A stretch of 64,000 bases of DNA from Ignavibacteriota bacterium (GTDB lineage: Bacteria; Bacteroidota; Ignavibacteria; UBA10030; CAVZMI01). Below, piece by piece: positions 1 to 64,000 of the stretch (the first letter of the stretch is position 1; every line of letters starts with the position of its first letter). Where the stretch lies: contig CAVZMI010000032.1 of NCBI GenBank assembly GCA_963776275.1, positions 32,001 through 96,000 of the forward strand, written 5' to 3'. The position numbers and the translations under genes were made by a program. A model generated the notes under the pieces. That model was not told the DNA's origin and searched no databases. It was given only the letters and a program-made list of their open reading frames with translations.

Positions 1-1
1 T

Positions 2-160
2 CTAGATGAAACCGCTGCAAATACAATTATTTGCCTAATTCATCAGGCGGATTATTTGCTGGATCATCAATTGCGACAACTCGAAAAGCAATATTTATCC
101 GAGGGCGGCTTTACAGAAAAGTTATATGGTTTTAGAAAACGACAATCACAGCCACGCTAA
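2..160 (+). CDS. 3' end of a four-helix-bundle suffix domain protein (TIGR04258-like), truncated by the window edge
   Basis: Frame 2 reads LDETAANTIICLIHQADYLLDHQLRQLEKQYLSEGGFTEKLY...*, matching the AANxxICLIHQxxYLLDxQL..EGGFTE motif. Confidence 0.75.
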   Translation, partial: LDETAANTIICLIHQADYLLDHQLRQLEKQYLSEGGFTEKLYGFRKRQSQPR

Positions 161-300
161 AACGGTGTACGCTGTGATAGGATTCGGCGGACTTCGCCGA
201 CGTTTGGTTTCGTCACCAGCACCAGAAATGATCCGAAAAAGAGAAACAACTCGAAAGAAATCATATCAGAATGATATTGTTCAGTAATATCAGCAAAACG

Positions 301-2162
301 TCAACAGCATCGAAACGGCGGCGGCGTTACCTCATCGTCCGGTTCATTCGTTCCCGAACCGATGGCATAATCACTTCCATATTCGCGACTGCGCAATGCG
401 CGATATGACCTGCGTACTCCTTCAATAAGAATTGTGATCGCACAAATCATCATGGCCAGTGTAAGAGCCGAATTCACATATCCCTGGACTGCAGTTCCGG
501 GATTCCGCGTCAAAGGAAGAAAATTTGCCGTAATATTCAGCCACGAAGCCGTGAGCGTCGTCGCCGCCACAAACAGCAGCGGCAGCAGTGTCACCCACAC
601 ATACCGGATTTTCCCCGCATTGATTATTGCCGTCGATGCCACACATAATGCGACGCAGGCAAGAAGCTGATTGGCGTGCCGAACATCGGCCAGATGGTGC
701 TGATATTTCCCGCATAAATGAAATATGCCCATAACGACACGACGACACCAGTGGCTACTATATTTGCCGGAAGCCAGTTCATTTTCCCAAAAGGCTTATA
801 GAATTTCCCCACAAATTCCTGAACGAGGAAACGCCCGATTCTTGTTCCGGCATCAATCGTCGTGAGTATGAAAAGCGCTTCAAACATTATCGCAAAATGA
901 TACCAGTACGACATGAGACTTTTCATACCGGGTAATGCCGTAAAAATCTGTGCAAAGCCTACAGCGAGCGAGACCGCTCCACCGGGACGTCCTGCAACGA
1001 TTTCGCCTACCTCTCGCGAAAGCATATCAAGATTGACAGTCGAGTATCCAAGTGCCTTAAACTTCTCTATGGGAAGATTAATTGCGTAATAATCTCCCGG
1101 ATGAAGCGAGCTTGCGGCGATAAGTGCAATCACACCTACCAATCCTTCCATCAGCATCGCTCCATATCCGATCATCCGTGCATGCGATTCCTTATCGAGC
1201 ATCTTCGGCGTTGTCCCTGATGACACGAGAGAATGGAATCCCGAGATCGCACCGCATGCGATGGTAATGAACACGAACGGGAACAGCGGACCCGGAATGA
1301 TCGGCCCGCCCCCTGAAATAAATTCTGTAAATGCAGGCATCTGTAAATTTGGATGCACAACGAAAACACCGATGACAAGAGCGGCGATTGTACCTATCTT
1401 CATATATGAACTCAAATAATCGCGTGGGGCGAGTAAAAGCCAGACAGGAAGAATCGATGCAAAAAAACCGTACAGGGCAAGGGCAAAAATAATTCCTTCC
1501 CGGGAGAGGGTGAAAAACGATCCCAGCGATGAACCGGGTATCCACGCTCCAACAATTACTGCGGCAACTACTGCTGTCACACCGATTAAACTCGCCTCGG
1601 TAATATGCCCCTTTCGAAAGCGGTACATCCATAATCCGACGAAGATAGCAATAGGGATTGTCATCCCGATAGTAAACGTGCCCCATGAACTTTCACGAAG
1701 GGCATTTACCACGGCGAGACCCAGCCCAGAGAGCGCAATAATTATTATGATCATGATCGCGACCGAGCCGACCGTTCCTGCAAGAGGCGAAATTTCTCTC
1801 CGTGCAATTTCAGCAAGTGATTTTCCTTTATAACGAATGGATGCGGCAAGAATGACAAAATCGTGCACCCCCCCGGCAAGCACAACTCCGATTACAAGCC
1901 AGAGAAAACCGGGCATATATCCAAACTGCACTGCAAGTACCGGTCCGATTAACGGCCCTGCTCCTGAAATAGCGGCAAAATGATGACCGAAGAGTACCCA
2001 TTTATTTGTCGGCAAATAGTTGCTTCCGTCGTTTAGTGTATGTGCAGGTGTGACACGCAAATCGTTCAGAGCAACCACTTTGGCAGCAATAAACGCGCTA
2101 TAATAACGATAGGCTATTGCCATTATACAAAGTGCAAAAAGTAGTAATGGTAAAGCGTTCAT
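301..2162 (-). CDS. cstA: Carbon starvation protein A family transporter, split by a frameshift near 675
   Basis: [27 protein letters not shown] and [11 protein letters not shown] motifs; IWPMFG continues as ANQLLA in ORF 301..732; GGAGG upstream. Confidence 0.9.
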
Positions 2163-2202
2163 GAAGATCCTCCTGAGGAGAGACAGAAGACTAATATATT
2201 TC

Positions 2203-2251
2203 TGATTGATGATTGACGATTGATGATTGACGATGTATGATTGATAATTTA
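2203..2251. repeat. Tandem heptamer repeat, (T/C)GATTGA, about 6-7 units
   Basis: tgattga tgattga cgattga tgattga cgatgta tgattga seen directly. Confidence 0.85.
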
Positions 2252-2267
2252 TGTGTTGAAATGCTAT

Positions 2268-2620
2268 CTATTTTTTCCCTTTTGATCTAATCGCTGTTGC
2301 GGCAAAGATGGCGATAAGTTCATTTGCTTCAAGAAGTAGTGGTACTAATTGTTTTTCCGGTACTACTTTCAGCTCCTGTATCATCTCTAACCAGTACATC
2401 GACTCATCGGCTTCTTCCTCAACAATTTGAATCTTAGAAATGAAGTCGGCTTTAGAACGAGCTCTACAAGCAGACCGATAATTCGCGCCTACCGAAGTAG
2501 CCGATCTCGTCAACTGTTTTCCCAAAACATCTGTGATTTTACTATTCGGTAAAGACTCAATTAAACGAATAGAATCCAGTCCGAATTTTTAGTTCTTCTT
2601 TTAAGTTCGTCGGGAGTCAA
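2268..2620 (-). CDS. Four-helix-bundle protein (TIGR02436 / S23-IVS-like), frameshifted in an A run near 2586-2590
   Basis: KQLTRSATSVGANYRSACRARSKADFISKIQIVEEEADESMYWLE; N-terminus MTPDELKRRTK lies in another frame. Confidence 0.85.
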
Positions 2621-2678
2621 CGCAATGATCTCCATTCATGTGTTATATTATGAAATAATATCTGTACATTTTTGAAAC

Positions 2679-2707
2679 TCAACAATCAGAAATCAGAAAT
2701 CATCAAT
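2679..2707. repeat. Degenerate heptamer repeat, inverted relative to the 2203-2251 array
   Basis: tcaacaa tcagaaa tcagaaa tcatcaa. Confidence 0.6.
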
Positions 2708-2726
2708 ACAAAATAACTCTCGCCAT

Positions 2727-3113
2727 CTAAAAAGCGTCTTTATAATATCGTATAACGTGCTCTTTTTCATTTCCAACGATTGCCACCACATCGCATCGGC
2801 AGGAAACATCCCGTATGCCATGCTCGAGCAGGTATCCTTCCGCGATGCGCCTGATCTGCGACTGTTTACGCGCATGGACTTCATCCTCGGGTCTTCCGCC
2901 GCTATCCGACAGTTTTGATTTGACCTCGATAAAAACGAGTACTTCGCCGTCACGTGCAATAATATCAATCTCCCCCTTATCATACCGGTAATTCTTTTCG
3001 AGAATTATAAATCCCTGTGTGCGGAGGAATGATTCGGCGATCTTCTCTGCGATCGACCCTTTCATCCGCGCCGAAATTGAATCCTTCTGTTCTTTCGATA
3101 TATCGTCATCCAT
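2727..3113 (-). CDS. yraN: YraN family (UPF0102) nuclease-like protein
   Basis: G..AE..A..FL...G..ILEKNYR...GEIDIIARDG..LVFIEVK; start placed at MDDD, overlapping the rnhB stop. Confidence 0.9.
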   Translation of the reverse strand: MDDDISKEQKDSISARMKGSIAEKIAESFLRTQGFIILEKNYRYDKGEIDIIARDGEVLVFIEVKSKLSDSGGRPEDEVHARKQSQIRRIAEGYLLEHGIRDVSCRCDVVAIVGNEKEHVIRYYKDAF

Positions 3114-3759
3114 TATGCAGCATACCTTTGATATGGAAGGATCTGCGATGAATTGGACAATAACCGTGGACTTCGATTGCCCGAACATGCGCCGATGTGC
3201 AATAACCTTTATGTTTGTCGAATCCGTATTCCGGGTATTGTTCATGAAACTGCAGCATCATACGGTCCCGGGTCACTTTTGCGATAATCGACGCCGCGGC
3301 TATACTAATCGAACGAGTATCACCTTTGACAATTGCCCTCCAGGGAATTTGATCGTGGTTAAATGAGTTTCCATCCACGAGAATATATTCCGCCTGCGGT
3401 TGAAGCCGACACAGAGCATCCCGCATTGCCTGATACGTTGCCTGTAAGATATTTATTCGATCGATTTCATGATGATCAACGATTGCCACACCATGCGTAA
3501 TCGACGAACATACTATTTTTTCGAACAACCGCTCACGATGGGCCGGCGTCAGCTTCTTCGAATCGTCAATACCGGCAATCATCGTACCGGGAGGGAAAAT
3601 CACTGCGGCTGCGACGACCGGACCGGCGAGCGGACCGCGGCCGGCCTCATCAATACCGGCGACATTCAGGATCCCTCGATTCCAGAGAACCCGCTCGAAT
3701 CGCAACAGTGCCTGAAGCCGGAAATATTCTCTGTCAGTTATCGTGCCACTAGAAATCAT
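3106..3759 (-). CDS. rnhB: Ribonuclease HII
   Basis: AGIDEAGRGPLAGPVVAAAV, DSKKL, KGD..S.SIAAASIIAKVTRD, HKGY; start uncertain (3759 or 3816). Confidence 0.95.
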   Translation of the reverse strand: MISSGTITDREYFRLQALLRFERVLWNRGILNVAGIDEAGRGPLAGPVVAAAVIFPPGTMIAGIDDSKKLTPAHRERLFEKIVCSSITHGVAIVDHHEIDRINILQATYQAMRDALCRLQPQAEYILVDGNSFNHDQIPWRAIVKGDTRSISIAAASIIAKVTRDRMMLQFHEQYPEYGFDKHKGYCTSAHVRAIEVHGYCPIHRRSFHIKGMLHNG

Positions 3760-5524
3760 TGATGATTCCAAAATGGATTTTTCCTGTTGCGAAAGTATCT
3801 CCTTCACCCAATGCATAACTCACACGGACAATCCCCAACCCCGTTTCAAGCTGGAATCCTATCCCGTATCCTATCTTCGATGCTTGAGTTTCGGGGAGCG
3901 ACTGTACAGGGTTGCCCGGATAGAGGTAATACCCTAAATCGGTAAATGCATAAGCAAACGAATGGCGGCCGATTGACAAACGATATTCCAGTGAACCCCA
4001 CACCAGCCGGGAGCCGATGAATTGGTTCTCACGGTACCCGCGGAGTGTCTGTGCGCCGCCGAATCGAAAAAGATCGGGCTCTGTCATTGCATTGCTGCGG
4101 AGTTCTCTTGCATGGATACTCGAGGCAAGTACCATACGTGAAAATGTGGGTACATACCATTCAAAATCAAGCGAATATCGCTGTAGCGATGAATGTTCCT
4201 CTGTCCCGGCTTCTCCATCACCGATGGTTTTCTCTCCCACCCGAACGTCACTCCGATAGAGATATCCGCGACTCGGAGCAGTGGGGTCGTCACGAGTATC
4301 GTAGCGCACTTCGATTCCGGAACTCACTGACGTGCTTGCGGGAATCGATGAACCGGTAGCGGATGCCGATGGAATGACCTGATCAAATGAAAAGAGAACG
4401 GATAATGTCAGATTATCAAATGCTGTAACCTCAGCCCTGACGTCATATGTCCGCTGAACGTATGTCGTATCCTGCTGACGTTGAAAAAAGCCAAGTCCGA
4501 CATTCAAAGGAAGTCCTGCAATCCAGGGTTCGAAATACTGGAGTTGAAGTTCCTGGGTCGACACACTCTCGTGCTGCCATCGCGCGCCAAGACGTCGCCC
4601 CGTTCCGAATATGTTTTTCAAGAGCACATTCACCATTCCGGTAAACATCCCACTTTCATTCCCCGGAGACGGAGGGAGATAACCGATGATTCCATCGAAT
4701 GTATTCATCGCCGCTTCCGAGACCCGGAGTTTCAATCCTCCTCCCTGTTCCGTCATGATAATTTCGGGTTCATCAACCGTACTGAAGAAACCCAGCCGAA
4801 GAAGCCGCTTACGTACCGCTTCCATTTCGCTTGACCGGTAGAGATCGCCCAACGTAATGCGCGATTCACGCAGGATAACTTCGGGTCGTGTCGTTGAATT
4901 TCCCACGACATCGATCCGATTGATTGTAACACGAGGTCCCTCTACTATATCCAATCTCAGAACAAGACCGTCGCGTTTCTCATCCAGATGATGATGGGAA
5001 GTGATTTCTCCTATTGTAACCGACGCAAAAGGATAACCACGTTCCGAATATTCTCTGATGAGTGCATGGATATCGCTTTCCAGAATCTTATCGATAAGCA
5101 CAGAATTAGGTTGCGTCTCAAACCATGATAGCGCTTCATAGGCAGAGAAGAGTTGCATCGAACGAAAACCGATAGAGTCGATTATAGTGAGAGGCCCTTC
5201 ACTTATCCATACATCGATGATTTTCGCCGGTCGATCTGATTCCCCTGTTGTATCAATCGAATCGATCCGAGTATAATAAAAACCGAGGCGTTGATACTGT
5301 TCCAGTAATGGGTTAAAAAACGAGCGGAGCGAGTCGGAAATACTACGAGTGTGAATTTTTGGAAGAACAATCTGCCGGGCTTCGTTCTGTGAGATGTTTG
5401 TGAGACCGTGAAATCGGATATCGGTAATACGTGAATTTTCTTGAGAAAAAACGATGGCGGGTGCAAAGCACACTAGAAACAGTATGTCTCGCAAATCACG
5501 GAATAACCGGCACCATGGTGTCAT
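3749..5524 (-). CDS. Omp85 (BamA/TamA) family outer membrane protein with POTRA domains
   Basis: POTRA-like repeats, LRGYRENQF loop motif, C-terminal Phe. Confidence 0.85.
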   Translation of the reverse strand: MTPWCRLFRDLRDILFLVCFAPAIVFSQENSRITDIRFHGLTNISQNEARQIVLPKIHTRSISDSLRSFFNPLLEQYQRLGFYYTRIDSIDTTGESDRPAKIIDVWISEGPLTIIDSIGFRSMQLFSAYEALSWFETQPNSVLIDKILESDIHALIREYSERGYPFASVTIGEITSHHHLDEKRDGLVLRLDIVEGPRVTINRIDVVGNSTTRPEVILRESRITLGDLYRSSEMEAVRKRLLRLGFFSTVDEPEIIMTEQGGGLKLRVSEAAMNTFDGIIGYLPPSPGNESGMFTGMVNVLLKNIFGTGRRLGARWQHESVSTQELQLQYFEPWIAGLPLNVGLGFFQRQQDTTYVQRTYDVRAEVTAFDNLTLSVLFSFDQVIPSASATGSSIPASTSVSSGIEVRYDTRDDPTAPSRGYLYRSDVRVGEKTIGDGEAGTEEHSSLQRYSLDFEWYVPTFSRMVLASSIHARELRSNAMTEPDLFRFGGAQTLRGYRENQFIGSRLVWGSLEYRLSIGRHSFAYAFTDLGYYLYPGNPVQSLPETQASKIGYGIGFQLETGLGIVRVSYALGEGDTFATGKIHFGIINDF

Positions 5525-5539
5525 TGTAGTATAAAATTA

Positions 5540-6850
5540 TTAGTGTGGGAGGCGTCTCCAAATCTCCCAATCTAAATTCTGTAAACGGTAGTCTCCAAAA
5601 CCTGTCTCATCAATAAATATTAATGATTGCTTGATATCGTCATACGTCCAGATTTCATAAGGTTTTGAATCCATTTCGAAAGGATGACGATCCACAGAAT
5701 TCGGCGGGCCGAAAATGATATAGATCATCCCCATGTCTGTTTTCCATCCCGGGCGGTATCGTGTGAATCGTTTATTGGCGAACGCTACACGCCGGTAATA
5801 CTCATCCATTATTTCATTCTTAGGCGTACCGGGAGTTGGATCTTTTTTCTTCCAGAAATCCATGAATCTCTTTTGCTTTTCCGATACTGTTTGTGCTTCA
5901 AACATGGAATCCAATTCTGCATCCTGTGCAATATATTTCATTTGTTTAATTGCCTCATCCAGATCGCGTATCGACAACGGCATTCCTCTCCAATGTAACG
6001 ATATCTGTTTCCGGCTTGTACTTACAAATACCGTATCAGCATTCCTTCCCCTTGGATGACTTTCAAGATAGATTGTATATTCCCCCGCGGGTACGCTTAC
6101 AGAGTCGATCTTTATAAATTCCTGAATCCCTTGTGATTCTATATGTCGTATACTCGATTCTGTATATACTTTTTCTCTTTTAGAATCGATAAAGGAATAT
6201 CGGAATTCCACCGAATCCGGCTTTCCAACCGGATAATATTCGAAGAAGAGATAAAAACCACCCTCCAGATTTCCGACATTCCCTGAAATATTCGGAGTGA
6301 TAATCCGCCGATTATCCTCCATCGTGAGCTTACTCACCAGCATGATATCGCTCAACTCGGTCTGCCGATGAGCGTAATCCGGAATATGAATTTTTCGCGT
6401 TTCCTGCAATCCACGTTTCGATTCCAAATCAAGATAATTGATTTTTAAGGTATATGCCCCAGGTTTAAGAGTAAAACTTCTCTCCGACATGATGTAATAT
6501 TGGGGGGAAATTGAAACGTCAAATGTATCCGTGGTTGCACGATCATTCCATGTTTTTTCAATCACCATCCGGTCTTGGTCGTCATATACACCCACTGTAA
6601 CCTCGTACTGTGCGGTGTAGGACTGTTTCAAGCGGATAAAACTCAATTGATCATATCCCACCTGAACGTACATATCAAGCCGCGCGTTTGTCGAATCTCC
6701 TGTCGAGAAACTCATCGCATCGATAAATACTTCTAATGGATTATCACTCGATTCGCTATAAGCCTCAATTTGAGCATATCCACGGAGTGATGAACAAAGG
6801 ATAATCCCTAAGAACATCAATATCTTCGATACAATATGTATACATTTCAT
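5540..6850 (-). CDS. GWxTD domain protein
   Basis: FWKKKDPTPGT..NE...EYYRRV..AN..F....PGWKTDMGMIYIIFGPP; signal peptide. Confidence 0.9.
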   Translation of the reverse strand: MKCIHIVSKILMFLGIILCSSLRGYAQIEAYSESSDNPLEVFIDAMSFSTGDSTNARLDMYVQVGYDQLSFIRLKQSYTAQYEVTVGVYDDQDRMVIEKTWNDRATTDTFDVSISPQYYIMSERSFTLKPGAYTLKINYLDLESKRGLQETRKIHIPDYAHRQTELSDIMLVSKLTMEDNRRIITPNISGNVGNLEGGFYLFFEYYPVGKPDSVEFRYSFIDSKREKVYTESSIRHIESQGIQEFIKIDSVSVPAGEYTIYLESHPRGRNADTVFVSTSRKQISLHWRGMPLSIRDLDEAIKQMKYIAQDAELDSMFEAQTVSEKQKRFMDFWKKKDPTPGTPKNEIMDEYYRRVAFANKRFTRYRPGWKTDMGMIYIIFGPPNSVDRHPFEMDSKPYEIWTYDDIKQSLIFIDETGFGDYRLQNLDWEIWRRLPH

Positions 6851-6898
6851 GACTGCATCTCCTCTACAATAACATTCATACAACTCGCACAAATCGCT

Positions 6899-8197
6899 CT
6901 ATACCAACCTGCAAATTATATCTCCGTACAGATCATACTCAACCGCATCCGAAATCGATACCTCATAGAATTCTCCACAGCGAGCTTCGACACCGCGACA
7001 ATATACTTCATTATCGATTTCCGGAGCATCCGATTCTGTGCGGCCGATATACCACCCCTGCTCAATCCTATCGATAAGAACGGGGAATTTCTTCCCCACC
7101 ATACTCTGATTCCGGGCTTCCGAGATATCGCGCTGGAGCTCCATGATTCGAGATAACCGTTCTTCCTTGACTTCTGATGGAACAGGATCGCCAAGTTCAT
7201 GGGCTGGAGTCCCCTCTTCATGCGAATACGAAAATACTCCAAGCCGTTCGAACCGTTCTTCGCCAACATAATTAAAAAGCTCCTCAAAATCCTCTGCTGT
7301 TTCTGTCGGGTATCCGACAATGAGCGTCGTGCGCAGCGCGATATCCGGTACCATATCACGGAACGCCTTAAGAAGTTCTCTCGTCGCCTTCTGTGTAATC
7401 CCACGGCGCATCGACCGCAGCACCCCATCCGAAATATGCTGGATCGGTATATCAATATACCGGCACAGTTTCGGCGTTCTCCCGAATATATCCAAAATCT
7501 CCATGGGGAACTTCGCCGGGTACACATACATCAGGCGAATCCATTTAATGCCATCGACTGCCGCGATTTCTTCGAGCAACTTTGCCAGCATCCTATTGCC
7601 AGTACGATCAAGACCATATGCTGTCGTATCCTGCCCGATAATGATAATTTCTTTTACTCCTCGCAATGCAAGAAGCTCGACTTCTTTTAGAATTTCTTCG
7701 ATCGGACGCGAAACAAGCCGGCCTCGCATCAGAGGAATCGAGCAGAAAGAGCAGGGATTATCGCATCCCTCCGATATCTTCAGATATGCATAATGCGTCG
7801 GTGTCGTCAATACCCGCTCACCGATCATCCCGTAGCGATAACGGCCTCCAAGCTCTTCGAGCAGAGCTGGAATTTCGTGTGTTCCAAAAAATCGGTCGAC
7901 TTCCGGTATTTCCTTCGCTAATTCCGATCTATAGCGCTCGACAAGACAACCCATCACAAGTACTTTTTTAAGCTTCTTCACATCCTTCTGACGTATTGTC
8001 TCAACAATAGTATCAATCGATTCTGCCCGTGCTGCATTAATGAATCCGCATGTATTGATGATCGCGATATCGGCGTCATCTATATTCCCGGCAAGTTCAA
8101 TACCATTAAGCCTCATCTGTCCCATCAACGTCTCGGAATCGACGACATTTTTCGGACATCCGAGTGTGATCATGCTGACTTTTGTTCGCGCCGCCAT
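6899..8197 (-). CDS. rimO: Ribosomal protein S12 methylthiotransferase
   Basis: LGCPKNVVDSE, INTCGFI, radical SAM CDNPCSFC, TRAM domain DAPEID. Confidence 0.95.
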   Translation of the reverse strand: MAARTKVSMITLGCPKNVVDSETLMGQMRLNGIELAGNIDDADIAIINTCGFINAARAESIDTIVETIRQKDVKKLKKVLVMGCLVERYRSELAKEIPEVDRFFGTHEIPALLEELGGRYRYGMIGERVLTTPTHYAYLKISEGCDNPCSFCSIPLMRGRLVSRPIEEILKEVELLALRGVKEIIIIGQDTTAYGLDRTGNRMLAKLLEEIAAVDGIKWIRLMYVYPAKFPMEILDIFGRTPKLCRYIDIPIQHISDGVLRSMRRGITQKATRELLKAFRDMVPDIALRTTLIVGYPTETAEDFEELFNYVGEERFERLGVFSYSHEEGTPAHELGDPVPSEVKEERLSRIMELQRDISEARNQSMVGKKFPVLIDRIEQGWYIGRTESDAPEIDNEVYCRGVEARCGEFYEVSISDAVEYDLYGDIICRLV

Positions 8198-8218
8198 ATC
8201 CCCCGATCCCCCCTTTCC

Positions 8219-9142
8219 TTATGGACGCAATACGATGCCTCCGAGATACAGGTATAAAACGGGCGATACAAATAGCAGACTATCGAACCGGTCCAGCACC
8301 CCACCATGTCCAGGAATGATGGACGATGAGTCTTTCACTCCTACATCTCTCTTCAAGAGAGATTCCACGAGGTCGCCAATTTGTCCGACAACGCCCACAA
8401 TCATCCCCATCATAAGGCTCTCACCAAGAGTAAGATACTGCAGGACTAAATACTTTGCTGCTATTGCCGCGATAACCGCTCCGGCCAACCCGCATATTGC
8501 ACCTTCCCAGGTTTTTTTCGGACTGACCCGTTCAAAGAGTTTATGACGCCCCATTGCACGGCCGCCAAAGTATGCAGCAGAATCACAAACCCAGATGACG
8601 GCGAAAATTGAGACAAGTGTCATCCCGCCCCATTGTTCGATCGTCGACGAATTATATCCGAAAAATCGTATCGCAGGAATCTCTGCATCGAACAATTCGC
8701 GAATTCCGATCAAGGTCCCAAAGAATAACGGTATGTACAGCACTCCGAATACCGTCGCTGTCAGATTCACCAAAGCAGATCCGTTTTTCCTGAATAATTC
8801 GCGGAGTAACACCCACCAGACAAAAAAAACGAGGACGATAACGATGAGATGAGCCTGGGATGGAATATATTGTCGAATCGTTTGCGCGATCCCCCCGAAT
8901 GGAGCAAGTCCGAGTATACGATCCATTTCGAATGCAAGCGTGATGATAATACCCGCTATTGCACCCTCAATCGCCAGTGGTTTCGCTCCTTTTACTTCTG
9001 CGAGGCGATACAACTCGAGCAGGGCGACCGTTTCTAATACCGCGACCATCCCCCACACCCAGAATCCGCCAATTAAACAGATAACAACAATACACGGTAT
9101 ACCGACGACCGCAACGAGTATCCGAATAAAAGTATTACTCAT
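8219..9142 (-). CDS. cdsA: Phosphatidate cytidylyltransferase
   Basis: SPKKTWEG, GDLVES..KR..GVKDS...IPGHGGVLDRFDS. Confidence 0.95.
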   Translation of the reverse strand: MSNTFIRILVAVVGIPCIVVICLIGGFWVWGMVAVLETVALLELYRLAEVKGAKPLAIEGAIAGIIITLAFEMDRILGLAPFGGIAQTIRQYIPSQAHLIVIVLVFFVWWVLLRELFRKNGSALVNLTATVFGVLYIPLFFGTLIGIRELFDAEIPAIRFFGYNSSTIEQWGGMTLVSIFAVIWVCDSAAYFGGRAMGRHKLFERVSPKKTWEGAICGLAGAVIAAIAAKYLVLQYLTLGESLMMGMIVGVVGQIGDLVESLLKRDVGVKDSSSIIPGHGGVLDRFDSLLFVSPVLYLYLGGIVLRP

Positions 9143-9389
9143 GAAAAGTTATTCTGACATCAGTACATTTTACTGGTTCTTTCCTCCATAGAAGAGACGG
9201 GAGTCACACTCCATGATAAGAAAAATTTTTACCTTCTGCAAGAATATTCTGGAAGAGCAGAAAGTGTGAAAAAATTACTCTAAAACGACACAATCGAAAA
9301 AATATTTTATTTAGGACAATTGATACTGATGCAAATATGAAGTATCTTTAGTCAGAAAGGACGGATGAAGTAATCATCCGAAAAAATTT

Positions 9390-11423
9390 ATGAAAAATTT
9401 TGTTAACAAGTATTTCCGGCTCTGTCCGAAAACAGGAAAATTTATGGGTATCGGACGGCTTTCCGGTTTATCGCGTTTATTATTTCCTCTTATAGGTCTA
9501 GCCGCTCTGGTGTGGATACTTATTCGTGTTATTCCAAAACCAAGCCGTTTGAGTTATCCTTGTGTCCGGACTGCTATGCCGTTCGCTTCGGGATTCATCG
9601 GCTACCTTGCGATGCTGGCGCTCTCGGCCACGGCATTTCTCAGATATAAAAAACCTCTCAGATATTATCCGGTATTTTTCATCCTTGCTTTTACTGTTTT
9701 CGGGATCACAGGTTCATATTTAATGAACAGCGATACGGAACAAAATCCAAGGTTTAAAACAATACAGCTCGAACCTAACAACCCGATTGGTGTAGCGAAA
9801 GGAATATTTCCCGGTCGTGTAGTATGGGTACATAATCCCGATGCGACAAATGAAGACTGTATTGTTGATGCACCTGGTCATGGCTGGTACATGAGTGAAA
9901 ATATGGATCAGTCCGTCGTGGATGGAATGGTTTCTTCCGCTTTGCAGAACCTGACCGGAGAGACAAGTGACAGCGCAGCGTGGAGGGCGATATTCCAGTA
10001 TCACAACACGACCCGGGGAAAAGGAGCTGTTAACTATATCCCTGGACAGAAGGTGTTTATTAAAATAAACGCAACGAGCAGCTATAGTTTTTATCCCGAT
10101 AGTTTAACACCTACTGCATATGTCTCCGAAACATCATCAGCGACTGTTCTTGCAGTTTTACGCCAGCTTGTCAATGTCGTTGGTGTTGCACAGAGCGATA
10201 TTTACATCGGCGATCCGATGAAGCATATCTATAAACACTTATACGATGTATGGCACGGAGAATTTCCGAATGTCCATTATCTCGATAATACTGGTTTCTA
10301 TACAAAACTGGGAAGAGAACAAGCAATTAAAAGTACAACTGCCGTCATACATTACTCAGATCATGGAACGATTTTACGTGCAAATGTCTGGGATCCCGGA
10401 AGAACTGGTGGAGCTCCCATCTATAATGATCACCTCTATACTATCCTTGATAGTGCTGAATATCTGATCAATATTCCAATGCTTAAGGGACACAAGCGTG
10501 CCGGAATGACGATGTTTGCAAAAAATCATTTTGGCTCACAGACACGGGGCGATGCATCTCATTTACATAACGGACTGCTTGCTCCAATGGAAATGGAGAA
10601 TAGTGCCACACGAATACGGCCCGGATACGAATTATACCGCATTCAAGTTGATATAATGTCGCATTCATTGGAAGGCAAAAAGAATCTTGTTTACTTAATG
10701 GATGCATTATGGGCTACCGATTATGAGCTCGATGTACCGATAAAATGGCAGATGGCTCCTTTCTATGATGATTATATGTCATCCGTATTTGCATCACTCG
10801 ACCCAGTTGCTATCGAATCGGTCGGTTATGATTTTCTACGTTCCGAGTTTACAGCAGAACGCAGTCCATTAGCAGGTACTTATGTGCAAATGGATGGAGT
10901 CGACGATTACCTTCATCAGGCGGCAGATTCGACAAATTGGCCAACGGGCACTAAATATGATCCGGATAGCACCGGCGTCCATATCTATAGTCTCGGCGTT
11001 CATGAACACTGGAATAATTCCGATGACAAGCAATATTCAAGGGACCTGGGAACAGGTTACGGTATCGAATTACTCCAAGTTGATACGACTACTTCTATCG
11101 CCATGGATAATCAAGGAAATCGTCCAAAAGGATATGAGCTCTATCAAAATTATCCTAATCCATTTAATCCCACTACGACGATAGCCTATTCATTACCCAA
11201 AAAATCATCGGTTGAAGTAACAATTTACGATCTGCAGGGACGTGCAATAAAGTCATTCAATTACAACTCACAATCGGCGGGGTATCAAAGAGTTGTATGG
11301 AATGGGACAAATAATTATAGCAAACATGTATCGAGCGGAATCTATATATACAGGGTACGAGCTTCATCGCTGGAAGATGGAAATATATTCGATAAGTCGG
11401 CAAAGATGATCCTGTTGAAATAA
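9390..11423 (+). CDS. DUF362-like protein with N-terminal TM helices and a T9SS C-terminal sorting domain
   Basis: PGRVVWVHNP, KVFIKIN, INIPMLKGH.RAG.T...KNHFG, DPVAIESV; C-terminal YQNYPNPFNP...KMILLK. Confidence 0.7.
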   Translation: MKNFVNKYFRLCPKTGKFMGIGRLSGLSRLLFPLIGLAALVWILIRVIPKPSRLSYPCVRTAMPFASGFIGYLAMLALSATAFLRYKKPLRYYPVFFILAFTVFGITGSYLMNSDTEQNPRFKTIQLEPNNPIGVAKGIFPGRVVWVHNPDATNEDCIVDAPGHGWYMSENMDQSVVDGMVSSALQNLTGETSDSAAWRAIFQYHNTTRGKGAVNYIPGQKVFIKINATSSYSFYPDSLTPTAYVSETSSATVLAVLRQLVNVVGVAQSDIYIGDPMKHIYKHLYDVWHGEFPNVHYLDNTGFYTKLGREQAIKSTTAVIHYSDHGTILRANVWDPGRTGGAPIYNDHLYTILDSAEYLINIPMLKGHKRAGMTMFAKNHFGSQTRGDASHLHNGLLAPMEMENSATRIRPGYELYRIQVDIMSHSLEGKKNLVYLMDALWATDYELDVPIKWQMAPFYDDYMSSVFASLDPVAIESVGYDFLRSEFTAERSPLAGTYVQMDGVDDYLHQAADSTNWPTGTKYDPDSTGVHIYSLGVHEHWNNSDDKQYSRDLGTGYGIELLQVDTTTSIAMDNQGNRPKGYELYQNYPNPFNPTTTIAYSLPKKSSVEVTIYDLQGRAIKSFNYNSQSAGYQRVVWNGTNNYSKHVSSGIYIYRVRASSLEDGNIFDKSAKMILLK

Positions 11424-11450
11424 TATTTCTCAAGTTAAGTCAGAATTCTT

Positions 11451-11496
11451 TGAAGCCGGAGGATATTCAATGATCCACAACCATCCTGCGGCTTCA
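11451..11496. terminator. Intergenic inverted repeat (possible terminator or stabilising hairpin)
   Basis: tgaagccggaggat ... atcctgcggcttca. Confidence 0.45.
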
Positions 11497-11556
11497 GAAT
11501 TTTGACCCGTTATCTTCCAATCTTAAAAATACAGTAATATTATCGGATGGGATCAT

Positions 11557-13185
11557 ATGCGAAAGACAATTATTCTTGCAGCTTGTTTCGTTTCTGCACT
11601 CCTTCACGCTCAAACACCGGACGTCACCATTGATACGGTTTCCAATTATAACTCGTGGGTATGGAAGGCAATCGTTATGCAGAACGGTCTCGTCACGCAC
11701 GCCACAATACCGGCTATCGGCGGCCGCGTGATGCAGTACGATTTAGGAAGCCATCCTTCAATCTTCGTCAATCCCTCATTGGACCTACTTGGAAAAACCT
11801 TCAAACCAGCTCTGAACGATAAATGGTACAATTTCGGAGGATACAAAACTTGGCCCGCACCTCAAAGTGTATGGAATTGGCCACCACCACCTACTCTTGA
11901 TTATGGTTCATATACTGCAAACAGCATGCTTCAATCGTATGATTCAGTCTCTTTAACTGTTACAAGTCCGATCGAATCGTGGCGTGCACCGAACATCCAA
12001 TTCCAACGCAGGGCAACGATATATCCCGGAACCAGCCGCGTGAAGATGGAGCAAACCATCATCAATCAAGGTGCACAACCAGTGAGCTGGAGCATGTGGA
12101 GCATCGTACAATCAATCGTCAACCATTCCGGTAAAAGCGATTACGAGAATTTCTGGGTGTACTTCCCGATTAATCCTAACAGTCGATACGGAGAAAGCGG
12201 AGTCTATTATTCAGCCGCCTCGAATTCATGGAAAGGAGAAGTTGCCCCGGGAATTTACGGTGTTCAATGTATGCCGGCCTACAGCAGCGATGTAAAAAAA
12301 ATATATTCTGATTCACACAAAGGATGGATCGCATATACCGATCGACTTGATTCCGTCGTCTATGCGAGGACGTTCGACATCTTCGAAGGGGCCGAATATC
12401 CGGACAATGGATCCCGCTCTTCGGTGTACGTAAGCCCTCGCTATACTCCCGTCTATATGGAAGTAGAAGTCACCGGTCCCATAGTCGAACTTGCAGGCGG
12501 TGGAGGAAGCTATACTTTCACAGAAAATTGGTGGGCTGCGAAGATGCGGGCACCGGTATTGGATGTAAATACCGTCGGGGCAATTGCCGGCAGATTGTCA
12601 TACGATTCGGCGACACAAACCCTTTCAGCTGTCTATGGCGTATTCCATAAAGGCACGGCAAAGGTGGTGTTCACAAGCACTGACCATCAGATTGTTGCCG
12701 AAGGAGAAGCACATGACGTCACGCCGCTCCAGGAATTTCAATTTCAGGAAACAATTGCAATTCCAGAGGGTGCGGCAACAGCCGAAATACGGGTTTACAA
12801 CTCAAATAAAGAATTGGTCGGCGTGCTGGATAGTGCAAGCGTTTCGCAGCCTGTAACCGTAATCGAGACAAAAGCACCTTCGTTAATTTCAGAGTATCGT
12901 CTTGAACCCAACTATCCCAATCCATTCAATCCCGGTACGACAATTACGTACACGCTGCCAAAAAAGTCATCGGTCGAAATCACAATCTACGATCTGCAGG
13001 GTCAAAAAATAAAATCATATACATATAATGCTCAGCCGGCAGGCTTTCAAAGAGTTATCTGGGATGGAACAACCGATCAAGGTAGTACGCTATCCAGCGG
13101 AGTATTTATATACAGGGTAAGAGCGATATCCATGGAAGATGGAAAAATTTTTGATAAGTCGGCAAAGATGATTCTACTTAAGTAA
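11557..13185 (+). CDS. Secreted DUF4380-like (aldose epimerase-like fold) protein with a T9SS domain
   Basis: Signal peptide, P.IGGRVMQY, NFGGYKTWPAPQ..W.WPPP, YMEVEV.GP; YPNPFNP CTD. Confidence 0.65.
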   Translation: MRKTIILAACFVSALLHAQTPDVTIDTVSNYNSWVWKAIVMQNGLVTHATIPAIGGRVMQYDLGSHPSIFVNPSLDLLGKTFKPALNDKWYNFGGYKTWPAPQSVWNWPPPPTLDYGSYTANSMLQSYDSVSLTVTSPIESWRAPNIQFQRRATIYPGTSRVKMEQTIINQGAQPVSWSMWSIVQSIVNHSGKSDYENFWVYFPINPNSRYGESGVYYSAASNSWKGEVAPGIYGVQCMPAYSSDVKKIYSDSHKGWIAYTDRLDSVVYARTFDIFEGAEYPDNGSRSSVYVSPRYTPVYMEVEVTGPIVELAGGGGSYTFTENWWAAKMRAPVLDVNTVGAIAGRLSYDSATQTLSAVYGVFHKGTAKVVFTSTDHQIVAEGEAHDVTPLQEFQFQETIAIPEGAATAEIRVYNSNKELVGVLDSASVSQPVTVIETKAPSLISEYRLEPNYPNPFNPGTTITYTLPKKSSVEITIYDLQGQKIKSYTYNAQPAGFQRVIWDGTTDQGSTLSSGVFIYRVRAISMEDGKIFDKSAKMILLK

Positions 13186-13233
13186 TTCTCCGGATACCCA
13201 AAAAACACTTTTAAAAATCCAGAGAGAATAATA

Positions 13234-14324
13234 ATGAAAACGATAATTAATATCTTCACAATGAGCCTGGCACTGTTGTTCTTTGTTCAGCAGACATTCG
13301 CACAGGATACCAAAGAAACAAAATTAAAAGAAATACGACACTGGTGGAATGAAGCTCAATTTGGAAAACGTTTTCAATATCCGGACGCCAGAAAGCTTCC
13401 ACTGATATCGGTAAAAGGAAACAGATTCGTCAATTCTCGGGGCGATACCGTCCTTTTCAGGGGAATTTCAATTTCAGATCCCGACAAGCTCGAGACGCAG
13501 GGTCATTGGAATAAAAATCATTTCATGAAAATAAAAGAAATGGGTGCGCGAATTGTCCGTATCCCCGTTCATCCGGTCGCATGGCGGGAAAGTGCCCAGA
13601 AAAATATCTCGCCCTGCTCGATCAGGCGTTGGAGTGGTGCACGGAACTGGATATGTACATCATTATCGATTGGCACACGATCGGGAATTTAAAAACGGAA
13701 CTATTTCAAAATCCGATGTACAACACAACGATGAAAGAAACGTTTGAATTCTGGCGTGCCGTCGCCGCCCGCTACGCTGGAATCAATACGATTCCCTTTT
13801 ATGAAATTTTCAACGAACCGACCTCAATTCAGAATCGACTCGGACGCATAAGCTGGGATGAATGGAAAAAGATTAATGAAGATATTATTGCCCTGATCAG
13901 ATCGTACAATAAAGAGAGCATACCATTGGTTGCACCCTTCGACTGGGCGTACGATCTCACTCCGCTGCACATTAATCCAATCGAAGCGGAAGGAATTGGA
14001 TACGTAACGCATCCTTATCCGGATAAAAGGTCGAAACCGTGGGAACCAAAGTGGGAGGAGGATTTCGGATTCGCTGCCAATCAATATCCGGTTATTGCCA
14101 CTGAATTTGGATTCATGGGGAGTCATGGAGTTGTAAATGAATACAGTGATTATGGAGATAGGATCATCAAGTATCTCGAAGAAAAGGGTATAAGCTGGGT
14201 CGCATGGATATTCGATCCGGAATGGGGCCCATCGTTGATTTCATCATGGGATACCTACAAACTGACTGAAAGCGGTGAATTTTTTAAAAAGGCAATGCAG
14301 GATACTACACACACAATTCATTAA
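13234..14324 (+). CDS. GH5 family glycoside hydrolase, frameshift near 13590-13595
   Basis: VKGNRFV...RIPVHP in ORF 13234; IIDWH, YEIFNEP and ATEFG in ORF 13581. Confidence 0.85.
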
Positions 14325-14338
14325 AATCTCCGGAGTAC

Positions 14339-15550
14339 ATGATGAAAATATTTTGTTTACTTCTCATAGTATTTCTCCCGTTCATCGCTGCAGCACAATC
14401 ACCGATTCCACCCGGTGCGAAATTAGATACTGTGGTCTCTGGACTGTCTCAACTCGAAGGACCTGTCTGGAAAGACGGACTCGGATTGCTTTTCAGCGAT
14501 ATCGCCCGGAGCAGGATATACCTGTGGTCGCCTTCCGATAGTTCGACCACAATCTACCTCTACCCTTCAGACAGTTCCAACGGTTTGACCCTGGATGCTC
14601 AGGGACTACTTATCCTCACCCAAATGCAAAAGCGCCGGGTATCACGTCAGGAATCGAACGGAACTATCACTCCCCTCGCTTCAACATTTCGTGGGAAAAA
14701 ATTTAACAGTCCGAACGACCTTGTGGTAAAATCCGATGGATCGATTTTTTTTACAGATCCCGATTTCAATATTCCGGCAGGTCAGACAAAGGAACTTAGT
14801 TTCAAGGGAGTATATAGAATAAGTCCTTCAGGTACTATTGCGCTTCTCGACAGTGTGTTTGATAAACCGAACGGTCTCTGCTTCTCGCCGGACGAGACAC
14901 AACTCTACGTCAATGAATCGCCCCAAGGGAAAATTTATGCCTGGGATGTTGTCAATGACTCAACCATTACAAACAAAAGGTTATTGTATACGATTCCGTT
15001 GGGCGGGTATTCTGACGGAATGAAAGTTGATCCTGAAGGGAATATTTACTGCACAGGACCGACCGGAGTGTGGATCATTTCACCGGACGGAGAATATCTC
15101 GATAAAATCGCCACACCGCCAAATCATAATCCATCAAACTGCGCATGGGGCGATGCTGACAGAAAAACACTCTATATCACGACAGGTAATGCCACTCCGG
15201 GTACTGGATTCATCTATCGAATCAGGCTCGCATCGGGTACAGGAATCGAAAATCATAGTTCTGTCATTCCCGACAAATTCGAGTTATATGCGAATTATCC
15301 CAATCCATTCAACCCGAACACACAGATAGAATACGGTTTGCAGAAAGCGGCCCATGTCAATCTGACTATCTACAATATTAAAGGGCAGAAAGTGGAAACA
15401 CTCGTCGATGGAGACCGTAACGCCGGAATCCACAAGCTCACCTGGAACGGCTCAAGCGTTCAAGGAAAAGAAATTGCCGGCGGTATATATCTGCTTCGGT
15501 TGCAGGCAGGCGAATCCCAGAAGATCCAAAAGTTGGTACTTTTAAAATGA
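14339..15550 (+). CDS. SMP-30/gluconolactonase family protein with a T9SS domain
   Basis: EGPVW, NSPNDLVV..DG.IFFTDP, PNGLCFSPDE, DGMKVD; CTD. Confidence 0.9.
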   Translation: MMKIFCLLLIVFLPFIAAAQSPIPPGAKLDTVVSGLSQLEGPVWKDGLGLLFSDIARSRIYLWSPSDSSTTIYLYPSDSSNGLTLDAQGLLILTQMQKRRVSRQESNGTITPLASTFRGKKFNSPNDLVVKSDGSIFFTDPDFNIPAGQTKELSFKGVYRISPSGTIALLDSVFDKPNGLCFSPDETQLYVNESPQGKIYAWDVVNDSTITNKRLLYTIPLGGYSDGMKVDPEGNIYCTGPTGVWIISPDGEYLDKIATPPNHNPSNCAWGDADRKTLYITTGNATPGTGFIYRIRLASGTGIENHSSVIPDKFELYANYPNPFNPNTQIEYGLQKAAHVNLTIYNIKGQKVETLVDGDRNAGIHKLTWNGSSVQGKEIAGGIYLLRLQAGESQKIQKLVLLK

Positions 15551-15629
15551 AAAATTTTAAAATGCAATAAATATAAGGTATACTCCCGTATAGAGAAATG
15601 ACAGATAGAACAATTATCCGAGAAAACCT

Positions 15630-17600
15630 ATGAAAAATATTTTTAGTAAATATTTTCGGTTCTGTCCTAGGACCGGAAGGCCGATAGACTCCAGACCGCT
15701 TACTGGTTCATCACGTTTATTATTTCCACTCATAGGGCTAGCCGCCCTGTTGTGGATAATTATTCGTTTGGTTCCGAAACCAAGTCGTGCCGCATATCCA
15801 TGCATGCGAGCCGCAACACCGGTTGCATCATCATTTATCATCTATCTATTGGGCCTTATTTCATCGTTGGTTTTCTTTAAGAAGGCCAGGATATATCTCT
15901 ATCAATCAAGAGTTATTCTATTTTCATTATCGTTATTGCTGGCGTTGATTTTTGGTATTTTTTCCTACGTAAACACAAATCAAAAAGTATATGCGGATTC
16001 CCAGTCGGTTCTGGAAGGCCCTAACCAATCGATAGGAATCGGGAAAGGAGTCTATCCCGGACGTGTTGTCTGGGTCCATAATCCCAATGCACTTAATCAG
16101 AGTTGTACAAATACTTACGGAGATTATTGGTCGCAGGATAATAACACCCATCAAACCGTGGTAAACAATATGGTATCCGAAGCGATACAAATGTTGACCG
16201 GCAAAGGATCAGATGTAGAGGCCTGGGATGCCATCTTCCGATATTATAATCAAACTCATGCGAGAGGAGATATTGGTTATACAGCCGGAGAAAAAATTGT
16301 CATCAAGATTAATCTCAACACCGGAGTTTCAGGGAGTAATAACGTTCGAGTGAACTTTCAAACGGTTGATACATCGCCACAGATCCTCTATGCCGTTCTG
16401 GATCAACTCATCAACCGCGCTGGGGTGGCACAAGCAGACATCAGTGCAGGTGATCCGGGTCGAAATATCGACAACCTGTACTGGGACAAATGCCATCCGA
16501 TATTTCCGAATGTAAAATATTTCGGTAACGGCACCGGCCGGACTCCAATAGTACGATCAACACTACCCGAATTGATGACCAGTGACGGCCAGATGCAAAA
16601 TTATTTACCGGCCGCTTACGTGGATGCAGCCTATTTGATCAATATTCCGGTGTTCAAGCAGCATCATCGCGCCGGCATATCACTATCGAGCAAAAATCAT
16701 TTTGGAACATTGCTCCCCTACCTGAGTGGCGGCAGCGCTTTCCCTGCCCATTACAGTCTTCCATGTACACAGGGAAATGGCAATGTTGATAACGGCGGGT
16801 ATGGTAAGTATCGTATTTTTGTCGATTTTATTGGGCATAAAGATCTCGGAGGAAAAACAATTCTCTACCTCTTTGATGCATTATGGAGTTCGACGAACTA
16901 CGGTGATCCGCCTTGGAGGTGGAGAACGTCTCCCTTTAATACAAATTACCCTGCATCGGTATTTGCTTCACAAGACCCTGTGGCAATAGAATCAGTTGGT
17001 TTCGATTTTCTCCATAATGAGTTTTATGCAGGCAACCCAAGTGGGAATGCCTTTCCACAATATTCGGGTGTCGATGATTTCTTGCATCAGGCAGCCGATT
17101 CGCTGAATTGGCCGGCCACGATCAAATACGATCCGGAAGGTGACGGTACTTACCTGCCCCGAAGTATGGGTGTCCATGAACACTGGAATAATGCCGCCGA
17201 TAAAAAATATACAAGGAATCTTGGAACAGGCGAAGGTATCGACTTGATAGAAGTAGAACATCCTTCCGATATCAATACAGGTGATAACGCCAATCATCTG
17301 AATGAATATTTTCAACTCTACACAAATTATCCCAACCCATTCAATCCCGGCACAACGATAGTTTATACGTTACCCAAACAATCATCCGTTGAAGTGACGA
17401 TTTACGATTTGGAGGGACATGCAGCAAGAACATATACATTTAACGCACAATCGGCTGGTTATCAAAAAGTCGTGTGGGATGGAATAAATGATCTTGGTAG
17501 ACCGGCATCCAGCGGAGTATATATGTACAGAGTGAGAGCCACCTCGCTGGAGGATGGAAAAATATTTGATAAATCGAAGAAAATGGTCTTGCTTAAATAG
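15630..17600 (+). CDS. DUF362-like protein with a T9SS domain, paralog of 9390..11423
   Basis: Same motifs (RLVPKPSRAAYPC, PGRVVWVHNP, KNHFG, GVHEHWNN); CTD. Confidence 0.7.
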   Translation: MKNIFSKYFRFCPRTGRPIDSRPLTGSSRLLFPLIGLAALLWIIIRLVPKPSRAAYPCMRAATPVASSFIIYLLGLISSLVFFKKARIYLYQSRVILFSLSLLLALIFGIFSYVNTNQKVYADSQSVLEGPNQSIGIGKGVYPGRVVWVHNPNALNQSCTNTYGDYWSQDNNTHQTVVNNMVSEAIQMLTGKGSDVEAWDAIFRYYNQTHARGDIGYTAGEKIVIKINLNTGVSGSNNVRVNFQTVDTSPQILYAVLDQLINRAGVAQADISAGDPGRNIDNLYWDKCHPIFPNVKYFGNGTGRTPIVRSTLPELMTSDGQMQNYLPAAYVDAAYLINIPVFKQHHRAGISLSSKNHFGTLLPYLSGGSAFPAHYSLPCTQGNGNVDNGGYGKYRIFVDFIGHKDLGGKTILYLFDALWSSTNYGDPPWRWRTSPFNTNYPASVFASQDPVAIESVGFDFLHNEFYAGNPSGNAFPQYSGVDDFLHQAADSLNWPATIKYDPEGDGTYLPRSMGVHEHWNNAADKKYTRNLGTGEGIDLIEVEHPSDINTGDNANHLNEYFQLYTNYPNPFNPGTTIVYTLPKQSSVEVTIYDLEGHAARTYTFNAQSAGYQKVVWDGINDLGRPASSGVYMYRVRATSLEDGKIFDKSKKMVLLK

Positions 17601-17619
17601 GATGATGTGATTTTCATAG

Positions 17620-17646
17620 CCGGACGGGTGAAGTTGTACCGTCCGG
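17620..17646. terminator. Hairpin between convergent genes
   Basis: ccggacgg ... ccgtccgg. Confidence 0.5.
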
Positions 17647-17673
17647 GTAATGGCGAATCGTTCCGGCCAAAAC

Positions 17674-18729
17674 TTATTTTAAAATCGGATAATGAATTTT
17701 TGGTTCTTTTACAGTGACCCATGGTAATTTATCTAATGTAAGGACTTCCTCACACTCGTAAATCGCCCGAAATGCCTGGAACCCTTGAAAGCCGCCTGCA
17801 TCACCCCAGGCCATAAACCATGTCCACCGCGGCTGTGCACGGAGGTTTTCGGGAGTTGGCACCGCACCAACTTCACCCAATGCAATCGGTTTGTCACCTG
17901 CCAGAGCTAAAAGCTGATCATAATCGTTTTGAGCATACCCGTTTCGATAGACATCCATCGCAAAAATATCAACTACATCCTGTCCCGGGAAATATTTGGC
18001 GAACGGATCGAGATTTTCACGCAGCTCATTAGCATTGAACACCCAGATTAAATTGTTCAAGCCGTGAAAATTCACAAGCCGATCAAAAAGCATGCGATAT
18101 AATGTTTTATAGCCGCTTTCCCCTTCTTTCTTCCCCCACCAGAACCAATCGCCGTTCATTTCATGGTAAGGACGCCAGAGCACCGGTACGCCGGCATTCC
18201 TTAATTGTTTCAGAAACCATGCAATCACATCAACCTGAGATTTCCAGCGCTCGTTGATCTCGGTTCCGGGTGTGATCAGATCCTGCCATTCCCGTTCTGT
18301 GAGTTTTCCCATAATAGATTGCTGGAAATCTACAGGCTCTTCTTCGATCGGACGTACCGCATGCCACATGAGTGTAATAATGAATCCTTCACTGTTTCTC
18401 CTGATCGCTTCGTCCACAATCTGTTGACGGTAGTTGATGCCATCCCATGTTCCCGGTTCGCTGAATCCGAAATCCTGTCCGAAGACGGCAGGGTAGCGCT
18501 TAGTCATTTTCTGAACACCGGCGAGCCGTATAGAACCGTACAGCGGGTTACAGTGCTGACCCGTAAGCGTATGATTTCCGGAAATGCTGTATATATATTG
18601 CAGCAGTCTTACAGCTTCAGGTGATGGATTTGGCGTCACCGGCCTGACGGAATTATCACCGCTGAAGAGAGAGAATGTATTAAAAAATAATGCTAGATAA
18701 ATTCCAGAGATTATTTTTATGGTACTCAA
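17674..18729 (-). CDS. GH26 beta-mannanase
   Basis: VPVLWRPYHEMNGDWFWWG, KPIALGEVG; TTG start after GAGGAGG. Confidence 0.9.
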   Translation of the reverse strand: MSTIKIISGIYLALFFNTFSLFSGDNSVRPVTPNPSPEAVRLLQYIYSISGNHTLTGQHCNPLYGSIRLAGVQKMTKRYPAVFGQDFGFSEPGTWDGINYRQQIVDEAIRRNSEGFIITLMWHAVRPIEEEPVDFQQSIMGKLTEREWQDLITPGTEINERWKSQVDVIAWFLKQLRNAGVPVLWRPYHEMNGDWFWWGKKEGESGYKTLYRMLFDRLVNFHGLNNLIWVFNANELRENLDPFAKYFPGQDVVDIFAMDVYRNGYAQNDYDQLLALAGDKPIALGEVGAVPTPENLRAQPRWTWFMAWGDAGGFQGFQAFRAIYECEEVLTLDKLPWVTVKEPKIHYPILK

Positions 18730-18781
18730 GGATAAACCTCCTCTTATGAATAAATAACAGAATATTTTCGATCACAGATCT

Positions 18782-20210
18782 TTATTTTAACAACATTGCC
18801 TTCATCGTTCGAGTTGAATATATACCGCTCCGATCCCGCGAGGTTAATCGAAAAAGATACATACCGCTGGAAAACTTAGAAGCATCCCAGATAATCTGGT
18901 GAGGTTCGTCTTCCCTCTACATCGTTGATCAGTGTGGCGATTTCCCGACCCAGAGCATCGTACACTTTCAACGATACATTAAATCTTGATCCCGCGCCCG
19001 CTATCTGATATCTGATCACAGTTGTCGGATTAAACGGGTTCGGAAAATTCTGGTACAGAGCGAACATATCCGGCAGAGCACCATCGTCATTCGTAAAAAT
19101 TCCTCTTCCGTGTATGGCATTCTGAGAAGTTCCCCAATCGATTGTGTTTATGACAGCAATAAGCGTATCGGCGATTTTGTGATGAGTACTGACATTGGGG
19201 TGTCCTTTATTCACATAGCCATCGTTATAATAGGGGAACCATGCATAAAAGACATCACTATTGCCCACCTCATTTTCCTGATCGACAATTTCCGATATGG
19301 TTGACTTAAGCCATTCCGGATGAGCCGAGACGGCCAGAATTTTCGTACCGGGATATAGGGACCTGATCGTATCGATAAATTCATGATATCGCGTTTGAAA
19401 GAAAGTTTTATTTTGGTTCGGTATGGTTAAACTATCATATCCGTGCCAGCTGTTGAAATCATTCAGTCCGAGACAGATGACAACCAAGTCGGGAATCCAT
19501 TGTCCGAAATTCCATTTCGGCAGACTGATATACTCGAGCGCACGGTCGAAAATAGCGGGCAAATTGTTGCTCGTGTTCCCCTGCCAATCCTGTATAAGAC
19601 CGAAACCTGATGCACTTGTCAAATGAAATTGTGCATCATAATATCTAGCAATGATCGCTCCAAAGCCTTCATCAATGTTGGTATACGAATCGTCTGGAGG
19701 GGCTGAGTCGTTCGAAGTCCATTCATTCCCGGAGGCGCAGGTGAATGAATCGCCGATAAACTCGATTTTCTTTGCTGGTTTTTGTTTCGGCGTCAGGAGA
19801 TTTTTTCCATCGTCAAGGACGAATCCATTGAATGTAAATTTTCCCCAGTTAGTCTCATTCCTTTTCGTCACGCGGATCGTATGATGGCCGTCCGAAAGAC
19901 CCGATCGCAACGTGTAAGAAGCGGTTGTAAATATTGTGGGATGGAATACAAATTTGATTGTATCGTCAATAGTAACATTGTAGTAACAAAAATTGTCGGT
20001 CATCCTGATTCCGATGCTTGTTCCTTCGAACTCGGCATATACAGAGACGCCGGGCCATGAATGTGTCGGAGCTGTTGGAACGCTGAAATCCCATCTTCCA
20101 AAATATTGTATGTTCGGATCACTCGCGGGAACGATGTTTGTGGAGTACGATAGATTGCAGAAAACTATGAGCAACACTGCAGCGGACATAAAGATGTATA
20201 AGCTCCTCAT
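18782..20210 (-). CDS. SGNH/GDSL carbohydrate esterase (CE2-like) with a T9SS domain; frameshift in the CTD near 18915
   Basis: IEFIGDSFT, LGLND, GHP; the CTD continues in another frame as IIWDASKFSSGMYLFRL...KAMLLK*; GGAGG before ATG 20210. Confidence 0.8.
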
Positions 20211-20779
20211 ATATCCTCCCTTCTGATGAAATCCATTCATTTTTAACCGACTTTGATGATCGGCTTCTTGACGTAAATGTTTCAAAATAACTCTTTTATT
20301 CCTTCGTTTCAATCTATCGACTCTAATCAATTAATAAATTCTAAACACATGACACAGATTGAAGTTTTTACTACAACGACCAGACAATTCTACAATATAT
20401 TCTTCCATGGATAATAAGTAGACCATAACTTTATATATTTATTCGGAGAAACCGTATTATAATACGAATATAGCTGGCACATTTTTTGCAATACTTTTAT
20501 AAAGAATGGAATGATTTTTCAGGAATGGGAAGAGTACTTCATATCGAAAAGACCGAGTGTTGTAAGTTTTTCCAGCTATCATTAAGAATCGTGCAGTAAT
20601 TAAATTCTCTGCGACTCTTGCACGAAATGGTGTAATGTGACGTTCTCAGTAGAATATTAGCGAATGTAAAACTGCGGCAGTCGTTGCAATTATCACATTT
20701 CATGGCAATATAATTTTTGAAGCGATTTTCATATCTTACGTAATATGAGAAAATATTCTTAAATTACAGACGTTGACTA

Positions 20780-23374
20780 ATGAAAAATATTTTCAGAGGA
20801 TTAATCTTGTGTCGTATGACTTATAATAGATATACGAATACCATACTCCCAGTAATTGTCATGACTTTTGTAATCGGATTCATGTCGCAGGTCTATGCTC
20901 TTGATCCTCATAAAACTATTAATCAATACGGCCATAATGTCTGGATGCGAAAAAATGGTTTACCGGCAAATGCAATAAATGTCGCTCTTCAGACTCATGA
21001 TGGTTACTTCTATATCGGGACATCGACAGGTTTATTTCGTTTTGACGGCGTACACTTCAGTGAGGTGAATATTAATCCACATGATAGCGTAGCGGATGAA
21101 AAGATATCTGCTTTATGCGAAACAAGAGATGGGAGTCTTTGGATCGGCACAACATATAATGGATTGCGCTGCATTAAGGATGGAAAAGTCATTCTATATG
21201 GACAAAACGAAGGGTTGACGGAGATAGAGATTAAGAGACTATTTGAAAGCCGCGCCAGACATTTTTGGGTGGGCACGGCTCATGGACTCTTTCTGTTCAG
21301 TGAGGGAAAGTTCAAACAAGTACCTATAAATCCCGCCTACATAACCAGCATTGCCGAAGATGCTCAAGGAAGAATTTGGATTGGGACACATGCAGGTGTG
21401 CGAATTTTTAAGGATGACGATGGGTCAGAGATCTTCAATTTTACATCTGCTGACGGTTTACCCAATAATATAACTTCATCCATCTGTGTCGATCGAAAAT
21501 CAAATGTTTGGATTGGAACTGAAGATGGATTGGCGTGTTGGAAAAACGGTCTGCTAACAACCTACACAACAAAAAATAGATTGTCAAATAATCATATTAC
21601 CACGATTTATGAAGACAAGGATGGCAACCTCTGGGTAGGAACGCGTAATGGCCTTAATCGTTTTTATAATAAACAATGGATTACATTCACAAATTCGGAC
21701 GGCCTTACAAATAATTTTATTTTATCATTTGTTGAAGATCATGAAGGAAGTCTTTGGGTTTGTACCTTGGAAGGATTGGATCATTTCAGAGATGTGAACG
21801 TCACTTCATACACCATGAAAGAGGGGCTTGCCAACGACTACCTTTCCAGTGTTGTTGAAACACCGGATAGAAGTCTGTATTTTCTCAGTAATTCGGATAT
21901 CAGTATTACACGATTGAAGAATGGCAAATTCACAAAATTTTCTAATCAAGTTGGGACCGCCTTTGTCTCACGCGACAGCAGCCTCTGGATTGGCCAAAAC
22001 GGATTACTCTTCAATATTAAAAACGATCAAATTAAAAAATTCGATACAACCACCGGTCTACCCGCCAAATGGATTTCGGCAATCACGGAAGATGATAAAG
22101 GTCTTATAATCTATGTTGATAATATCGGCATTCGGCGGTTCATGAATGGACAATTGAAACCTTACTTGATGAAAGACGGGCAACCATATCCTAATAATGA
22201 ATACGTAGTATGTCTTTACGCACAATCAGACGGAACATTATGGGCAGGTACAACACGTGGGTTAGTAAGGATACATGACGGGTATAGTACAACGTTTACA
22301 ACAAAAAATGGATTGGCAGGTAATTGGATCAGTTCTATTTCTGATGATGGACAGGGGAGTGTTTGGATAACTTCGCCACATGGAGGTTTTACACGTTACA
22401 GGGATGGAAAGTTTACTGCATATACCAACAAAGTTGGATTGTTCACCAACGAAATATACTGTGCTATTTTTGACGACCAGGGAGATATTTGGCTGAGTAG
22501 TCCACGAGGAATAGGGCATATTAAGCATCAGGAACTCGATGACTTTGCCGAGGGTCGATTGAACGCCATTCATTCAGAAATATTTTTAATGGTGGATGGA
22601 ATGAAAACAGATGAATGTTTCGGTGAATGGCAACCTGCCGGTTGGAAAACGCACGACGGCCATATTTGGTTTGCCACAAAGAAAGGGGCAGTGATGATTG
22701 ATCCGAAAGCAATCAAGAAGAACTCACTTTCCCCACCGGTGATAATCGAGAATGTTATAGTAAATCAGCAAAGAGCAAGTATAAATCAGTTCACTAAACT
22801 TGCCCCTGGCTCAGATAAAATTGAATTTCATTATGCAGCATTGAGTTTTCTCGTGCCGGAACGGGTGCTGTTTAAATATAAGCTTGAAGGATATGATTCG
22901 GATTGGATCGAAGCAGGAACCAGGCGAGTCGCATACTATACGAACCTACCGCCCGGCAATTACCATTTCAAGGTAATAGCATGTAACAATGACGGACTCT
23001 GGAACGAGGCAGGAGCGCATTACGGATTCAGACTTGAACCGTTTTTCTATCAGACATACTGGTTCTATGCACTTCTGGTGCTTGTGATCGGTGGAACCGT
23101 GTACGGTTTTTTCAGGCTGAGATTATGGCAGCACGTAAGGAAAGAGAAGGAATTGCAGGAGCATATACACGAAGCGCTAGCAAATATCAAAATGTTAAAC
23201 GGATTAATTCCGATATGCTCAAGATGTAAGAAAATTCGAGACGACAAGGGGTATTGGGACCAACTCGAAGAATATATCGAGACACACTCCGATGCAACAT
23301 TTTCACACGGTATTTGTCCCGATTGTGCGAAAGAATTATATCCGGATATGGTTTCAAAAATGAAGAAAATATAG
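20780..23374 (+). CDS. Membrane sensor: Reg_prop beta-propellers + Y_Y_Y + TM + short C-terminal Cys/His domain, no kinase
   Basis: Repeated DxxGxLWIGT, YKLEGYD..W......AYYTNLPPG.Y.F.V.A.NNDG, then ICSRCKKIRDDKGYW...FSHGICPDC. Confidence 0.85.
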   Translation: MKNIFRGLILCRMTYNRYTNTILPVIVMTFVIGFMSQVYALDPHKTINQYGHNVWMRKNGLPANAINVALQTHDGYFYIGTSTGLFRFDGVHFSEVNINPHDSVADEKISALCETRDGSLWIGTTYNGLRCIKDGKVILYGQNEGLTEIEIKRLFESRARHFWVGTAHGLFLFSEGKFKQVPINPAYITSIAEDAQGRIWIGTHAGVRIFKDDDGSEIFNFTSADGLPNNITSSICVDRKSNVWIGTEDGLACWKNGLLTTYTTKNRLSNNHITTIYEDKDGNLWVGTRNGLNRFYNKQWITFTNSDGLTNNFILSFVEDHEGSLWVCTLEGLDHFRDVNVTSYTMKEGLANDYLSSVVETPDRSLYFLSNSDISITRLKNGKFTKFSNQVGTAFVSRDSSLWIGQNGLLFNIKNDQIKKFDTTTGLPAKWISAITEDDKGLIIYVDNIGIRRFMNGQLKPYLMKDGQPYPNNEYVVCLYAQSDGTLWAGTTRGLVRIHDGYSTTFTTKNGLAGNWISSISDDGQGSVWITSPHGGFTRYRDGKFTAYTNKVGLFTNEIYCAIFDDQGDIWLSSPRGIGHIKHQELDDFAEGRLNAIHSEIFLMVDGMKTDECFGEWQPAGWKTHDGHIWFATKKGAVMIDPKAIKKNSLSPPVIIENVIVNQQRASINQFTKLAPGSDKIEFHYAALSFLVPERVLFKYKLEGYDSDWIEAGTRRVAYYTNLPPGNYHFKVIACNNDGLWNEAGAHYGFRLEPFFYQTYWFYALLVLVIGGTVYGFFRLRLWQHVRKEKELQEHIHEALANIKMLNGLIPICSRCKKIRDDKGYWDQLEEYIETHSDATFSHGICPDCAKELYPDMVSKMKKI

Positions 23375-23446
23375 GCGTTATCGACTTCGTAGCACCTTTA
23401 CCTATACAGAGGCGATTCTTTTTCCTCAATTCACCTTAATACAGCG
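23375..23446. repeat. About 72-bp direct repeat, copy 1 (downstream of sensor 1)
   Basis: Near-identical to 26372-26444. Confidence 0.9.
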
Positions 23447-23785
23447 ATTGTTTGAAGATATCAGTCCCTGCAACGAACGGATCTTGTTTTCTAAGGCTTA
23501 TATGAGAGATGAAGAAGATACTCCTATCTTAAGTTTAATATGATCCCTGAGATTGTATCCGTGCATTTTCAATTTCCGACCATCAAAATCCAGATTAGGG
23601 ACATATGACGCTGAAAATTTTTGATATGCCGGCGTACAAATTTGCCTTGTTAATGGGCACTTTATTCGTTCGCCTCATAAAAAATCTTGTTATAATAAAG
23701 ATAACAATGATTGTTGCCGAATATATATAATGAGGGGGTATAGCCGGGCAAAACCACAGCGATTAATGGGTAATACATAATTATT

Positions 23786-26371
23786 ATGCAGAGTCATATG
23801 CCGAAAAGCAAATATAAACGAGCGGTGCTCTTAGTATTCGCAATGTTGTTTATATTCGGAGCGATATCGCCGATCTTCGCACTCGATCCCCAAAAAACTA
23901 TTAATCAATACGGACACACTGTCTGGATACGCCAAAATGGTCTACCGGCAACTGCCGTGAACGTAGTACTGCAGACCCATGATGGTTGCATCTGGTTTGG
24001 TACGTCGGCGGGTTTGTTTCGTTTTGACGGTGTCAGCTTCAAACAGGTGAGCACAAATCCGGAAAATTCTCAATCGAACGAATCAGTTACTTCATTATGT
24101 GAAACAAGAGACAGCAGTCTCTGGATCGGAACGGGGTATAATGGTCTACGTCGCTATAAGAATGGCAAGATGTATAATTACGGCTCGAAGGAAGGTTTTT
24201 ACGATATTCAAATTCGACAACTAGTTGAAAGCCGAACCGGATCTCTCCTCATAGGTACTTCCAATGGTTTCTATGCGTTCAGCAATGGCGTATTTAGACC
24301 CCTTCTTCTTATTCCTAATTATATATCCGGTGTTGCTGAAGATTCACTGGGAAGAATTTGGGTTGGAACACATCTTGGCGTACGAATCATTGACGAGTCT
24401 GACCCGACAAAAGTCGTCTGGCTTACAACCAAAAACGGATTACCACAAAATGTGACTTCATACATTTATACGGATCGACAGGCAAACGTGTGGGTCGGAA
24501 CATACAGTGGATTAGCCATATGGAAGGACGGTAAGTTTACAATATATAATGTGAACAATGGCTTGTCGGATAATTTCATACTTGTAATCTATCAAGACAG
24601 GGACGGCAACGTTTGGGTTGGAACCCATAAAGGACTCAATCGATTTTATGGAGGCAAATGGACAAGCTACATAGATTCAGATGGCCTGACCGATAACAAT
24701 GTTGTATCACTCACAGAAGATCATGAAGGCGGACTCTGGGTTTGCACTTCAAATGGACTCAATCTATTCAAAAACGTCAACATCACTACATTCACAACTT
24801 ACGAAGGACTTCCGAGTAACAACATTTCAAGTATCATTGAAACATCGGATAAAAGCCTATACTTCTTTAGTAATGAAAGATCATACATTACCCGATTTAT
24901 AAATGGGAAGATCACCAAACGTGGCATACAAATCGGTCCCCTTTTTGCAGGACCGGTTTATTCGGCACGAGACGGGAGTCTGTGGATTGGTCAGAACGGA
25001 TTACTTTTCAACATCAAGAATGGAAAAGTCAAACGCTATGATGCTACAACAGGATTACCCTTAAAATGGATTCCTGCAATTACTGAAGACGATAAAAGTC
25101 TAATTTTATACATCGACCACAAAGGTATCTTTAGATTCGTTAATGGACGGTTGACGCCTTATTTAATGAAAGACGGAAAACAATATCCTGCCGAAGAATA
25201 TGTGGTATGTTTTTACCAACAACATGATAATCTTTTGTGGATCGGGGCCGCTAGCTGGCTGATGAAAGTAGAGAATGGAGAAGCTACAACTTATACAATT
25301 AAAGACGGGCTGGCCGGTAACTGGGTCACTTCTATTTATGACGATCGACAAGGGAATCTCTGGATCAGTTCACCCCAAGGCGGTCTCACGCGATACAAGA
25401 ACGGTAAATTCACTGCATACAGCAAGAAGGCGGGTCTATTCACTGATGAAATATATTGCGTGTTAGGCGACGATCAGGGCGATCTATGGTTGAGCAGTCC
25501 GGTGGGCATCGGGCGCGTCAGCTGCAAGGAACTCGATGATTACGCCGAAGGACGGACAAACATCATTCATTCACAGGTCTATGAAATCGCTGACGGGATG
25601 AAAACGGATGAGTGCTTTGGAGAATATCAGCCTGCAGGATGGAAAACACACGACGGCCATATATGGTTTGCGACGAGGATTGGTGCAGTAATGATTGATC
25701 CCAAAACGTTCAAGAAAAACGAACTCCAGCCACCGGTGTTGATCGAGCATGTCACTGTGGATCAACAGATAGTACCACCCGACCGTTTCATTAGTCTTCC
25801 GGCTGGTACACAAAAGTTGGAATTTCATTACACCGCACTCAGTTTCCTTATGCCTTCAAGAGTGTTATTCAAGTATAAGCTTGAAGGATACGATCATGAT
25901 TGGGTAGATGCAGGTACAAGACGTGTGGCTTATTATACAAATCTTCCGCACGGTGATTATCGTTTTCATGTGATGGCATGTAACAACGACGGATTATGGA
26001 ATGAGGTCTGCGCAGACTTCGGTTTTAAACTTGAGCCGCACTTCTATGAAATGTACTGGTTCTATGCACTCGTATTGATTGCATTGGGAGGAATCATCTA
26101 CGGCTTTATCCGATTACGATTATGGCAGCATATAAAGAAAGAGAAAGAGCTGCAGGATCGCATCCAGGAGGCACTCACCAATCTTAAAATATTGGGAGGT
26201 CTTGTTCCGATTTGCGCCAATTGCAGGAAGATTCGAGACGACAAAGGGTATTGGGACCAATTGGAAGAATATGTCCAGACCCATTCAGATGTGAGATTTT
26301 CACACAGCATCTGTCCCGAATGTGCAAAAAAATTGTATCCTGATATGATTTTAAAAAAGAAGAAAACGTGA
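23786..26371 (+). CDS. Second beta-propeller/Y_Y_Y sensor with a Cys/His tail (tandem paralog)
   Basis: Colinear with 20780..23374; ICANCRKIRDDKGYW...FSHSICPEC. Confidence 0.85.
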   Translation: MQSHMPKSKYKRAVLLVFAMLFIFGAISPIFALDPQKTINQYGHTVWIRQNGLPATAVNVVLQTHDGCIWFGTSAGLFRFDGVSFKQVSTNPENSQSNESVTSLCETRDSSLWIGTGYNGLRRYKNGKMYNYGSKEGFYDIQIRQLVESRTGSLLIGTSNGFYAFSNGVFRPLLLIPNYISGVAEDSLGRIWVGTHLGVRIIDESDPTKVVWLTTKNGLPQNVTSYIYTDRQANVWVGTYSGLAIWKDGKFTIYNVNNGLSDNFILVIYQDRDGNVWVGTHKGLNRFYGGKWTSYIDSDGLTDNNVVSLTEDHEGGLWVCTSNGLNLFKNVNITTFTTYEGLPSNNISSIIETSDKSLYFFSNERSYITRFINGKITKRGIQIGPLFAGPVYSARDGSLWIGQNGLLFNIKNGKVKRYDATTGLPLKWIPAITEDDKSLILYIDHKGIFRFVNGRLTPYLMKDGKQYPAEEYVVCFYQQHDNLLWIGAASWLMKVENGEATTYTIKDGLAGNWVTSIYDDRQGNLWISSPQGGLTRYKNGKFTAYSKKAGLFTDEIYCVLGDDQGDLWLSSPVGIGRVSCKELDDYAEGRTNIIHSQVYEIADGMKTDECFGEYQPAGWKTHDGHIWFATRIGAVMIDPKTFKKNELQPPVLIEHVTVDQQIVPPDRFISLPAGTQKLEFHYTALSFLMPSRVLFKYKLEGYDHDWVDAGTRRVAYYTNLPHGDYRFHVMACNNDGLWNEVCADFGFKLEPHFYEMYWFYALVLIALGGIIYGFIRLRLWQHIKKEKELQDRIQEALTNLKILGGLVPICANCRKIRDDKGYWDQLEEYVQTHSDVRFSHSICPECAKKLYPDMILKKKKT

Positions 26372-26444
26372 GCGTTAGCGACTTCATAGCACCTTTACAT
26401 ATATAGAGGCGATTCTTTTTCCTCACTTCACCTTATATACAGCG
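26372..26444. repeat. About 72-bp direct repeat, copy 2 (overlaps the last codons of the GH13 gene)
   Basis: Near-identical to 23375-23446. Confidence 0.9.
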
Positions 26445-28129
26445 TAGGAGATCCCCGGCACATCCAGGCTTACGATTTTATTTTTCCTTGATATTTTTAT
26501 CGCTTTCCCTACCAGTAGCTGCAGCTTTTTATATTCTATGTTCATCTGGAATTCCGCCGATGCATCCTTATCGGCCGGATTTAGAATCATCAGAATCACA
26601 TCTTTTCCGTTGGCTCTGGCATAAATAAAGGGATATGTATTTTCTTTTGCATATAGCGGTACAAACTCGGCATATGCAGCCAGAGCAGGCTCTTTATGCT
26701 TCAATTGTATCAGTTTCCTAACCCGGTTCAGCAGCGAATTCGGATCTTTATCCTGCCTTTCAATATTGGGTGCGTTGTTTGTCGTATCCACAGGCAAATA
26801 CAGATTCGAAAAATCAGCTGCAGAAAAACCGCAGTTCTTACCCGACGTCCATTGCATTGGAGTGCGGGCACCTGAGCGTGGTTTGTAGGCGCCTTCAATT
26901 TGGGGCATGTCGGCCAATTGACGCATACCTATTTCATTTCCATAATAAATAAATGGCACGCCGGGCATGGTTATCCCGAATGCCATAATCATTTCAAGTT
27001 CATCGGTGGTCCGGTTTATATTCAACCGTGCGTTATCGTGGTTCCCGAGAGGCAGCAGAATATATCCCTTGGTTTTTGTGTCATTGTATTGATCCATGTA
27101 TTTCGAAAGGAAATTAGCTATGTTCCCCTTTCCTTCCTTATCGAAAAAACTGTGCCCTTCGGAATATCCGTTCAGAATGCGCCAGCTTTCTTTTTGCATA
27201 AGATCGTTGTAGCCGTCGAACCAGTGGAAAAAATCGGCGTGGAAGGCACCGTCAAGCGCGTCTTTCGGATACGACCATTCTGATACCATAAATGCCTGGG
27301 GGTATTTCGTTTTCACAATCTGACGAATCTCGGTCCAGAATTTTTTTGTATCTCCATTTACATCGCTGCCTTTCACCAACGCACCGGCCATATCTGCGCG
27401 TATACCGTCGGCGCCCATGTCCATCCAGAAGCAGAATACTTTTTTTAACTCCTCGCGCATCGCTAGAATGTCTGGATGGTTGACCGGCAGCTGCCATTTT
27501 TTTGTCGAATCGGGTTTACCGAAACCAAAGTTGAGCGCCGGCTGCGACCAGTAGAAATTCCGCATAAAATTTCCATTACGTTGTCCGTAACCCTGAATAA
27601 ATCTGTTACAGTACTCGCCTTCGTCCATCTTCCATACATTATCTGTCCATACATACCAGTTCGAATATTTATTCTGTTGTTGTTTGCATGATTCAATGAA
27701 CCACGGATGATCAATGGCAGTGTAGGTTATGACATAATCGAAAATCACTCTTAAACCGCGTTTGTGCGCTTCTTCAAACAGCCGTTTTGCATCATCGTTT
27801 GTTCCGTAACGGGGCGCCACTTTATAATAATTTCGAATATCATAACCTGCATCATTAAACGGCGAGTCAAAAAACGGATTAATCCAAATGCCGTCGACCC
27901 CGAGGCTTTTAACGTAATCCAATTTTTGAATGATACCGTTCAAATCGCCTATACCGTCGCCATTTGAATCGTAGAAGGTTTGCGGGTAAATCTGGTAAAA
28001 CACCGCGTGATGAAGCCATGCAGGACCATCGGGGATGGTGCATAATCCGGTTATATCAGCTCCTTGCCCATATGCAGGAGCAAATCCAATGAATATGTAT
28101 ATAGCAACAAGAATTAATTTCTTATTCAT
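26423..28129 (-). CDS. GH13 alpha-amylase family (alpha-glucosidase/trehalose synthase-like) hydrolase
   Basis: FYQIYP..FYDSNGDGIGDL.G, DGIRADMA, VSEW, NHD, ARTPMQW. Confidence 0.9.
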   Translation of the reverse strand: MNKKLILVAIYIFIGFAPAYGQGADITGLCTIPDGPAWLHHAVFYQIYPQTFYDSNGDGIGDLNGIIQKLDYVKSLGVDGIWINPFFDSPFNDAGYDIRNYYKVAPRYGTNDDAKRLFEEAHKRGLRVIFDYVITYTAIDHPWFIESCKQQQNKYSNWYVWTDNVWKMDEGEYCNRFIQGYGQRNGNFMRNFYWSQPALNFGFGKPDSTKKWQLPVNHPDILAMREELKKVFCFWMDMGADGIRADMAGALVKGSDVNGDTKKFWTEIRQIVKTKYPQAFMVSEWSYPKDALDGAFHADFFHWFDGYNDLMQKESWRILNGYSEGHSFFDKEGKGNIANFLSKYMDQYNDTKTKGYILLPLGNHDNARLNINRTTDELEMIMAFGITMPGVPFIYYGNEIGMRQLADMPQIEGAYKPRSGARTPMQWTSGKNCGFSAADFSNLYLPVDTTNNAPNIERQDKDPNSLLNRVRKLIQLKHKEPALAAYAEFVPLYAKENTYPFIYARANGKDVILMILNPADKDASAEFQMNIEYKKLQLLVGKAIKISRKNKIVSLDVPGISYAVYKVK

Positions 28130-28132
28130 TTT

Positions 28133-28582
28133 TTATCTCTTCAATTTTATTGTCATTGCTTTTTGTCTGTAGGTAATGATCTTATCAGGATTCGCGGTAC
28201 TTTCAACACCAACTCCATGATCAGCACCCACAAGCACAATGTGAAAGGTGCGCTGCACCGGTGCTCCATGATATGATCCTATCTGTGCACCCAAGGTAAG
28301 CATTTTCCTTTCTTCATTCCACCGGATCGGAATTTGAATACAGAGATGCTTTTCATAATCATATGTATCGCCCTCATCGTCATACAGGGTGAACTCGGCA
28401 TCCTCACCGGTGTAGAATGTATCCGATGCTGAAATACGGACGCGCACAACAACCGGCGAGAAAAAAGTGATTCTAATTTTGTACTTCCCGATATCGAATA
28501 CTTCCGTCGAATGTCCGGAGAAGACATTCCCTTGACAGAGTACTGTCAGACAGAAGATCCACGATACTATTCTTCTGCTCAT
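28133..28582 (-). pseudogene. GH31 remnant: signal peptide and N-terminal strands joined in-frame to a DUF5110-like C-terminal domain; catalytic barrel absent
   Basis: KIRITFFSPVVVRVR directly followed by YTGEDAEFTLYDDEGDTYDYEK...IPIRWNE...LTLG...GSY.G. Confidence 0.7.
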
Positions 28583-28677
28583 AATTGATTCTTGGCAATA
28601 AGAGTTGTATAATAATATAATGAACTCTAAAATATAATCCTACCATCCAATAATAAAAAAGCAATCCTGAGGGCGAT

Positions 28678-30033
28678 ATGAGCACAGATTCAGTACGCGT
28701 GGAAGAATTGATGCTGCTTCTTACTGAAGGAATTTTACACAGGTGGTATCCATTAGTCATCGATAAGGAATGCGGGGGATATTTTACCAACGTGTCTCAC
28801 GACTGGACGTTGCCGCCGGAGCAGGAAAAAATGATAGTATCTCAGGCACGTCATGTATGGACGTTGTCGAAGGTGGCCGAATTTCTTGGAGGGAACAGGG
28901 AATATGAGCAGATGGCTCGTCACGGCTTTCCATTCCTTAAGAATAAAATGTGGGATGAGAAATACGGCGGTTTTTTCCAGATCCGAAGCCGGGATGGCGG
29001 TATGTCGGATGTTCGCGGATGGCGGGATGAAAAGCGCGCGTACGGGAACGCTTTCGCTGTGTACGGCCTTGCCGCACTCTACGAGAAAACACACGATCTG
29101 GAAGTTCTAGAGTTTGTAAAGACCGCTTTTCGTTGGATCGAAGAACATGCACACGATCCGAAGCACAAAGGATATTTCCAGTTTTTCACGCGGGAGTCGA
29201 AGCCGTTTGACAAAACGTCGGAATATAAAACAATTGCTTTCGATAGCAATGAACTGGGATTTAAGGATCAGAATTCATCGATACATTTGCTGGAAGCATT
29301 TACCCAGCTGTACGATGTCTGGAAGGATCCTCTGGTACATTCAAGGCTGCATTCGCTATTGGAGCTCATCCGGGATACAATGGTGGCAAAACAGGGTTAT
29401 CTGCAATTGTTTTTCCACAATGATTGGACGCCGGTCTCTTTCCGTGACAGTTCTAAGGAAGAACGCGAAGCCAACTACGGATTGGATCATGTCTCATTTG
29501 GCCATGATTATGAAACCGCCTTTTTAATGCTGGAAGCTTCGTACGCATTAGGATTGACCGGCGATATACGTACGCTGGTCGTCGCAAAAAAAATGCTCGA
29601 TCACGCCCTGACGTACGGCTGGGATGAAAAAGCCGGCGGGTTCTACGACGGCGGATATTACTTCAAGGGGGATGACCGCTGTACAATCATCAAGGATACA
29701 AAAAACTGGTGGGCGCAGGCTGAAGGACTGAACGCGCTGCTCTTGTTTTCAAAAATATTTCCCGACGAATCCCGCTACTATACATATGTCCTGCGCCAAT
29801 GGAAGTATGTAAAATCGTACATCATCGACGGGGAAAACGGAGATTGGTTTGAAGGCGGCATAGATAAAGAGCCGCATTTCCGCACAGGAATGAAAAGCCA
29901 CATGTGGAAATGCACCTATCATACATGCCGTTCTCTTATGAACTGCATAACGATGATCATCAATAATTCCGACAAACCATTGAACAGAGTGATTGAACAC
30001 TGGCGCAAGACCGCTAAGCAGTTACCAAAATAA
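28678..30033 (+). CDS. Cellobiose/mannobiose 2-epimerase (AGE family)
   Basis: WYP..ID.E.GGY, QARHVWT.S, NSSIHLLEAFT, SFGHD.E, WWAQAEG, WKC.YH. Confidence 0.9.
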   Translation: MSTDSVRVEELMLLLTEGILHRWYPLVIDKECGGYFTNVSHDWTLPPEQEKMIVSQARHVWTLSKVAEFLGGNREYEQMARHGFPFLKNKMWDEKYGGFFQIRSRDGGMSDVRGWRDEKRAYGNAFAVYGLAALYEKTHDLEVLEFVKTAFRWIEEHAHDPKHKGYFQFFTRESKPFDKTSEYKTIAFDSNELGFKDQNSSIHLLEAFTQLYDVWKDPLVHSRLHSLLELIRDTMVAKQGYLQLFFHNDWTPVSFRDSSKEEREANYGLDHVSFGHDYETAFLMLEASYALGLTGDIRTLVVAKKMLDHALTYGWDEKAGGFYDGGYYFKGDDRCTIIKDTKNWWAQAEGLNALLLFSKIFPDESRYYTYVLRQWKYVKSYIIDGENGDWFEGGIDKEPHFRTGMKSHMWKCTYHTCRSLMNCITMIINNSDKPLNRVIEHWRKTAKQLPK

Positions 30034-30071
30034 AAAAACCTGCTGACGTCAATACTCTCGACGCAGCAGGT
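30033..30071. terminator. Intrinsic terminator hairpin between convergent genes; U tract on the minus strand
   Basis: aaaaaa-cctgctgacgtc...gacgcagcagg. Confidence 0.65.
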
Positions 30072-30090
30072 CGTGAAAAAATTAAATGTA

Positions 30091-31278
30091 TTATTTTCGA
30101 TGTGACAGCTCGAGATTTTTCTTTATGAGCTGAATTCGCTGTTGAACACTTGCACCAGTACGAAGTCCGTCTTCCGGCGTGGAAAGAACATAATCAAGAA
30201 GCCTATCGACCGTTGAAACAGCGACGTGCATCCTCGTATCAGATGAACCGTAATAGATAAATACGTCGCCGTTCTTGCGTTCCACCCACCCGTTACTAAA
30301 GGTGACATTCGAAACATCTCCGACCCGTTCGTCGCCCTGGGGAGCCAGAAAATATCCGCCGGGCCTTGCGATAACTTTTGCAGGGTCTCTTAAATCAGTA
30401 AGTAACATATATAATACGTAGCGCAATCCTGCGGCGGTGTTTCGAACGCCGTGCGCAAGTTGAAGCCAGCCTTTGTCTGTTTTAATCGGTGCCGGACCCA
30501 GGCCGTTTTTCACTTCCTTTATTGTATGGTATGCCCGATCATCGATAATGGTTTCATTATCGATCACGGCATTCTCGATACTATCCGACAGTCCCCACCC
30601 TATCCCGCCGCCCGATCCGGCTTCTATGAAACCATCCTGCGGTCGTGTATAGAATGCATATTTCCCGTTAATGAACTCGGGATGAAGGACGACATTCCGC
30701 TGCTGCGGAGATTTTGTTATGAGATCCGGCAGCCGTTCCCATTTCAATAAATCTTTTGTTCTGACTATACCGCACTGGGCGATAGCAGAAGACATGTCGG
30801 TACGGGGAACATCAAGATCCTTCCGCTCCGTACAAAACAAACCGTAGATCCAGCCATCCTCGTGCCCGACTAGGCGCATGTCGTAGACATTAATATCGGG
30901 ATCCGAAGTCTCCGGGATCTGGATGGGATAATCCCAGAAGCGGAAATTGTCCACACCATTGGAAGATTCTGCAATGGCAAAAAAGGATTTGCGATCCACA
31001 CCTTCAACGCGCACCATCAATAAAATTTTTCCCTTATATTCAATAGCGCCGGAATTGAATGTTGCATTCACCCCCAGGCGTTCCATCAGATACGGATTGG
31101 TTTTGTAATTCAGGTCATATCGCCAGAAAAGCGGCGTATGTTCGGCAGTGAGTACCGGATTCGCATACCGTTGATAAACACCGTTTCCTTTCCCTAATTT
31201 TCTATTCTTTTTTGTGATGAGACGTTTGTGCTCTGCAAGGAGCCGTTTCAACTGCCGGTTGAATTCTTCTTTTTTCAT
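30091..31278 (-). CDS. GH130 4-O-beta-D-mannosyl-D-glucose phosphorylase
   Basis: [54 protein letters not shown]. Confidence 0.9.
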
Positions 31279-31408
31279 TCTATCCTTTCCTTTTTATTAT
31301 CCTTAAATATACTACAAGGTTTCAGAAATATCAAATTGATGAAATGAATAATCATAGAGCCCGGGTCTTTTTCTTATCGTTAAGTTTTATTATCTTATAC
31401 AGACACAA

Positions 31409-33502
31409 TTGTCTAAGGAACACACTTCGGAAAGGCACACAGAAATGATACTTCCATCACGCTCGTACTTGAAAACTATCTTATGTGGGTGTGTTATGAT
31501 TCTGACAACAACTGTATGCGTTGTCCCTTCGTTATCCCAACAATCAACTTTCCAACTTGCTCCGCTTTTTACAGATAATATGGTTCTACAACAGCAACGG
31601 CATGTGCCTCTATGGGGAAAAGGCATTCCGGGAACCTCAGTCGTTATTCGGGCATCATGGGGAAGACAGGCGACCGCAACCGTCATGGGGGACGGCGCGT
31701 GGTCGGTGAAACTCCCGACTCCAAAAGCAGGTGAACCATTCCAAATATCCTTTATTCACGATACATCGACGACGGTATTACGAAATGTTCTAACAGGCGA
31801 AGTATGGCTCTGTTCAGGTCAATCGAATATGGAAATGCCGTTGGAAGGCTGGCCTCCGGCAGATACGATCGCGAATTCCTCCAGTGAAATTGCACAAGCT
31901 CAATTCCCTTCCATACGTCTATTCTCGGTTAAGCGTGCCAACGAAGCAGAACCGAGCGATATTTGTGAGGGAAGGTGGCAGGAATGTTCGCCCAACACCG
32001 TGCGCAGTTTCGGCGCAGTGGCGTATTTCTTTGGCCGGATGCTGCATCAGAATCTCAAGATACCGATTGGTCTTATCAATACAAGTTATGGAGGCACTCC
32101 GATAGAGGCATGGATGAGCAGGGAAGCACTGCAATCATTCCAGGAATTTACCGAAAAGTTGAAAAGGTTGGATGAAAACAAAGACGGTATGCGGTTGCAG
32201 AAACAGTGGATCACTCATCACGCCGGTATTAAGATTCGTGAAGGCGACCCATTGCATAAATGGGAAGGATTGAAATTCCAGGATGATAATTGCGCTGCGC
32301 GTGAGTACGACGACAGTACATGGAATGAAATGAAGCTGCCGACGCTGTGGGAACAGACATCGCTCGGCAACTTTGACGGAGCCATATGGTTCCGGAAAAA
32401 AATCGCGATCCCATCGGCCTGGATAGGAAAGGATCTCGTTCTTAAACTCGGTCCAATTGACGATATGGATGAAACCTTCGTCAACGGTCGGCCCGTTGGT
32501 AATTATCTCAGCGAAGATTTCTGGAAAATCGACCGTGCGTACAAAATTTCAGGGTCGATTATCCGTGATTCCCTTCTACAGATTGCAGTTCGAGTCATTG
32601 ATACACAGGGCGGCGGCGGGATCTGGGGAGATGCAAAGAACATGCAGGTGTATCAGGATAGCAGCAGCACCCGGATATCACTTGCAGGAAACTGGAAGTA
32701 TCTACCTGTGGCAGAGTACCGCGCGAATACCTTCTATATGTTCGGAGCAGCGGGGAAAGAATTCTACAACCGGCCCAAGCTCACAATCGACTTTTCAGCA
32801 AAGACACCGACGGCGCTCTACAATGGAATGCTCCATCCGCTCATTCCGTTTGCGATCAAAGGCGTAATATGGTACCAGGGGGAAGAGAATACAGGACAAC
32901 CGGCGCTTTACAAAAAGCTATTTCCGGCAATGATAAACGACTGGCGCTCGGCATTTTCATGCGGCGATTTTCCATTCTATTTCGTACAGCTTGCACCCTG
33001 GGATTATGGAATTGTGACGAAATCCCAGCTCCTTCGGGAAGCGCAATTGCAGACTCTCTCGGTAAAGAATACGGGAATGGTCGTTACACTCGATATTGGC
33101 AATCCGAATAATATTCATCCTGCCAATAAACAGGATGTCGGTAAGCGGCTTGCTCTCTGGGCGCTCTCGAAAACGTACGGCAGGAAAATCGCATACTCCG
33201 GTCGTATCTATAAGTCGATGAAAATACAGAGGGGCAGAATCATTCTTTCGTTCCAGTATGCTGAGAAAGGATTGGTTTTGAAGAATCTTAAGGCCGGAAA
33301 TAAATTCCAGATTGCCGGCAACGATATGCGGTTCAAAGATGCGGACGTAAAAATTCAGGGAAACAAACTCGTCGTCTCACATCCTGAAATTCTTAGTCCG
33401 AAGGCCGTGCGCTACGCATTCCACAACACAGACGAAGCGACACTCTTTAACAAGGAGGGGCTGCCTGCATCGTCATTCAGGACAGACGACTGGGAGAAAT
33501 AG
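31409..33502 (+). CDS. Sialate O-acetylesterase (SASA) family esterase
   Basis: DNMVLQQ, GEVWLCSGQSNME, GVIWYQGE, IHP.NKQDVG.RLA; start uncertain. Confidence 0.9.
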   Translation: MSKEHTSERHTEMILPSRSYLKTILCGCVMILTTTVCVVPSLSQQSTFQLAPLFTDNMVLQQQRHVPLWGKGIPGTSVVIRASWGRQATATVMGDGAWSVKLPTPKAGEPFQISFIHDTSTTVLRNVLTGEVWLCSGQSNMEMPLEGWPPADTIANSSSEIAQAQFPSIRLFSVKRANEAEPSDICEGRWQECSPNTVRSFGAVAYFFGRMLHQNLKIPIGLINTSYGGTPIEAWMSREALQSFQEFTEKLKRLDENKDGMRLQKQWITHHAGIKIREGDPLHKWEGLKFQDDNCAAREYDDSTWNEMKLPTLWEQTSLGNFDGAIWFRKKIAIPSAWIGKDLVLKLGPIDDMDETFVNGRPVGNYLSEDFWKIDRAYKISGSIIRDSLLQIAVRVIDTQGGGGIWGDAKNMQVYQDSSSTRISLAGNWKYLPVAEYRANTFYMFGAAGKEFYNRPKLTIDFSAKTPTALYNGMLHPLIPFAIKGVIWYQGEENTGQPALYKKLFPAMINDWRSAFSCGDFPFYFVQLAPWDYGIVTKSQLLREAQLQTLSVKNTGMVVTLDIGNPNNIHPANKQDVGKRLALWALSKTYGRKIAYSGRIYKSMKIQRGRIILSFQYAEKGLVLKNLKAGNKFQIAGNDMRFKDADVKIQGNKLVVSHPEILSPKAVRYAFHNTDEATLFNKEGLPASSFRTDDWEK

Positions 33503-33608
33503 CATCATAATCATTTAAATTGCTTTTTCTAAGGAAAAAGTAAAAATTAAAAAGTGTAAAATAAAAATATTTTTAAGTGCCAGGTAGTACTTTTTACTTT
33601 TTCATTCC

Positions 33609-33650
33609 CGTCCTGAGCGAGTCCCGATTTTATCGGGACGAGTCGAAGGA
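33609..33650. repeat. Short palindromic REP-like element with a nested palindrome
   Basis: cgtcctgagcgag[tcccgattttatcgggac]gagtcgaagg. Confidence 0.6.
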
Positions 33651-33688
33651 TTTACTTTTTAATTTATTTTTCTACGCTGGAGGTCTTC

Positions 33689-35521
33689 GTGCTCTTTGTT
33701 CGAATGATCGGTTCTCTCTCCATCCTTTTTCTTTGTATAGCAACTCTCTTCGCTGCAGGGCACCTCAAAAGATCCAGAAGAACATCATGATCGACCAGTT
33801 CGGTTACAGACCTGATGATCAAAAAATTGCAGTGGTTGTCGATCCTAAAATTGGCGGTAATTCAAACGAGAATTTTAATCCGGGTTCGACATACGAAGTA
33901 CGTACCTGGGATGATGACAAGGTTGTTTTTACAGGGAATCCTGTGGAATGGAATAACGGCGCCATAGACTTTTCATCCGGAGATAAAGGATGGTGGTTTG
34001 ATTTCTCCCGGCTGGACAAGGAGGGTGAATATTATATCTTTGATAAAGAACAAAACGTGGGTTCTTATAAATTCGAAATATCGAAAAATGTTTATAAGAA
34101 TATTTTGAAAGCTGCGATGCACGTATTCTACTATCAACGGTTAAACGATCCTAAAAAGAAACCATACGCCGAGGAACCCTGGACAGACGACGCCGCTTTT
34201 ATTGGCCCTGGCCAGGACAGAGAAGCGTTGTATGTTAACGATAAACAAAATAAGTCTCTTGCAAAGGATCTTTCCGGAGGATGGATGGATGCCGGAGACT
34301 ATAATAAATACGTCACCTTCGCGGATAATCCTATCCATCTGCTTCTAATGGCTTATACTCAAAAACCAAAAATATTTACAGACGATTACAATATACCTGA
34401 GTCAGGTAATGGAGTACCGGATATTATTGATGAAATCAAATATGAACTCGACTGGCTTAAAAAAATGCAGGAAGATGACGGAGGCGTGTTGATAAAAATG
34501 GGGAATATCGATTTTAACATTTCCTCTCCCCCAAGTACTGATAGACGCCCCAGATACTACGGACCGAAGTGTTCATCATCGACTATTGCAGCAGCCGGAA
34601 TGTTTGCACATGCCGCGATCGTATTTTCGGATTTCCCCACGTTAACGGAATATGCAAAAGATTTAGGAAAAAGAGCCGTGAAGGCCTGGGAATGGTATAA
34701 AAGTAATCCGCGTTCTGATTCATGCGACGATGGAACAATTGAATCGGGGGATGCGGATTATAGCCTGGACATGCAGGATGGAATGGAAGTCGTATCCGCG
34801 ATCTATTTGTTTGCACTTACCGGAAAATCAAAATATAATAACGTCGTCAAGAATAATTTTTACGCCGCTTCTCCATTCTATGACTCGCATCTCTCCCTTT
34901 ATTTTAGCCACCAGGAAGATGCATTACTCTATTACACAACTCTCTCCGACGCTGACGAAGATGTAAAAAAGGCGATTCTGTCTCATCGTGCAAAACAAGG
35001 AATGGGAATGGAGTTGTATCGGTATCAACAGGCGGACGATTTGTATATGGCATATTTGCCGAGGGCTCTATATAATTGGGGATCGAATAGTCTGCGTGCT
35101 GCACTTGGCAGCGCAAATTATGATTTCATTATATACAATCTTAACAGCGGGAATAAGACCGTCTATCTGAATAGGGCATTGGGAATTCTTCATTATTTTC
35201 ACGGAGTTAATCCGCTGGGAATCGTTTACTTAAGCAACATGTACAACTATGGCGCCGATTATTGTGCCGATCAAATATGGCACGATTGGTTTAGGGATGG
35301 ATTGAAGCTGGGCCTGAAATCTCCGCCGGGCTTCGTCCCCGGTGAAGCCTAATTGTATGTATGGCGGCAGCTTGAAATATTTATCCGTGCAGCCTCTACA
35401 AAAGTGCTATTTAAATTGGAATAACGGCTATCCGGAAAACTCCTGGGAAATTACGGAACCTGCAATTTATTACCAGGCCTCTTATATTAAACTACTTTCA
35501 AAGTTTGTCAATTCTGAATAA
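33689..35521 (+). CDS. GH9 endoglucanase with an N-terminal Ig-like domain; frameshifts near 33758 and 35345
   Basis: [21 protein letters not shown]; GGAGG-GTG signal peptide [24 protein letters not shown] in another frame; C-terminus [13 protein letters not shown] in another frame, ending at 35521. Confidence 0.85.
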
Positions 35522-36363
35522 TGCATTCTATACTGGAAAGTACACTTGAGACTATTGAGATCGCTTCAGCGGATCGACGCGTCATCTATACTACCCGCGA
35601 TCACATCGAGGCGCCCAACTGGTCACGCGATGGAACATACTTTCTCTTCAACAGCAACGGCCTGATATACAGACTGGCAGTTACCGGCGGAACCCCTCAA
35701 TTGCTCGACACCGGATTTGCCACGCATTGCAACAACGATCATGGCATCTCGCCCGACGGCAAGCAGCTGGTTATCAGCGACCAAACCGGCGATAATAAGT
35801 CGCGTATTTATCTCCTGCCAATTGACGGCGGAACCCCACGCCTCGTCACTCTGCTCGGTCCCTCCTACTGGCATGGATGGTCGCCGGACTGCAAAACCTT
35901 GGCATACTGCGGCGAACGCAACGGCGAGTACGACATCTACACGATTTCCACCGATGGCGGCAAAGAGAAACAATTGACTAACGCTCCCGGTATCAACGAT
36001 GGACCCGATTATACGCCCGACGGCCAGTATATCTATTTCAACTCTGAGCGAACCGGCTCGATGCAAATCTGGCGCATGAAAACCGACGGCGGCTCTCAGG
36101 AACAGATCACAGCCGACGAATACAACAACTGGTTTGCCCATCCATCGCCCGACGGCAAATGGATGGTTTTTTTATCATATGAAAAAGATATAAAGGGACA
36201 TCCTGCGAATAAAAATGTAATGCTTCGTCTCATGGCTTTAGATGGAGGCAAGATTCAAACATTGGCCACACTCTTCGGCGGGCAGGGCACGATCAACGTA
36301 CCGTCATGGTCACCCGACAGTCGAAATCTGGCTTTCGTAAGTTATAGATTAATCGATCAATAG
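35521..36363 (+). CDS. TolB-like (PD40/WD40) beta-propeller protein
   Basis: [41 protein letters not shown]. Confidence 0.85.
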
Positions 36364-36374
36364 GATATTAACAG

Positions 36375-37103
36375 ATGACGAAAAATAAAGTCGCAATAAT
36401 CACAGGAGCCAGTCGCGGAATAGGCCGGGAGGTTGCCATAGGTCTTGCCAGAGACGGTTATAGTGTGGTTTTAGTAGCACGTTCAAAAGGCGATTTAAAG
36501 AAGGTGTTGGACAAAATTAACACCGAACCCGTCAAAGGTGCATCTACTGCCATACACATGATGTATGCTGTTGATGTAGCTGATGCTCAGTGTATTAAAA
36601 AAATAGTCAGAGACTCCGTAAAGAAATATGGCCATATCGATGTATTAATCAACAATGCCGGAGCATATTTCAGAGGAACATACAGCGTAACTCTCAAAGA
36701 ACTTGAGTATATGCTTCGGGTCAATCTTATTGCCCCATTTGCCTTTATGCAGGAAGTAATACCGATAATGAAAGATCAAAAAGACGGCTATATCATCAAT
36801 ATAGCCTCGCGGGCAGGAAAGATAGGTTTTTCAGATGAGGGCGCTTATGCTGCCAGTAAATTCGGACTGGTGGGGTTGAATGAATCGGTTTATAGAGAAC
36901 TGTCGACATACGGAATAAGAGTAACTGCTATTTGTCCGGGGTGAACCAATACCAAAATGGCACAAAAAGGAGAACCACCAATCGCCGGCACGGAAATGAT
37001 ACAGCCGTCGGATATTTTAAAAACCATTCGTTGGTTGTTGAGCGTTTCGCCGTCGGTAAGAATTCGGGAATTGGTCATGGAATGTAAAGAAAGCATTTGT
37101 TAA
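36375..37103 (+). CDS. SDR family oxidoreductase with an in-frame TGA at 36942-36944
   Basis: TGASRGIG, NNAG, YAASK; reading continues in frame as CPG*TNTKMA...MIQPSDI...ESIC*. Confidence 0.8.
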
Positions 37104-37167
37104 TCATAAGAAGATATGCACTATACCAAATCGATAACTATCATCCAGTAACTCTGAGGATAAAAAA

Positions 37168-37812
37168 TTGAAGACTCTAATCTCGCTCATGACTTTTTTC
37201 ACTGTTATTAATACTTCATCTTCCAATGCTCAATTAATACGGACTTACGGCTTCAAGGCCGGATTTATTAAAGCAGAGCAGCAATGGGACTATTCTCCAC
37301 AATCCGGTATACATGCATCCGGGATCGGTCTAATATGGGGATTTGACGGAGGTGCCTTTATTGAATTATTCAATTTCCAAAATTTCAGTTTACTTACCGA
37401 ACTTCATTATATTCAAAAAGGAAGGACTGTTACTGTAATTGCGACTGCGGCTGCCGACAATCCACAGGGTTACATCGATCTTGGCCCGGAAGAAATCAAA
37501 CAGAGATTTGAATATATTAGCATCCCTGTCCTTGCTAAATTGCGCATCGAAAACGATATGGTGACTCCGTATATTGCTCTCGGACCACGCCTCGAGTACC
37601 TGGTTGCACATCCTCCCTCACCCGTCTATGATAAGTTTAATAAAATTGAGCTCGCCGTCACTGGTGCCGCGGGGGTGGAGTTGTATTTCGGATTCACCCC
37701 GAAGTTCTTGTTTGAGGTCAATTACAGTCTAGACTTAACCAATAGTTACAAGAACGAGAATGTTACAGTGAACAATCGCTCAATATCATTCCTTTTTGGT
37801 GCGGAATTTTAA
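37168..37812 (+). CDS. Outer membrane beta-barrel (porin/PorT-like) protein
   Basis: Signal peptide, YGFKAG, ELHYIQKG, YISIPVLAK, terminal Phe. Confidence 0.75.
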   Translation: MKTLISLMTFFTVINTSSSNAQLIRTYGFKAGFIKAEQQWDYSPQSGIHASGIGLIWGFDGGAFIELFNFQNFSLLTELHYIQKGRTVTVIATAAADNPQGYIDLGPEEIKQRFEYISIPVLAKLRIENDMVTPYIALGPRLEYLVAHPPSPVYDKFNKIELAVTGAAGVELYFGFTPKFLFEVNYSLDLTNSYKNENVTVNNRSISFLFGAEF

Positions 37813-37873
37813 TATCATCTGTTTAATGCCGACTCAATAATCATAGTAACTATACTGAAGGAGAACAGATCCA

Positions 37874-39265
37874 ATGGAGACCAAAGCAAGGTTGTCTGTG
37901 TTTCAGAAATTTTACTGGGGACTCGGAGGTTTCGCTGAAAATCTTGCCAATAATGCGCTTCTCTCTCTCATCTACCCGATTTTTGCTGTCGGCATGGGAA
38001 TCAGCCCTTTCTTTATCGGCCTCGCGCTGACCGGTTCGCGTATCGTCGAGGTGATCACAGACCCTATGATCGGAAATCTATCCGACAATACGAAATCACG
38101 ATGGGGACGCAGAAGACCCTGGATTTTCATCGGCTCGATCCTGATGTCGATTCTCTTCGTCGCGATCTGGTTCACCCCGCGTCCCGATGGCGGATCATTT
38201 CCGATCGTCTATCTCATCGCGATGTGTTCTCTGTTCTACTTCGCATTCACCGTCTGGAATATCCCGTACAGCGGTCTAGGACTCGAGCTGGAGACCGATT
38301 ACGATGAACGGACAAAACTTATGATCTACCGCGTAACCCCTTCATTCATCGTGGGTATCGCGATCGGATCGCTCTATAAACTGACGCTAATGAGAGATGT
38401 GTGGGGAGGAGACGAGATCATCGGAGCCAGATACGTCTGTACCATTATCGGTGTCCTGATGCTGATCACCGGAATTATTCCGTCTCTCTTCTGTAAAGAA
38501 CGCTACACTCTGCCGACCAAGCATGAAAAATTAAGCATCTGGCGCGCGATGGGGCTGACATTCAAAGATAAATCATTTCAATTGCTCATCGGCTCGGCCT
38601 TCTTCGTCTTTGTTGGCTTATTCTTCATGATACCTCTGCTCACCTACATATCGCTCTACTACGTCTGCCACGGAAGCAAAGAGTTGATGGCAACTATCGG
38701 AATGTATACCGCATTCGTCCAGGCAACAACACAGATACTGAGCATGATCGCCATCGGTGCCATCGCAAAACATTTCGATAAGAAAATCGTGCTTATTGCC
38801 GGGCTTATCATCGGTATCATCGGTTATGTCTCAGGCTGGTTCCTGTTCACACCGGATGCTCCATACCTGACCATTATTCCTCCAGTCATCATCAATATCG
38901 GACTCTGCGCATGCTGGGTGCTTAATGGCTCGTTCAATGCCGATATCTGCGATTACGATGAGCTGAAGACCGGCCGCCGCCGCGAAGGGATGTTCAGCGC
39001 TGTCTTCGCCTTCCTTACAAAACTAGCTATCGCATTCGTTTCTGCGGTCAGTTCATGGGTTCTCGTAAAGCTTGGATTCGAAGGACAGGATATTCACCCA
39101 ACCATCGAACAACTGTTCACACTACGGTGGATCTACATCGCCATTCCGGTTGGTGCCATGGTTGCGGCGATCCTCTGCATGTGGAAATATCCTCTTACGA
39201 AGCAGCGAGTGGTTGAAATTCAGGAGCAGTTAAAACAAAAAAGAGTTGAAATGGCGGTGCAATAA
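37874..39265 (+). CDS. MFS glycoside-pentoside-hexuronide sugar transporter
   Basis: DPMIGNLSDNTKSRWGRRRPWI, DYDER, ADICDYDELKTG.RREG. Confidence 0.9.
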   Translation: METKARLSVFQKFYWGLGGFAENLANNALLSLIYPIFAVGMGISPFFIGLALTGSRIVEVITDPMIGNLSDNTKSRWGRRRPWIFIGSILMSILFVAIWFTPRPDGGSFPIVYLIAMCSLFYFAFTVWNIPYSGLGLELETDYDERTKLMIYRVTPSFIVGIAIGSLYKLTLMRDVWGGDEIIGARYVCTIIGVLMLITGIIPSLFCKERYTLPTKHEKLSIWRAMGLTFKDKSFQLLIGSAFFVFVGLFFMIPLLTYISLYYVCHGSKELMATIGMYTAFVQATTQILSMIAIGAIAKHFDKKIVLIAGLIIGIIGYVSGWFLFTPDAPYLTIIPPVIINIGLCACWVLNGSFNADICDYDELKTGRRREGMFSAVFAFLTKLAIAFVSAVSSWVLVKLGFEGQDIHPTIEQLFTLRWIYIAIPVGAMVAAILCMWKYPLTKQRVVEIQEQLKQKRVEMAVQ

Positions 39266-39310
39266 TAATCTCATAACGATTACCGTCTAAACATTTTTTT
39301 TCTCTTAATA

Positions 39311-39428
39311 ATCCCGCTGATCTTGCGTACTCCGTACGAAGTCTTTTCGTGTAAAAGATATTGAGACAGCGGGATGGAACCTACCCCAATGGCTGTCGGG
39401 GAATCTCGAAAATAAATAGGGACAGGTT
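39311..39428. other. Intergenic multi-stem structured sequence (unassigned)
   Basis: atcccgctg/cagcgggat encloses cgtac/gtacg and tctttt/aaaaga hairpins; a second domain aacct/aggtt encloses cccc/gggg. Confidence 0.4.
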
Positions 39429-39467
39429 AAGTATTTGGAATAGTAACATCATATAAAAGGAAAAAAT

Positions 39468-39905
39468 ATGAACTATATCTCCGAACTTAAAAAACAGAAA
39501 CAAATTCTGAACGATCTCTTCGATAAAAAAGAAATTTATCGCAAGAGATACAGAAAAGGGGGATGGACAGGAAAAGAAGTCCTGATTCATATCAAAGATT
39601 CCGAGACTGTTAATTATGACAGGCTCAGAAGAATCATTGCGGAAGATAAGCCTATTTTGTGGTTTTTTTGGCAAGATCAATGGCAGAAGAATCTCAAATA
39701 CATGAAACAGGATATTGTACTGGCAAAAAACTTATTCATGACAACACGGGACTCACTTATCGAGACTGTCAAGATGCATTTGAAAAAGTCTGAAAAGAGG
39801 GAAGGCGTTCATTCCCGGCGTGGGGTGATGAACATGAGACAACTGATAGAATTTCATATCCGTCATGTCGACCGTCATATTAAACATATTCAAAGAATAA
39901 AATAA
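39468..39905 (+). CDS. DinB family protein
   Basis: Y..GGWTGKEVLIHI.D.E...DRLRR, H..RH..HI. Confidence 0.8.
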   Translation: MNYISELKKQKQILNDLFDKKEIYRKRYRKGGWTGKEVLIHIKDSETVNYDRLRRIIAEDKPILWFFWQDQWQKNLKYMKQDIVLAKNLFMTTRDSLIETVKMHLKKSEKREGVHSRRGVMNMRQLIEFHIRHVDRHIKHIQRIK

Positions 39906-39987
39906 ACCGATCCTGCAGCAAGGATACACTTTTTCAGATATTGAATCCTAAATAAAAAATGAGGCTATCGGGGGGATAATACTTTTA

Positions 39988-40539
39988 CTACAGGATCCTT
40001 CCTTCATCATCGAGCAAGTTAAGCTCACGGAGAATCCCGCGAGCATCAGACGCTTGCGTACGCTGCACCATCACTTTCACAATGGCCGATTTGTTATTCA
40101 TTGCAAAAGAGAGATAATCGTGTTGTGAAAACACCTTCGAGGGAAATCCGGCATTCTCGAGATTTTTCCTGATCATCTCGGCTTCATATTCATTCTTCGT
40201 TGTAAAAACAGCCGACCATTGCCGGTGTATCTTCATATGCTCGGCAGTTTTGCAGAAGATGGTATTTCCCTTTTTTCTTGCACAATCGTTGCAGACCGGC
40301 TTTCCACAGACCACGCAAACACCGACGGCATCCTGTTTCGGATGCTCCTCGCATTCGATTTCCCCTTCGCCGGGTTCGAGAATAACTCCACAATGAGAGC
40401 AGAAGAAATCCTTTGCCCTCACCCGTCCGTCGCAATTTTCACATGACTGCTCTTCGTGCAGCTCAAGTTCCTCACCGCACTCCCGACATTTGGCGTCACC
40501 TTCTGTGTAGTAATTTCCACATACGGGACAATTCGGCAT
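39988..40539 (-). CDS. Zinc-ribbon/B-box + DUF2007-like protein
   Basis: Multiple CxxC, C..HP...AVGVCVVCGKPVC..C, EAEMIR..LE..G. Confidence 0.75.
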   Translation of the reverse strand: MPNCPVCGNYYTEGDAKCRECGEELELHEEQSCENCDGRVRAKDFFCSHCGVILEPGEGEIECEEHPKQDAVGVCVVCGKPVCNDCARKKGNTIFCKTAEHMKIHRQWSAVFTTKNEYEAEMIRKNLENAGFPSKVFSQHDYLSFAMNNKSAIVKVMVQRTQASDARGILRELNLLDDEGRIL

Positions 40540-40543
40540 ACGA

Positions 40544-41488
40544 TTATCCCTCCTCCCCTTTCGGCTTCACCGAGAAATGGAATGCGACAATGGAGAAGGC
40601 CAATATGACTGTAAACACGATGAAATTTGCCATAATTACCGGTATCGTCATTTTTCCCGCTGCCAGAGTTCCCACCATATCATCGTCGATTTTAAAATAG
40701 GCTGCCAATATAGCAACCGTATTATTAAAAAAATGTACAATGACGGCGACCATAATACTATTCGAATGATATACAATGTAGCCAAAGAAGATTCCAAGTG
40801 CAATAAGTGGAATGAGCGAAAAAGGACTGAGATGATACACTCCAAAAATTATCCCTGTAATAATAATACCAAGCCACCCGCTAGAGCCGCTTTTCTCGAA
40901 ATTCCTCTGGACCAATCCGCGGAAAAGAAACTCTTCACAAATCGACGGAATCAGTGCAGCGACGGTAATGACAAAAAAAAGCTCGGTTATTGAATGTGCC
41001 GTAATAAGCATACGATAGATTTCTTCAATCATCTTTCGGACTTCATCGATCTGCGGTTTAAGCACATGAGGCAGCGGGATTTGATCCTGGAAATAGAGAT
41101 ACACCTGCAGAACCTGCTGAAGTGCGAAGACGCCGACTATCGCAAAGAACACGCTCTTGATTGACGGGGTATTGAATCGAAAAAGCAAACGGAGGTTTTT
41201 TGTCTGGAGTCGCGCCAGAACGAGCGTCGGAATCAGTAAAAGAAAAATCTGTGCAAGAGCTGTTTGGATCCGGACTCCCCGAACATTTTCAGGCGTGACC
41301 TGTGTAGTCTTAAAAATAAGAACTGAAATGATGCTGCCGATGATCTGATACGAAAAAAAAATAACGCACAGAACAATGAGAGCGTACACCCAGGGTGAGA
41401 TACCGAGTCGATCGATTACCGAAAATTCTGAGAGTTGCGGTACGTTCTGGTCGGGCGCCCGGTCGTCGTTTTGATATTCTTCCGTCAT
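40544..41488 (-). CDS. CPBP (CAAX/Abi) intramembrane metalloprotease
   Basis: EEFLFRG, FGVYH, HFFNN. Confidence 0.9.
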   Translation of the reverse strand: MTEEYQNDDRAPDQNVPQLSEFSVIDRLGISPWVYALIVLCVIFFSYQIIGSIISVLIFKTTQVTPENVRGVRIQTALAQIFLLLIPTLVLARLQTKNLRLLFRFNTPSIKSVFFAIVGVFALQQVLQVYLYFQDQIPLPHVLKPQIDEVRKMIEEIYRMLITAHSITELFFVITVAALIPSICEEFLFRGLVQRNFEKSGSSGWLGIIITGIIFGVYHLSPFSLIPLIALGIFFGYIVYHSNSIMVAVIVHFFNNTVAILAAYFKIDDDMVGTLAAGKMTIPVIMANFIVFTVILAFSIVAFHFSVKPKGEEG

Positions 41489-42432
41489 TACATCCGCTGT
41501 TTAATCATCGCGGCAAGGAGTGGTATCATGATTTCATGATGCCCGGTGATCTGAACCCCCCATCCCCCTTTTTGCGTCGGGCGTTGGACTACATTGACTC
41601 TTGGCCGGTAATGCTGTAGCATATCAAAATTCGCCGTTGTAAACCCGCGGGCATCGAATCCGAGGTTACGAGCGACAGTGAGCGATTTTAAAAAGACTTC
41701 GGGCAGGATGACCGCCGAGCCGACATTCAGTACAACGCCTCCGCCGCGCAATCTCTTCACGACTTCACATAGTACCCGGAAATCCCTGAAGCTCAATTCA
41801 CCGGTCACGGCTCCGTTCATCGATGGCTGTTGATGAATCGTATCGGTTCCGATCGCCGCATGGACTGTCACCGGGACGCCATGCGTGACGCATGCCGCGA
41901 GGATGCTGTATTTTCTCTTCGGCGCTTTCAGAAGTGCGTTTCCGAGCGCCTCGCCATATCCCATATCACCCTCGATACGGGCCCGCTCTAAAACTCCATT
42001 GATGAATTCACCAGTTTCTCTGGACATCCCAAAACTACCATCCTCTATTTTCACCGCAACGTCTTCCGACGTTTCCCCCCACATTGCAGTCTCCACATCG
42101 TGAATCGATGCCGCGCTGTTCATCGCAACTGCAGTGATCATTTCACGCTCAATAAGATCTATGACGACGGGAGAAAGTCCGACTTTAATCACATGCGCAC
42201 CAATCATTAAAATGACGGGTTTGTTTTTTCTACGCGAATTGACGATATCATCGACTAATTTCCGAAGATCCCCGGCAACGAGAATTCGCGGAAGAGAATG
42301 CACGAAAGACGAAAAAGCCTCTTTCTTCGGGTTGTATACCTTTGCGAATGCTGAAAGCTTGACCCTGCTCCCACGTTTTTTAATAGAAACCGTCTTTACC
42401 TTGCTGAGATCCGCTTTTTTAAATTGTGACAT
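41488..42432 (-). CDS. Conserved hypothetical protein (deoxyhypusine-synthase-like fold suspected)
   Basis: GAHVIKVGLSP, TSEDV....DG.FG, GSAVILPEVFLK, YRP..NVV.RP, GHHEIMIPLL. Confidence 0.65.
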   Translation of the reverse strand: MSQFKKADLSKVKTVSIKKRGSRVKLSAFAKVYNPKKEAFSSFVHSLPRILVAGDLRKLVDDIVNSRRKNKPVILMIGAHVIKVGLSPVVIDLIEREMITAVAMNSAASIHDVETAMWGETSEDVAVKIEDGSFGMSRETGEFINGVLERARIEGDMGYGEALGNALLKAPKRKYSILAACVTHGVPVTVHAAIGTDTIHQQPSMNGAVTGELSFRDFRVLCEVVKRLRGGGVVLNVGSAVILPEVFLKSLTVARNLGFDARGFTTANFDMLQHYRPRVNVVQRPTQKGGWGVQITGHHEIMIPLLAAMIKQRM

Positions 42433-42545
42433 GATATTCCTACTTTCTTCATAAACAAAAAATAACACCAGGCTCATAAAAAATAATGCACGATGCTGTA
42501 CTTATTCATTAAAAAATAGTTGTATGAGTAAGGCAACAAAGAAAT

Positions 42546-43376
42546 TTATTTTACCTTTGCCGGTATCGGCCCGCGCAGACCGGAATATTCCCGCAGCTCC
42601 ACATCGATCGATCCTATGACAACCTGTGTACTTACCTTGACCGGTATTTTCCGCTCATCATCAGATAACCATACTATAATACGCCCTTCGCTCTTGAATA
42701 AACCACCTTCTTTGACAAGAGGCTCGAGAATTATGCACTTGAATGTCCCTGCCTCAACCTCGATTTCCTGACGGCCCAGATATTTCACATCGAGTGCATA
42801 CGCTGAGTCTTTATAAAAATTCTTCAGATGAAACCGTTCCCCGGGACGCCGATTATCGTAATTTTGAGTCCGCATGAAATAGAATGCCGACATAATATCG
42901 TGGACGAATTCCGGAATCCGGTAATTGCCTTCACTCGTTCTGGCAATATGATTCCGCTGATCGAAATCGGCAGTAAAATCGCGCGTGTAACCTCCTTCGC
43001 GTATGTGCTGTTCAAATCTCCAGGGGAAGATTCCTTCCGCATCGATATATGTTTCGTACCGATCCCTGACGCGATAAATCCATGAAAATGCCGGCAGGGA
43101 ATTCACCTCAAAGAGCACCTTGTACGTGCTCCTACCCTGCATAATCATAGTATCGGTAACCGACATAAATGCTTCACCGGCGGTGATGAAGCCATAACCG
43201 ATGTCGAACACCAGCTTCTCGCCAATCCCAAATGCAGTGTTCGCGATGCCTGACGGATTCAGATTCATTGTGTCCGGAAGAACACGAACGGTATCCGTCT
43301 GGCAAAAAGCGTGCTGCTGCAAGACGAGAACTAACGCAAGAGTCCGGATTATGATTTTCCAATTATATTGCGGCAT
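42546..43376 (-). CDS. DUF3108 domain protein
   Basis: Own signal peptide MPQYNWKIIIRTLALV; AFGIGEKL.F, IEVEAGTF.C, VWLSDDE.KIPV. Confidence 0.8.
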   Translation of the reverse strand: MPQYNWKIIIRTLALVLVLQQHAFCQTDTVRVLPDTMNLNPSGIANTAFGIGEKLVFDIGYGFITAGEAFMSVTDTMIMQGRSTYKVLFEVNSLPAFSWIYRVRDRYETYIDAEGIFPWRFEQHIREGGYTRDFTADFDQRNHIARTSEGNYRIPEFVHDIMSAFYFMRTQNYDNRRPGERFHLKNFYKDSAYALDVKYLGRQEIEVEAGTFKCIILEPLVKEGGLFKSEGRIIVWLSDDERKIPVKVSTQVVIGSIDVELREYSGLRGPIPAKVK

Positions 43377-44390
43377 ATTTCTCAAGAAGCTGGAGCACTC
43401 CATTTTCGACATCGTCAACTGCAATTTGTTCCATGCATAGCGAGTGCAACGGCAAGGACCTCTCGAGCATTCTGGACATTTCGATTTATCCGGCTCAAAG
43501 ATTAACCTCTTCTCCGTATATGGCCCCCAGCGTGCCGGACTGCACTGTACAATCGGCGGATAGAATCCTATTACCGGAGTACCGACGGCCGCCGCAATAT
43601 GAATCGGACCCGTAGAATTTGCGACGAGAACATGTATTTTCTCATAAAGGGCCGCAAGGTCTCTTAGGGAAAACCTCCCTACTGAGTTGATACACCCATT
43701 TCCGATTCCCGTGAATATTGAATCAACCAAAGATTGTTCTTCCTCACTTCCGGTCAGGATCACTCTCAATCCCCTGTGAAGTAATCGACGTCCTATGAAT
43801 ATGAAACGTTCCACCGGCCAATCGCGTGCCGAACCGCCGCTTCCCGCATGAAGCACAACCAGACGATCGGCCGGCGATATATGATATTCTTCAAAGAATG
43901 TCAGGATTTTCAGCCGTTCCTTTTCTCCAAACGGCACCGAAAAATCTCTCGACGGCTCTCGGCTGCAACCGAGCGGCTCCAGCAAATGAATATCGTATTC
44001 CAGCTCGTGACAGCGTGCATCTTTCCGGTGCTCATACACACGCCGGTTGAACAGGAAAGAATACCACCTGTAACCTGTCCCTATTCGGATCGGAATCCTT
44101 GCTGCAAAAAAAAGAAGAGCAAGCCAAAAACGCGGGAAGGCCATAACTACGACATCATACCGTTCTTTTCTTACGCGATGGAACAACGTCCACAATGATC
44201 CTAATTCTTCGAGAGTCAGTGCAGCATCCAGGTAACGATGTCCTTCCACAAGACCCAACGTGTATTGACGCACAAGCATTGATATCTTTGCCTGTGGAAA
44301 TTTCCGGCGCAATACCGCCAGCATCGGAAGAGAAAGAACTACATCGCCGATGCGATCCGTTCGCGTAATAAGGATGTTTCTATATTCCAT
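43363..44390 (-). CDS. GT9 (heptosyltransferase-like) glycosyltransferase; frameshift near 43441
   Basis: RTDRIGDVVLSLP, NSTGPIHIAAAVGTP, RWGP; the typical end LCMEQIAVDDV...AAI* lies in another frame. Confidence 0.85.
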
Positions 44391-44580
44391 AAGAGAAATA
44401 TACGCGTACAAAGACCGAAGTGCAACCTTACTCCTGATGATGTGTTTGAAATCACACTCAACCTTGCCACCATTTTTTATCAGCCAGTTTCCCGAGTCCC
44501 TTTCTGCCCACAGGACGGGAAGAGAAACATACTATGGAACAAAGATATATCGTTATACAATTTTTAACCGGTTGTCTCGA

Positions 44581-45160
44581 GTGGCTGTTTTTACAGCCTT
44601 CGATCATTCACAATTCCGCCTTCACTTCCGCCTTCGTTCCAAAAAACGGAACTTCGGCGGACAAGTCGTTCCGGCGCCTGCCTGCTCGCCTCGCTTCGCT
44701 CGGCGAAGCGGGCCGGAGTGCCCGCCTTCAATGAAGCCTTCGGCAGGCGAAGGCCTCCGGCACGCAGGCCCGCCTTAGTCCGGAGGACGTCGGCGGGCAG
44801 GCAGGGACAGGTCGCAAATCACAATTCATACATACCACTCCTGACGGCGCTCGATACCGAAAAACAATTCTTCATTCACCGTGGTTTGACTCGCTCACCA
44901 TACTAAAGTACTGCTCACACCACTTACCTTCGACCCCTCGATGAACTCGGGGCAAGCAAGCTTTGGATTCCGTGGTGCTCGCTGCAGGCTCGAGCCAAGA
45001 CTCGGCAACCTGGCTGTTTATATAACCTTCGATCATTCACAATTCAAGAATCACAATTCACAATTTATTTGTAGCCTCGACTCGTTAACGAACCCCGGTA
45101 GGGGTGGTATATTTATAGAACCGGATTTCAGAAAAATACAAACCCTGTAAGTGTGACATG
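44581..45160. repeat. Cluster of nested short palindromic (REP-like) elements and heptamer-rich duplicated modules
   Basis: GC-rich nested hairpins 44616-44812; duplicated tggctgttt..ccttcgatcattcacaattc at ~44582 and ~45011; aacccc..ggggtg..atagaa doublet at 45090-45160. Confidence 0.7.
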
Positions 45161-45169
45161 TTAAAATTT

Positions 45170-46252
45170 CTATTTCAGCAAAACCATCCGTTTTGTTATC
45201 GTGACATTTCCGCTCTGGAGACGGCAGAAATAGACTCCACTCGACACCGATGCTGCATTCCAACGGATCACGTACGATCCCGGTTCGAGGAGAGCGTTCA
45301 GAAGTGTTTCGATTTCCTTCCCTGTGATATCAAAGAGTGTGATCGAGACACGATCATGTCTGGGCACATGGAATTTGATAGTGGTTCCGGGATTAAAAGG
45401 ATTTGGATAATTCTGCTCGAGGATGAATTGCGGCGGTGTTCCGTCCACATTCTGTTCAACTCCGAGTGTGGCTTCATATGCGATTGCCGCGTTGAATATC
45501 TCTTCAACAAGAAGCGGCGCTACATGAGCCGTTGCCGCATCATTCGGGTGGCTGTTGCCGGACTCGGTGCGGTACGAGTCGGGCAATTTGCCGTCCGAAC
45601 CGGCAAGATGGTGGAAGAAATCGAAAACATAGACGTTCTGCGGAAACTGTCCGAACGCCGGGTCGAAACCGCCGGCAAGCGTATCTTTTGCCCAGCGGCA
45701 GAATTGGTCGGACAGGAGTGCCGATTCATCGCTGGTCGATTCTCTCTCCTGAGGTGCGTTCGTCCATACGACGAAAAAGTTCGCCGGGTGGTTTTGCATG
45801 ACACGGATAAAATTGCGCCAGTGCCACTTGTAATTGAAGATCGTTTTCGATGCCGGATCGGTGGTATCCGAGGGCTCGCCCTCGCCCCACAGGTCGGATG
45901 ATGGAAAACACGATTTAATCATGATAATTTTGTTGGCGGCAAGGTACGGACCGATATCGGAGGTGGTATCGTTGCTATCGAAAATATCGTGCCACCTGGA
46001 CCATTCATTATCCCACGGATCCACCGGCCACCATTCTTCGTTGAGCGAGACTGCGAATGATCCGGTATATCCATGACTTGAATTATAAGCATCGATCTCC
46101 TGCGGAACGCTAGTTGCACTTCCATTCGGTCCCCAGATGCATCCGCCTGTCGAATGGTGCAGGAATATGCCGCTGCGGAATAGATTTTCTTGCGCGGATG
46201 TGGATGTGAGAAAGGAAATTGTCAGCAAGTAAAACAGTATGGTCTTGTGCAT
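45170..46252 (-). CDS. Secreted SGNH-like hypothetical protein with a T9SS domain
   Basis: GGAGGAG-ATG, signal peptide, IFLHHSTG, IMIKSCFP, NSHPN, YPNPFNP CTD. Confidence 0.75.
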   Translation of the reverse strand: MHKTILFYLLTISFLTSTSAQENLFRSGIFLHHSTGGCIWGPNGSATSVPQEIDAYNSSHGYTGSFAVSLNEEWWPVDPWDNEWSRWHDIFDSNDTTSDIGPYLAANKIIMIKSCFPSSDLWGEGEPSDTTDPASKTIFNYKWHWRNFIRVMQNHPANFFVVWTNAPQERESTSDESALLSDQFCRWAKDTLAGGFDPAFGQFPQNVYVFDFFHHLAGSDGKLPDSYRTESGNSHPNDAATAHVAPLLVEEIFNAAIAYEATLGVEQNVDGTPPQFILEQNYPNPFNPGTTIKFHVPRHDRVSITLFDITGKEIETLLNALLEPGSYVIRWNAASVSSGVYFCRLQSGNVTITKRMVLLK

Positions 46253-46431
46253 GTACTCCTCCATATGTAGTTTAGTTATAGTAGATTGCATGTGATAATT
46301 TCTTATATCTGCTCACGCACATAATCTACTACCTTTTTACGGCAAAGCCAACTCGACATAACCACCGCCAAAGGCAGTGGACTTCTGCTTCACACTAAAA
46401 TAAAGTGGGTCGGTTTTGTTGTGAATTTACC

Positions 46432-46460
46432 TTGACTTTAAATGTGGAATATAATAACAT
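46432..46460 (+). promoter_or_regulatory. sigma70-like promoter upstream of the cassette array (Pc-like)
   Basis: TTGACT-N17-TAACAT. Confidence 0.5.
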
Positions 46461-46476
46461 GTCAACATCCTACAAC

Positions 46477-46534
46477 TATGTTTCCCAAAGCCGTGTTTGG
46501 AATATTGGGTGGAGCAATATAGTTATCGTTAGCC
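46477..46534 (+). repeat. attI-like repeat copy 1 (58 bp, ends GTTAGCC)
   Basis: tatgtttcccaaagccgtgtttggaatattgggtggagcaatatagttatcGTTAGCC; the repeat is seen directly, the attI role is inferred. Confidence 0.8.
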
Positions 46535-46557
46535 ACTATAATTATTAAAGTTAAAAT

Positions 46558-47451
46558 ATGATTAATAGCATTTTAAAAGTATTAAAAAATATTCTAAAAT
46601 TTTATTTTGATATTTGTTTAATAATTATGTCGGTTATTATTATATCAATCATTTTTACCCATCTCTTTCACTCTTTATTATCTACGGGTAAATATCTAAA
46701 ATCCATCTTCATAATATGGATAATTCTTTTACCGATTTTAATAATTTTATATTATCTTATTACAAAATCTAAAAATTTTGATACGTTGGGTTTTAGAATT
46801 CTAAAATTAAATAATAATAAGAAATACGCCATTAGAAATTTTTTCGTTATTACTGCTTTCACAATATCATTGATATTTCTATTCCAATTATATTATGTAA
46901 ATGTCTATTTCGTACCTGTAATGTGTTCAGCAAAACCAAATTTATTTGAAGGTGATTATTTAATGGTCGATAGGTTTTGGGTAAGAAATAATTCTCCTTC
47001 TCGTGGTGAAGTAATTGGATTTAAAACTCAAAAAATGAATTTTGATCTTGTCAAAAGATGTGTAGCTTTTGGTGGAGATACAATAGAAATAAAGCAAGGA
47101 ATTGTATTAATCAACAACGAACCAGAAGGCAAACTGATATATTTGAAAAATGCATATGATTTCGTTGAACAGGAAGAATTGGAATATTATAAGATAATCA
47201 AAAAAAATGGTTTTGAGCATCTAGTTTGTTATCGACCAAATGGTTATTTTCGCAAGGAACATTTTGGTCCAATCGTTATCCCGGAAAATCATTATTTTCT
47301 TTTAGGGGATAATAGAGATAATAGTGGTGATAGTAGGTATTATGGCTCTTTTCCTAAAAATGAAATGTTTTGTAAAGCAGGATTTGTATATTTTTCAATT
47401 GACCCAATAACTAAAAAAATACGATGGTCAAGAATTGGGATAACAATTTAA
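46558..47451 (+). CDS. lepB: Signal peptidase I family protein (cassette 1, very AT-rich)
   Basis: S..PNLFEGD, LVKRCVAFGGD, YFLLGDNRDNSGDSRYYG, IRWSRIG. Confidence 0.85.
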   Translation: MINSILKVLKNILKFYFDICLIIMSVIIISIIFTHLFHSLLSTGKYLKSIFIIWIILLPILIILYYLITKSKNFDTLGFRILKLNNNKKYAIRNFFVITAFTISLIFLFQLYYVNVYFVPVMCSAKPNLFEGDYLMVDRFWVRNNSPSRGEVIGFKTQKMNFDLVKRCVAFGGDTIEIKQGIVLINNEPEGKLIYLKNAYDFVEQEELEYYKIIKKNGFEHLVCYRPNGYFRKEHFGPIVIPENHYFLLGDNRDNSGDSRYYGSFPKNEMFCKAGFVYFSIDPITKKIRWSRIGITI

Positions 47452-47468
47452 GTAATTATAAAATAGGC

Positions 47469-47545
47469 GGCTAACAAAAGTATTGATTTTTTGTGTCGGC
47501 GGGTAAGCGTGGTACATTAAGCATGGCTGGCAGAGATCTCGTGAA
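47469..47545 (+). other. Left part of a truncated attC of cassette 1
   Basis: GGCTAAC 18 nt after the stop, complementary to GTTAGCC at 46528; no cognate right arm; right boundary approximate. Confidence 0.6.
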
Positions 47546-47610
47546 AACTGTAAAGCAATCTACCATATTTCGATAGATATAGTTAAAATGATTTTTAATT
47601 TCGGGTGTCT

Positions 47611-47675
47611 TATGTGTTTCCCAAAGCCATGTTTGGAATATTAGGTGGATCGATATAAATTAATTATTGTTAGCC
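47611..47675 (+). repeat. attI-like repeat copy 2 (65 bp)
   Basis: tatgtgtttcccaaagccatgtttggaatattaggtggatcgatataaattaattattGTTAGCC. Confidence 0.8.
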
Positions 47676-47678
47676 GTC

Positions 47679-48404
47679 ATGTCAACTACACATAGTCCCG
47701 TAGAATGCGGGGATTGCGGGAGCGCAATCGATGTGAGCGCAGACCCTCCTGAGGGACGAGCCCCTTGCCCGAAATGCGGAAGCAAGAAACGCGCATACTA
47801 TGCCACAATGGCAAATGCACAACCAACAGACTACATGCTTGACCACTTCGTCGCGCACAAGCTTTCGCAACTCACTGAGTGCGGGGCGGCTGAACTGCCT
47901 GAGAAATCGTCTTGGTTGAATGCCTTCATTCTCAATAACCTCTTCATGGTCAACTTCCCCCTGAAGACACGCGCGTACCTGTTCAACTTCCTCAGGCGTG
48001 CTGAAGGAGCACTTTCGGGCTATCGCGAGGCGCGTCTCGCGCTGATTAACTACGTCAATACACCACGCAGCACCATCTACCCATATTTCAAGGCACTCTC
48101 GCTATTCGAGATCTGTGTCTCGCAGTGCTACCAGGGATACGAGCTCCTCGCTACTGCATCTGGTGAGAGGTTCTTCGAGCAGGGCGATGGAAGCGCCGCA
48201 GAACGGCTTCAAAAGCTCTATGTAGATTCCAAGCACATGGATTGCATGATTGATGGCGAAAAAGTACCATTAGAAGCAACAGTTCCCCTATGGATCACTA
48301 ATTCTGGACTTGAGAGCGGTAGGGCCGCGCTCTCATTTCTGGAACTGGAAGAGATACTGCTCAACATGTACACATTAGCGGAAAAGGTTTCTATGCTTGA
48401 CTAG
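47679..48404 (+). CDS. Hypothetical protein with an N-terminal zinc ribbon (cassette 2)
   Basis: ATG 3 nt after GTTAGCC; CGDC...CPKCG; visibly GC-richer than cassette 1. Confidence 0.7.
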   Translation: MSTTHSPVECGDCGSAIDVSADPPEGRAPCPKCGSKKRAYYATMANAQPTDYMLDHFVAHKLSQLTECGAAELPEKSSWLNAFILNNLFMVNFPLKTRAYLFNFLRRAEGALSGYREARLALINYVNTPRSTIYPYFKALSLFEICVSQCYQGYELLATASGERFFEQGDGSAAERLQKLYVDSKHMDCMIDGEKVPLEATVPLWITNSGLESGRAALSFLELEEILLNMYTLAEKVSMLD

Positions 48405-48517
48405 TACGCAGATCAAATGCGTGAGGTAATTCGATCACGCCATTACAGCTACAAGAGTGAAGAAGCCCATGTTCTCAACCTTGGCCCGGCCGGTGTCCGC
48501 AATCGAATCGATACCCT

Positions 48518-48575
48518 TATGTTTCCCAAAAACGTGTTTGGAATATTATGTGGATCAATATAATTACCGTTAGCC
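48518..48575 (+). repeat. attI-like repeat copy 3 (58 bp; 51/58 identical to copy 1)
   Basis: tatgtttcccaaaaacgtgtttggaatattatgtggatcaatataattaccGTTAGCC. Confidence 0.8.
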
Positions 48576-48600
48576 CGTTTGTCGCTATAACAAATCGGAG

Positions 48601-48795
48601 ATGCCCAATATGAGCATGCAATCAGTTAAAAAAAGCAAATGGCTATACCCTCTCCTTTATGTTGCCTTTTTCATTATCAGTATGTTACCGCCTTATACAG
48701 AAAAGCCATATGCTCCACAAGATACACAGAATGTGATTTGTTGTTATTTCTGTATATGCCTTCATATTACCGCGAATATACAAGAAGCGGGCTAA
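48601..48795 (+). CDS. Short membrane protein (cassette 3), possibly internally deleted
   Basis: One TM segment; the TAA stop lies inside the GGCTAAC inverse core, typical of cassettes. Confidence 0.55.
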   Translation: MPNMSMQSVKKSKWLYPLLYVAFFIISMLPPYTEKPYAPQDTQNVICCYFCICLHITANIQEAG

Positions 48796-48859
48796 CATTC
48801 GGCTCGACAGCGCATGAAAAAGCGTTCCGCTTTTTCATCGAGTCAGGCTTTTGTTAAGC
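48790..48859 (+). other. Complete attC site (70 bp)
   Basis: GGCTAAC...GTTAAGC with a perfect 11-bp central stem atgaaaaagcg/cgctttttcat; cgggctaac complements gttagcccg at 48569. Confidence 0.85.
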
Positions 48860-48899
48860 GCTCGCACATTAGGTTCGACCCATTAGAAGAGGACATACA

Positions 48900-49532
48900 A
48901 TGCGAAAAATCGAAATAGCGACAATAGGTGTTTTATTTGGTGCAGTACCCATCATCATTTGTTTTCTCGCAGGGTGGTGGATCAGCATCCCTCTTGTTCC
49001 TGAATCATGGATATTCCTATGCGCTCTAACGGGTTTTCTTGTTGGAGTACTTGTCGATGTTCTTTTTCTAAAAACGTGGGTTCGACATGCCTATTCGATG
49101 AAACCTATAGTCTGGATGATGATTTATCTGTTCTATTCCATTGGGATGTTCGGTTTCTTCATGGGAGTTCCGGTTTTCAATGTAGCGCTTGCCTTGCCTG
49201 CTGGTTTTTTCATCGGGGGATGGCTGGTTCATAGCGGTGCAGATTCCACACGCATGAAGAAGGTAGCGCGACATTGCGCTATATTCACTACAAGTGTCCT
49301 AGCACTTATTTGCATCGCATCAGCCGCAATTGCTCTGGCCAGTTCCTCCACAGCTTCCGATCTTCAAAAAATGTTCGGTCTTTCAGTTCAGGTTACACCC
49401 GCGATGATCATTGGCATCATCTTGGGCGGAGGCATCTTCATCCTTATTCTTCAATGGTGGCTCACATTCAAGTCTGTAGAGCGAGCGTATAGATATTTTT
49501 TTGCACGTGTCAGTCCGTCAACGTTCACATGA
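48900..49532 (+). CDS. Multi-TM hypothetical membrane protein (cassette 4)
   Basis: About 6 hydrophobic segments; GAGGA RBS; bounded by gttaagcgctcg and cgagcgctaac. Confidence 0.75.
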   Translation: MRKIEIATIGVLFGAVPIIICFLAGWWISIPLVPESWIFLCALTGFLVGVLVDVLFLKTWVRHAYSMKPIVWMMIYLFYSIGMFGFFMGVPVFNVALALPAGFFIGGWLVHSGADSTRMKKVARHCAIFTTSVLALICIASAAIALASSSTASDLQKMFGLSVQVTPAMIIGIILGGGIFILILQWWLTFKSVERAYRYFFARVSPSTFT

Positions 49533-49563
49533 AGTATATCATAGTTTGTATATAGTTACCGAG

Positions 49564-49580
49564 CGCTAACCAGCGGCTCC
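49564..49580 (+). other. Truncated attC of cassette 4 (left end only)
   Basis: CGCTAAC cagcggctc, then interrupted by cccac/gtggg palindromes. Confidence 0.65.
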
Positions 49581-49585
49581 TCGGT

Positions 49586-49654
49586 AAATCCCACTGGACC
49601 CCACAATCCCACATAAAACGTGGGACGAGTACAACACGAGAATGTGGGACGTAG
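49586..49654. repeat. Nested cccac...gtggg palindromic elements
   Basis: tcccactggaccccacaa[tcccacataaaacgtgggac]gag...tgtgggacgta; same family as 55584-55849. Confidence 0.65.
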
Positions 49655-49691
49655 TGCAACATTGCATGACAATTAATCGGAGATTAAAGGG

Positions 49692-50150
49692 ATGGAAATT
49701 AGAGATGCCATATTTAATGATCTTCCTTCAATATTAAAGCTACAAAAGTTGTGTTATCGGGAAAATGCGGAACGATATAACGACTATCAAATACCACCAA
49801 TGATTCAGACAATTAATGATTTAGAAGATGAATTTAATTATAATGTAATATTAAAAGCTGAAGATCAATCTAAAATAATTGGCAGTCTAAGAGCATATGA
49901 AAAAAATGGTATTTGTTACATCGGGAGAGTTATTGTTCATCCCGACTACCAAAACAAAGGAATTGGAACAAAATTGATGATAGAGATTGAAAGAAGATTC
50001 CCCAATGTTTCAAAATATGAATTATTTACTGGATATAAAGACGAAAAAAATATTTACTTCTATGGTAAATTGGGCTATAAGATTTTTAAGGAAGAAAACC
50101 TTGGCTATAAGATAAAACTTGTTTTCCTGGAAAAAATAAGAATAGGATGA
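49692..50150 (+). CDS. GNAT family acetyltransferase
   Basis: IGRVIVHPDYQNKGIG, N..FY.KLGY. Confidence 0.9.
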   Translation: MEIRDAIFNDLPSILKLQKLCYRENAERYNDYQIPPMIQTINDLEDEFNYNVILKAEDQSKIIGSLRAYEKNGICYIGRVIVHPDYQNKGIGTKLMIEIERRFPNVSKYELFTGYKDEKNIYFYGKLGYKIFKEENLGYKIKLVFLEKIRIG

Positions 50151-50154
50151 AATC

Positions 50155-50742
50155 ATGAAACAGATTGTCACAAAGGAAGCCCTCAAGGATTTGTCGTCTG
50201 ATAATCCGAGAATAAAATACAAACGGGTCAAAAATCTCCTGACGATTGCCGGGAAGAACCCGGAACAACTCTACCCACATCTCCCCTTCTTTGTCAAACT
50301 TCTCAAGAGCGAGAACAACATTTTAAAGTGGATGGCAATCGACATCATTGGATCTCTATCCAGGGTCGATACGGCGAAGAGAATCGATGGATTGCTGACG
50401 ACTCTCTTTGGATTCCTTCGAGCCGGGAAAATGATTACTGCGAACCATGCAATCGCCGCCCTGTCTGCCATCGCTTCAGCTAAACCATATTATCAGAAGA
50501 AAGTGACACAGGAGCTTTTAAAAGTCGAGCAATATACGTACGACACAGATGAGTGTCATAATATAGCCCTCGGGAAAGTCATTGTGGAAATAAATTCGTA
50601 TTTTAAAGAACTGAAGCAGAATGATCAGGTCGTGGAATTCGTCAGCAGGCAGATAAATAATTCGCGTGCCGCAACAAGGAAAAAAGCTGAGAATTTCTTA
50701 AAAATTCATAAAAACCAACCAACGAAGGAGAATAAACAATGA
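50155..50742 (+). CDS. HEAT/ARM-like helical hypothetical protein
   Basis: 195-aa helical ORF, co-oriented in an operon-like run. Confidence 0.6.
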   Translation: MKQIVTKEALKDLSSDNPRIKYKRVKNLLTIAGKNPEQLYPHLPFFVKLLKSENNILKWMAIDIIGSLSRVDTAKRIDGLLTTLFGFLRAGKMITANHAIAALSAIASAKPYYQKKVTQELLKVEQYTYDTDECHNIALGKVIVEINSYFKELKQNDQVVEFVSRQINNSRAATRKKAENFLKIHKNQPTKENKQ

Positions 50743-51123
50743 AATCGATTAAATTGGTTTTCCTCTACGGATTTCTCATCTGGCTAATACCCTTCATCGT
50801 ATCGTTCATTATATTCCCGATTCATGAGAATGACCGTACGCTGTTCGAATCTATCATGCCTGTCGTATTGACTATTAGTACAGTTCTGTTTTCAATTCTT
50901 TATTTAAAAAAGGTCGAAACTAAATTTTTAAAAGAGGGCATTCTCCTCGGCGTTATCTGGTTTCTGATAAGCTTCATTATCGACCAGTTTTTGTTCAGCG
51001 CAGGTCCCCATGAAAATGAGTTTTATCGACTATATAAAAGATATCGGACTTACTTATTTGATCATTCCCACCGTCACAATCGGATCCGGTTATCTCCTTG
51101 TAATTAGACAGAAACCTCAATAA
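50739..51123 (+). CDS. Small membrane protein; frameshift in a C run near 51007-51010
   Basis: GFLIWLIPF, LFESIM; continues as GPMKMSFIDYIKDIGLTYLIIP in another frame. Confidence 0.7.
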
Positions 51124-51132
51124 AATTATATA

Positions 51133-51657
51133 ATGCAGATTGAAAAATTACTATCCGGCGGCGATCTGCGTTCGATCGGGAAAAGCAATTCTGTTGTTTT
51201 GAAAATAAAAAATCAAAACGACTTTGACGAACTTTTTCAATGCTTGTTTCATAAAGACAGAATTGTTGTAATGCGCGCGGCCGATGCAATTGAAAAAATA
51301 ACAATAAAGGATCCTCTGTATCTGGCAAGGCATAAGAAAAAAATACTGGAATTGTGCAACACCGCTGACGATAAAGAACTTCAATGGCATCTCGCTCTCA
51401 TGATTCCAAGGCTGCATCTGACCTATAAAGAACTTGCAAGAATGTGGAATTTACTATCACGCTGGGCATCGGATAATAGGGAGAGCAGGATTATGCAGGT
51501 GAATTCGATTCAGGGTCTTTTTGAATTATCAAGAGTCCACACTAAATTGATCACCGACTTCAATATGATTCTTTCCAACATTGAACGGCAAAATATACCC
51601 TCCATCGCGGCAAGAATAAGAAAATTGAAGAAGTCGTTCGGTCGAATCAATCCATGA
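51133..51657 (+). CDS. Conserved hypothetical helical-repeat protein
   Basis: LSGGDLRSIG, MRAADAIEK, ELQWHLA. Confidence 0.65.
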   Translation: MQIEKLLSGGDLRSIGKSNSVVLKIKNQNDFDELFQCLFHKDRIVVMRAADAIEKITIKDPLYLARHKKKILELCNTADDKELQWHLALMIPRLHLTYKELARMWNLLSRWASDNRESRIMQVNSIQGLFELSRVHTKLITDFNMILSNIERQNIPSIAARIRKLKKSFGRINP

Positions 51658-51812
51658 CATCTTCCGTATAATCGATATGGCATGCGACGATCAAATATCG
51701 TATATTATTGAAAATAATCTTCAATAATAGAAAAGTAATTTTCCCCTTTGCGCTTTTACTTTTTCCTAAATAACGTCATTATACCATTGTCTCACAGTCG
51801 GAACATATCGGA

Positions 51813-52955
51813 ATGAAACGATTCATACTTTTAATCTTGCTATTTGTTGCTGTTGGCAGCACTTCATGTAAGGAAGACACAGCCGGTTCCGATGAGAACC
51901 AGCCACCGGCAAATTACAACTCGGCACTTGCAACGCTTCTCGATTCGCTCAGGAATGTATATAATCTTCCCGCCCTCGCCGGTGCCATTGTAACAGATAC
52001 GGGTGTGATCGATGCGCAGGCAGTCGGCTGCAGACGATACGCCGGGCCGGCAAATGTAACTGTAAACGACCAATTCCACCTCGGTTCGAATACCAAAGCC
52101 ATCACTGCAGTCCTCTTGGGAATTCTTGTCGACAGCACTCTTCTCGGCTGGGATTCGACATTGCCGTCGATATTTCCAGAGTATGCAGAAACAATGCGAA
52201 CTGAATACCGCTCTGTCACAGTACGCGATATCCTTTCTCACAGCGCAGGATTCATCCGTGATCCATCCCTGACGCTTACTACACAAACACTAAGGGATCA
52301 GCGTGCGGAAGTCGTCGCTTGGGCTCTTAAACAACCCCCCGCAAACGTGCGCGGACAATATCTCTACAGTAATCTCGGGTACATTATTGCCGGAGCTATC
52401 GCGGAAAAGTTGACGAATCGTCCGTACGAGGATCTTCTCATGGAACGGGTTCTCCAGCCTCTCGGAATAACCACGGCTGGTTTCGGCCCCATGGGAACGG
52501 TCGGACTCGAAGATCAACCGCTTCAGCATACACCTCAGTACATACCTCTTCAACCCGAAGCGGCCGCAGATAACCCTCCAATATATAATTCTGCGGGGAG
52601 GCTTCATATGTCGGTTGGTGACTGGGGCCGGTACATACAATGGGTACTGGCATGTGAGGCTGGACATCCCACGCTGCTTCGTCCTGAAACCGCACACACT
52701 CTGACTACGGGGGTAGTACCGATGCCCGGAGAGGGTTCGTATGCATTCGGGTGGGTAATTGTCGACCGGCAGTGGGCCGGCGGGCGCACACTCACACATA
52801 CAGGGAGCAATGGGCTGAACTTCGCGGTCGCATGGCTCGCCCCGAATCGAAGATTCGCGGTCCTTGCTGAAACGAATATCTGCACCAGCACGACACCCGG
52901 CTCGATGGACGCCGTCGTCGGCCGGATGATTATGTTCCATTTGAACGGACACTAG
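51813..52955 (+). CDS. Serine hydrolase (beta-lactamase/AmpC-like family) lipoprotein
   Basis: Lipobox TSC, SNTK (SxxK), YSN, HTG. Confidence 0.9.
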   Translation: MKRFILLILLFVAVGSTSCKEDTAGSDENQPPANYNSALATLLDSLRNVYNLPALAGAIVTDTGVIDAQAVGCRRYAGPANVTVNDQFHLGSNTKAITAVLLGILVDSTLLGWDSTLPSIFPEYAETMRTEYRSVTVRDILSHSAGFIRDPSLTLTTQTLRDQRAEVVAWALKQPPANVRGQYLYSNLGYIIAGAIAEKLTNRPYEDLLMERVLQPLGITTAGFGPMGTVGLEDQPLQHTPQYIPLQPEAAADNPPIYNSAGRLHMSVGDWGRYIQWVLACEAGHPTLLRPETAHTLTTGVVPMPGEGSYAFGWVIVDRQWAGGRTLTHTGSNGLNFAVAWLAPNRRFAVLAETNICTSTTPGSMDAVVGRMIMFHLNGH

Positions 52956-52961
52956 GACACG

Positions 52962-53768
52962 ATGAGCAGCGAAAACTTTTCAACGATAGCCCAACGATAT
53001 AGAGAGACTTCGATAATCCAGAAGTCTGCAGCAGAAACATTATTTTCATTACTGGATCTCAAGGATGGTGAAAGTGTTTTGGATATCGGCTGCGGAACCG
53101 GAAACCTGACAAAAAAGATTTTCGATATCACTCATGGAAGAACCGTCGGCATCGATCCTTCAAAAGGTATGATCGATGAATCGATAAAATCTTACGGTAA
53201 TATCATGGAATTCCGGATGATGAGGGCAGAGGATCTTGACTTTAAAAATGAATTTGATGCGGTCTTCTGCAATTCTACCTTTCAATGGATTCGGGATGTC
53301 GATAAAGTCACAGCCAATTTCTATCGCGCACTCAAAAAGGAAGGACGTATAGGAATTCAGGCTCCGGGGAGAAGGCAATATTGTCCGAATTTCATCGCGG
53401 CTGTTTCAGAAGTACTTAAAAATCCCGGCACAAGAGAGTATTTTCGGAATTTTAAACATCCCTGGTTTTTTCGCGATACCGCCGACGAGTACTCACAATA
53501 CTTCCTCAGACAGGGATTTCACATTGCTTTGAGTGAAATACAAACAATGGAAACATACCACAGTCCTGAAGAGATATATGAGATATTTGCATCGGGTGCG
53601 ATTGCAGGATACCTGAATAAAGAGTATTACCCGGATGGATTCGACGAGTCATATAAAAAAGAATTTGAACGAATCGTGAAAGACTCATTCTATAAGCAGG
53701 CCGGCAGTGATGGAAAGGTAAAATTAGTATTTAATAGAATATTTTTAATCGCCGAAAAAACTGCATGA
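52962..53768 (+). CDS. Class I SAM-dependent methyltransferase
   Basis: VLDIGCGTG, FDAVFCN..FQW. Confidence 0.9.
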   Translation: MSSENFSTIAQRYRETSIIQKSAAETLFSLLDLKDGESVLDIGCGTGNLTKKIFDITHGRTVGIDPSKGMIDESIKSYGNIMEFRMMRAEDLDFKNEFDAVFCNSTFQWIRDVDKVTANFYRALKKEGRIGIQAPGRRQYCPNFIAAVSEVLKNPGTREYFRNFKHPWFFRDTADEYSQYFLRQGFHIALSEIQTMETYHSPEEIYEIFASGAIAGYLNKEYYPDGFDESYKKEFERIVKDSFYKQAGSDGKVKLVFNRIFLIAEKTA

Positions 53769-53848
53769 AAAGAATATTTGTCGCTATAGTTATATCTGCA
53801 CTATCCGTTGAAAAATAACATAATACATTTTATCAACAGGATGGCAAA

Positions 53849-55003
53849 ATGAAACTATCGAAAGCCATGATAGAACTATTCATCGTCGTTTCGCTACTTA
53901 TCACAGCCGCTGCATTATGCTTTGGACAGCAAAAGAATATCAATTCTTCCGGCTTCGAAATTCACAGAGGCGTCAACCTGAGCCATTGGCTGTCGCAATG
54001 TTTAGGGTGGTCGCCCAGGGAGACTTTTATCACAGAGAAGGATATACAATTTATCGACAGCATGGGCTACGACCATGTGCGAATACCTATCGATGAAACC
54101 GAGATGTGGACAAGCGACGGAAAGCCGATAGAAGAATCATTCACATATCTCACCCGCTGCCTCGACTGGTGCGCGAAACACAATTTAAGGGCTATTGTCG
54201 ATCTTCATATCCTGAAATCGCATAATTTCAACGCCGATAATGAAGGCGGGGAAAATATATTATGGACAGACTCTTCAGCACAGCACAATTTCATCAAACT
54301 CTGGAATGACATTTCGGATTACCTGAAAAATTATCCTGTCAACATGGTTGCCTATGAGCTTATGAACGAGGCGGTTGCGCCTAACCATGAAGACTGGAAC
54401 AGGTTGATTGCCAAAGCTGTAAAGGTGATCCGCATACTTGAACCCAATCGTGTTCTTATCATCGGATCGAATAGATGGCAAAGACCCGAATTTTTCCCGC
54501 AGTTAAAAGTGCCTGAGAATGATAAAAATATTATCCTCAGTCTGCACACATATTCGCCAATTCATTTTACACACAATCGGGCCGACTGGACATCCTTCAA
54601 ATTATACACCGGGCCTGCACACTATCCCGGCCAGGTTGTTGCCGACGCCGATTATAAAAAATATGTCGACACAAATAATTTAGCTCTTGTGCATGGAATG
54701 GACGGATCGGTCCAGGTATTCGATAAAAAGAGGCTTACAGAAGAACTGCTGCCTGCTGTACAGAAAGCCAAGGAACTCAATCTTCAGCTTTACTGCGGTG
54801 AATTTGGATGCCTTCCTCATGTCGACAGAACTGAAAGGTTGAAATACTACAACGATATCGTCTCGGCATTCGAAGAGAACAATATCGCCTGGTGCAACTG
54901 GGAATATAAAGGCGACTTTGGAATATATTCTTTTGACTTTGAGAAAAAAGTCTCCCTCTCACCCGATTTCGGATTGATCAACATTCTGATGCAAAAGAAA
55001 TAA
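53849..55003 (+). CDS. GH5 family endoglucanase-like hydrolase
   Basis: RGVNLSHWLSQ, DHVRIPID, YELMNE, YCGEFG. Confidence 0.9.
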   Translation: MKLSKAMIELFIVVSLLITAAALCFGQQKNINSSGFEIHRGVNLSHWLSQCLGWSPRETFITEKDIQFIDSMGYDHVRIPIDETEMWTSDGKPIEESFTYLTRCLDWCAKHNLRAIVDLHILKSHNFNADNEGGENILWTDSSAQHNFIKLWNDISDYLKNYPVNMVAYELMNEAVAPNHEDWNRLIAKAVKVIRILEPNRVLIIGSNRWQRPEFFPQLKVPENDKNIILSLHTYSPIHFTHNRADWTSFKLYTGPAHYPGQVVADADYKKYVDTNNLALVHGMDGSVQVFDKKRLTEELLPAVQKAKELNLQLYCGEFGCLPHVDRTERLKYYNDIVSAFEENNIAWCNWEYKGDFGIYSFDFEKKVSLSPDFGLINILMQKK

Positions 55004-55051
55004 TAAACTGCCCCACACCTCACCTGCCGGCTATAAATAGGAGAAAATCTG

Positions 55052-55459
55052 ATGAATGAAAATTTAAACTCTGCACAGGAAGATTACACGGGTGGTGGGC
55101 GGCAAGATCATGAACCTCCGGTCGTCATCGCTTCATATGGCTGGCGCTATCATCATCTCGGTATACCAACCGATATCCCCCGCCCCGGCGAGCGATTTCT
55201 TGAGCAATTCAAGATGTATGTGTCGGGTTTCGAAACAAGTCCTTACGGCATCGAATGGATGCGATTCGAGCAGGATAGCCCTGTTTCTGAACTGATCAGA
55301 AATGTTCCCCACTTAGCCTTTGAAGTAGACGATCTCGATTTTGCAATAAAGGGTAAATATATACTAACTGAAGCAACCTCTCTCTCCAATGGCATAAGGG
55401 TTGCCATGATCATCCATGACGGCGCCCCTATCGAACTCCTTGAATTTCGAAAGGGCTGA
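55052..55459 (+). CDS. VOC/glyoxalase-like protein
   Basis: YHHLGIPT, PHLAFEVDDL, GAPIELLEF. Confidence 0.8.
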   Translation: MNENLNSAQEDYTGGGRQDHEPPVVIASYGWRYHHLGIPTDIPRPGERFLEQFKMYVSGFETSPYGIEWMRFEQDSPVSELIRNVPHLAFEVDDLDFAIKGKYILTEATSLSNGIRVAMIIHDGAPIELLEFRKG

Positions 55460-55582
55460 CAATCATTGCTTTTACACACAAGAATAATTAATTTTTATAG
55501 ATCGGGACGTTTGAAAAACTCTGTTTATATATTTTCTATGGACACACTTGAGCCGGCGGTCTGAAACAACCTGTATTTTCTG

Positions 55583-55849
55583 AATTGCCACGAGCTCGGG
55601 CTTTTACGCCCCACGCTTTCGTGCTTTTCACGTCCCACGATCTTTGTGGGACCAGTGGGGTTAACTCGTGGGAAATAAGAGGAGAAAAATGAGGGGTTTT
55701 AACCCCACATTAAATTGATGTAGGGCTAAAGCCCGCAAAGATTTTTTAGATTTAAAAATCCACGACCTGACCCCACTGGAAAGCGTGGGGCGTAAATCCC
55801 ACAGGAAACGTGGGACGGAAAAAACCCGAAGCACGAGGTCGTGGCCATT
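55583..55849. repeat. REPIN/MITE-like inverted-repeat element with nested palindromic insertions
   Basis: Termini aattgccacgagctc / gaggtcgtggccatt; internal tttacgccccacgctttc / gaaagcgtggggcgtaaa; central gggttttaaccc..gggctaaagccc. Confidence 0.75.
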
Positions 55850-55928
55850 CATTCGGCATTAATTTTTCTCCGACCGGATATGTTATTCAGAGGTCTCAGC
55901 ATTTAAAAGCCATGGAGAGATTCAATCA

Positions 55929-56306
55929 TTGGCTAAGGCACTTACAATAAGGGAAGTACCTTGCAACGGCTGCACGCTCTGCTGCCAGGGTGATGCCATC
56001 AAGCTTGAAGAAGAAGACCGGGCGCTGGATTATAAGACGGAATCCCATCCGTACATCCCAGGAGCCCTCATGATTGCACATAAACCGAACGGTGAATGTT
56101 TCTACTTAAATGAACAAGGCTGCAGCATCCACAGCTGGGCGCCTTCATTGTGCCGTAGCGCTGATTGCCGCAGTCTCGCCATTAAATTGAATTATGATGC
56201 AGTACGTTCACTCCATATGATGGGCAGGCTGGATTTCCGGGTATGGCTGCAGGGACGCAGACTTATCGAGGCAATGACCGCTCATGGCGGAAAGGATAAT
56301 CAGTAA
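55929..56306 (+). CDS. YkgJ/CxxCxxCC cysteine-cluster protein
   Basis: CNGCTLCC, C.YL...GCSIH...P..CR. Confidence 0.8.
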   Translation: MAKALTIREVPCNGCTLCCQGDAIKLEEEDRALDYKTESHPYIPGALMIAHKPNGECFYLNEQGCSIHSWAPSLCRSADCRSLAIKLNYDAVRSLHMMGRLDFRVWLQGRRLIEAMTAHGGKDNQ

Positions 56307-56312
56307 AATAAA

Positions 56313-57029
56313 ATGCTTAAAATCAGCGATATTGCCAAGATGATCGACCATTCAATTCTTCATCCTACATTTACAGATGATGATTTAAAGAAGAACTGTG
56401 ATATAGCAAAAAAATATCATGTTGCCACAGTATGTGTCAAGCCCTATCATACTCGGATGGCGGCTGAATTACTTAAAGGCTCCGATGTGGGGGTATGTGC
56501 AGTAATCGGTTTCCCGCATGGAAACAGTTCGACTGATATTAAAAATGCAGAAACACTTCAGGTAATTAACGACGGCGCAACAGAAGTGGATATGGTGGTG
56601 AATATCGGAAAAGTAATGCAGGGTGACTGGTCATATATCGACAACGAACTTAAAACAATTAATGATACCTGCCGTAAAAACAGGGCACTGTTAAAAGTCA
56701 TTTTTGAGACGGACTTCGTATCGCGCGACAAGGATAAAATAAGACTATGCGAACTTTGCAACAAACATGATATTGCTTTTGTGAAGACATCGACCGGTTA
56801 CGGATTTGTCAGGAATAACAATGGAAAATATTCGTATGCCGGAGCGACCGAACACGATGTAAAGCTTATGCGTAAACATTGCGCTCCCGGAGTAAAGATA
56901 AAAGCTGCCGGTGGTGTACGGACACTTGATCAATTATTGAAATATCGCGAGCTGGGTGTGACTCGAATAGGTGCCTCGGCAACGGAAGCTATTATGGAAG
57001 AAGCGAAAAAACGTTTCGAATCGAAATAG
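56313..57029 (+). CDS. deoC: Deoxyribose-phosphate aldolase
   Basis: IDHSILHP, VIGFPHG, EVDMV.N, FVKTSTG, KAAGGVR, RIGASAT. Confidence 0.95.
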   Translation: MLKISDIAKMIDHSILHPTFTDDDLKKNCDIAKKYHVATVCVKPYHTRMAAELLKGSDVGVCAVIGFPHGNSSTDIKNAETLQVINDGATEVDMVVNIGKVMQGDWSYIDNELKTINDTCRKNRALLKVIFETDFVSRDKDKIRLCELCNKHDIAFVKTSTGYGFVRNNNGKYSYAGATEHDVKLMRKHCAPGVKIKAAGGVRTLDQLLKYRELGVTRIGASATEAIMEEAKKRFESK

Positions 57030-57039
57030 AGGTTGTTCA

Positions 57040-57483
57040 GTGAATATCGAAATTATCGAAGCAAAAAAAGAAGATTTGCCCTCAATCTTAAAGCTCTATG
57101 CCGTTGAAGACATTGATAACGGCGATATCCTATCAATCGGAAAAGCAGAAGTAATATTTAATAGAATGCAATCGTATCCGAACTATAAAATCTATATTGC
57201 AAAATATAATGGGAAAACGGTGGGCACATTTTCACTCTCGATAATGGATAACATAGCACATCTCGGTAAATCTTCCGGTCTGGTTGAAGATGTGGTGGTT
57301 GATAAAACCATGAGATCAAAAGGAATTGGGAAGATAATGATGGAATATGCCATGAAAATATGTAAAGAAAGTAACTGCTATAAAATGAGTCTATCCAGTA
57401 ATTTGAAAAGAGAAAGAGCACATAGTTTTTACGAGAAATTAGGATTTGAAAAACATGGGTTCAGTTTTTTAATTAAAATATGA
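57040..57483 (+). CDS. GNAT family acetyltransferase
   Basis: GTG start after GAGG; VEDVVVD...RSKGIG, AHSFYEKLGF. Confidence 0.9.
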   Translation: MNIEIIEAKKEDLPSILKLYAVEDIDNGDILSIGKAEVIFNRMQSYPNYKIYIAKYNGKTVGTFSLSIMDNIAHLGKSSGLVEDVVVDKTMRSKGIGKIMMEYAMKICKESNCYKMSLSSNLKRERAHSFYEKLGFEKHGFSFLIKI

Positions 57484-57589
57484 TTTCGCAGGGCGAGAAG
57501 AACTTCCGAAAATAATCAGCTGTTCTCAAAGCCCGCATAACGGTTGCAGAATATTTTTGTATGATCATAAATGATATAATAGATTTTTA

Positions 57590-58396
57590 ATGAATACCGA
57601 TTATGTCCATGGATATACAGAGCGAGAGTCGATCAGATTGGAAGATCAAGCCAATTGCCTGAGCGAGCTTCTCCACCACGATTCTATTTTTCCTAAAGGC
57701 TCGATAATACTCGAGGCCGGCTGCGGAACCGGAGCTCAGACAAAGATCATTGCCCCCAAAAATCCTGACTCAAAATTCATATCAATTGATATTTCCGAAG
57801 ATTCATTGCGTAAAGCCGATTCTCTCATAAAATCACTTAATATCAATAATGTCGAGTTTCAAACCGGCAACATTTTTAATCTGAAATTTGAAGAAGAATC
57901 CTTTGACCATGTTTTCGTTTGTTTTGTACTTGAACATCTTCCCAATCCTGTCGGAGCGTTACGAGCATTAAAAAAAGTATTGAAAAAAGGGGGATCCATT
58001 ACGGTCATTGAAGGAGATCACGGCTCTGCCTATTTTTATCCTTACAGCCGGTATGCGCAAGAAGCGATTGATGCACTGGTAAAATTGCAGTCGACAAACG
58101 GCGGAAACGCCTCAATAGGCAGAGAACTTTACCCGCTTTTAAGCATCTCGAATTTTAAAAACTGCAAGGTTTCTCCCAGAATGGTTTATGTCGATTCGAG
58201 TAGACCTGAACTTGTTGAGGGCTTTACAAAAAATACTTTTACGGCTATGATTGAAGGAATAAGAAATAAAGCTGTCAATAGTTGTCTCATCGATAAAAGC
58301 TCCATTGAAAAAGGTATTCAGGATTTGTATCGAACGACTCAGATTGACGGTGTTTTTTGTTACACATTTTTCAAGGGAATTGGGTATAATATTTAA
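57590..58396 (+). CDS. Class I SAM-dependent methyltransferase
   Basis: YVHGY..RE..RL.DQA, LEAGCGTGAQT, FDHVFVCFVLEHL. Confidence 0.9.
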   Translation: MNTDYVHGYTERESIRLEDQANCLSELLHHDSIFPKGSIILEAGCGTGAQTKIIAPKNPDSKFISIDISEDSLRKADSLIKSLNINNVEFQTGNIFNLKFEEESFDHVFVCFVLEHLPNPVGALRALKKVLKKGGSITVIEGDHGSAYFYPYSRYAQEAIDALVKLQSTNGGNASIGRELYPLLSISNFKNCKVSPRMVYVDSSRPELVEGFTKNTFTAMIEGIRNKAVNSCLIDKSSIEKGIQDLYRTTQIDGVFCYTFFKGIGYNI

Positions 58397-58447
58397 AAAA
58401 GCAGTCGATGCAAGGAACAAATCCCTCGGGAGAATAATAAAAGAAAA

Positions 58448-60211
58448 ATGAAATCATCGTTGGCATTATTGAGTTTGCTTTCACTGCTTGCCTGTTCGAT
58501 TAATCCGCATGTCTGTGCACAGAACGATATACAAAAGACTTACTGTGATAAAGCGTATAAAGAATATCATTATGGTGTACCGTTTTTGCATCTGGAAGGG
58601 ACCGATTATGAAGTAGGTTACCAGTACGGTTATCTCCTTAAAGATGAGTTACATGCCGTGTACGAGGGATTCAACGATTTCAAAGAAAACATGATGGAAA
58701 GGGAAATAAAATACCTGCCCTGGTATCAAAGATTTTTCGCTAATCTGTTTGGCTCGTTAATTTTAAAACACAAAATAAACAAATATGTCGATCAACTTCC
58801 GGATGATATCCATAATCAATTGAAAGGCATGGCTGACGGTGCTGATATGCCGGTCAGATTTTTTTATGAAGTCAATCTCTTCGGCGATTATTTATCTCAC
58901 GGATGTTCTTCATTCGTCATAAAGAAAGGAAGCATAATCTATCACGCCCGCAACCTCGATACGCCGCTCAATCTGATCGCCAGATATCCTGTCATTGTGT
59001 GTTACAGCATTAACGGACGACAAAAATATACAGATATAGGATTTATTTCCGGATTGATGATTTCCACCGGCTTCAACGAATCAGGAATTTCTTTTTCAGA
59101 AGATTCAAATAATAATCCGATGGCTTTCGATAAGAATAATTCGAACCTGCTGGTTGAACGAAACAGAATTATAACCCGGGCTCACAATCTAAAAGAGGCC
59201 GATTCATTAGTCAATGCGTTACTTATTCCCGAGGGATATATTTTTACACTCTCGGACAGTGAAGAAAAACAGGCAAATGTCTACGATGTAATCGGAAAAA
59301 TAAAAGCTGCCACTCCGGTAGACGGTTATCAATATGTGGCAAACAGAACAATATCGCACGTCCTGGGTAAAAAAAGCGAATCGATTTATGCTGGTAATTT
59401 CCATGATATCTCAAGGGAAATAAAATTTTCAGAATTAATCGATACAACTAAGACAAATATCGTCGACGAGGCAATAGATATCTTAAGTAACATCCATTTC
59501 TATCATTACACCGACTCGATAGAAGTGTGGATCGATGCAATCAATAATTATCAAACGATTCAATCGGCAATTTTTGATCTGGCCGATTCGGCCGTGTATT
59601 TCGCATACAATACACACTATGCTGCATGGAGCAGATGGTTGAAGTATAACTATATTACAGGTGAGGTTGGTGTCTATAGAGAAGCCGATGACAAATTGAA
59701 CCGAGCGGATATCTTGAAATTTGTCGATATCTGTAAAGAGTACCAGGCAGCAGACTGGCGCGACAGCACGATGGTCGATTCACTGGTTCGCCACATCATC
59801 GATTCACAAATTGAAAATTACTTTTGCCTTGATGTATTATGTCAGCAATATCTATATCGTTTTAAAGCACCGGATATAACAATCGCTCATGCCGACAAAA
59901 TGATCAAGAAATATCCAGATGTAGTCACGGGTTATTATTACAAAGGTCTCGCTCTCGAAGAACAGAAACAATACGGCAATGCAATCACTCAATATATGAA
60001 AGCATTCAATTGTACTATATGCTGTGAATATTACCTTGCCGGTGTCTGCGAACATCTCGCTTATTCGAATAATTTTCTGGGAAACAAAGAAATTGCCAAA
60101 GAATATGCAGTAAAAGCATTGGCAATCCATAATCAGTATTGGATTCCGGATCATTTGAAAGAAAAGATTGAGAAGCTTGAAAAGATTGCGGCTATAGATT
60201 CAAAACGCTAA
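58448..60211 (+). CDS. C45 family (Ntn) autoproteolytic acyltransferase/peptidase with C-terminal TPRs
   Basis: L.GT.YEVGYQYG, GCSSFV, HARNLD, GFNESGI; TPR-like tail. Confidence 0.8.
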   Translation: MKSSLALLSLLSLLACSINPHVCAQNDIQKTYCDKAYKEYHYGVPFLHLEGTDYEVGYQYGYLLKDELHAVYEGFNDFKENMMEREIKYLPWYQRFFANLFGSLILKHKINKYVDQLPDDIHNQLKGMADGADMPVRFFYEVNLFGDYLSHGCSSFVIKKGSIIYHARNLDTPLNLIARYPVIVCYSINGRQKYTDIGFISGLMISTGFNESGISFSEDSNNNPMAFDKNNSNLLVERNRIITRAHNLKEADSLVNALLIPEGYIFTLSDSEEKQANVYDVIGKIKAATPVDGYQYVANRTISHVLGKKSESIYAGNFHDISREIKFSELIDTTKTNIVDEAIDILSNIHFYHYTDSIEVWIDAINNYQTIQSAIFDLADSAVYFAYNTHYAAWSRWLKYNYITGEVGVYREADDKLNRADILKFVDICKEYQAADWRDSTMVDSLVRHIIDSQIENYFCLDVLCQQYLYRFKAPDITIAHADKMIKKYPDVVTGYYYKGLALEEQKQYGNAITQYMKAFNCTICCEYYLAGVCEHLAYSNNFLGNKEIAKEYAVKALAIHNQYWIPDHLKEKIEKLEKIAAIDSKR

Positions 60212-60389
60212 GCTCCTTCGATGAATTTTCCGCAAATTATACATCTCACAGTTACAAATGCACGTGGAGTAAGCTGTCGGATGTACGGGTAGTTTTAGCA
60301 CTGCAGAGCGAAGTTATATCCAAACATTCTGTCGGTCTCAGTATCGGCATCGACGATTTTCACACAAAGTGGAAATCACATTGTATTTT

Positions 60390-60878
60390 TTAGCGGCCTA
60401 TTTCGATTATTTCATATTCGAGCATGCCGGCAGGAACCTGGATTTTAATAATCTCTCCCTTTGATTTTCCCATAAGGGCCTTTCCTATCGGCGAAGTAAT
60501 TGAGAGCTTATTCTGCTCAAAATCCGCCTCTTCGGGGGAAACCATCCGGTATTCAAATTCCTTTTTCGAGTTCTTGTCTTTCACTTTGACAACTGAGAGG
60601 ATATATACTTTATCGGTTTGGAGGTCTTTACTATCGATGATCCGTGCACGGGAAAGTGTTTGTTCGAGTTTTGAGATACGCAATTCGAGATGCTGCTGTG
60701 CTTCTTTGGCTGCTTCATATTCGGCATTCTCGCTTAAATCGCCGTATCCGCGCGCGTCGGCAATCTTCTGCGCCATTTCAGCGCGTCCCTTAATTTTCAG
60801 CTCACGCAGCTGATTTTCGAGCTCCACCAGACGCTCCCGCGTCAGATAGACAATACCATTGTTGGTATTGTCGGACAT
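60390..60878 (-). CDS. greA: Transcription elongation factor GreA
   Basis: GDLSENAEYEAAKE, SITSPIGKALMG. Confidence 0.97.
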   Translation of the reverse strand: MSDNTNNGIVYLTRERLVELENQLRELKIKGRAEMAQKIADARGYGDLSENAEYEAAKEAQQHLELRISKLEQTLSRARIIDSKDLQTDKVYILSVVKVKDKNSKKEFEYRMVSPEEADFEQNKLSITSPIGKALMGKSKGEIIKIQVPAGMLEYEIIEIGR

Positions 60879-60924
60879 GTCGCATCCTCCCGAATAATAG
60901 ATTATAATTTCGAATGGAATGGAG

Positions 60925-60962
60925 AAAAATAAAAGCCATCACCGCATCCGCGGATGGTGGCT
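60925..60962 (-). terminator. Intrinsic terminator between ribBA and greA (in the putative greA leader)
   Basis: Minus strand agccaccatccgc-ggat-gcggtgatggct followed by tttattttt. Confidence 0.7.
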
Positions 60963-60969
60963 ATAATTT

Positions 60970-60998
60970 AATGTACGACAAAACAAAATTAAATGCAA
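60970..60998 (-). promoter_or_regulatory. sigma70-like promoter upstream of greA
   Basis: Minus strand TTGCAT-N17-TACATT. Confidence 0.5.
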
Positions 60999-61026
60999 GA
61001 ATAATTTTTTACTATGAGAAAATTTA

Positions 61027-62262
61027 CTACTTGCGGTAATTCGTATCAACCAGTATCAAATGGCCTAATTTATCGCGTTTCGTTTTGAGATACCGCTCAT
61101 TAGTTGCATTCGGTTCGATCTCGAGAGGAACACGCTCCACAATCTCCAGACCGTAGCCGGTAAGTCCCACAATCTTTTTCGGGTTGTTTGTCAACAGCTT
61201 CATCTTCCCCACACCAAGATCATGAAGGATCTGTGCCCCGATGCCGTAATCACGCAAGTCCGGCCGGAAACCGAGTGCTTCGTTGGCCTCGACGGTATCG
61301 AGACCTTCATCCTGTAATTTATATGCCTGCAGTTTGTTCGACAGACCTATCCCTCTCCCCTCCTGACGCATATACACGATCACGCCCGCACCTGTTTTCT
61401 CGATCATTTTCATTGCAGCGACCAATTGATCACTGCAGTCGCATCGTAATGAACCGAAGACGTTGCCGGTCAGACATTCGGAATGAACACGCACCATGAC
61501 GGGAACATCGGGCGATAATTCCCCTTTCGTGAGCGCGATGTGTTCATTTGCATCGGTCTGACTTTTATATAAATGAATATCAAAATTTCCGTACCGTGTT
61601 GGAAGCTTCGCCGAAGCGACACGCGTCACAAGTTTTTCGCGCATCATGCGATATTCGATCAGATCACGGACGGTGATCATTTTCAAATTGAATTTCTTAG
61701 TCAGTTTATGAAGATCGGGAACTCGTGCCATAGCCCCATCGTCGGTGAGGATTTCACAAAGCATTCCTGCGGGATAGAGTCCCGCAAGGCGGCAGAGGTC
61801 AACGACAGCTTCGGTATGTCCTGCGCGGCGAAGGACTCCTCCTTCAGACGCGCGCAGCGGAAAGATATGCCCGGGTCTGGCAAAATCGCTTGGCTTCGAT
61901 TTCGGGTCGATTACTGCACGAACAGTTGCCGAACGATCGTATGCCGATACACCGGTGGTAGTTCCATGAATGAAATCGATTGAAACGGTGAATGAGGTCT
62001 CGTGTAGCGAAGTATTGCTGTCAACCATGTTTCCGAGTCCGAGTTCTTCGCTCCGCTGTTTTGTTAACGGCGTGCAGACGACGCCGCGGCCGTACTTAGT
62101 AAAAAAGTTGATAGTTTCAGGAGTAACAAACTCAGCCGCGATAACAAAATCGCCTTCATTCTCACGATCTTCATCATCGACAACGATAAGGATTTTTCCC
62201 GCTTTCAGATCTTCGATCGCTTCGTGAATCGTATTGAATTCCGATATGTGTTTTTCTTTCAT
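61027..62262 (-). CDS. ribBA: Bifunctional DHBP synthase / GTP cyclohydrolase II
   Basis: [46 protein letters not shown]. Confidence 0.97.
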
Positions 62263-62325
62263 CCCGAGATCTTCCTCTCCCCTCGATATTCGGTGAACAC
62301 CCAGAGAGAAAATCCCCTCTCCATG

Positions 62326-62670
62326 TTAGTTTATCGGTTTATTATCTTCGCCTTCTCGGAGAATCGTCGAAACCGCACTTCTATCATATTTCACTTTCAC
62401 GTTGTCGGCGATTTGTATGAGCAGAGTTTTTTCCTCAACACCGATCACCGTTCCATATTCTCCGCCGATCGTGACAACTTTATCTCCCTTTTTTACCGAA
62501 TCGAGAAGTCTCTGACGTTCTTTTTGTTTCTTCTGCTGGGGACGTAGAATGAAAAGCCAAAAAATCAGAACCATCGCCCCGAGCATAACGAAGGTCATCA
62601 TGGGGCTGCCGCTACCGCCGCCATTGGGTTGCTGTCCCATGAAGGCCAACAGGTTTACAATTGATATCAA
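62326..62670 (-). CDS. yajC: Preprotein translocase subunit YajC
   Basis: FILRPQQKKQK, KKGDKVVTIGG; follows tgt. Confidence 0.95.
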   Translation of the reverse strand: MISIVNLLAFMGQQPNGGGSGSPMMTFVMLGAMVLIFWLFILRPQQKKQKERQRLLDSVKKGDKVVTIGGEYGTVIGVEEKTLLIQIADNVKVKYDRSAVSTILREGEDNKPIN

Positions 62671-62719
62671 AGGATCCTCCTATATTATGTTATTGAGTAA
62701 TATAATGAATTTTTTAAAT

Positions 62720-63862
<1,143 letters not shown>

Positions 63863-63881
63863 CTAATTAATAAGAAAATTA

Positions 63882-63956
63882 TTCATTCGTGGTTCGACTC
63901 GTCCCAACATACAACGTTGGGACTCGCTCAGCGAAGCCGTACTTTAGTGCACCACA
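63882..63956. repeat. Nested short palindromic elements upstream of tgt
   Basis: gtggttcgactc[gtcccaacatacaacgttgggac]tcgctca...; backbone resembles 44871-44922. Confidence 0.6.
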
Positions 63957-64000
63957 AGGTCTCGACTTACTCGACCCAAGGCTCTGCAACCTGGCTATTT

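Follow-up and report, generated by a model that had tools for sequence, protein, structure and literature searches.

The window, by which we mean the whole 64-kb stretch of DNA analysed, holds at positions 46426-49691 three diverged direct copies of a 58-63 bp repeat, four gene cassettes and pieces of an integron integrase gene (intI), all on the forward strand. The copies lie at 46477-46534, 47613-47675 and 48518-48575, copy 3 beginning at the intI end. Copies 1 and 3 are 88% identical without gaps; in gapped alignments all pairwise identities fall at 86-88%, with 7-8 of 56 positions different and a 5-nt indel caused by an insertion in copy 2. A 28-nt core of the repeat was matched three times in the window at up to three mismatches, while none of 100 shuffles gave any match. 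Searching the whole genome for the repeat, a check proposed in an earlier sequence-only reading of this DNA, returned these three copies and no more.

Each copy ends in GTTAGCC, a heptamer found exactly three times in the window (46528, 47669 and 48569), with the crossover points placed at G46528|TT, G47669|TT and G48569|TT. Homology between the copies stops exactly at the crossover, past GTTAGCC, and a different foreign gene follows in each case. The ORFs start at 46558, 47679 and 48601, that is 23, 3 and 25 nt past the repeat ends; homologues of the second ORF (ORF2) indicate that 47679 is its true ATG. The sequence-only reading was therefore correct in describing three copies whose similarity ends after GTTAGCC, with an unrelated ORF 3-25 nt further on.

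Sites of the attI type recombine with attC through the integrase IntI, which binds the core as well as accessory repeats. No attC-like fold was found on either strand of any of the three copies (z 0.06 to 1.66), in line with the earlier remark that the repeat is not a full attC palindrome and with an attI, a double-stranded site that requires no such fold. Four GTT(T/A) boxes are visible per copy (GTTTCC, GTTTGG, GTTATC/ATTACC and GTTAGC) and, by their likeness to those of attI1, may be putative IntI binding sites. The unusual feature is the number of copies, as an integron is expected to carry a single attI. Among the 251 genomes of the order sampled, more than one copy was found only in the source genome. 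A scan of the whole window at Rfam gathering thresholds gave no matches.

Cassettes and attC sites

Cassette 1 (46529-47475, GC 26%) encodes a signal peptidase I of family S26 (ORF 46558-47451; PF10502, E 4e-30) and ends in GGCTAAC (47469-47475), complementary to the cassette's start. This heptamer occurs twice in the window (47469 and 48790), both times just 3' of a cassette ORF. The remainder of the cassette 1 attC (47476-47612) is degenerate, with no attC fold (z 0.1-0.6). Comparison of modules showed that ~47497-47560 corresponds to the central module of the long, modular attC sites that form a family elsewhere in the genome, with the internal GTTAAGC mutated to ATTAAGC. A 119-nt attC running from the R'' of cassette 1 to a downstream GTTAAAA was considered and rejected, as it does not fold. 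Cassette 2 (47670-48404, GC 52%) encodes a zinc-ribbon protein (ORF 47679-48404) from a widespread, uncharacterised family; the homologue search yielded 193 members, the best at 68% identity and most of them on short metagenome contigs. Neither an attC nor an inverse core is left in this cassette according to an attC scan and a core-motif search of the window.

Cassette 3 (48570-48853, GC 41%) combines a 64-aa membrane-like ORF (48601-48795) with an intact attC (48790-48859; R'' GGCTAAC, R' GTTAAGC), detected by the attC scan and shown by two fold tests to adopt the canonical attC fold (z -2.8, and -4.6 to -5.6). Its start and end are complementary at 9 of 9 nt. Cassette 4 (48854-49570, GC 45%), located from its ORF and the core motifs, encodes a 210-aa membrane protein (ORF 48900-49532), and its end, CGAGCGCTAAC, is complementary to its own start, GTTAAGCGCTCG, save for one missing T. 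At the DNA level, two further families of the order contain homologues of this cassette, 84% and 79% identical, whereas within the same family the genes on the flanks reach only 64-74% identity. The cassette GC contents compare with 44% for the window. Immediately downstream (49571-49691) lies the left part of a long modular attC, made up of CA, GCGGCTCC and REP-like hairpins (z -4.8), which is orthologous in a genome of the same genus (G001) and lacks its right arm.

A crude attC scan script thus tallied one intact attC and two partial sites (cassettes 1 and 4, with R'' kept) in 3.2 kb. This upholds what had been read from the letters: cassettes 1, 3 and 4 end complementary to their own starts, there is one complete attC, that of cassette 1 is cut short and cassette 2 has none. 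PADLOC assigned none of the four cassette proteins to a family.

Integrase remnants and the sister genome

The sequence-only reading had stated that no integrase is present in the window, and overlooked an internally deleted intI of 37 codons at 48408-48518. Here, N-terminal residues DQMREVIRSRHYSYKSEEA are joined in frame to the final 17 residues, HVLNLGPAGVRNRIDTL; BLASTP against the IntI of a relative matched the two parts to residues 36-57 (E 8e-8) and to residues 331-348 at the C-terminal end (E 1e-6). The remnant abuts the 5' side of copy 3, which extends from it to GTTAGCC as does an attI that lies beside intI and ends at GTTRRRY. The first codons of a dead intI (ATG TCA ACA TC..., 46459-46476), common to G001, are located 5' of copy 1. 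Just 5' of this former start codon is a candidate sigma-70-like promoter (TTTACC, 18 nt, TATAAT; 46426-46455), proposed from its match to the consensus at 10 of 12 positions.

Of a gene for an integron integrase, only the 37-codon fusion and the start region are left. An order-specific IntI HMM recovered the N-terminal piece only (E 4e-4) from six frames of 46300-49700, and no further intI remnant when applied to the whole genome. DNA alignment with shuffles gave no significant intI remnant 5' of copy 2 (z -0.7 to 0.4). Homology to intI perceived by eye upstream of copies 1 and 2 was rejected by comparison with shuffles (z -1.2 to 0.4), and a likeness between the start of ORF2 (MSTT) and that of intI (MSTS) was dismissed as coincidence because ORF2 homologues also begin MST(T/A). 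Integron integrases are tyrosine recombinases with an extra I2 segment. None scoring over the TIGR02249 cut-off, and so no enzyme that might service the array in trans as the sequence-only reading had proposed, was found in the 96%-complete assembly; the two best recombinases of the genome reach 220 and 237 bits against a cut-off of 265, are without profile positions 181-234 and adjoin no array. The source genome, of metagenome type, comprises 38 contigs with 5.3% contamination, so an intI may have escaped assembly; for the order of the units, too, there is this one assembly to go by.

In G001, where the flanks are 94-96% identical, ~580 bp stand in place of window positions 46473-49565. This segment contains the same intI start, which runs through one stop codon into an IntI N-terminus (LLEQMRE..RSRHHSHRT), along with the attI core in its 3' half only and a single ORF that differs from those of the window. 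Comparing the locus between genomes, which the sequence-only reading had proposed for strains, hence reveals the same dead intI, half an attI and different cassette content.

Cassette arrays are hypervariable between strains, and a metagenome-type assembly with this number of contigs and level of contamination might have joined three strain variants of one attI-cassette locus via the shared repeat. We nevertheless regard such a chimera as very improbable, given the substitutions and the indel that separate the copies, the unique junctions (copy 2 is preceded by a partial attC, copy 3 by the intI remnant) and the 120-kb contig, which is collinear with G001 on both sides.

Relationship of the repeat to attI and attC sites

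Five genomes of the same order carry sequence that aligns with the 3' half of the repeat, in each case past the stop codon of an intact intI and ahead of the first cassette. At five of the 18 same-order intI loci read (L073, L074, L076, L078 and L080), a block GGTGGAT..TATAAT..GTTAGG is located 169-187 nt after the intact intI stop, and lines up, column by column, with the 3' half of each window copy. Same-strand attC arrays follow this site: G188 has seven attC within 5.2 kb, and G100 and G160 have at least one attC apiece. The intact relatives with the repeat core (genus g47) are from a different family of the order, and G002, which shares the family of the source genome, has a different sequence after intI. 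The order possesses both integron architectures as well as a modular attC family of unusual length, and 90 of the 251 genomes encode an IntI that scores above the curated cut-off.

Homology to the relatives is confined to the 3' half, ~25 nt. For the 5' half (TGTTTCCCAAA..TGTTTGGAATATT), neither the attI sites of relatives nor the collections searched contain a counterpart. Allowing up to three mismatches, it gave 20 matches in 15 of 100 relatives against one control match; we read these as chance because the attI core follows in none of the 20. Loci matching an exact 20-base pattern (7 in genome_contigs, 17 in metagenome_contigs) were likewise rejected as relatives of the repeat, as their identity is 24-34 of 58 positions with 20 forced by the pattern. 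The core pattern is weak by itself: across the 251 genomes, a reversed control gave 18 matches compared with nine real ones outside the source genome, and so only the four matches next to intI count. A solitary core-like site was also observed in G165, between two divergent genes and without intI.

The sequence-only reading had itself set one alternative against an attI, namely that the repeat is the right arm of a long lineage-specific attC found elsewhere in the genome. Such a family does exist, but ends in GGAGCCGC-CATCC-GTTAGG, unlike the repeat. Of the 25 12-mer matches listed, 16 were read as sharing that right arm (10 with the long module, 6 with a GCTTAGC-type arm), and likeness to the repeat was seen in none of these 16. 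With a different right arm in the family and no further copy of the repeat, this alternative was rejected. Judged by its sequence, the repeat is an attI and not an attC arm. The 3'-half homology and the intI remnants lend support to the earlier proposal of a multiplied attI-type site, each copy heading a captured cassette.

That proposal had also called the repeat promoter-like, for which no support was obtained: promoter calling gave, in all three copies, no sigma-70-type site whose spacer measures 16-18 nt. They do contain TTGGAA, 15 nt and then TATAGT, TATAAT or TATAAA, and a small imperfect palindrome (TTCCCAAA..TTTGGAA) forms a candidate operator. It is hardly credible, however, that the repeat is a mere promoter/operator module placed before three genes and unrelated to recombination. 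In addition to the spacer, all copies terminate at the integron crossover motif, the cassettes show end-to-start complementarity and the repeat core is the sequence adjacent to intI in relatives. An attI may itself carry a promoter, so the attI and promoter readings are not mutually exclusive.

Origin of the copies and comparison with known integrons

We consider it likely that 46426-49691 represents a chromosomal integron in decay, of the same-orientation (Treponema) type, in which attI is present three times. Observed directly are the repeat and its homology to attI sites beside intact intI in relatives, the pieces of intI, and a cassette content that differs in the sister genome. The ancestral element would have had intI, attI and cassettes in that order on one strand, with attI serving as a double-stranded target into which the integrase would insert circular cassettes at G|TT. 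Each attI copy would once have been a working site, used as an insertion point. Cassettes 1, 3 and 4 would be former circles that retained their end-to-start complementarity, their attC now being intact (cassette 3) or truncated (cassettes 1 and 4), while that of cassette 2 would be gone. The array would now be frozen, because no IntI was found in the genome. Transcription would probably start from the old intI promoter, and perhaps also from within the attI copies.

For the origin of the copies we tentatively favour a scenario, given slightly less than an even chance, in which the intI-attI platform was duplicated in its entirety, after which the cassettes behind each copy turned over and each intI was lost by deletion. 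The copies could instead result from integrase action, whereby circles of cassette plus attI, or of intI plus attI, were inserted by recombination of attI with attI or with a secondary site, and attI would replace attC as the cassette's own recombination site. The likeness of copies 1 and 2 to copy 3 sets in at a shared position (..TATG|TTTCCC), within ~5 nt of an internal GTT, which argues for integrase action because two independent random deletions are unlikely to end identically. The intI pieces are complementary, with codons 1-7 located 5' of copy 1 and the sequence from ~codon 8 located 5' of copy 3, an arrangement suggestive of an insertion of copies 1-2, with their cassettes, into the dead gene. 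The 86-88% likeness of the copies exceeds the 74-82% of neutral sites between the source genome and G001, which suggests multiplication after the two lineages split, although a 58-nt sample is too small for dating. Exchange between two attI sites is known as a low-frequency reaction of IntI1.

Against integrase action, neither a circle nor a unit of this kind was encountered elsewhere: the genome has three copies of the repeat and no more, and the collections searched have none. The junction between the partial attC of cassette 1 and copy 2 is an unexpected product of IntI recombination. Furthermore, no attC is present just 5' of intI in three g47-type relatives (1.1-1.3 kb upstream), and on this ground the idea of the platform as a cassette was rejected. 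Overall, we judge integrase action unlikely. It is decidedly doubtful that, in same-orientation integrons generally, attI is no fixed, single landmark but could be copied with a cassette as that cassette's own recombination site, via attI x attI or attI x secondary-site exchange. If true, there would be arrays where every captured gene comes with a docking site and an expression signal of its own; such arrays could persist and be exchanged after loss of the resident integrase.

On the reading as a decayed integron, the locus would be a natural case of a multiplied attI, each copy having taken up a different foreign gene, and would indicate that a docking site, too, can undergo duplication and be used again. 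Cassette arrays can apparently be remodelled and replaced between sister genomes around a dead integrase. The three diverged natural attI variants offer a substrate for testing what attI requires in the little-studied same-orientation integrons, and the locus draws attention to an environmental order rich in integrons.

A canonical integron has one attI beside intI, with the cassettes separated by attC. The categories of IntegronFinder include CALIN, defined as at least two attC sites close together without an integrase, and integron remnants with an intI pseudogene. The locus resembles both in being a cassette cluster without a functional integrase and with an adjacent intI pseudogene, but only one intact attC is left here, beside two partial ones, and the units are divided by attI copies instead of attC. 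In Treponema, integrons have the same-orientation architecture, with intI transcribed toward attI and the cassettes (PMC3607928). The likeness to the Treponema denticola type lies in an intI pointing at the cassettes, confirmed for the homologous intact elements of genus g47; here, intI is reduced to 37 codons plus a start region, and attI is threefold.

In literature searches that covered open-access papers and preprints, multiple, second or duplicated attI were encountered only in recombination assays with two attI substrates and in In104. In104, the complex class 1 integron of SGI1, has two attI1, each with its own cassette, the product of a duplication that took in part of intI1 and the conserved segments (PMC7056807, PMC7598458). 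It provides a precedent for an attI multiplied together with a partial intI. In104 is clinical, has the divergent orientation and a working intI1, and is located on a mobile island, with its two attI split by resistance genes and 3'-CS copies. In contrast, the present locus has three diverged attI and no working integrase, and belongs to another integron lineage on an environmental chromosome. It is not a new kind of system; the threefold attI is the unusual part.

A direct repeat and the cassettes behind it

A repeat search of the window identified a direct-repeat family with three copies, starting at 46477, 47613 and 48518. The copies, all on the forward strand, are referred to here as attI-1 (46477-46534), attI-2 (47613-47675) and attI-3 (48518-48575). 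They are 86-88% identical pairwise once a 5-nt insertion in copy 2 is allowed for, and a 28-nt core gave three matches at up to 3 mismatches (0/100 shuffles matched). The repeat is real. As proposed from the sequence alone, the likeness between the aligned copies stops after GTTAGCC. This heptamer has just three occurrences in the 64-kb window, each at the end of a repeat copy. Its complement GGCTAAC occurs twice, 18 nt past the stop codon of a signal-peptidase ORF and overlapping the stop codon of a 64-aa ORF. Neither strand of any of the three copies folds (z 0.06 to 1.66).

The array opens with a consensus match to a promoter (46426-46455), followed by the first ~7 codons of intI (46459-46476). 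Cassette 1, behind attI-1, encodes an S26 signal peptidase (GC 26%) and ends in the R'' core GGCTAAC; a 137-nt stretch with no attC fold separates it from attI-2. Cassette 2 (ORF2, 47679-48404; GC 52%) carries no attC and encodes a Zn-ribbon protein, whose 193 homologues reach 68% identity at best and come mostly from short metagenome contigs. An intI remnant (48408-48518) lies between cassette 2 and attI-3. Behind attI-3 are cassette 3, a 64-aa ORF with an intact attC (GC 41%; start GTTAGCCCG, end CGGGCTAAC), and cassette 4, a 210-aa membrane protein gene with an R'' (GC 45%; start GTTAAGCGCTCG, end CGAGCGCTAAC), followed by a 120-nt structured stretch common to the same-genus genome G001. 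The single complete attC that had been claimed, at 48790-48859, folds as a textbook site (z -2.8 in one test; -4.6 and -5.6 in another). It was the sole convincing match in the window in a crude R''/R' fold scan; the five others are weak and fall within coding regions, in one case that of ORF2.

The spread of cassette GC (window 44%) and the DNA identity of cassette 4 to genes in two other families of the order (84%, L105 on G095:C33; 79%, L106 on G094:C108) point to separate foreign origins of the cassettes. Genes flanking the array are just 64-74% identical within the same family. After the homologue in G095 comes GAGCGCCTTAAC, which resembles an R'' core, but no GTT start is recognisable. 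None of the four cassette proteins matched a PADLOC defence model. Today the array most likely amounts to four accessory genes, frozen in place and transcribed from the former intI promoter. Further promoters within the attI copies (TTGGAA, 15 nt, TATAAT-like) are possible; a promoter scan called none inside any copy.

Several other features were observed nearby. REP-like dispersed hairpin repeats (CCCAC..GTGGG / CTCAC..GTGAG units) occur at 49572-49690, 55460-55928 and ~44620-45430, with 5 more partial copies in G000, the genome holding the window, and many in G001, where the post-cassette stretch is expanded to ~250 nt. A 35-nt direct repeat (91% identical; 44582-44616 and 45011-45045, 429 nt apart) lies upstream of a gene for a T9SS-sorted protein. 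The 49692-60211 region holds 12 same-strand genes (GC 29-54%), among them those for a GNAT acetyltransferase, a HEAT-repeat protein, a beta-lactamase-family hydrolase, two methyltransferases, a GH5 cellulase and a DeoC-type aldolase. The run is kept in G001 and scattered in the same-family genome G002, and shows no sign of attC sites. It may be either an ordinary operon region or an ancient cassette array that has become fully fixed.

Probable identity of the repeat as an attI site

G001 is collinear with the window and 94-96% identical on both sides, and a stretch of ~580 bp stands in for 46473-49565. This stretch contains, in order, the shared ATGTCAACATC, one stop codon, LLEQMREAKRSRHHSHRTKE, GTGATAAATATAATTTAGTTTACC and a different 156-aa ORF. 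Directly 5' of copy 3, the frame at 48408-48518 encodes DQMREVIRSRHYSYKSEEA and then, in frame, HVLNLGPAGVRNRIDTL. In BLASTP against one IntI from a genome of the same order, the first part corresponds to residues 36-57 (E 8e-8); the second corresponds to residues 331-348, the protein's very end (E 1e-6). The frame is an integron-integrase gene that has lost nearly its whole interior, with copy 3 beginning at the gene's end. The sequence-only reading had held that the window contains no integrase, and so overlooked this remnant. It had also looked to dispersed copies of the repeat, or one beside intI, for support: a whole-genome search of the 3.7-Mb G000 returned only the three copies and no dispersed ones, while copy 3 does adjoin an intI remnant.

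Integron integrases above the TIGR02249 curated cut-off are present in 90 of 251 sampled genomes of the order. Twenty loci were returned, 18 of them readable over the IntI ORF plus 3' flank (L069 and L075 were left out by the filter). In five of these 18, all from g47, a genus in another family (L073, L074, L076, L078 and L080), the block GGTGGATAA(A/T)TATAATAATT|GTTAGG lies 169-187 nt past the intI stop codon; in L077 a diverged form stands at 212 nt. The g47 block can be aligned both to the G001 remnant and to the 3' half of each window copy. Behind its GTT are same-strand arrays of strongly folding, mutually similar attC sites: G188 has 7 within 5.2 kb, and G100 and G160 have at least one apiece. 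Because G001 synteny, the intI remnant at copy 3 and homology to the attI of intact relatives converge, the repeat, earlier proposed as an attI-type site, very probably represents the attI of an integron built intI, attI, cassettes. This atypical orientation is described for Treponema (PMC3607928). In the 18 loci, attC-like sites lay downstream of intI in 4 and upstream in 3, with none detected in 11 (crude scan, short flanks), and the order seems to hold integrons of both orientations.

Only the 3' half of the repeat, ~25 nt, is common to the window and the relatives. The 5' half, TGTTTCCCAAA-N4-TGTTTGGAATATT, is private to G000: there were 20 near-matches in 15 of 100 relatives, none with the core behind it, and 24 matches to the exact pattern in genome and metagenome collections, in which the likeness never extends past the pattern. 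The core pattern is weak alone, a reversed control giving 18 hits in 251 genomes against 9 real hits outside G000. The weight lies on the 4 of these 9 that sit at the expected place after intI, and on G000 alone among the 251 genomes having more than one copy. G002 also encodes an intact IntI; the sequence ahead of its GTTAGG is not the same, and the contig stops at this point.

In G002, ~650 nt of irregular tandem units, each with GAAATGAC/GCAATGAC, were observed directly upstream of the intact intI (L072, G002:C5, 540-1200). L096 (G165:C171) carries, at ~1500-1530 (-), a solitary GTGGATAAATATAATGAATGTTAGCC that is near-identical to the g47-type attI core. It is flanked by two ordinary genes in divergent orientation, has neither intI nor attC in its vicinity, and represents either an attI left on its own or a promoter-like match arising by chance.

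Integrases and long attC sites elsewhere in the genome

No IntI was found in the G000 assembly with either TIGR02249 or an order-specific IntI HMM. As the assembly is 96% complete and two arrays start at contig ends, an intI may have escaped assembly. The best two recombinases scored 237 bits (C23:235651-236607, -) and 220 bits (C22:9467-10333, +), against a TIGR02249 cut-off of 265. Both are tyrosine recombinases without profile positions 181-234, lie far from any attC and adjoin no cassette array. Since similar proteins are present in most genomes of the order, they are taken to be housekeeping Xer-type enzymes. Their best NCBIfam match is 'integron integrase', and they score far under the XerC/XerD cut-offs.

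The segment at ~47497-47560, after cassette 1, has short partial matches close to where contigs C4 and C30 begin, as well as in G001 and G002. These belong to a modular attC family of ~300-420 nt in G000, R''-CA-GCGGCTCC ... hairpin modules ... GGAGCCGC-CATCC-GTTAGG, in which the two 8-mers are complementary, as expected of L'' and L'. On C4, two such sites enclose a cassette that begins with GTTAGGCGGC and finishes with CCGCCCAAC. A search of G000 for CCATCCGTTAGG, allowing 1 mismatch, gave 25 matches, 10 with the 30-nt right-arm module and 6 with a GCTTAGC-type arm; the other 9 look like chance. Right arms cluster on C30 (6 sites in 11.4 kb), C23, C4 and C6. At least 16 were observed over five contigs, part in arrays and part solitary (C4:1-1400, C30:1-11900, C23:133400-150800 and 334400-337800, C6:149900-150700, C25:34050), in a genome where no IntI was found; pieces within the window lie at 47497-47560 and 49571-49691.

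Behind cassette 1 there is only the middle module, its internal GTTAAGC mutated to ATTAAGC. Cassette 4 ends in R'' + CA + GCGGCTCC, the left end of the family, and this truncation is old, as the right arm is missing in G000 and G001 alike. The possibility that the repeat is itself the right arm of a long lineage-specific attC, named beforehand as grounds for rejecting an attI identity, was checked. Such an attC exists, but the repeat bears no relation to its right arm.

Origin of the three attI sites and comparison with known integrons

The whole intI-attI platform may have been duplicated, after which cassettes would have turned over at each attI and each intI been deleted. This route would need several deletions and no unusual chemistry, and In104 of SGI1 provides a precedent, with two attI1 sites arising via partial intI1 duplication (PMC7056807, PMC7598458). 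Alternatively, attI-bearing units may have been inserted by integrase: the likeness of copies 1 and 2 to copy 3 begins at one and the same position, the intI pieces before copies 1 and 3 are complementary, as though a dead gene took a 1.9-kb insert, and the copies are 86-88% alike compared with 74-82% for G000-G001 neutral sites. Against insertion by integrase, no free attI-bearing unit occurs elsewhere in the genome or in the collections searched, the junction of the partial cassette 1 attC with attI-2 is not an IntI product, and the search for an intI remnant ahead of copy 2 found none. The difference between G000 and G001 runs from the intI start region on its left to the conserved left end of the attC on its right, and replacement via homologous recombination could therefore equally explain it. 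An assembly chimera is unlikely, given that the copies have diverged and are joined by unique sequence.

The element is descended from an integron and appears to work like one. As it stands, it departs from the definition of an integron in lacking an intI and in having more than one attI. No natural array with three attI copies was found in the main text of the open-access papers and preprints searched. In104, with two attI1 sites against the three attI copies of the window, is the nearest described case.
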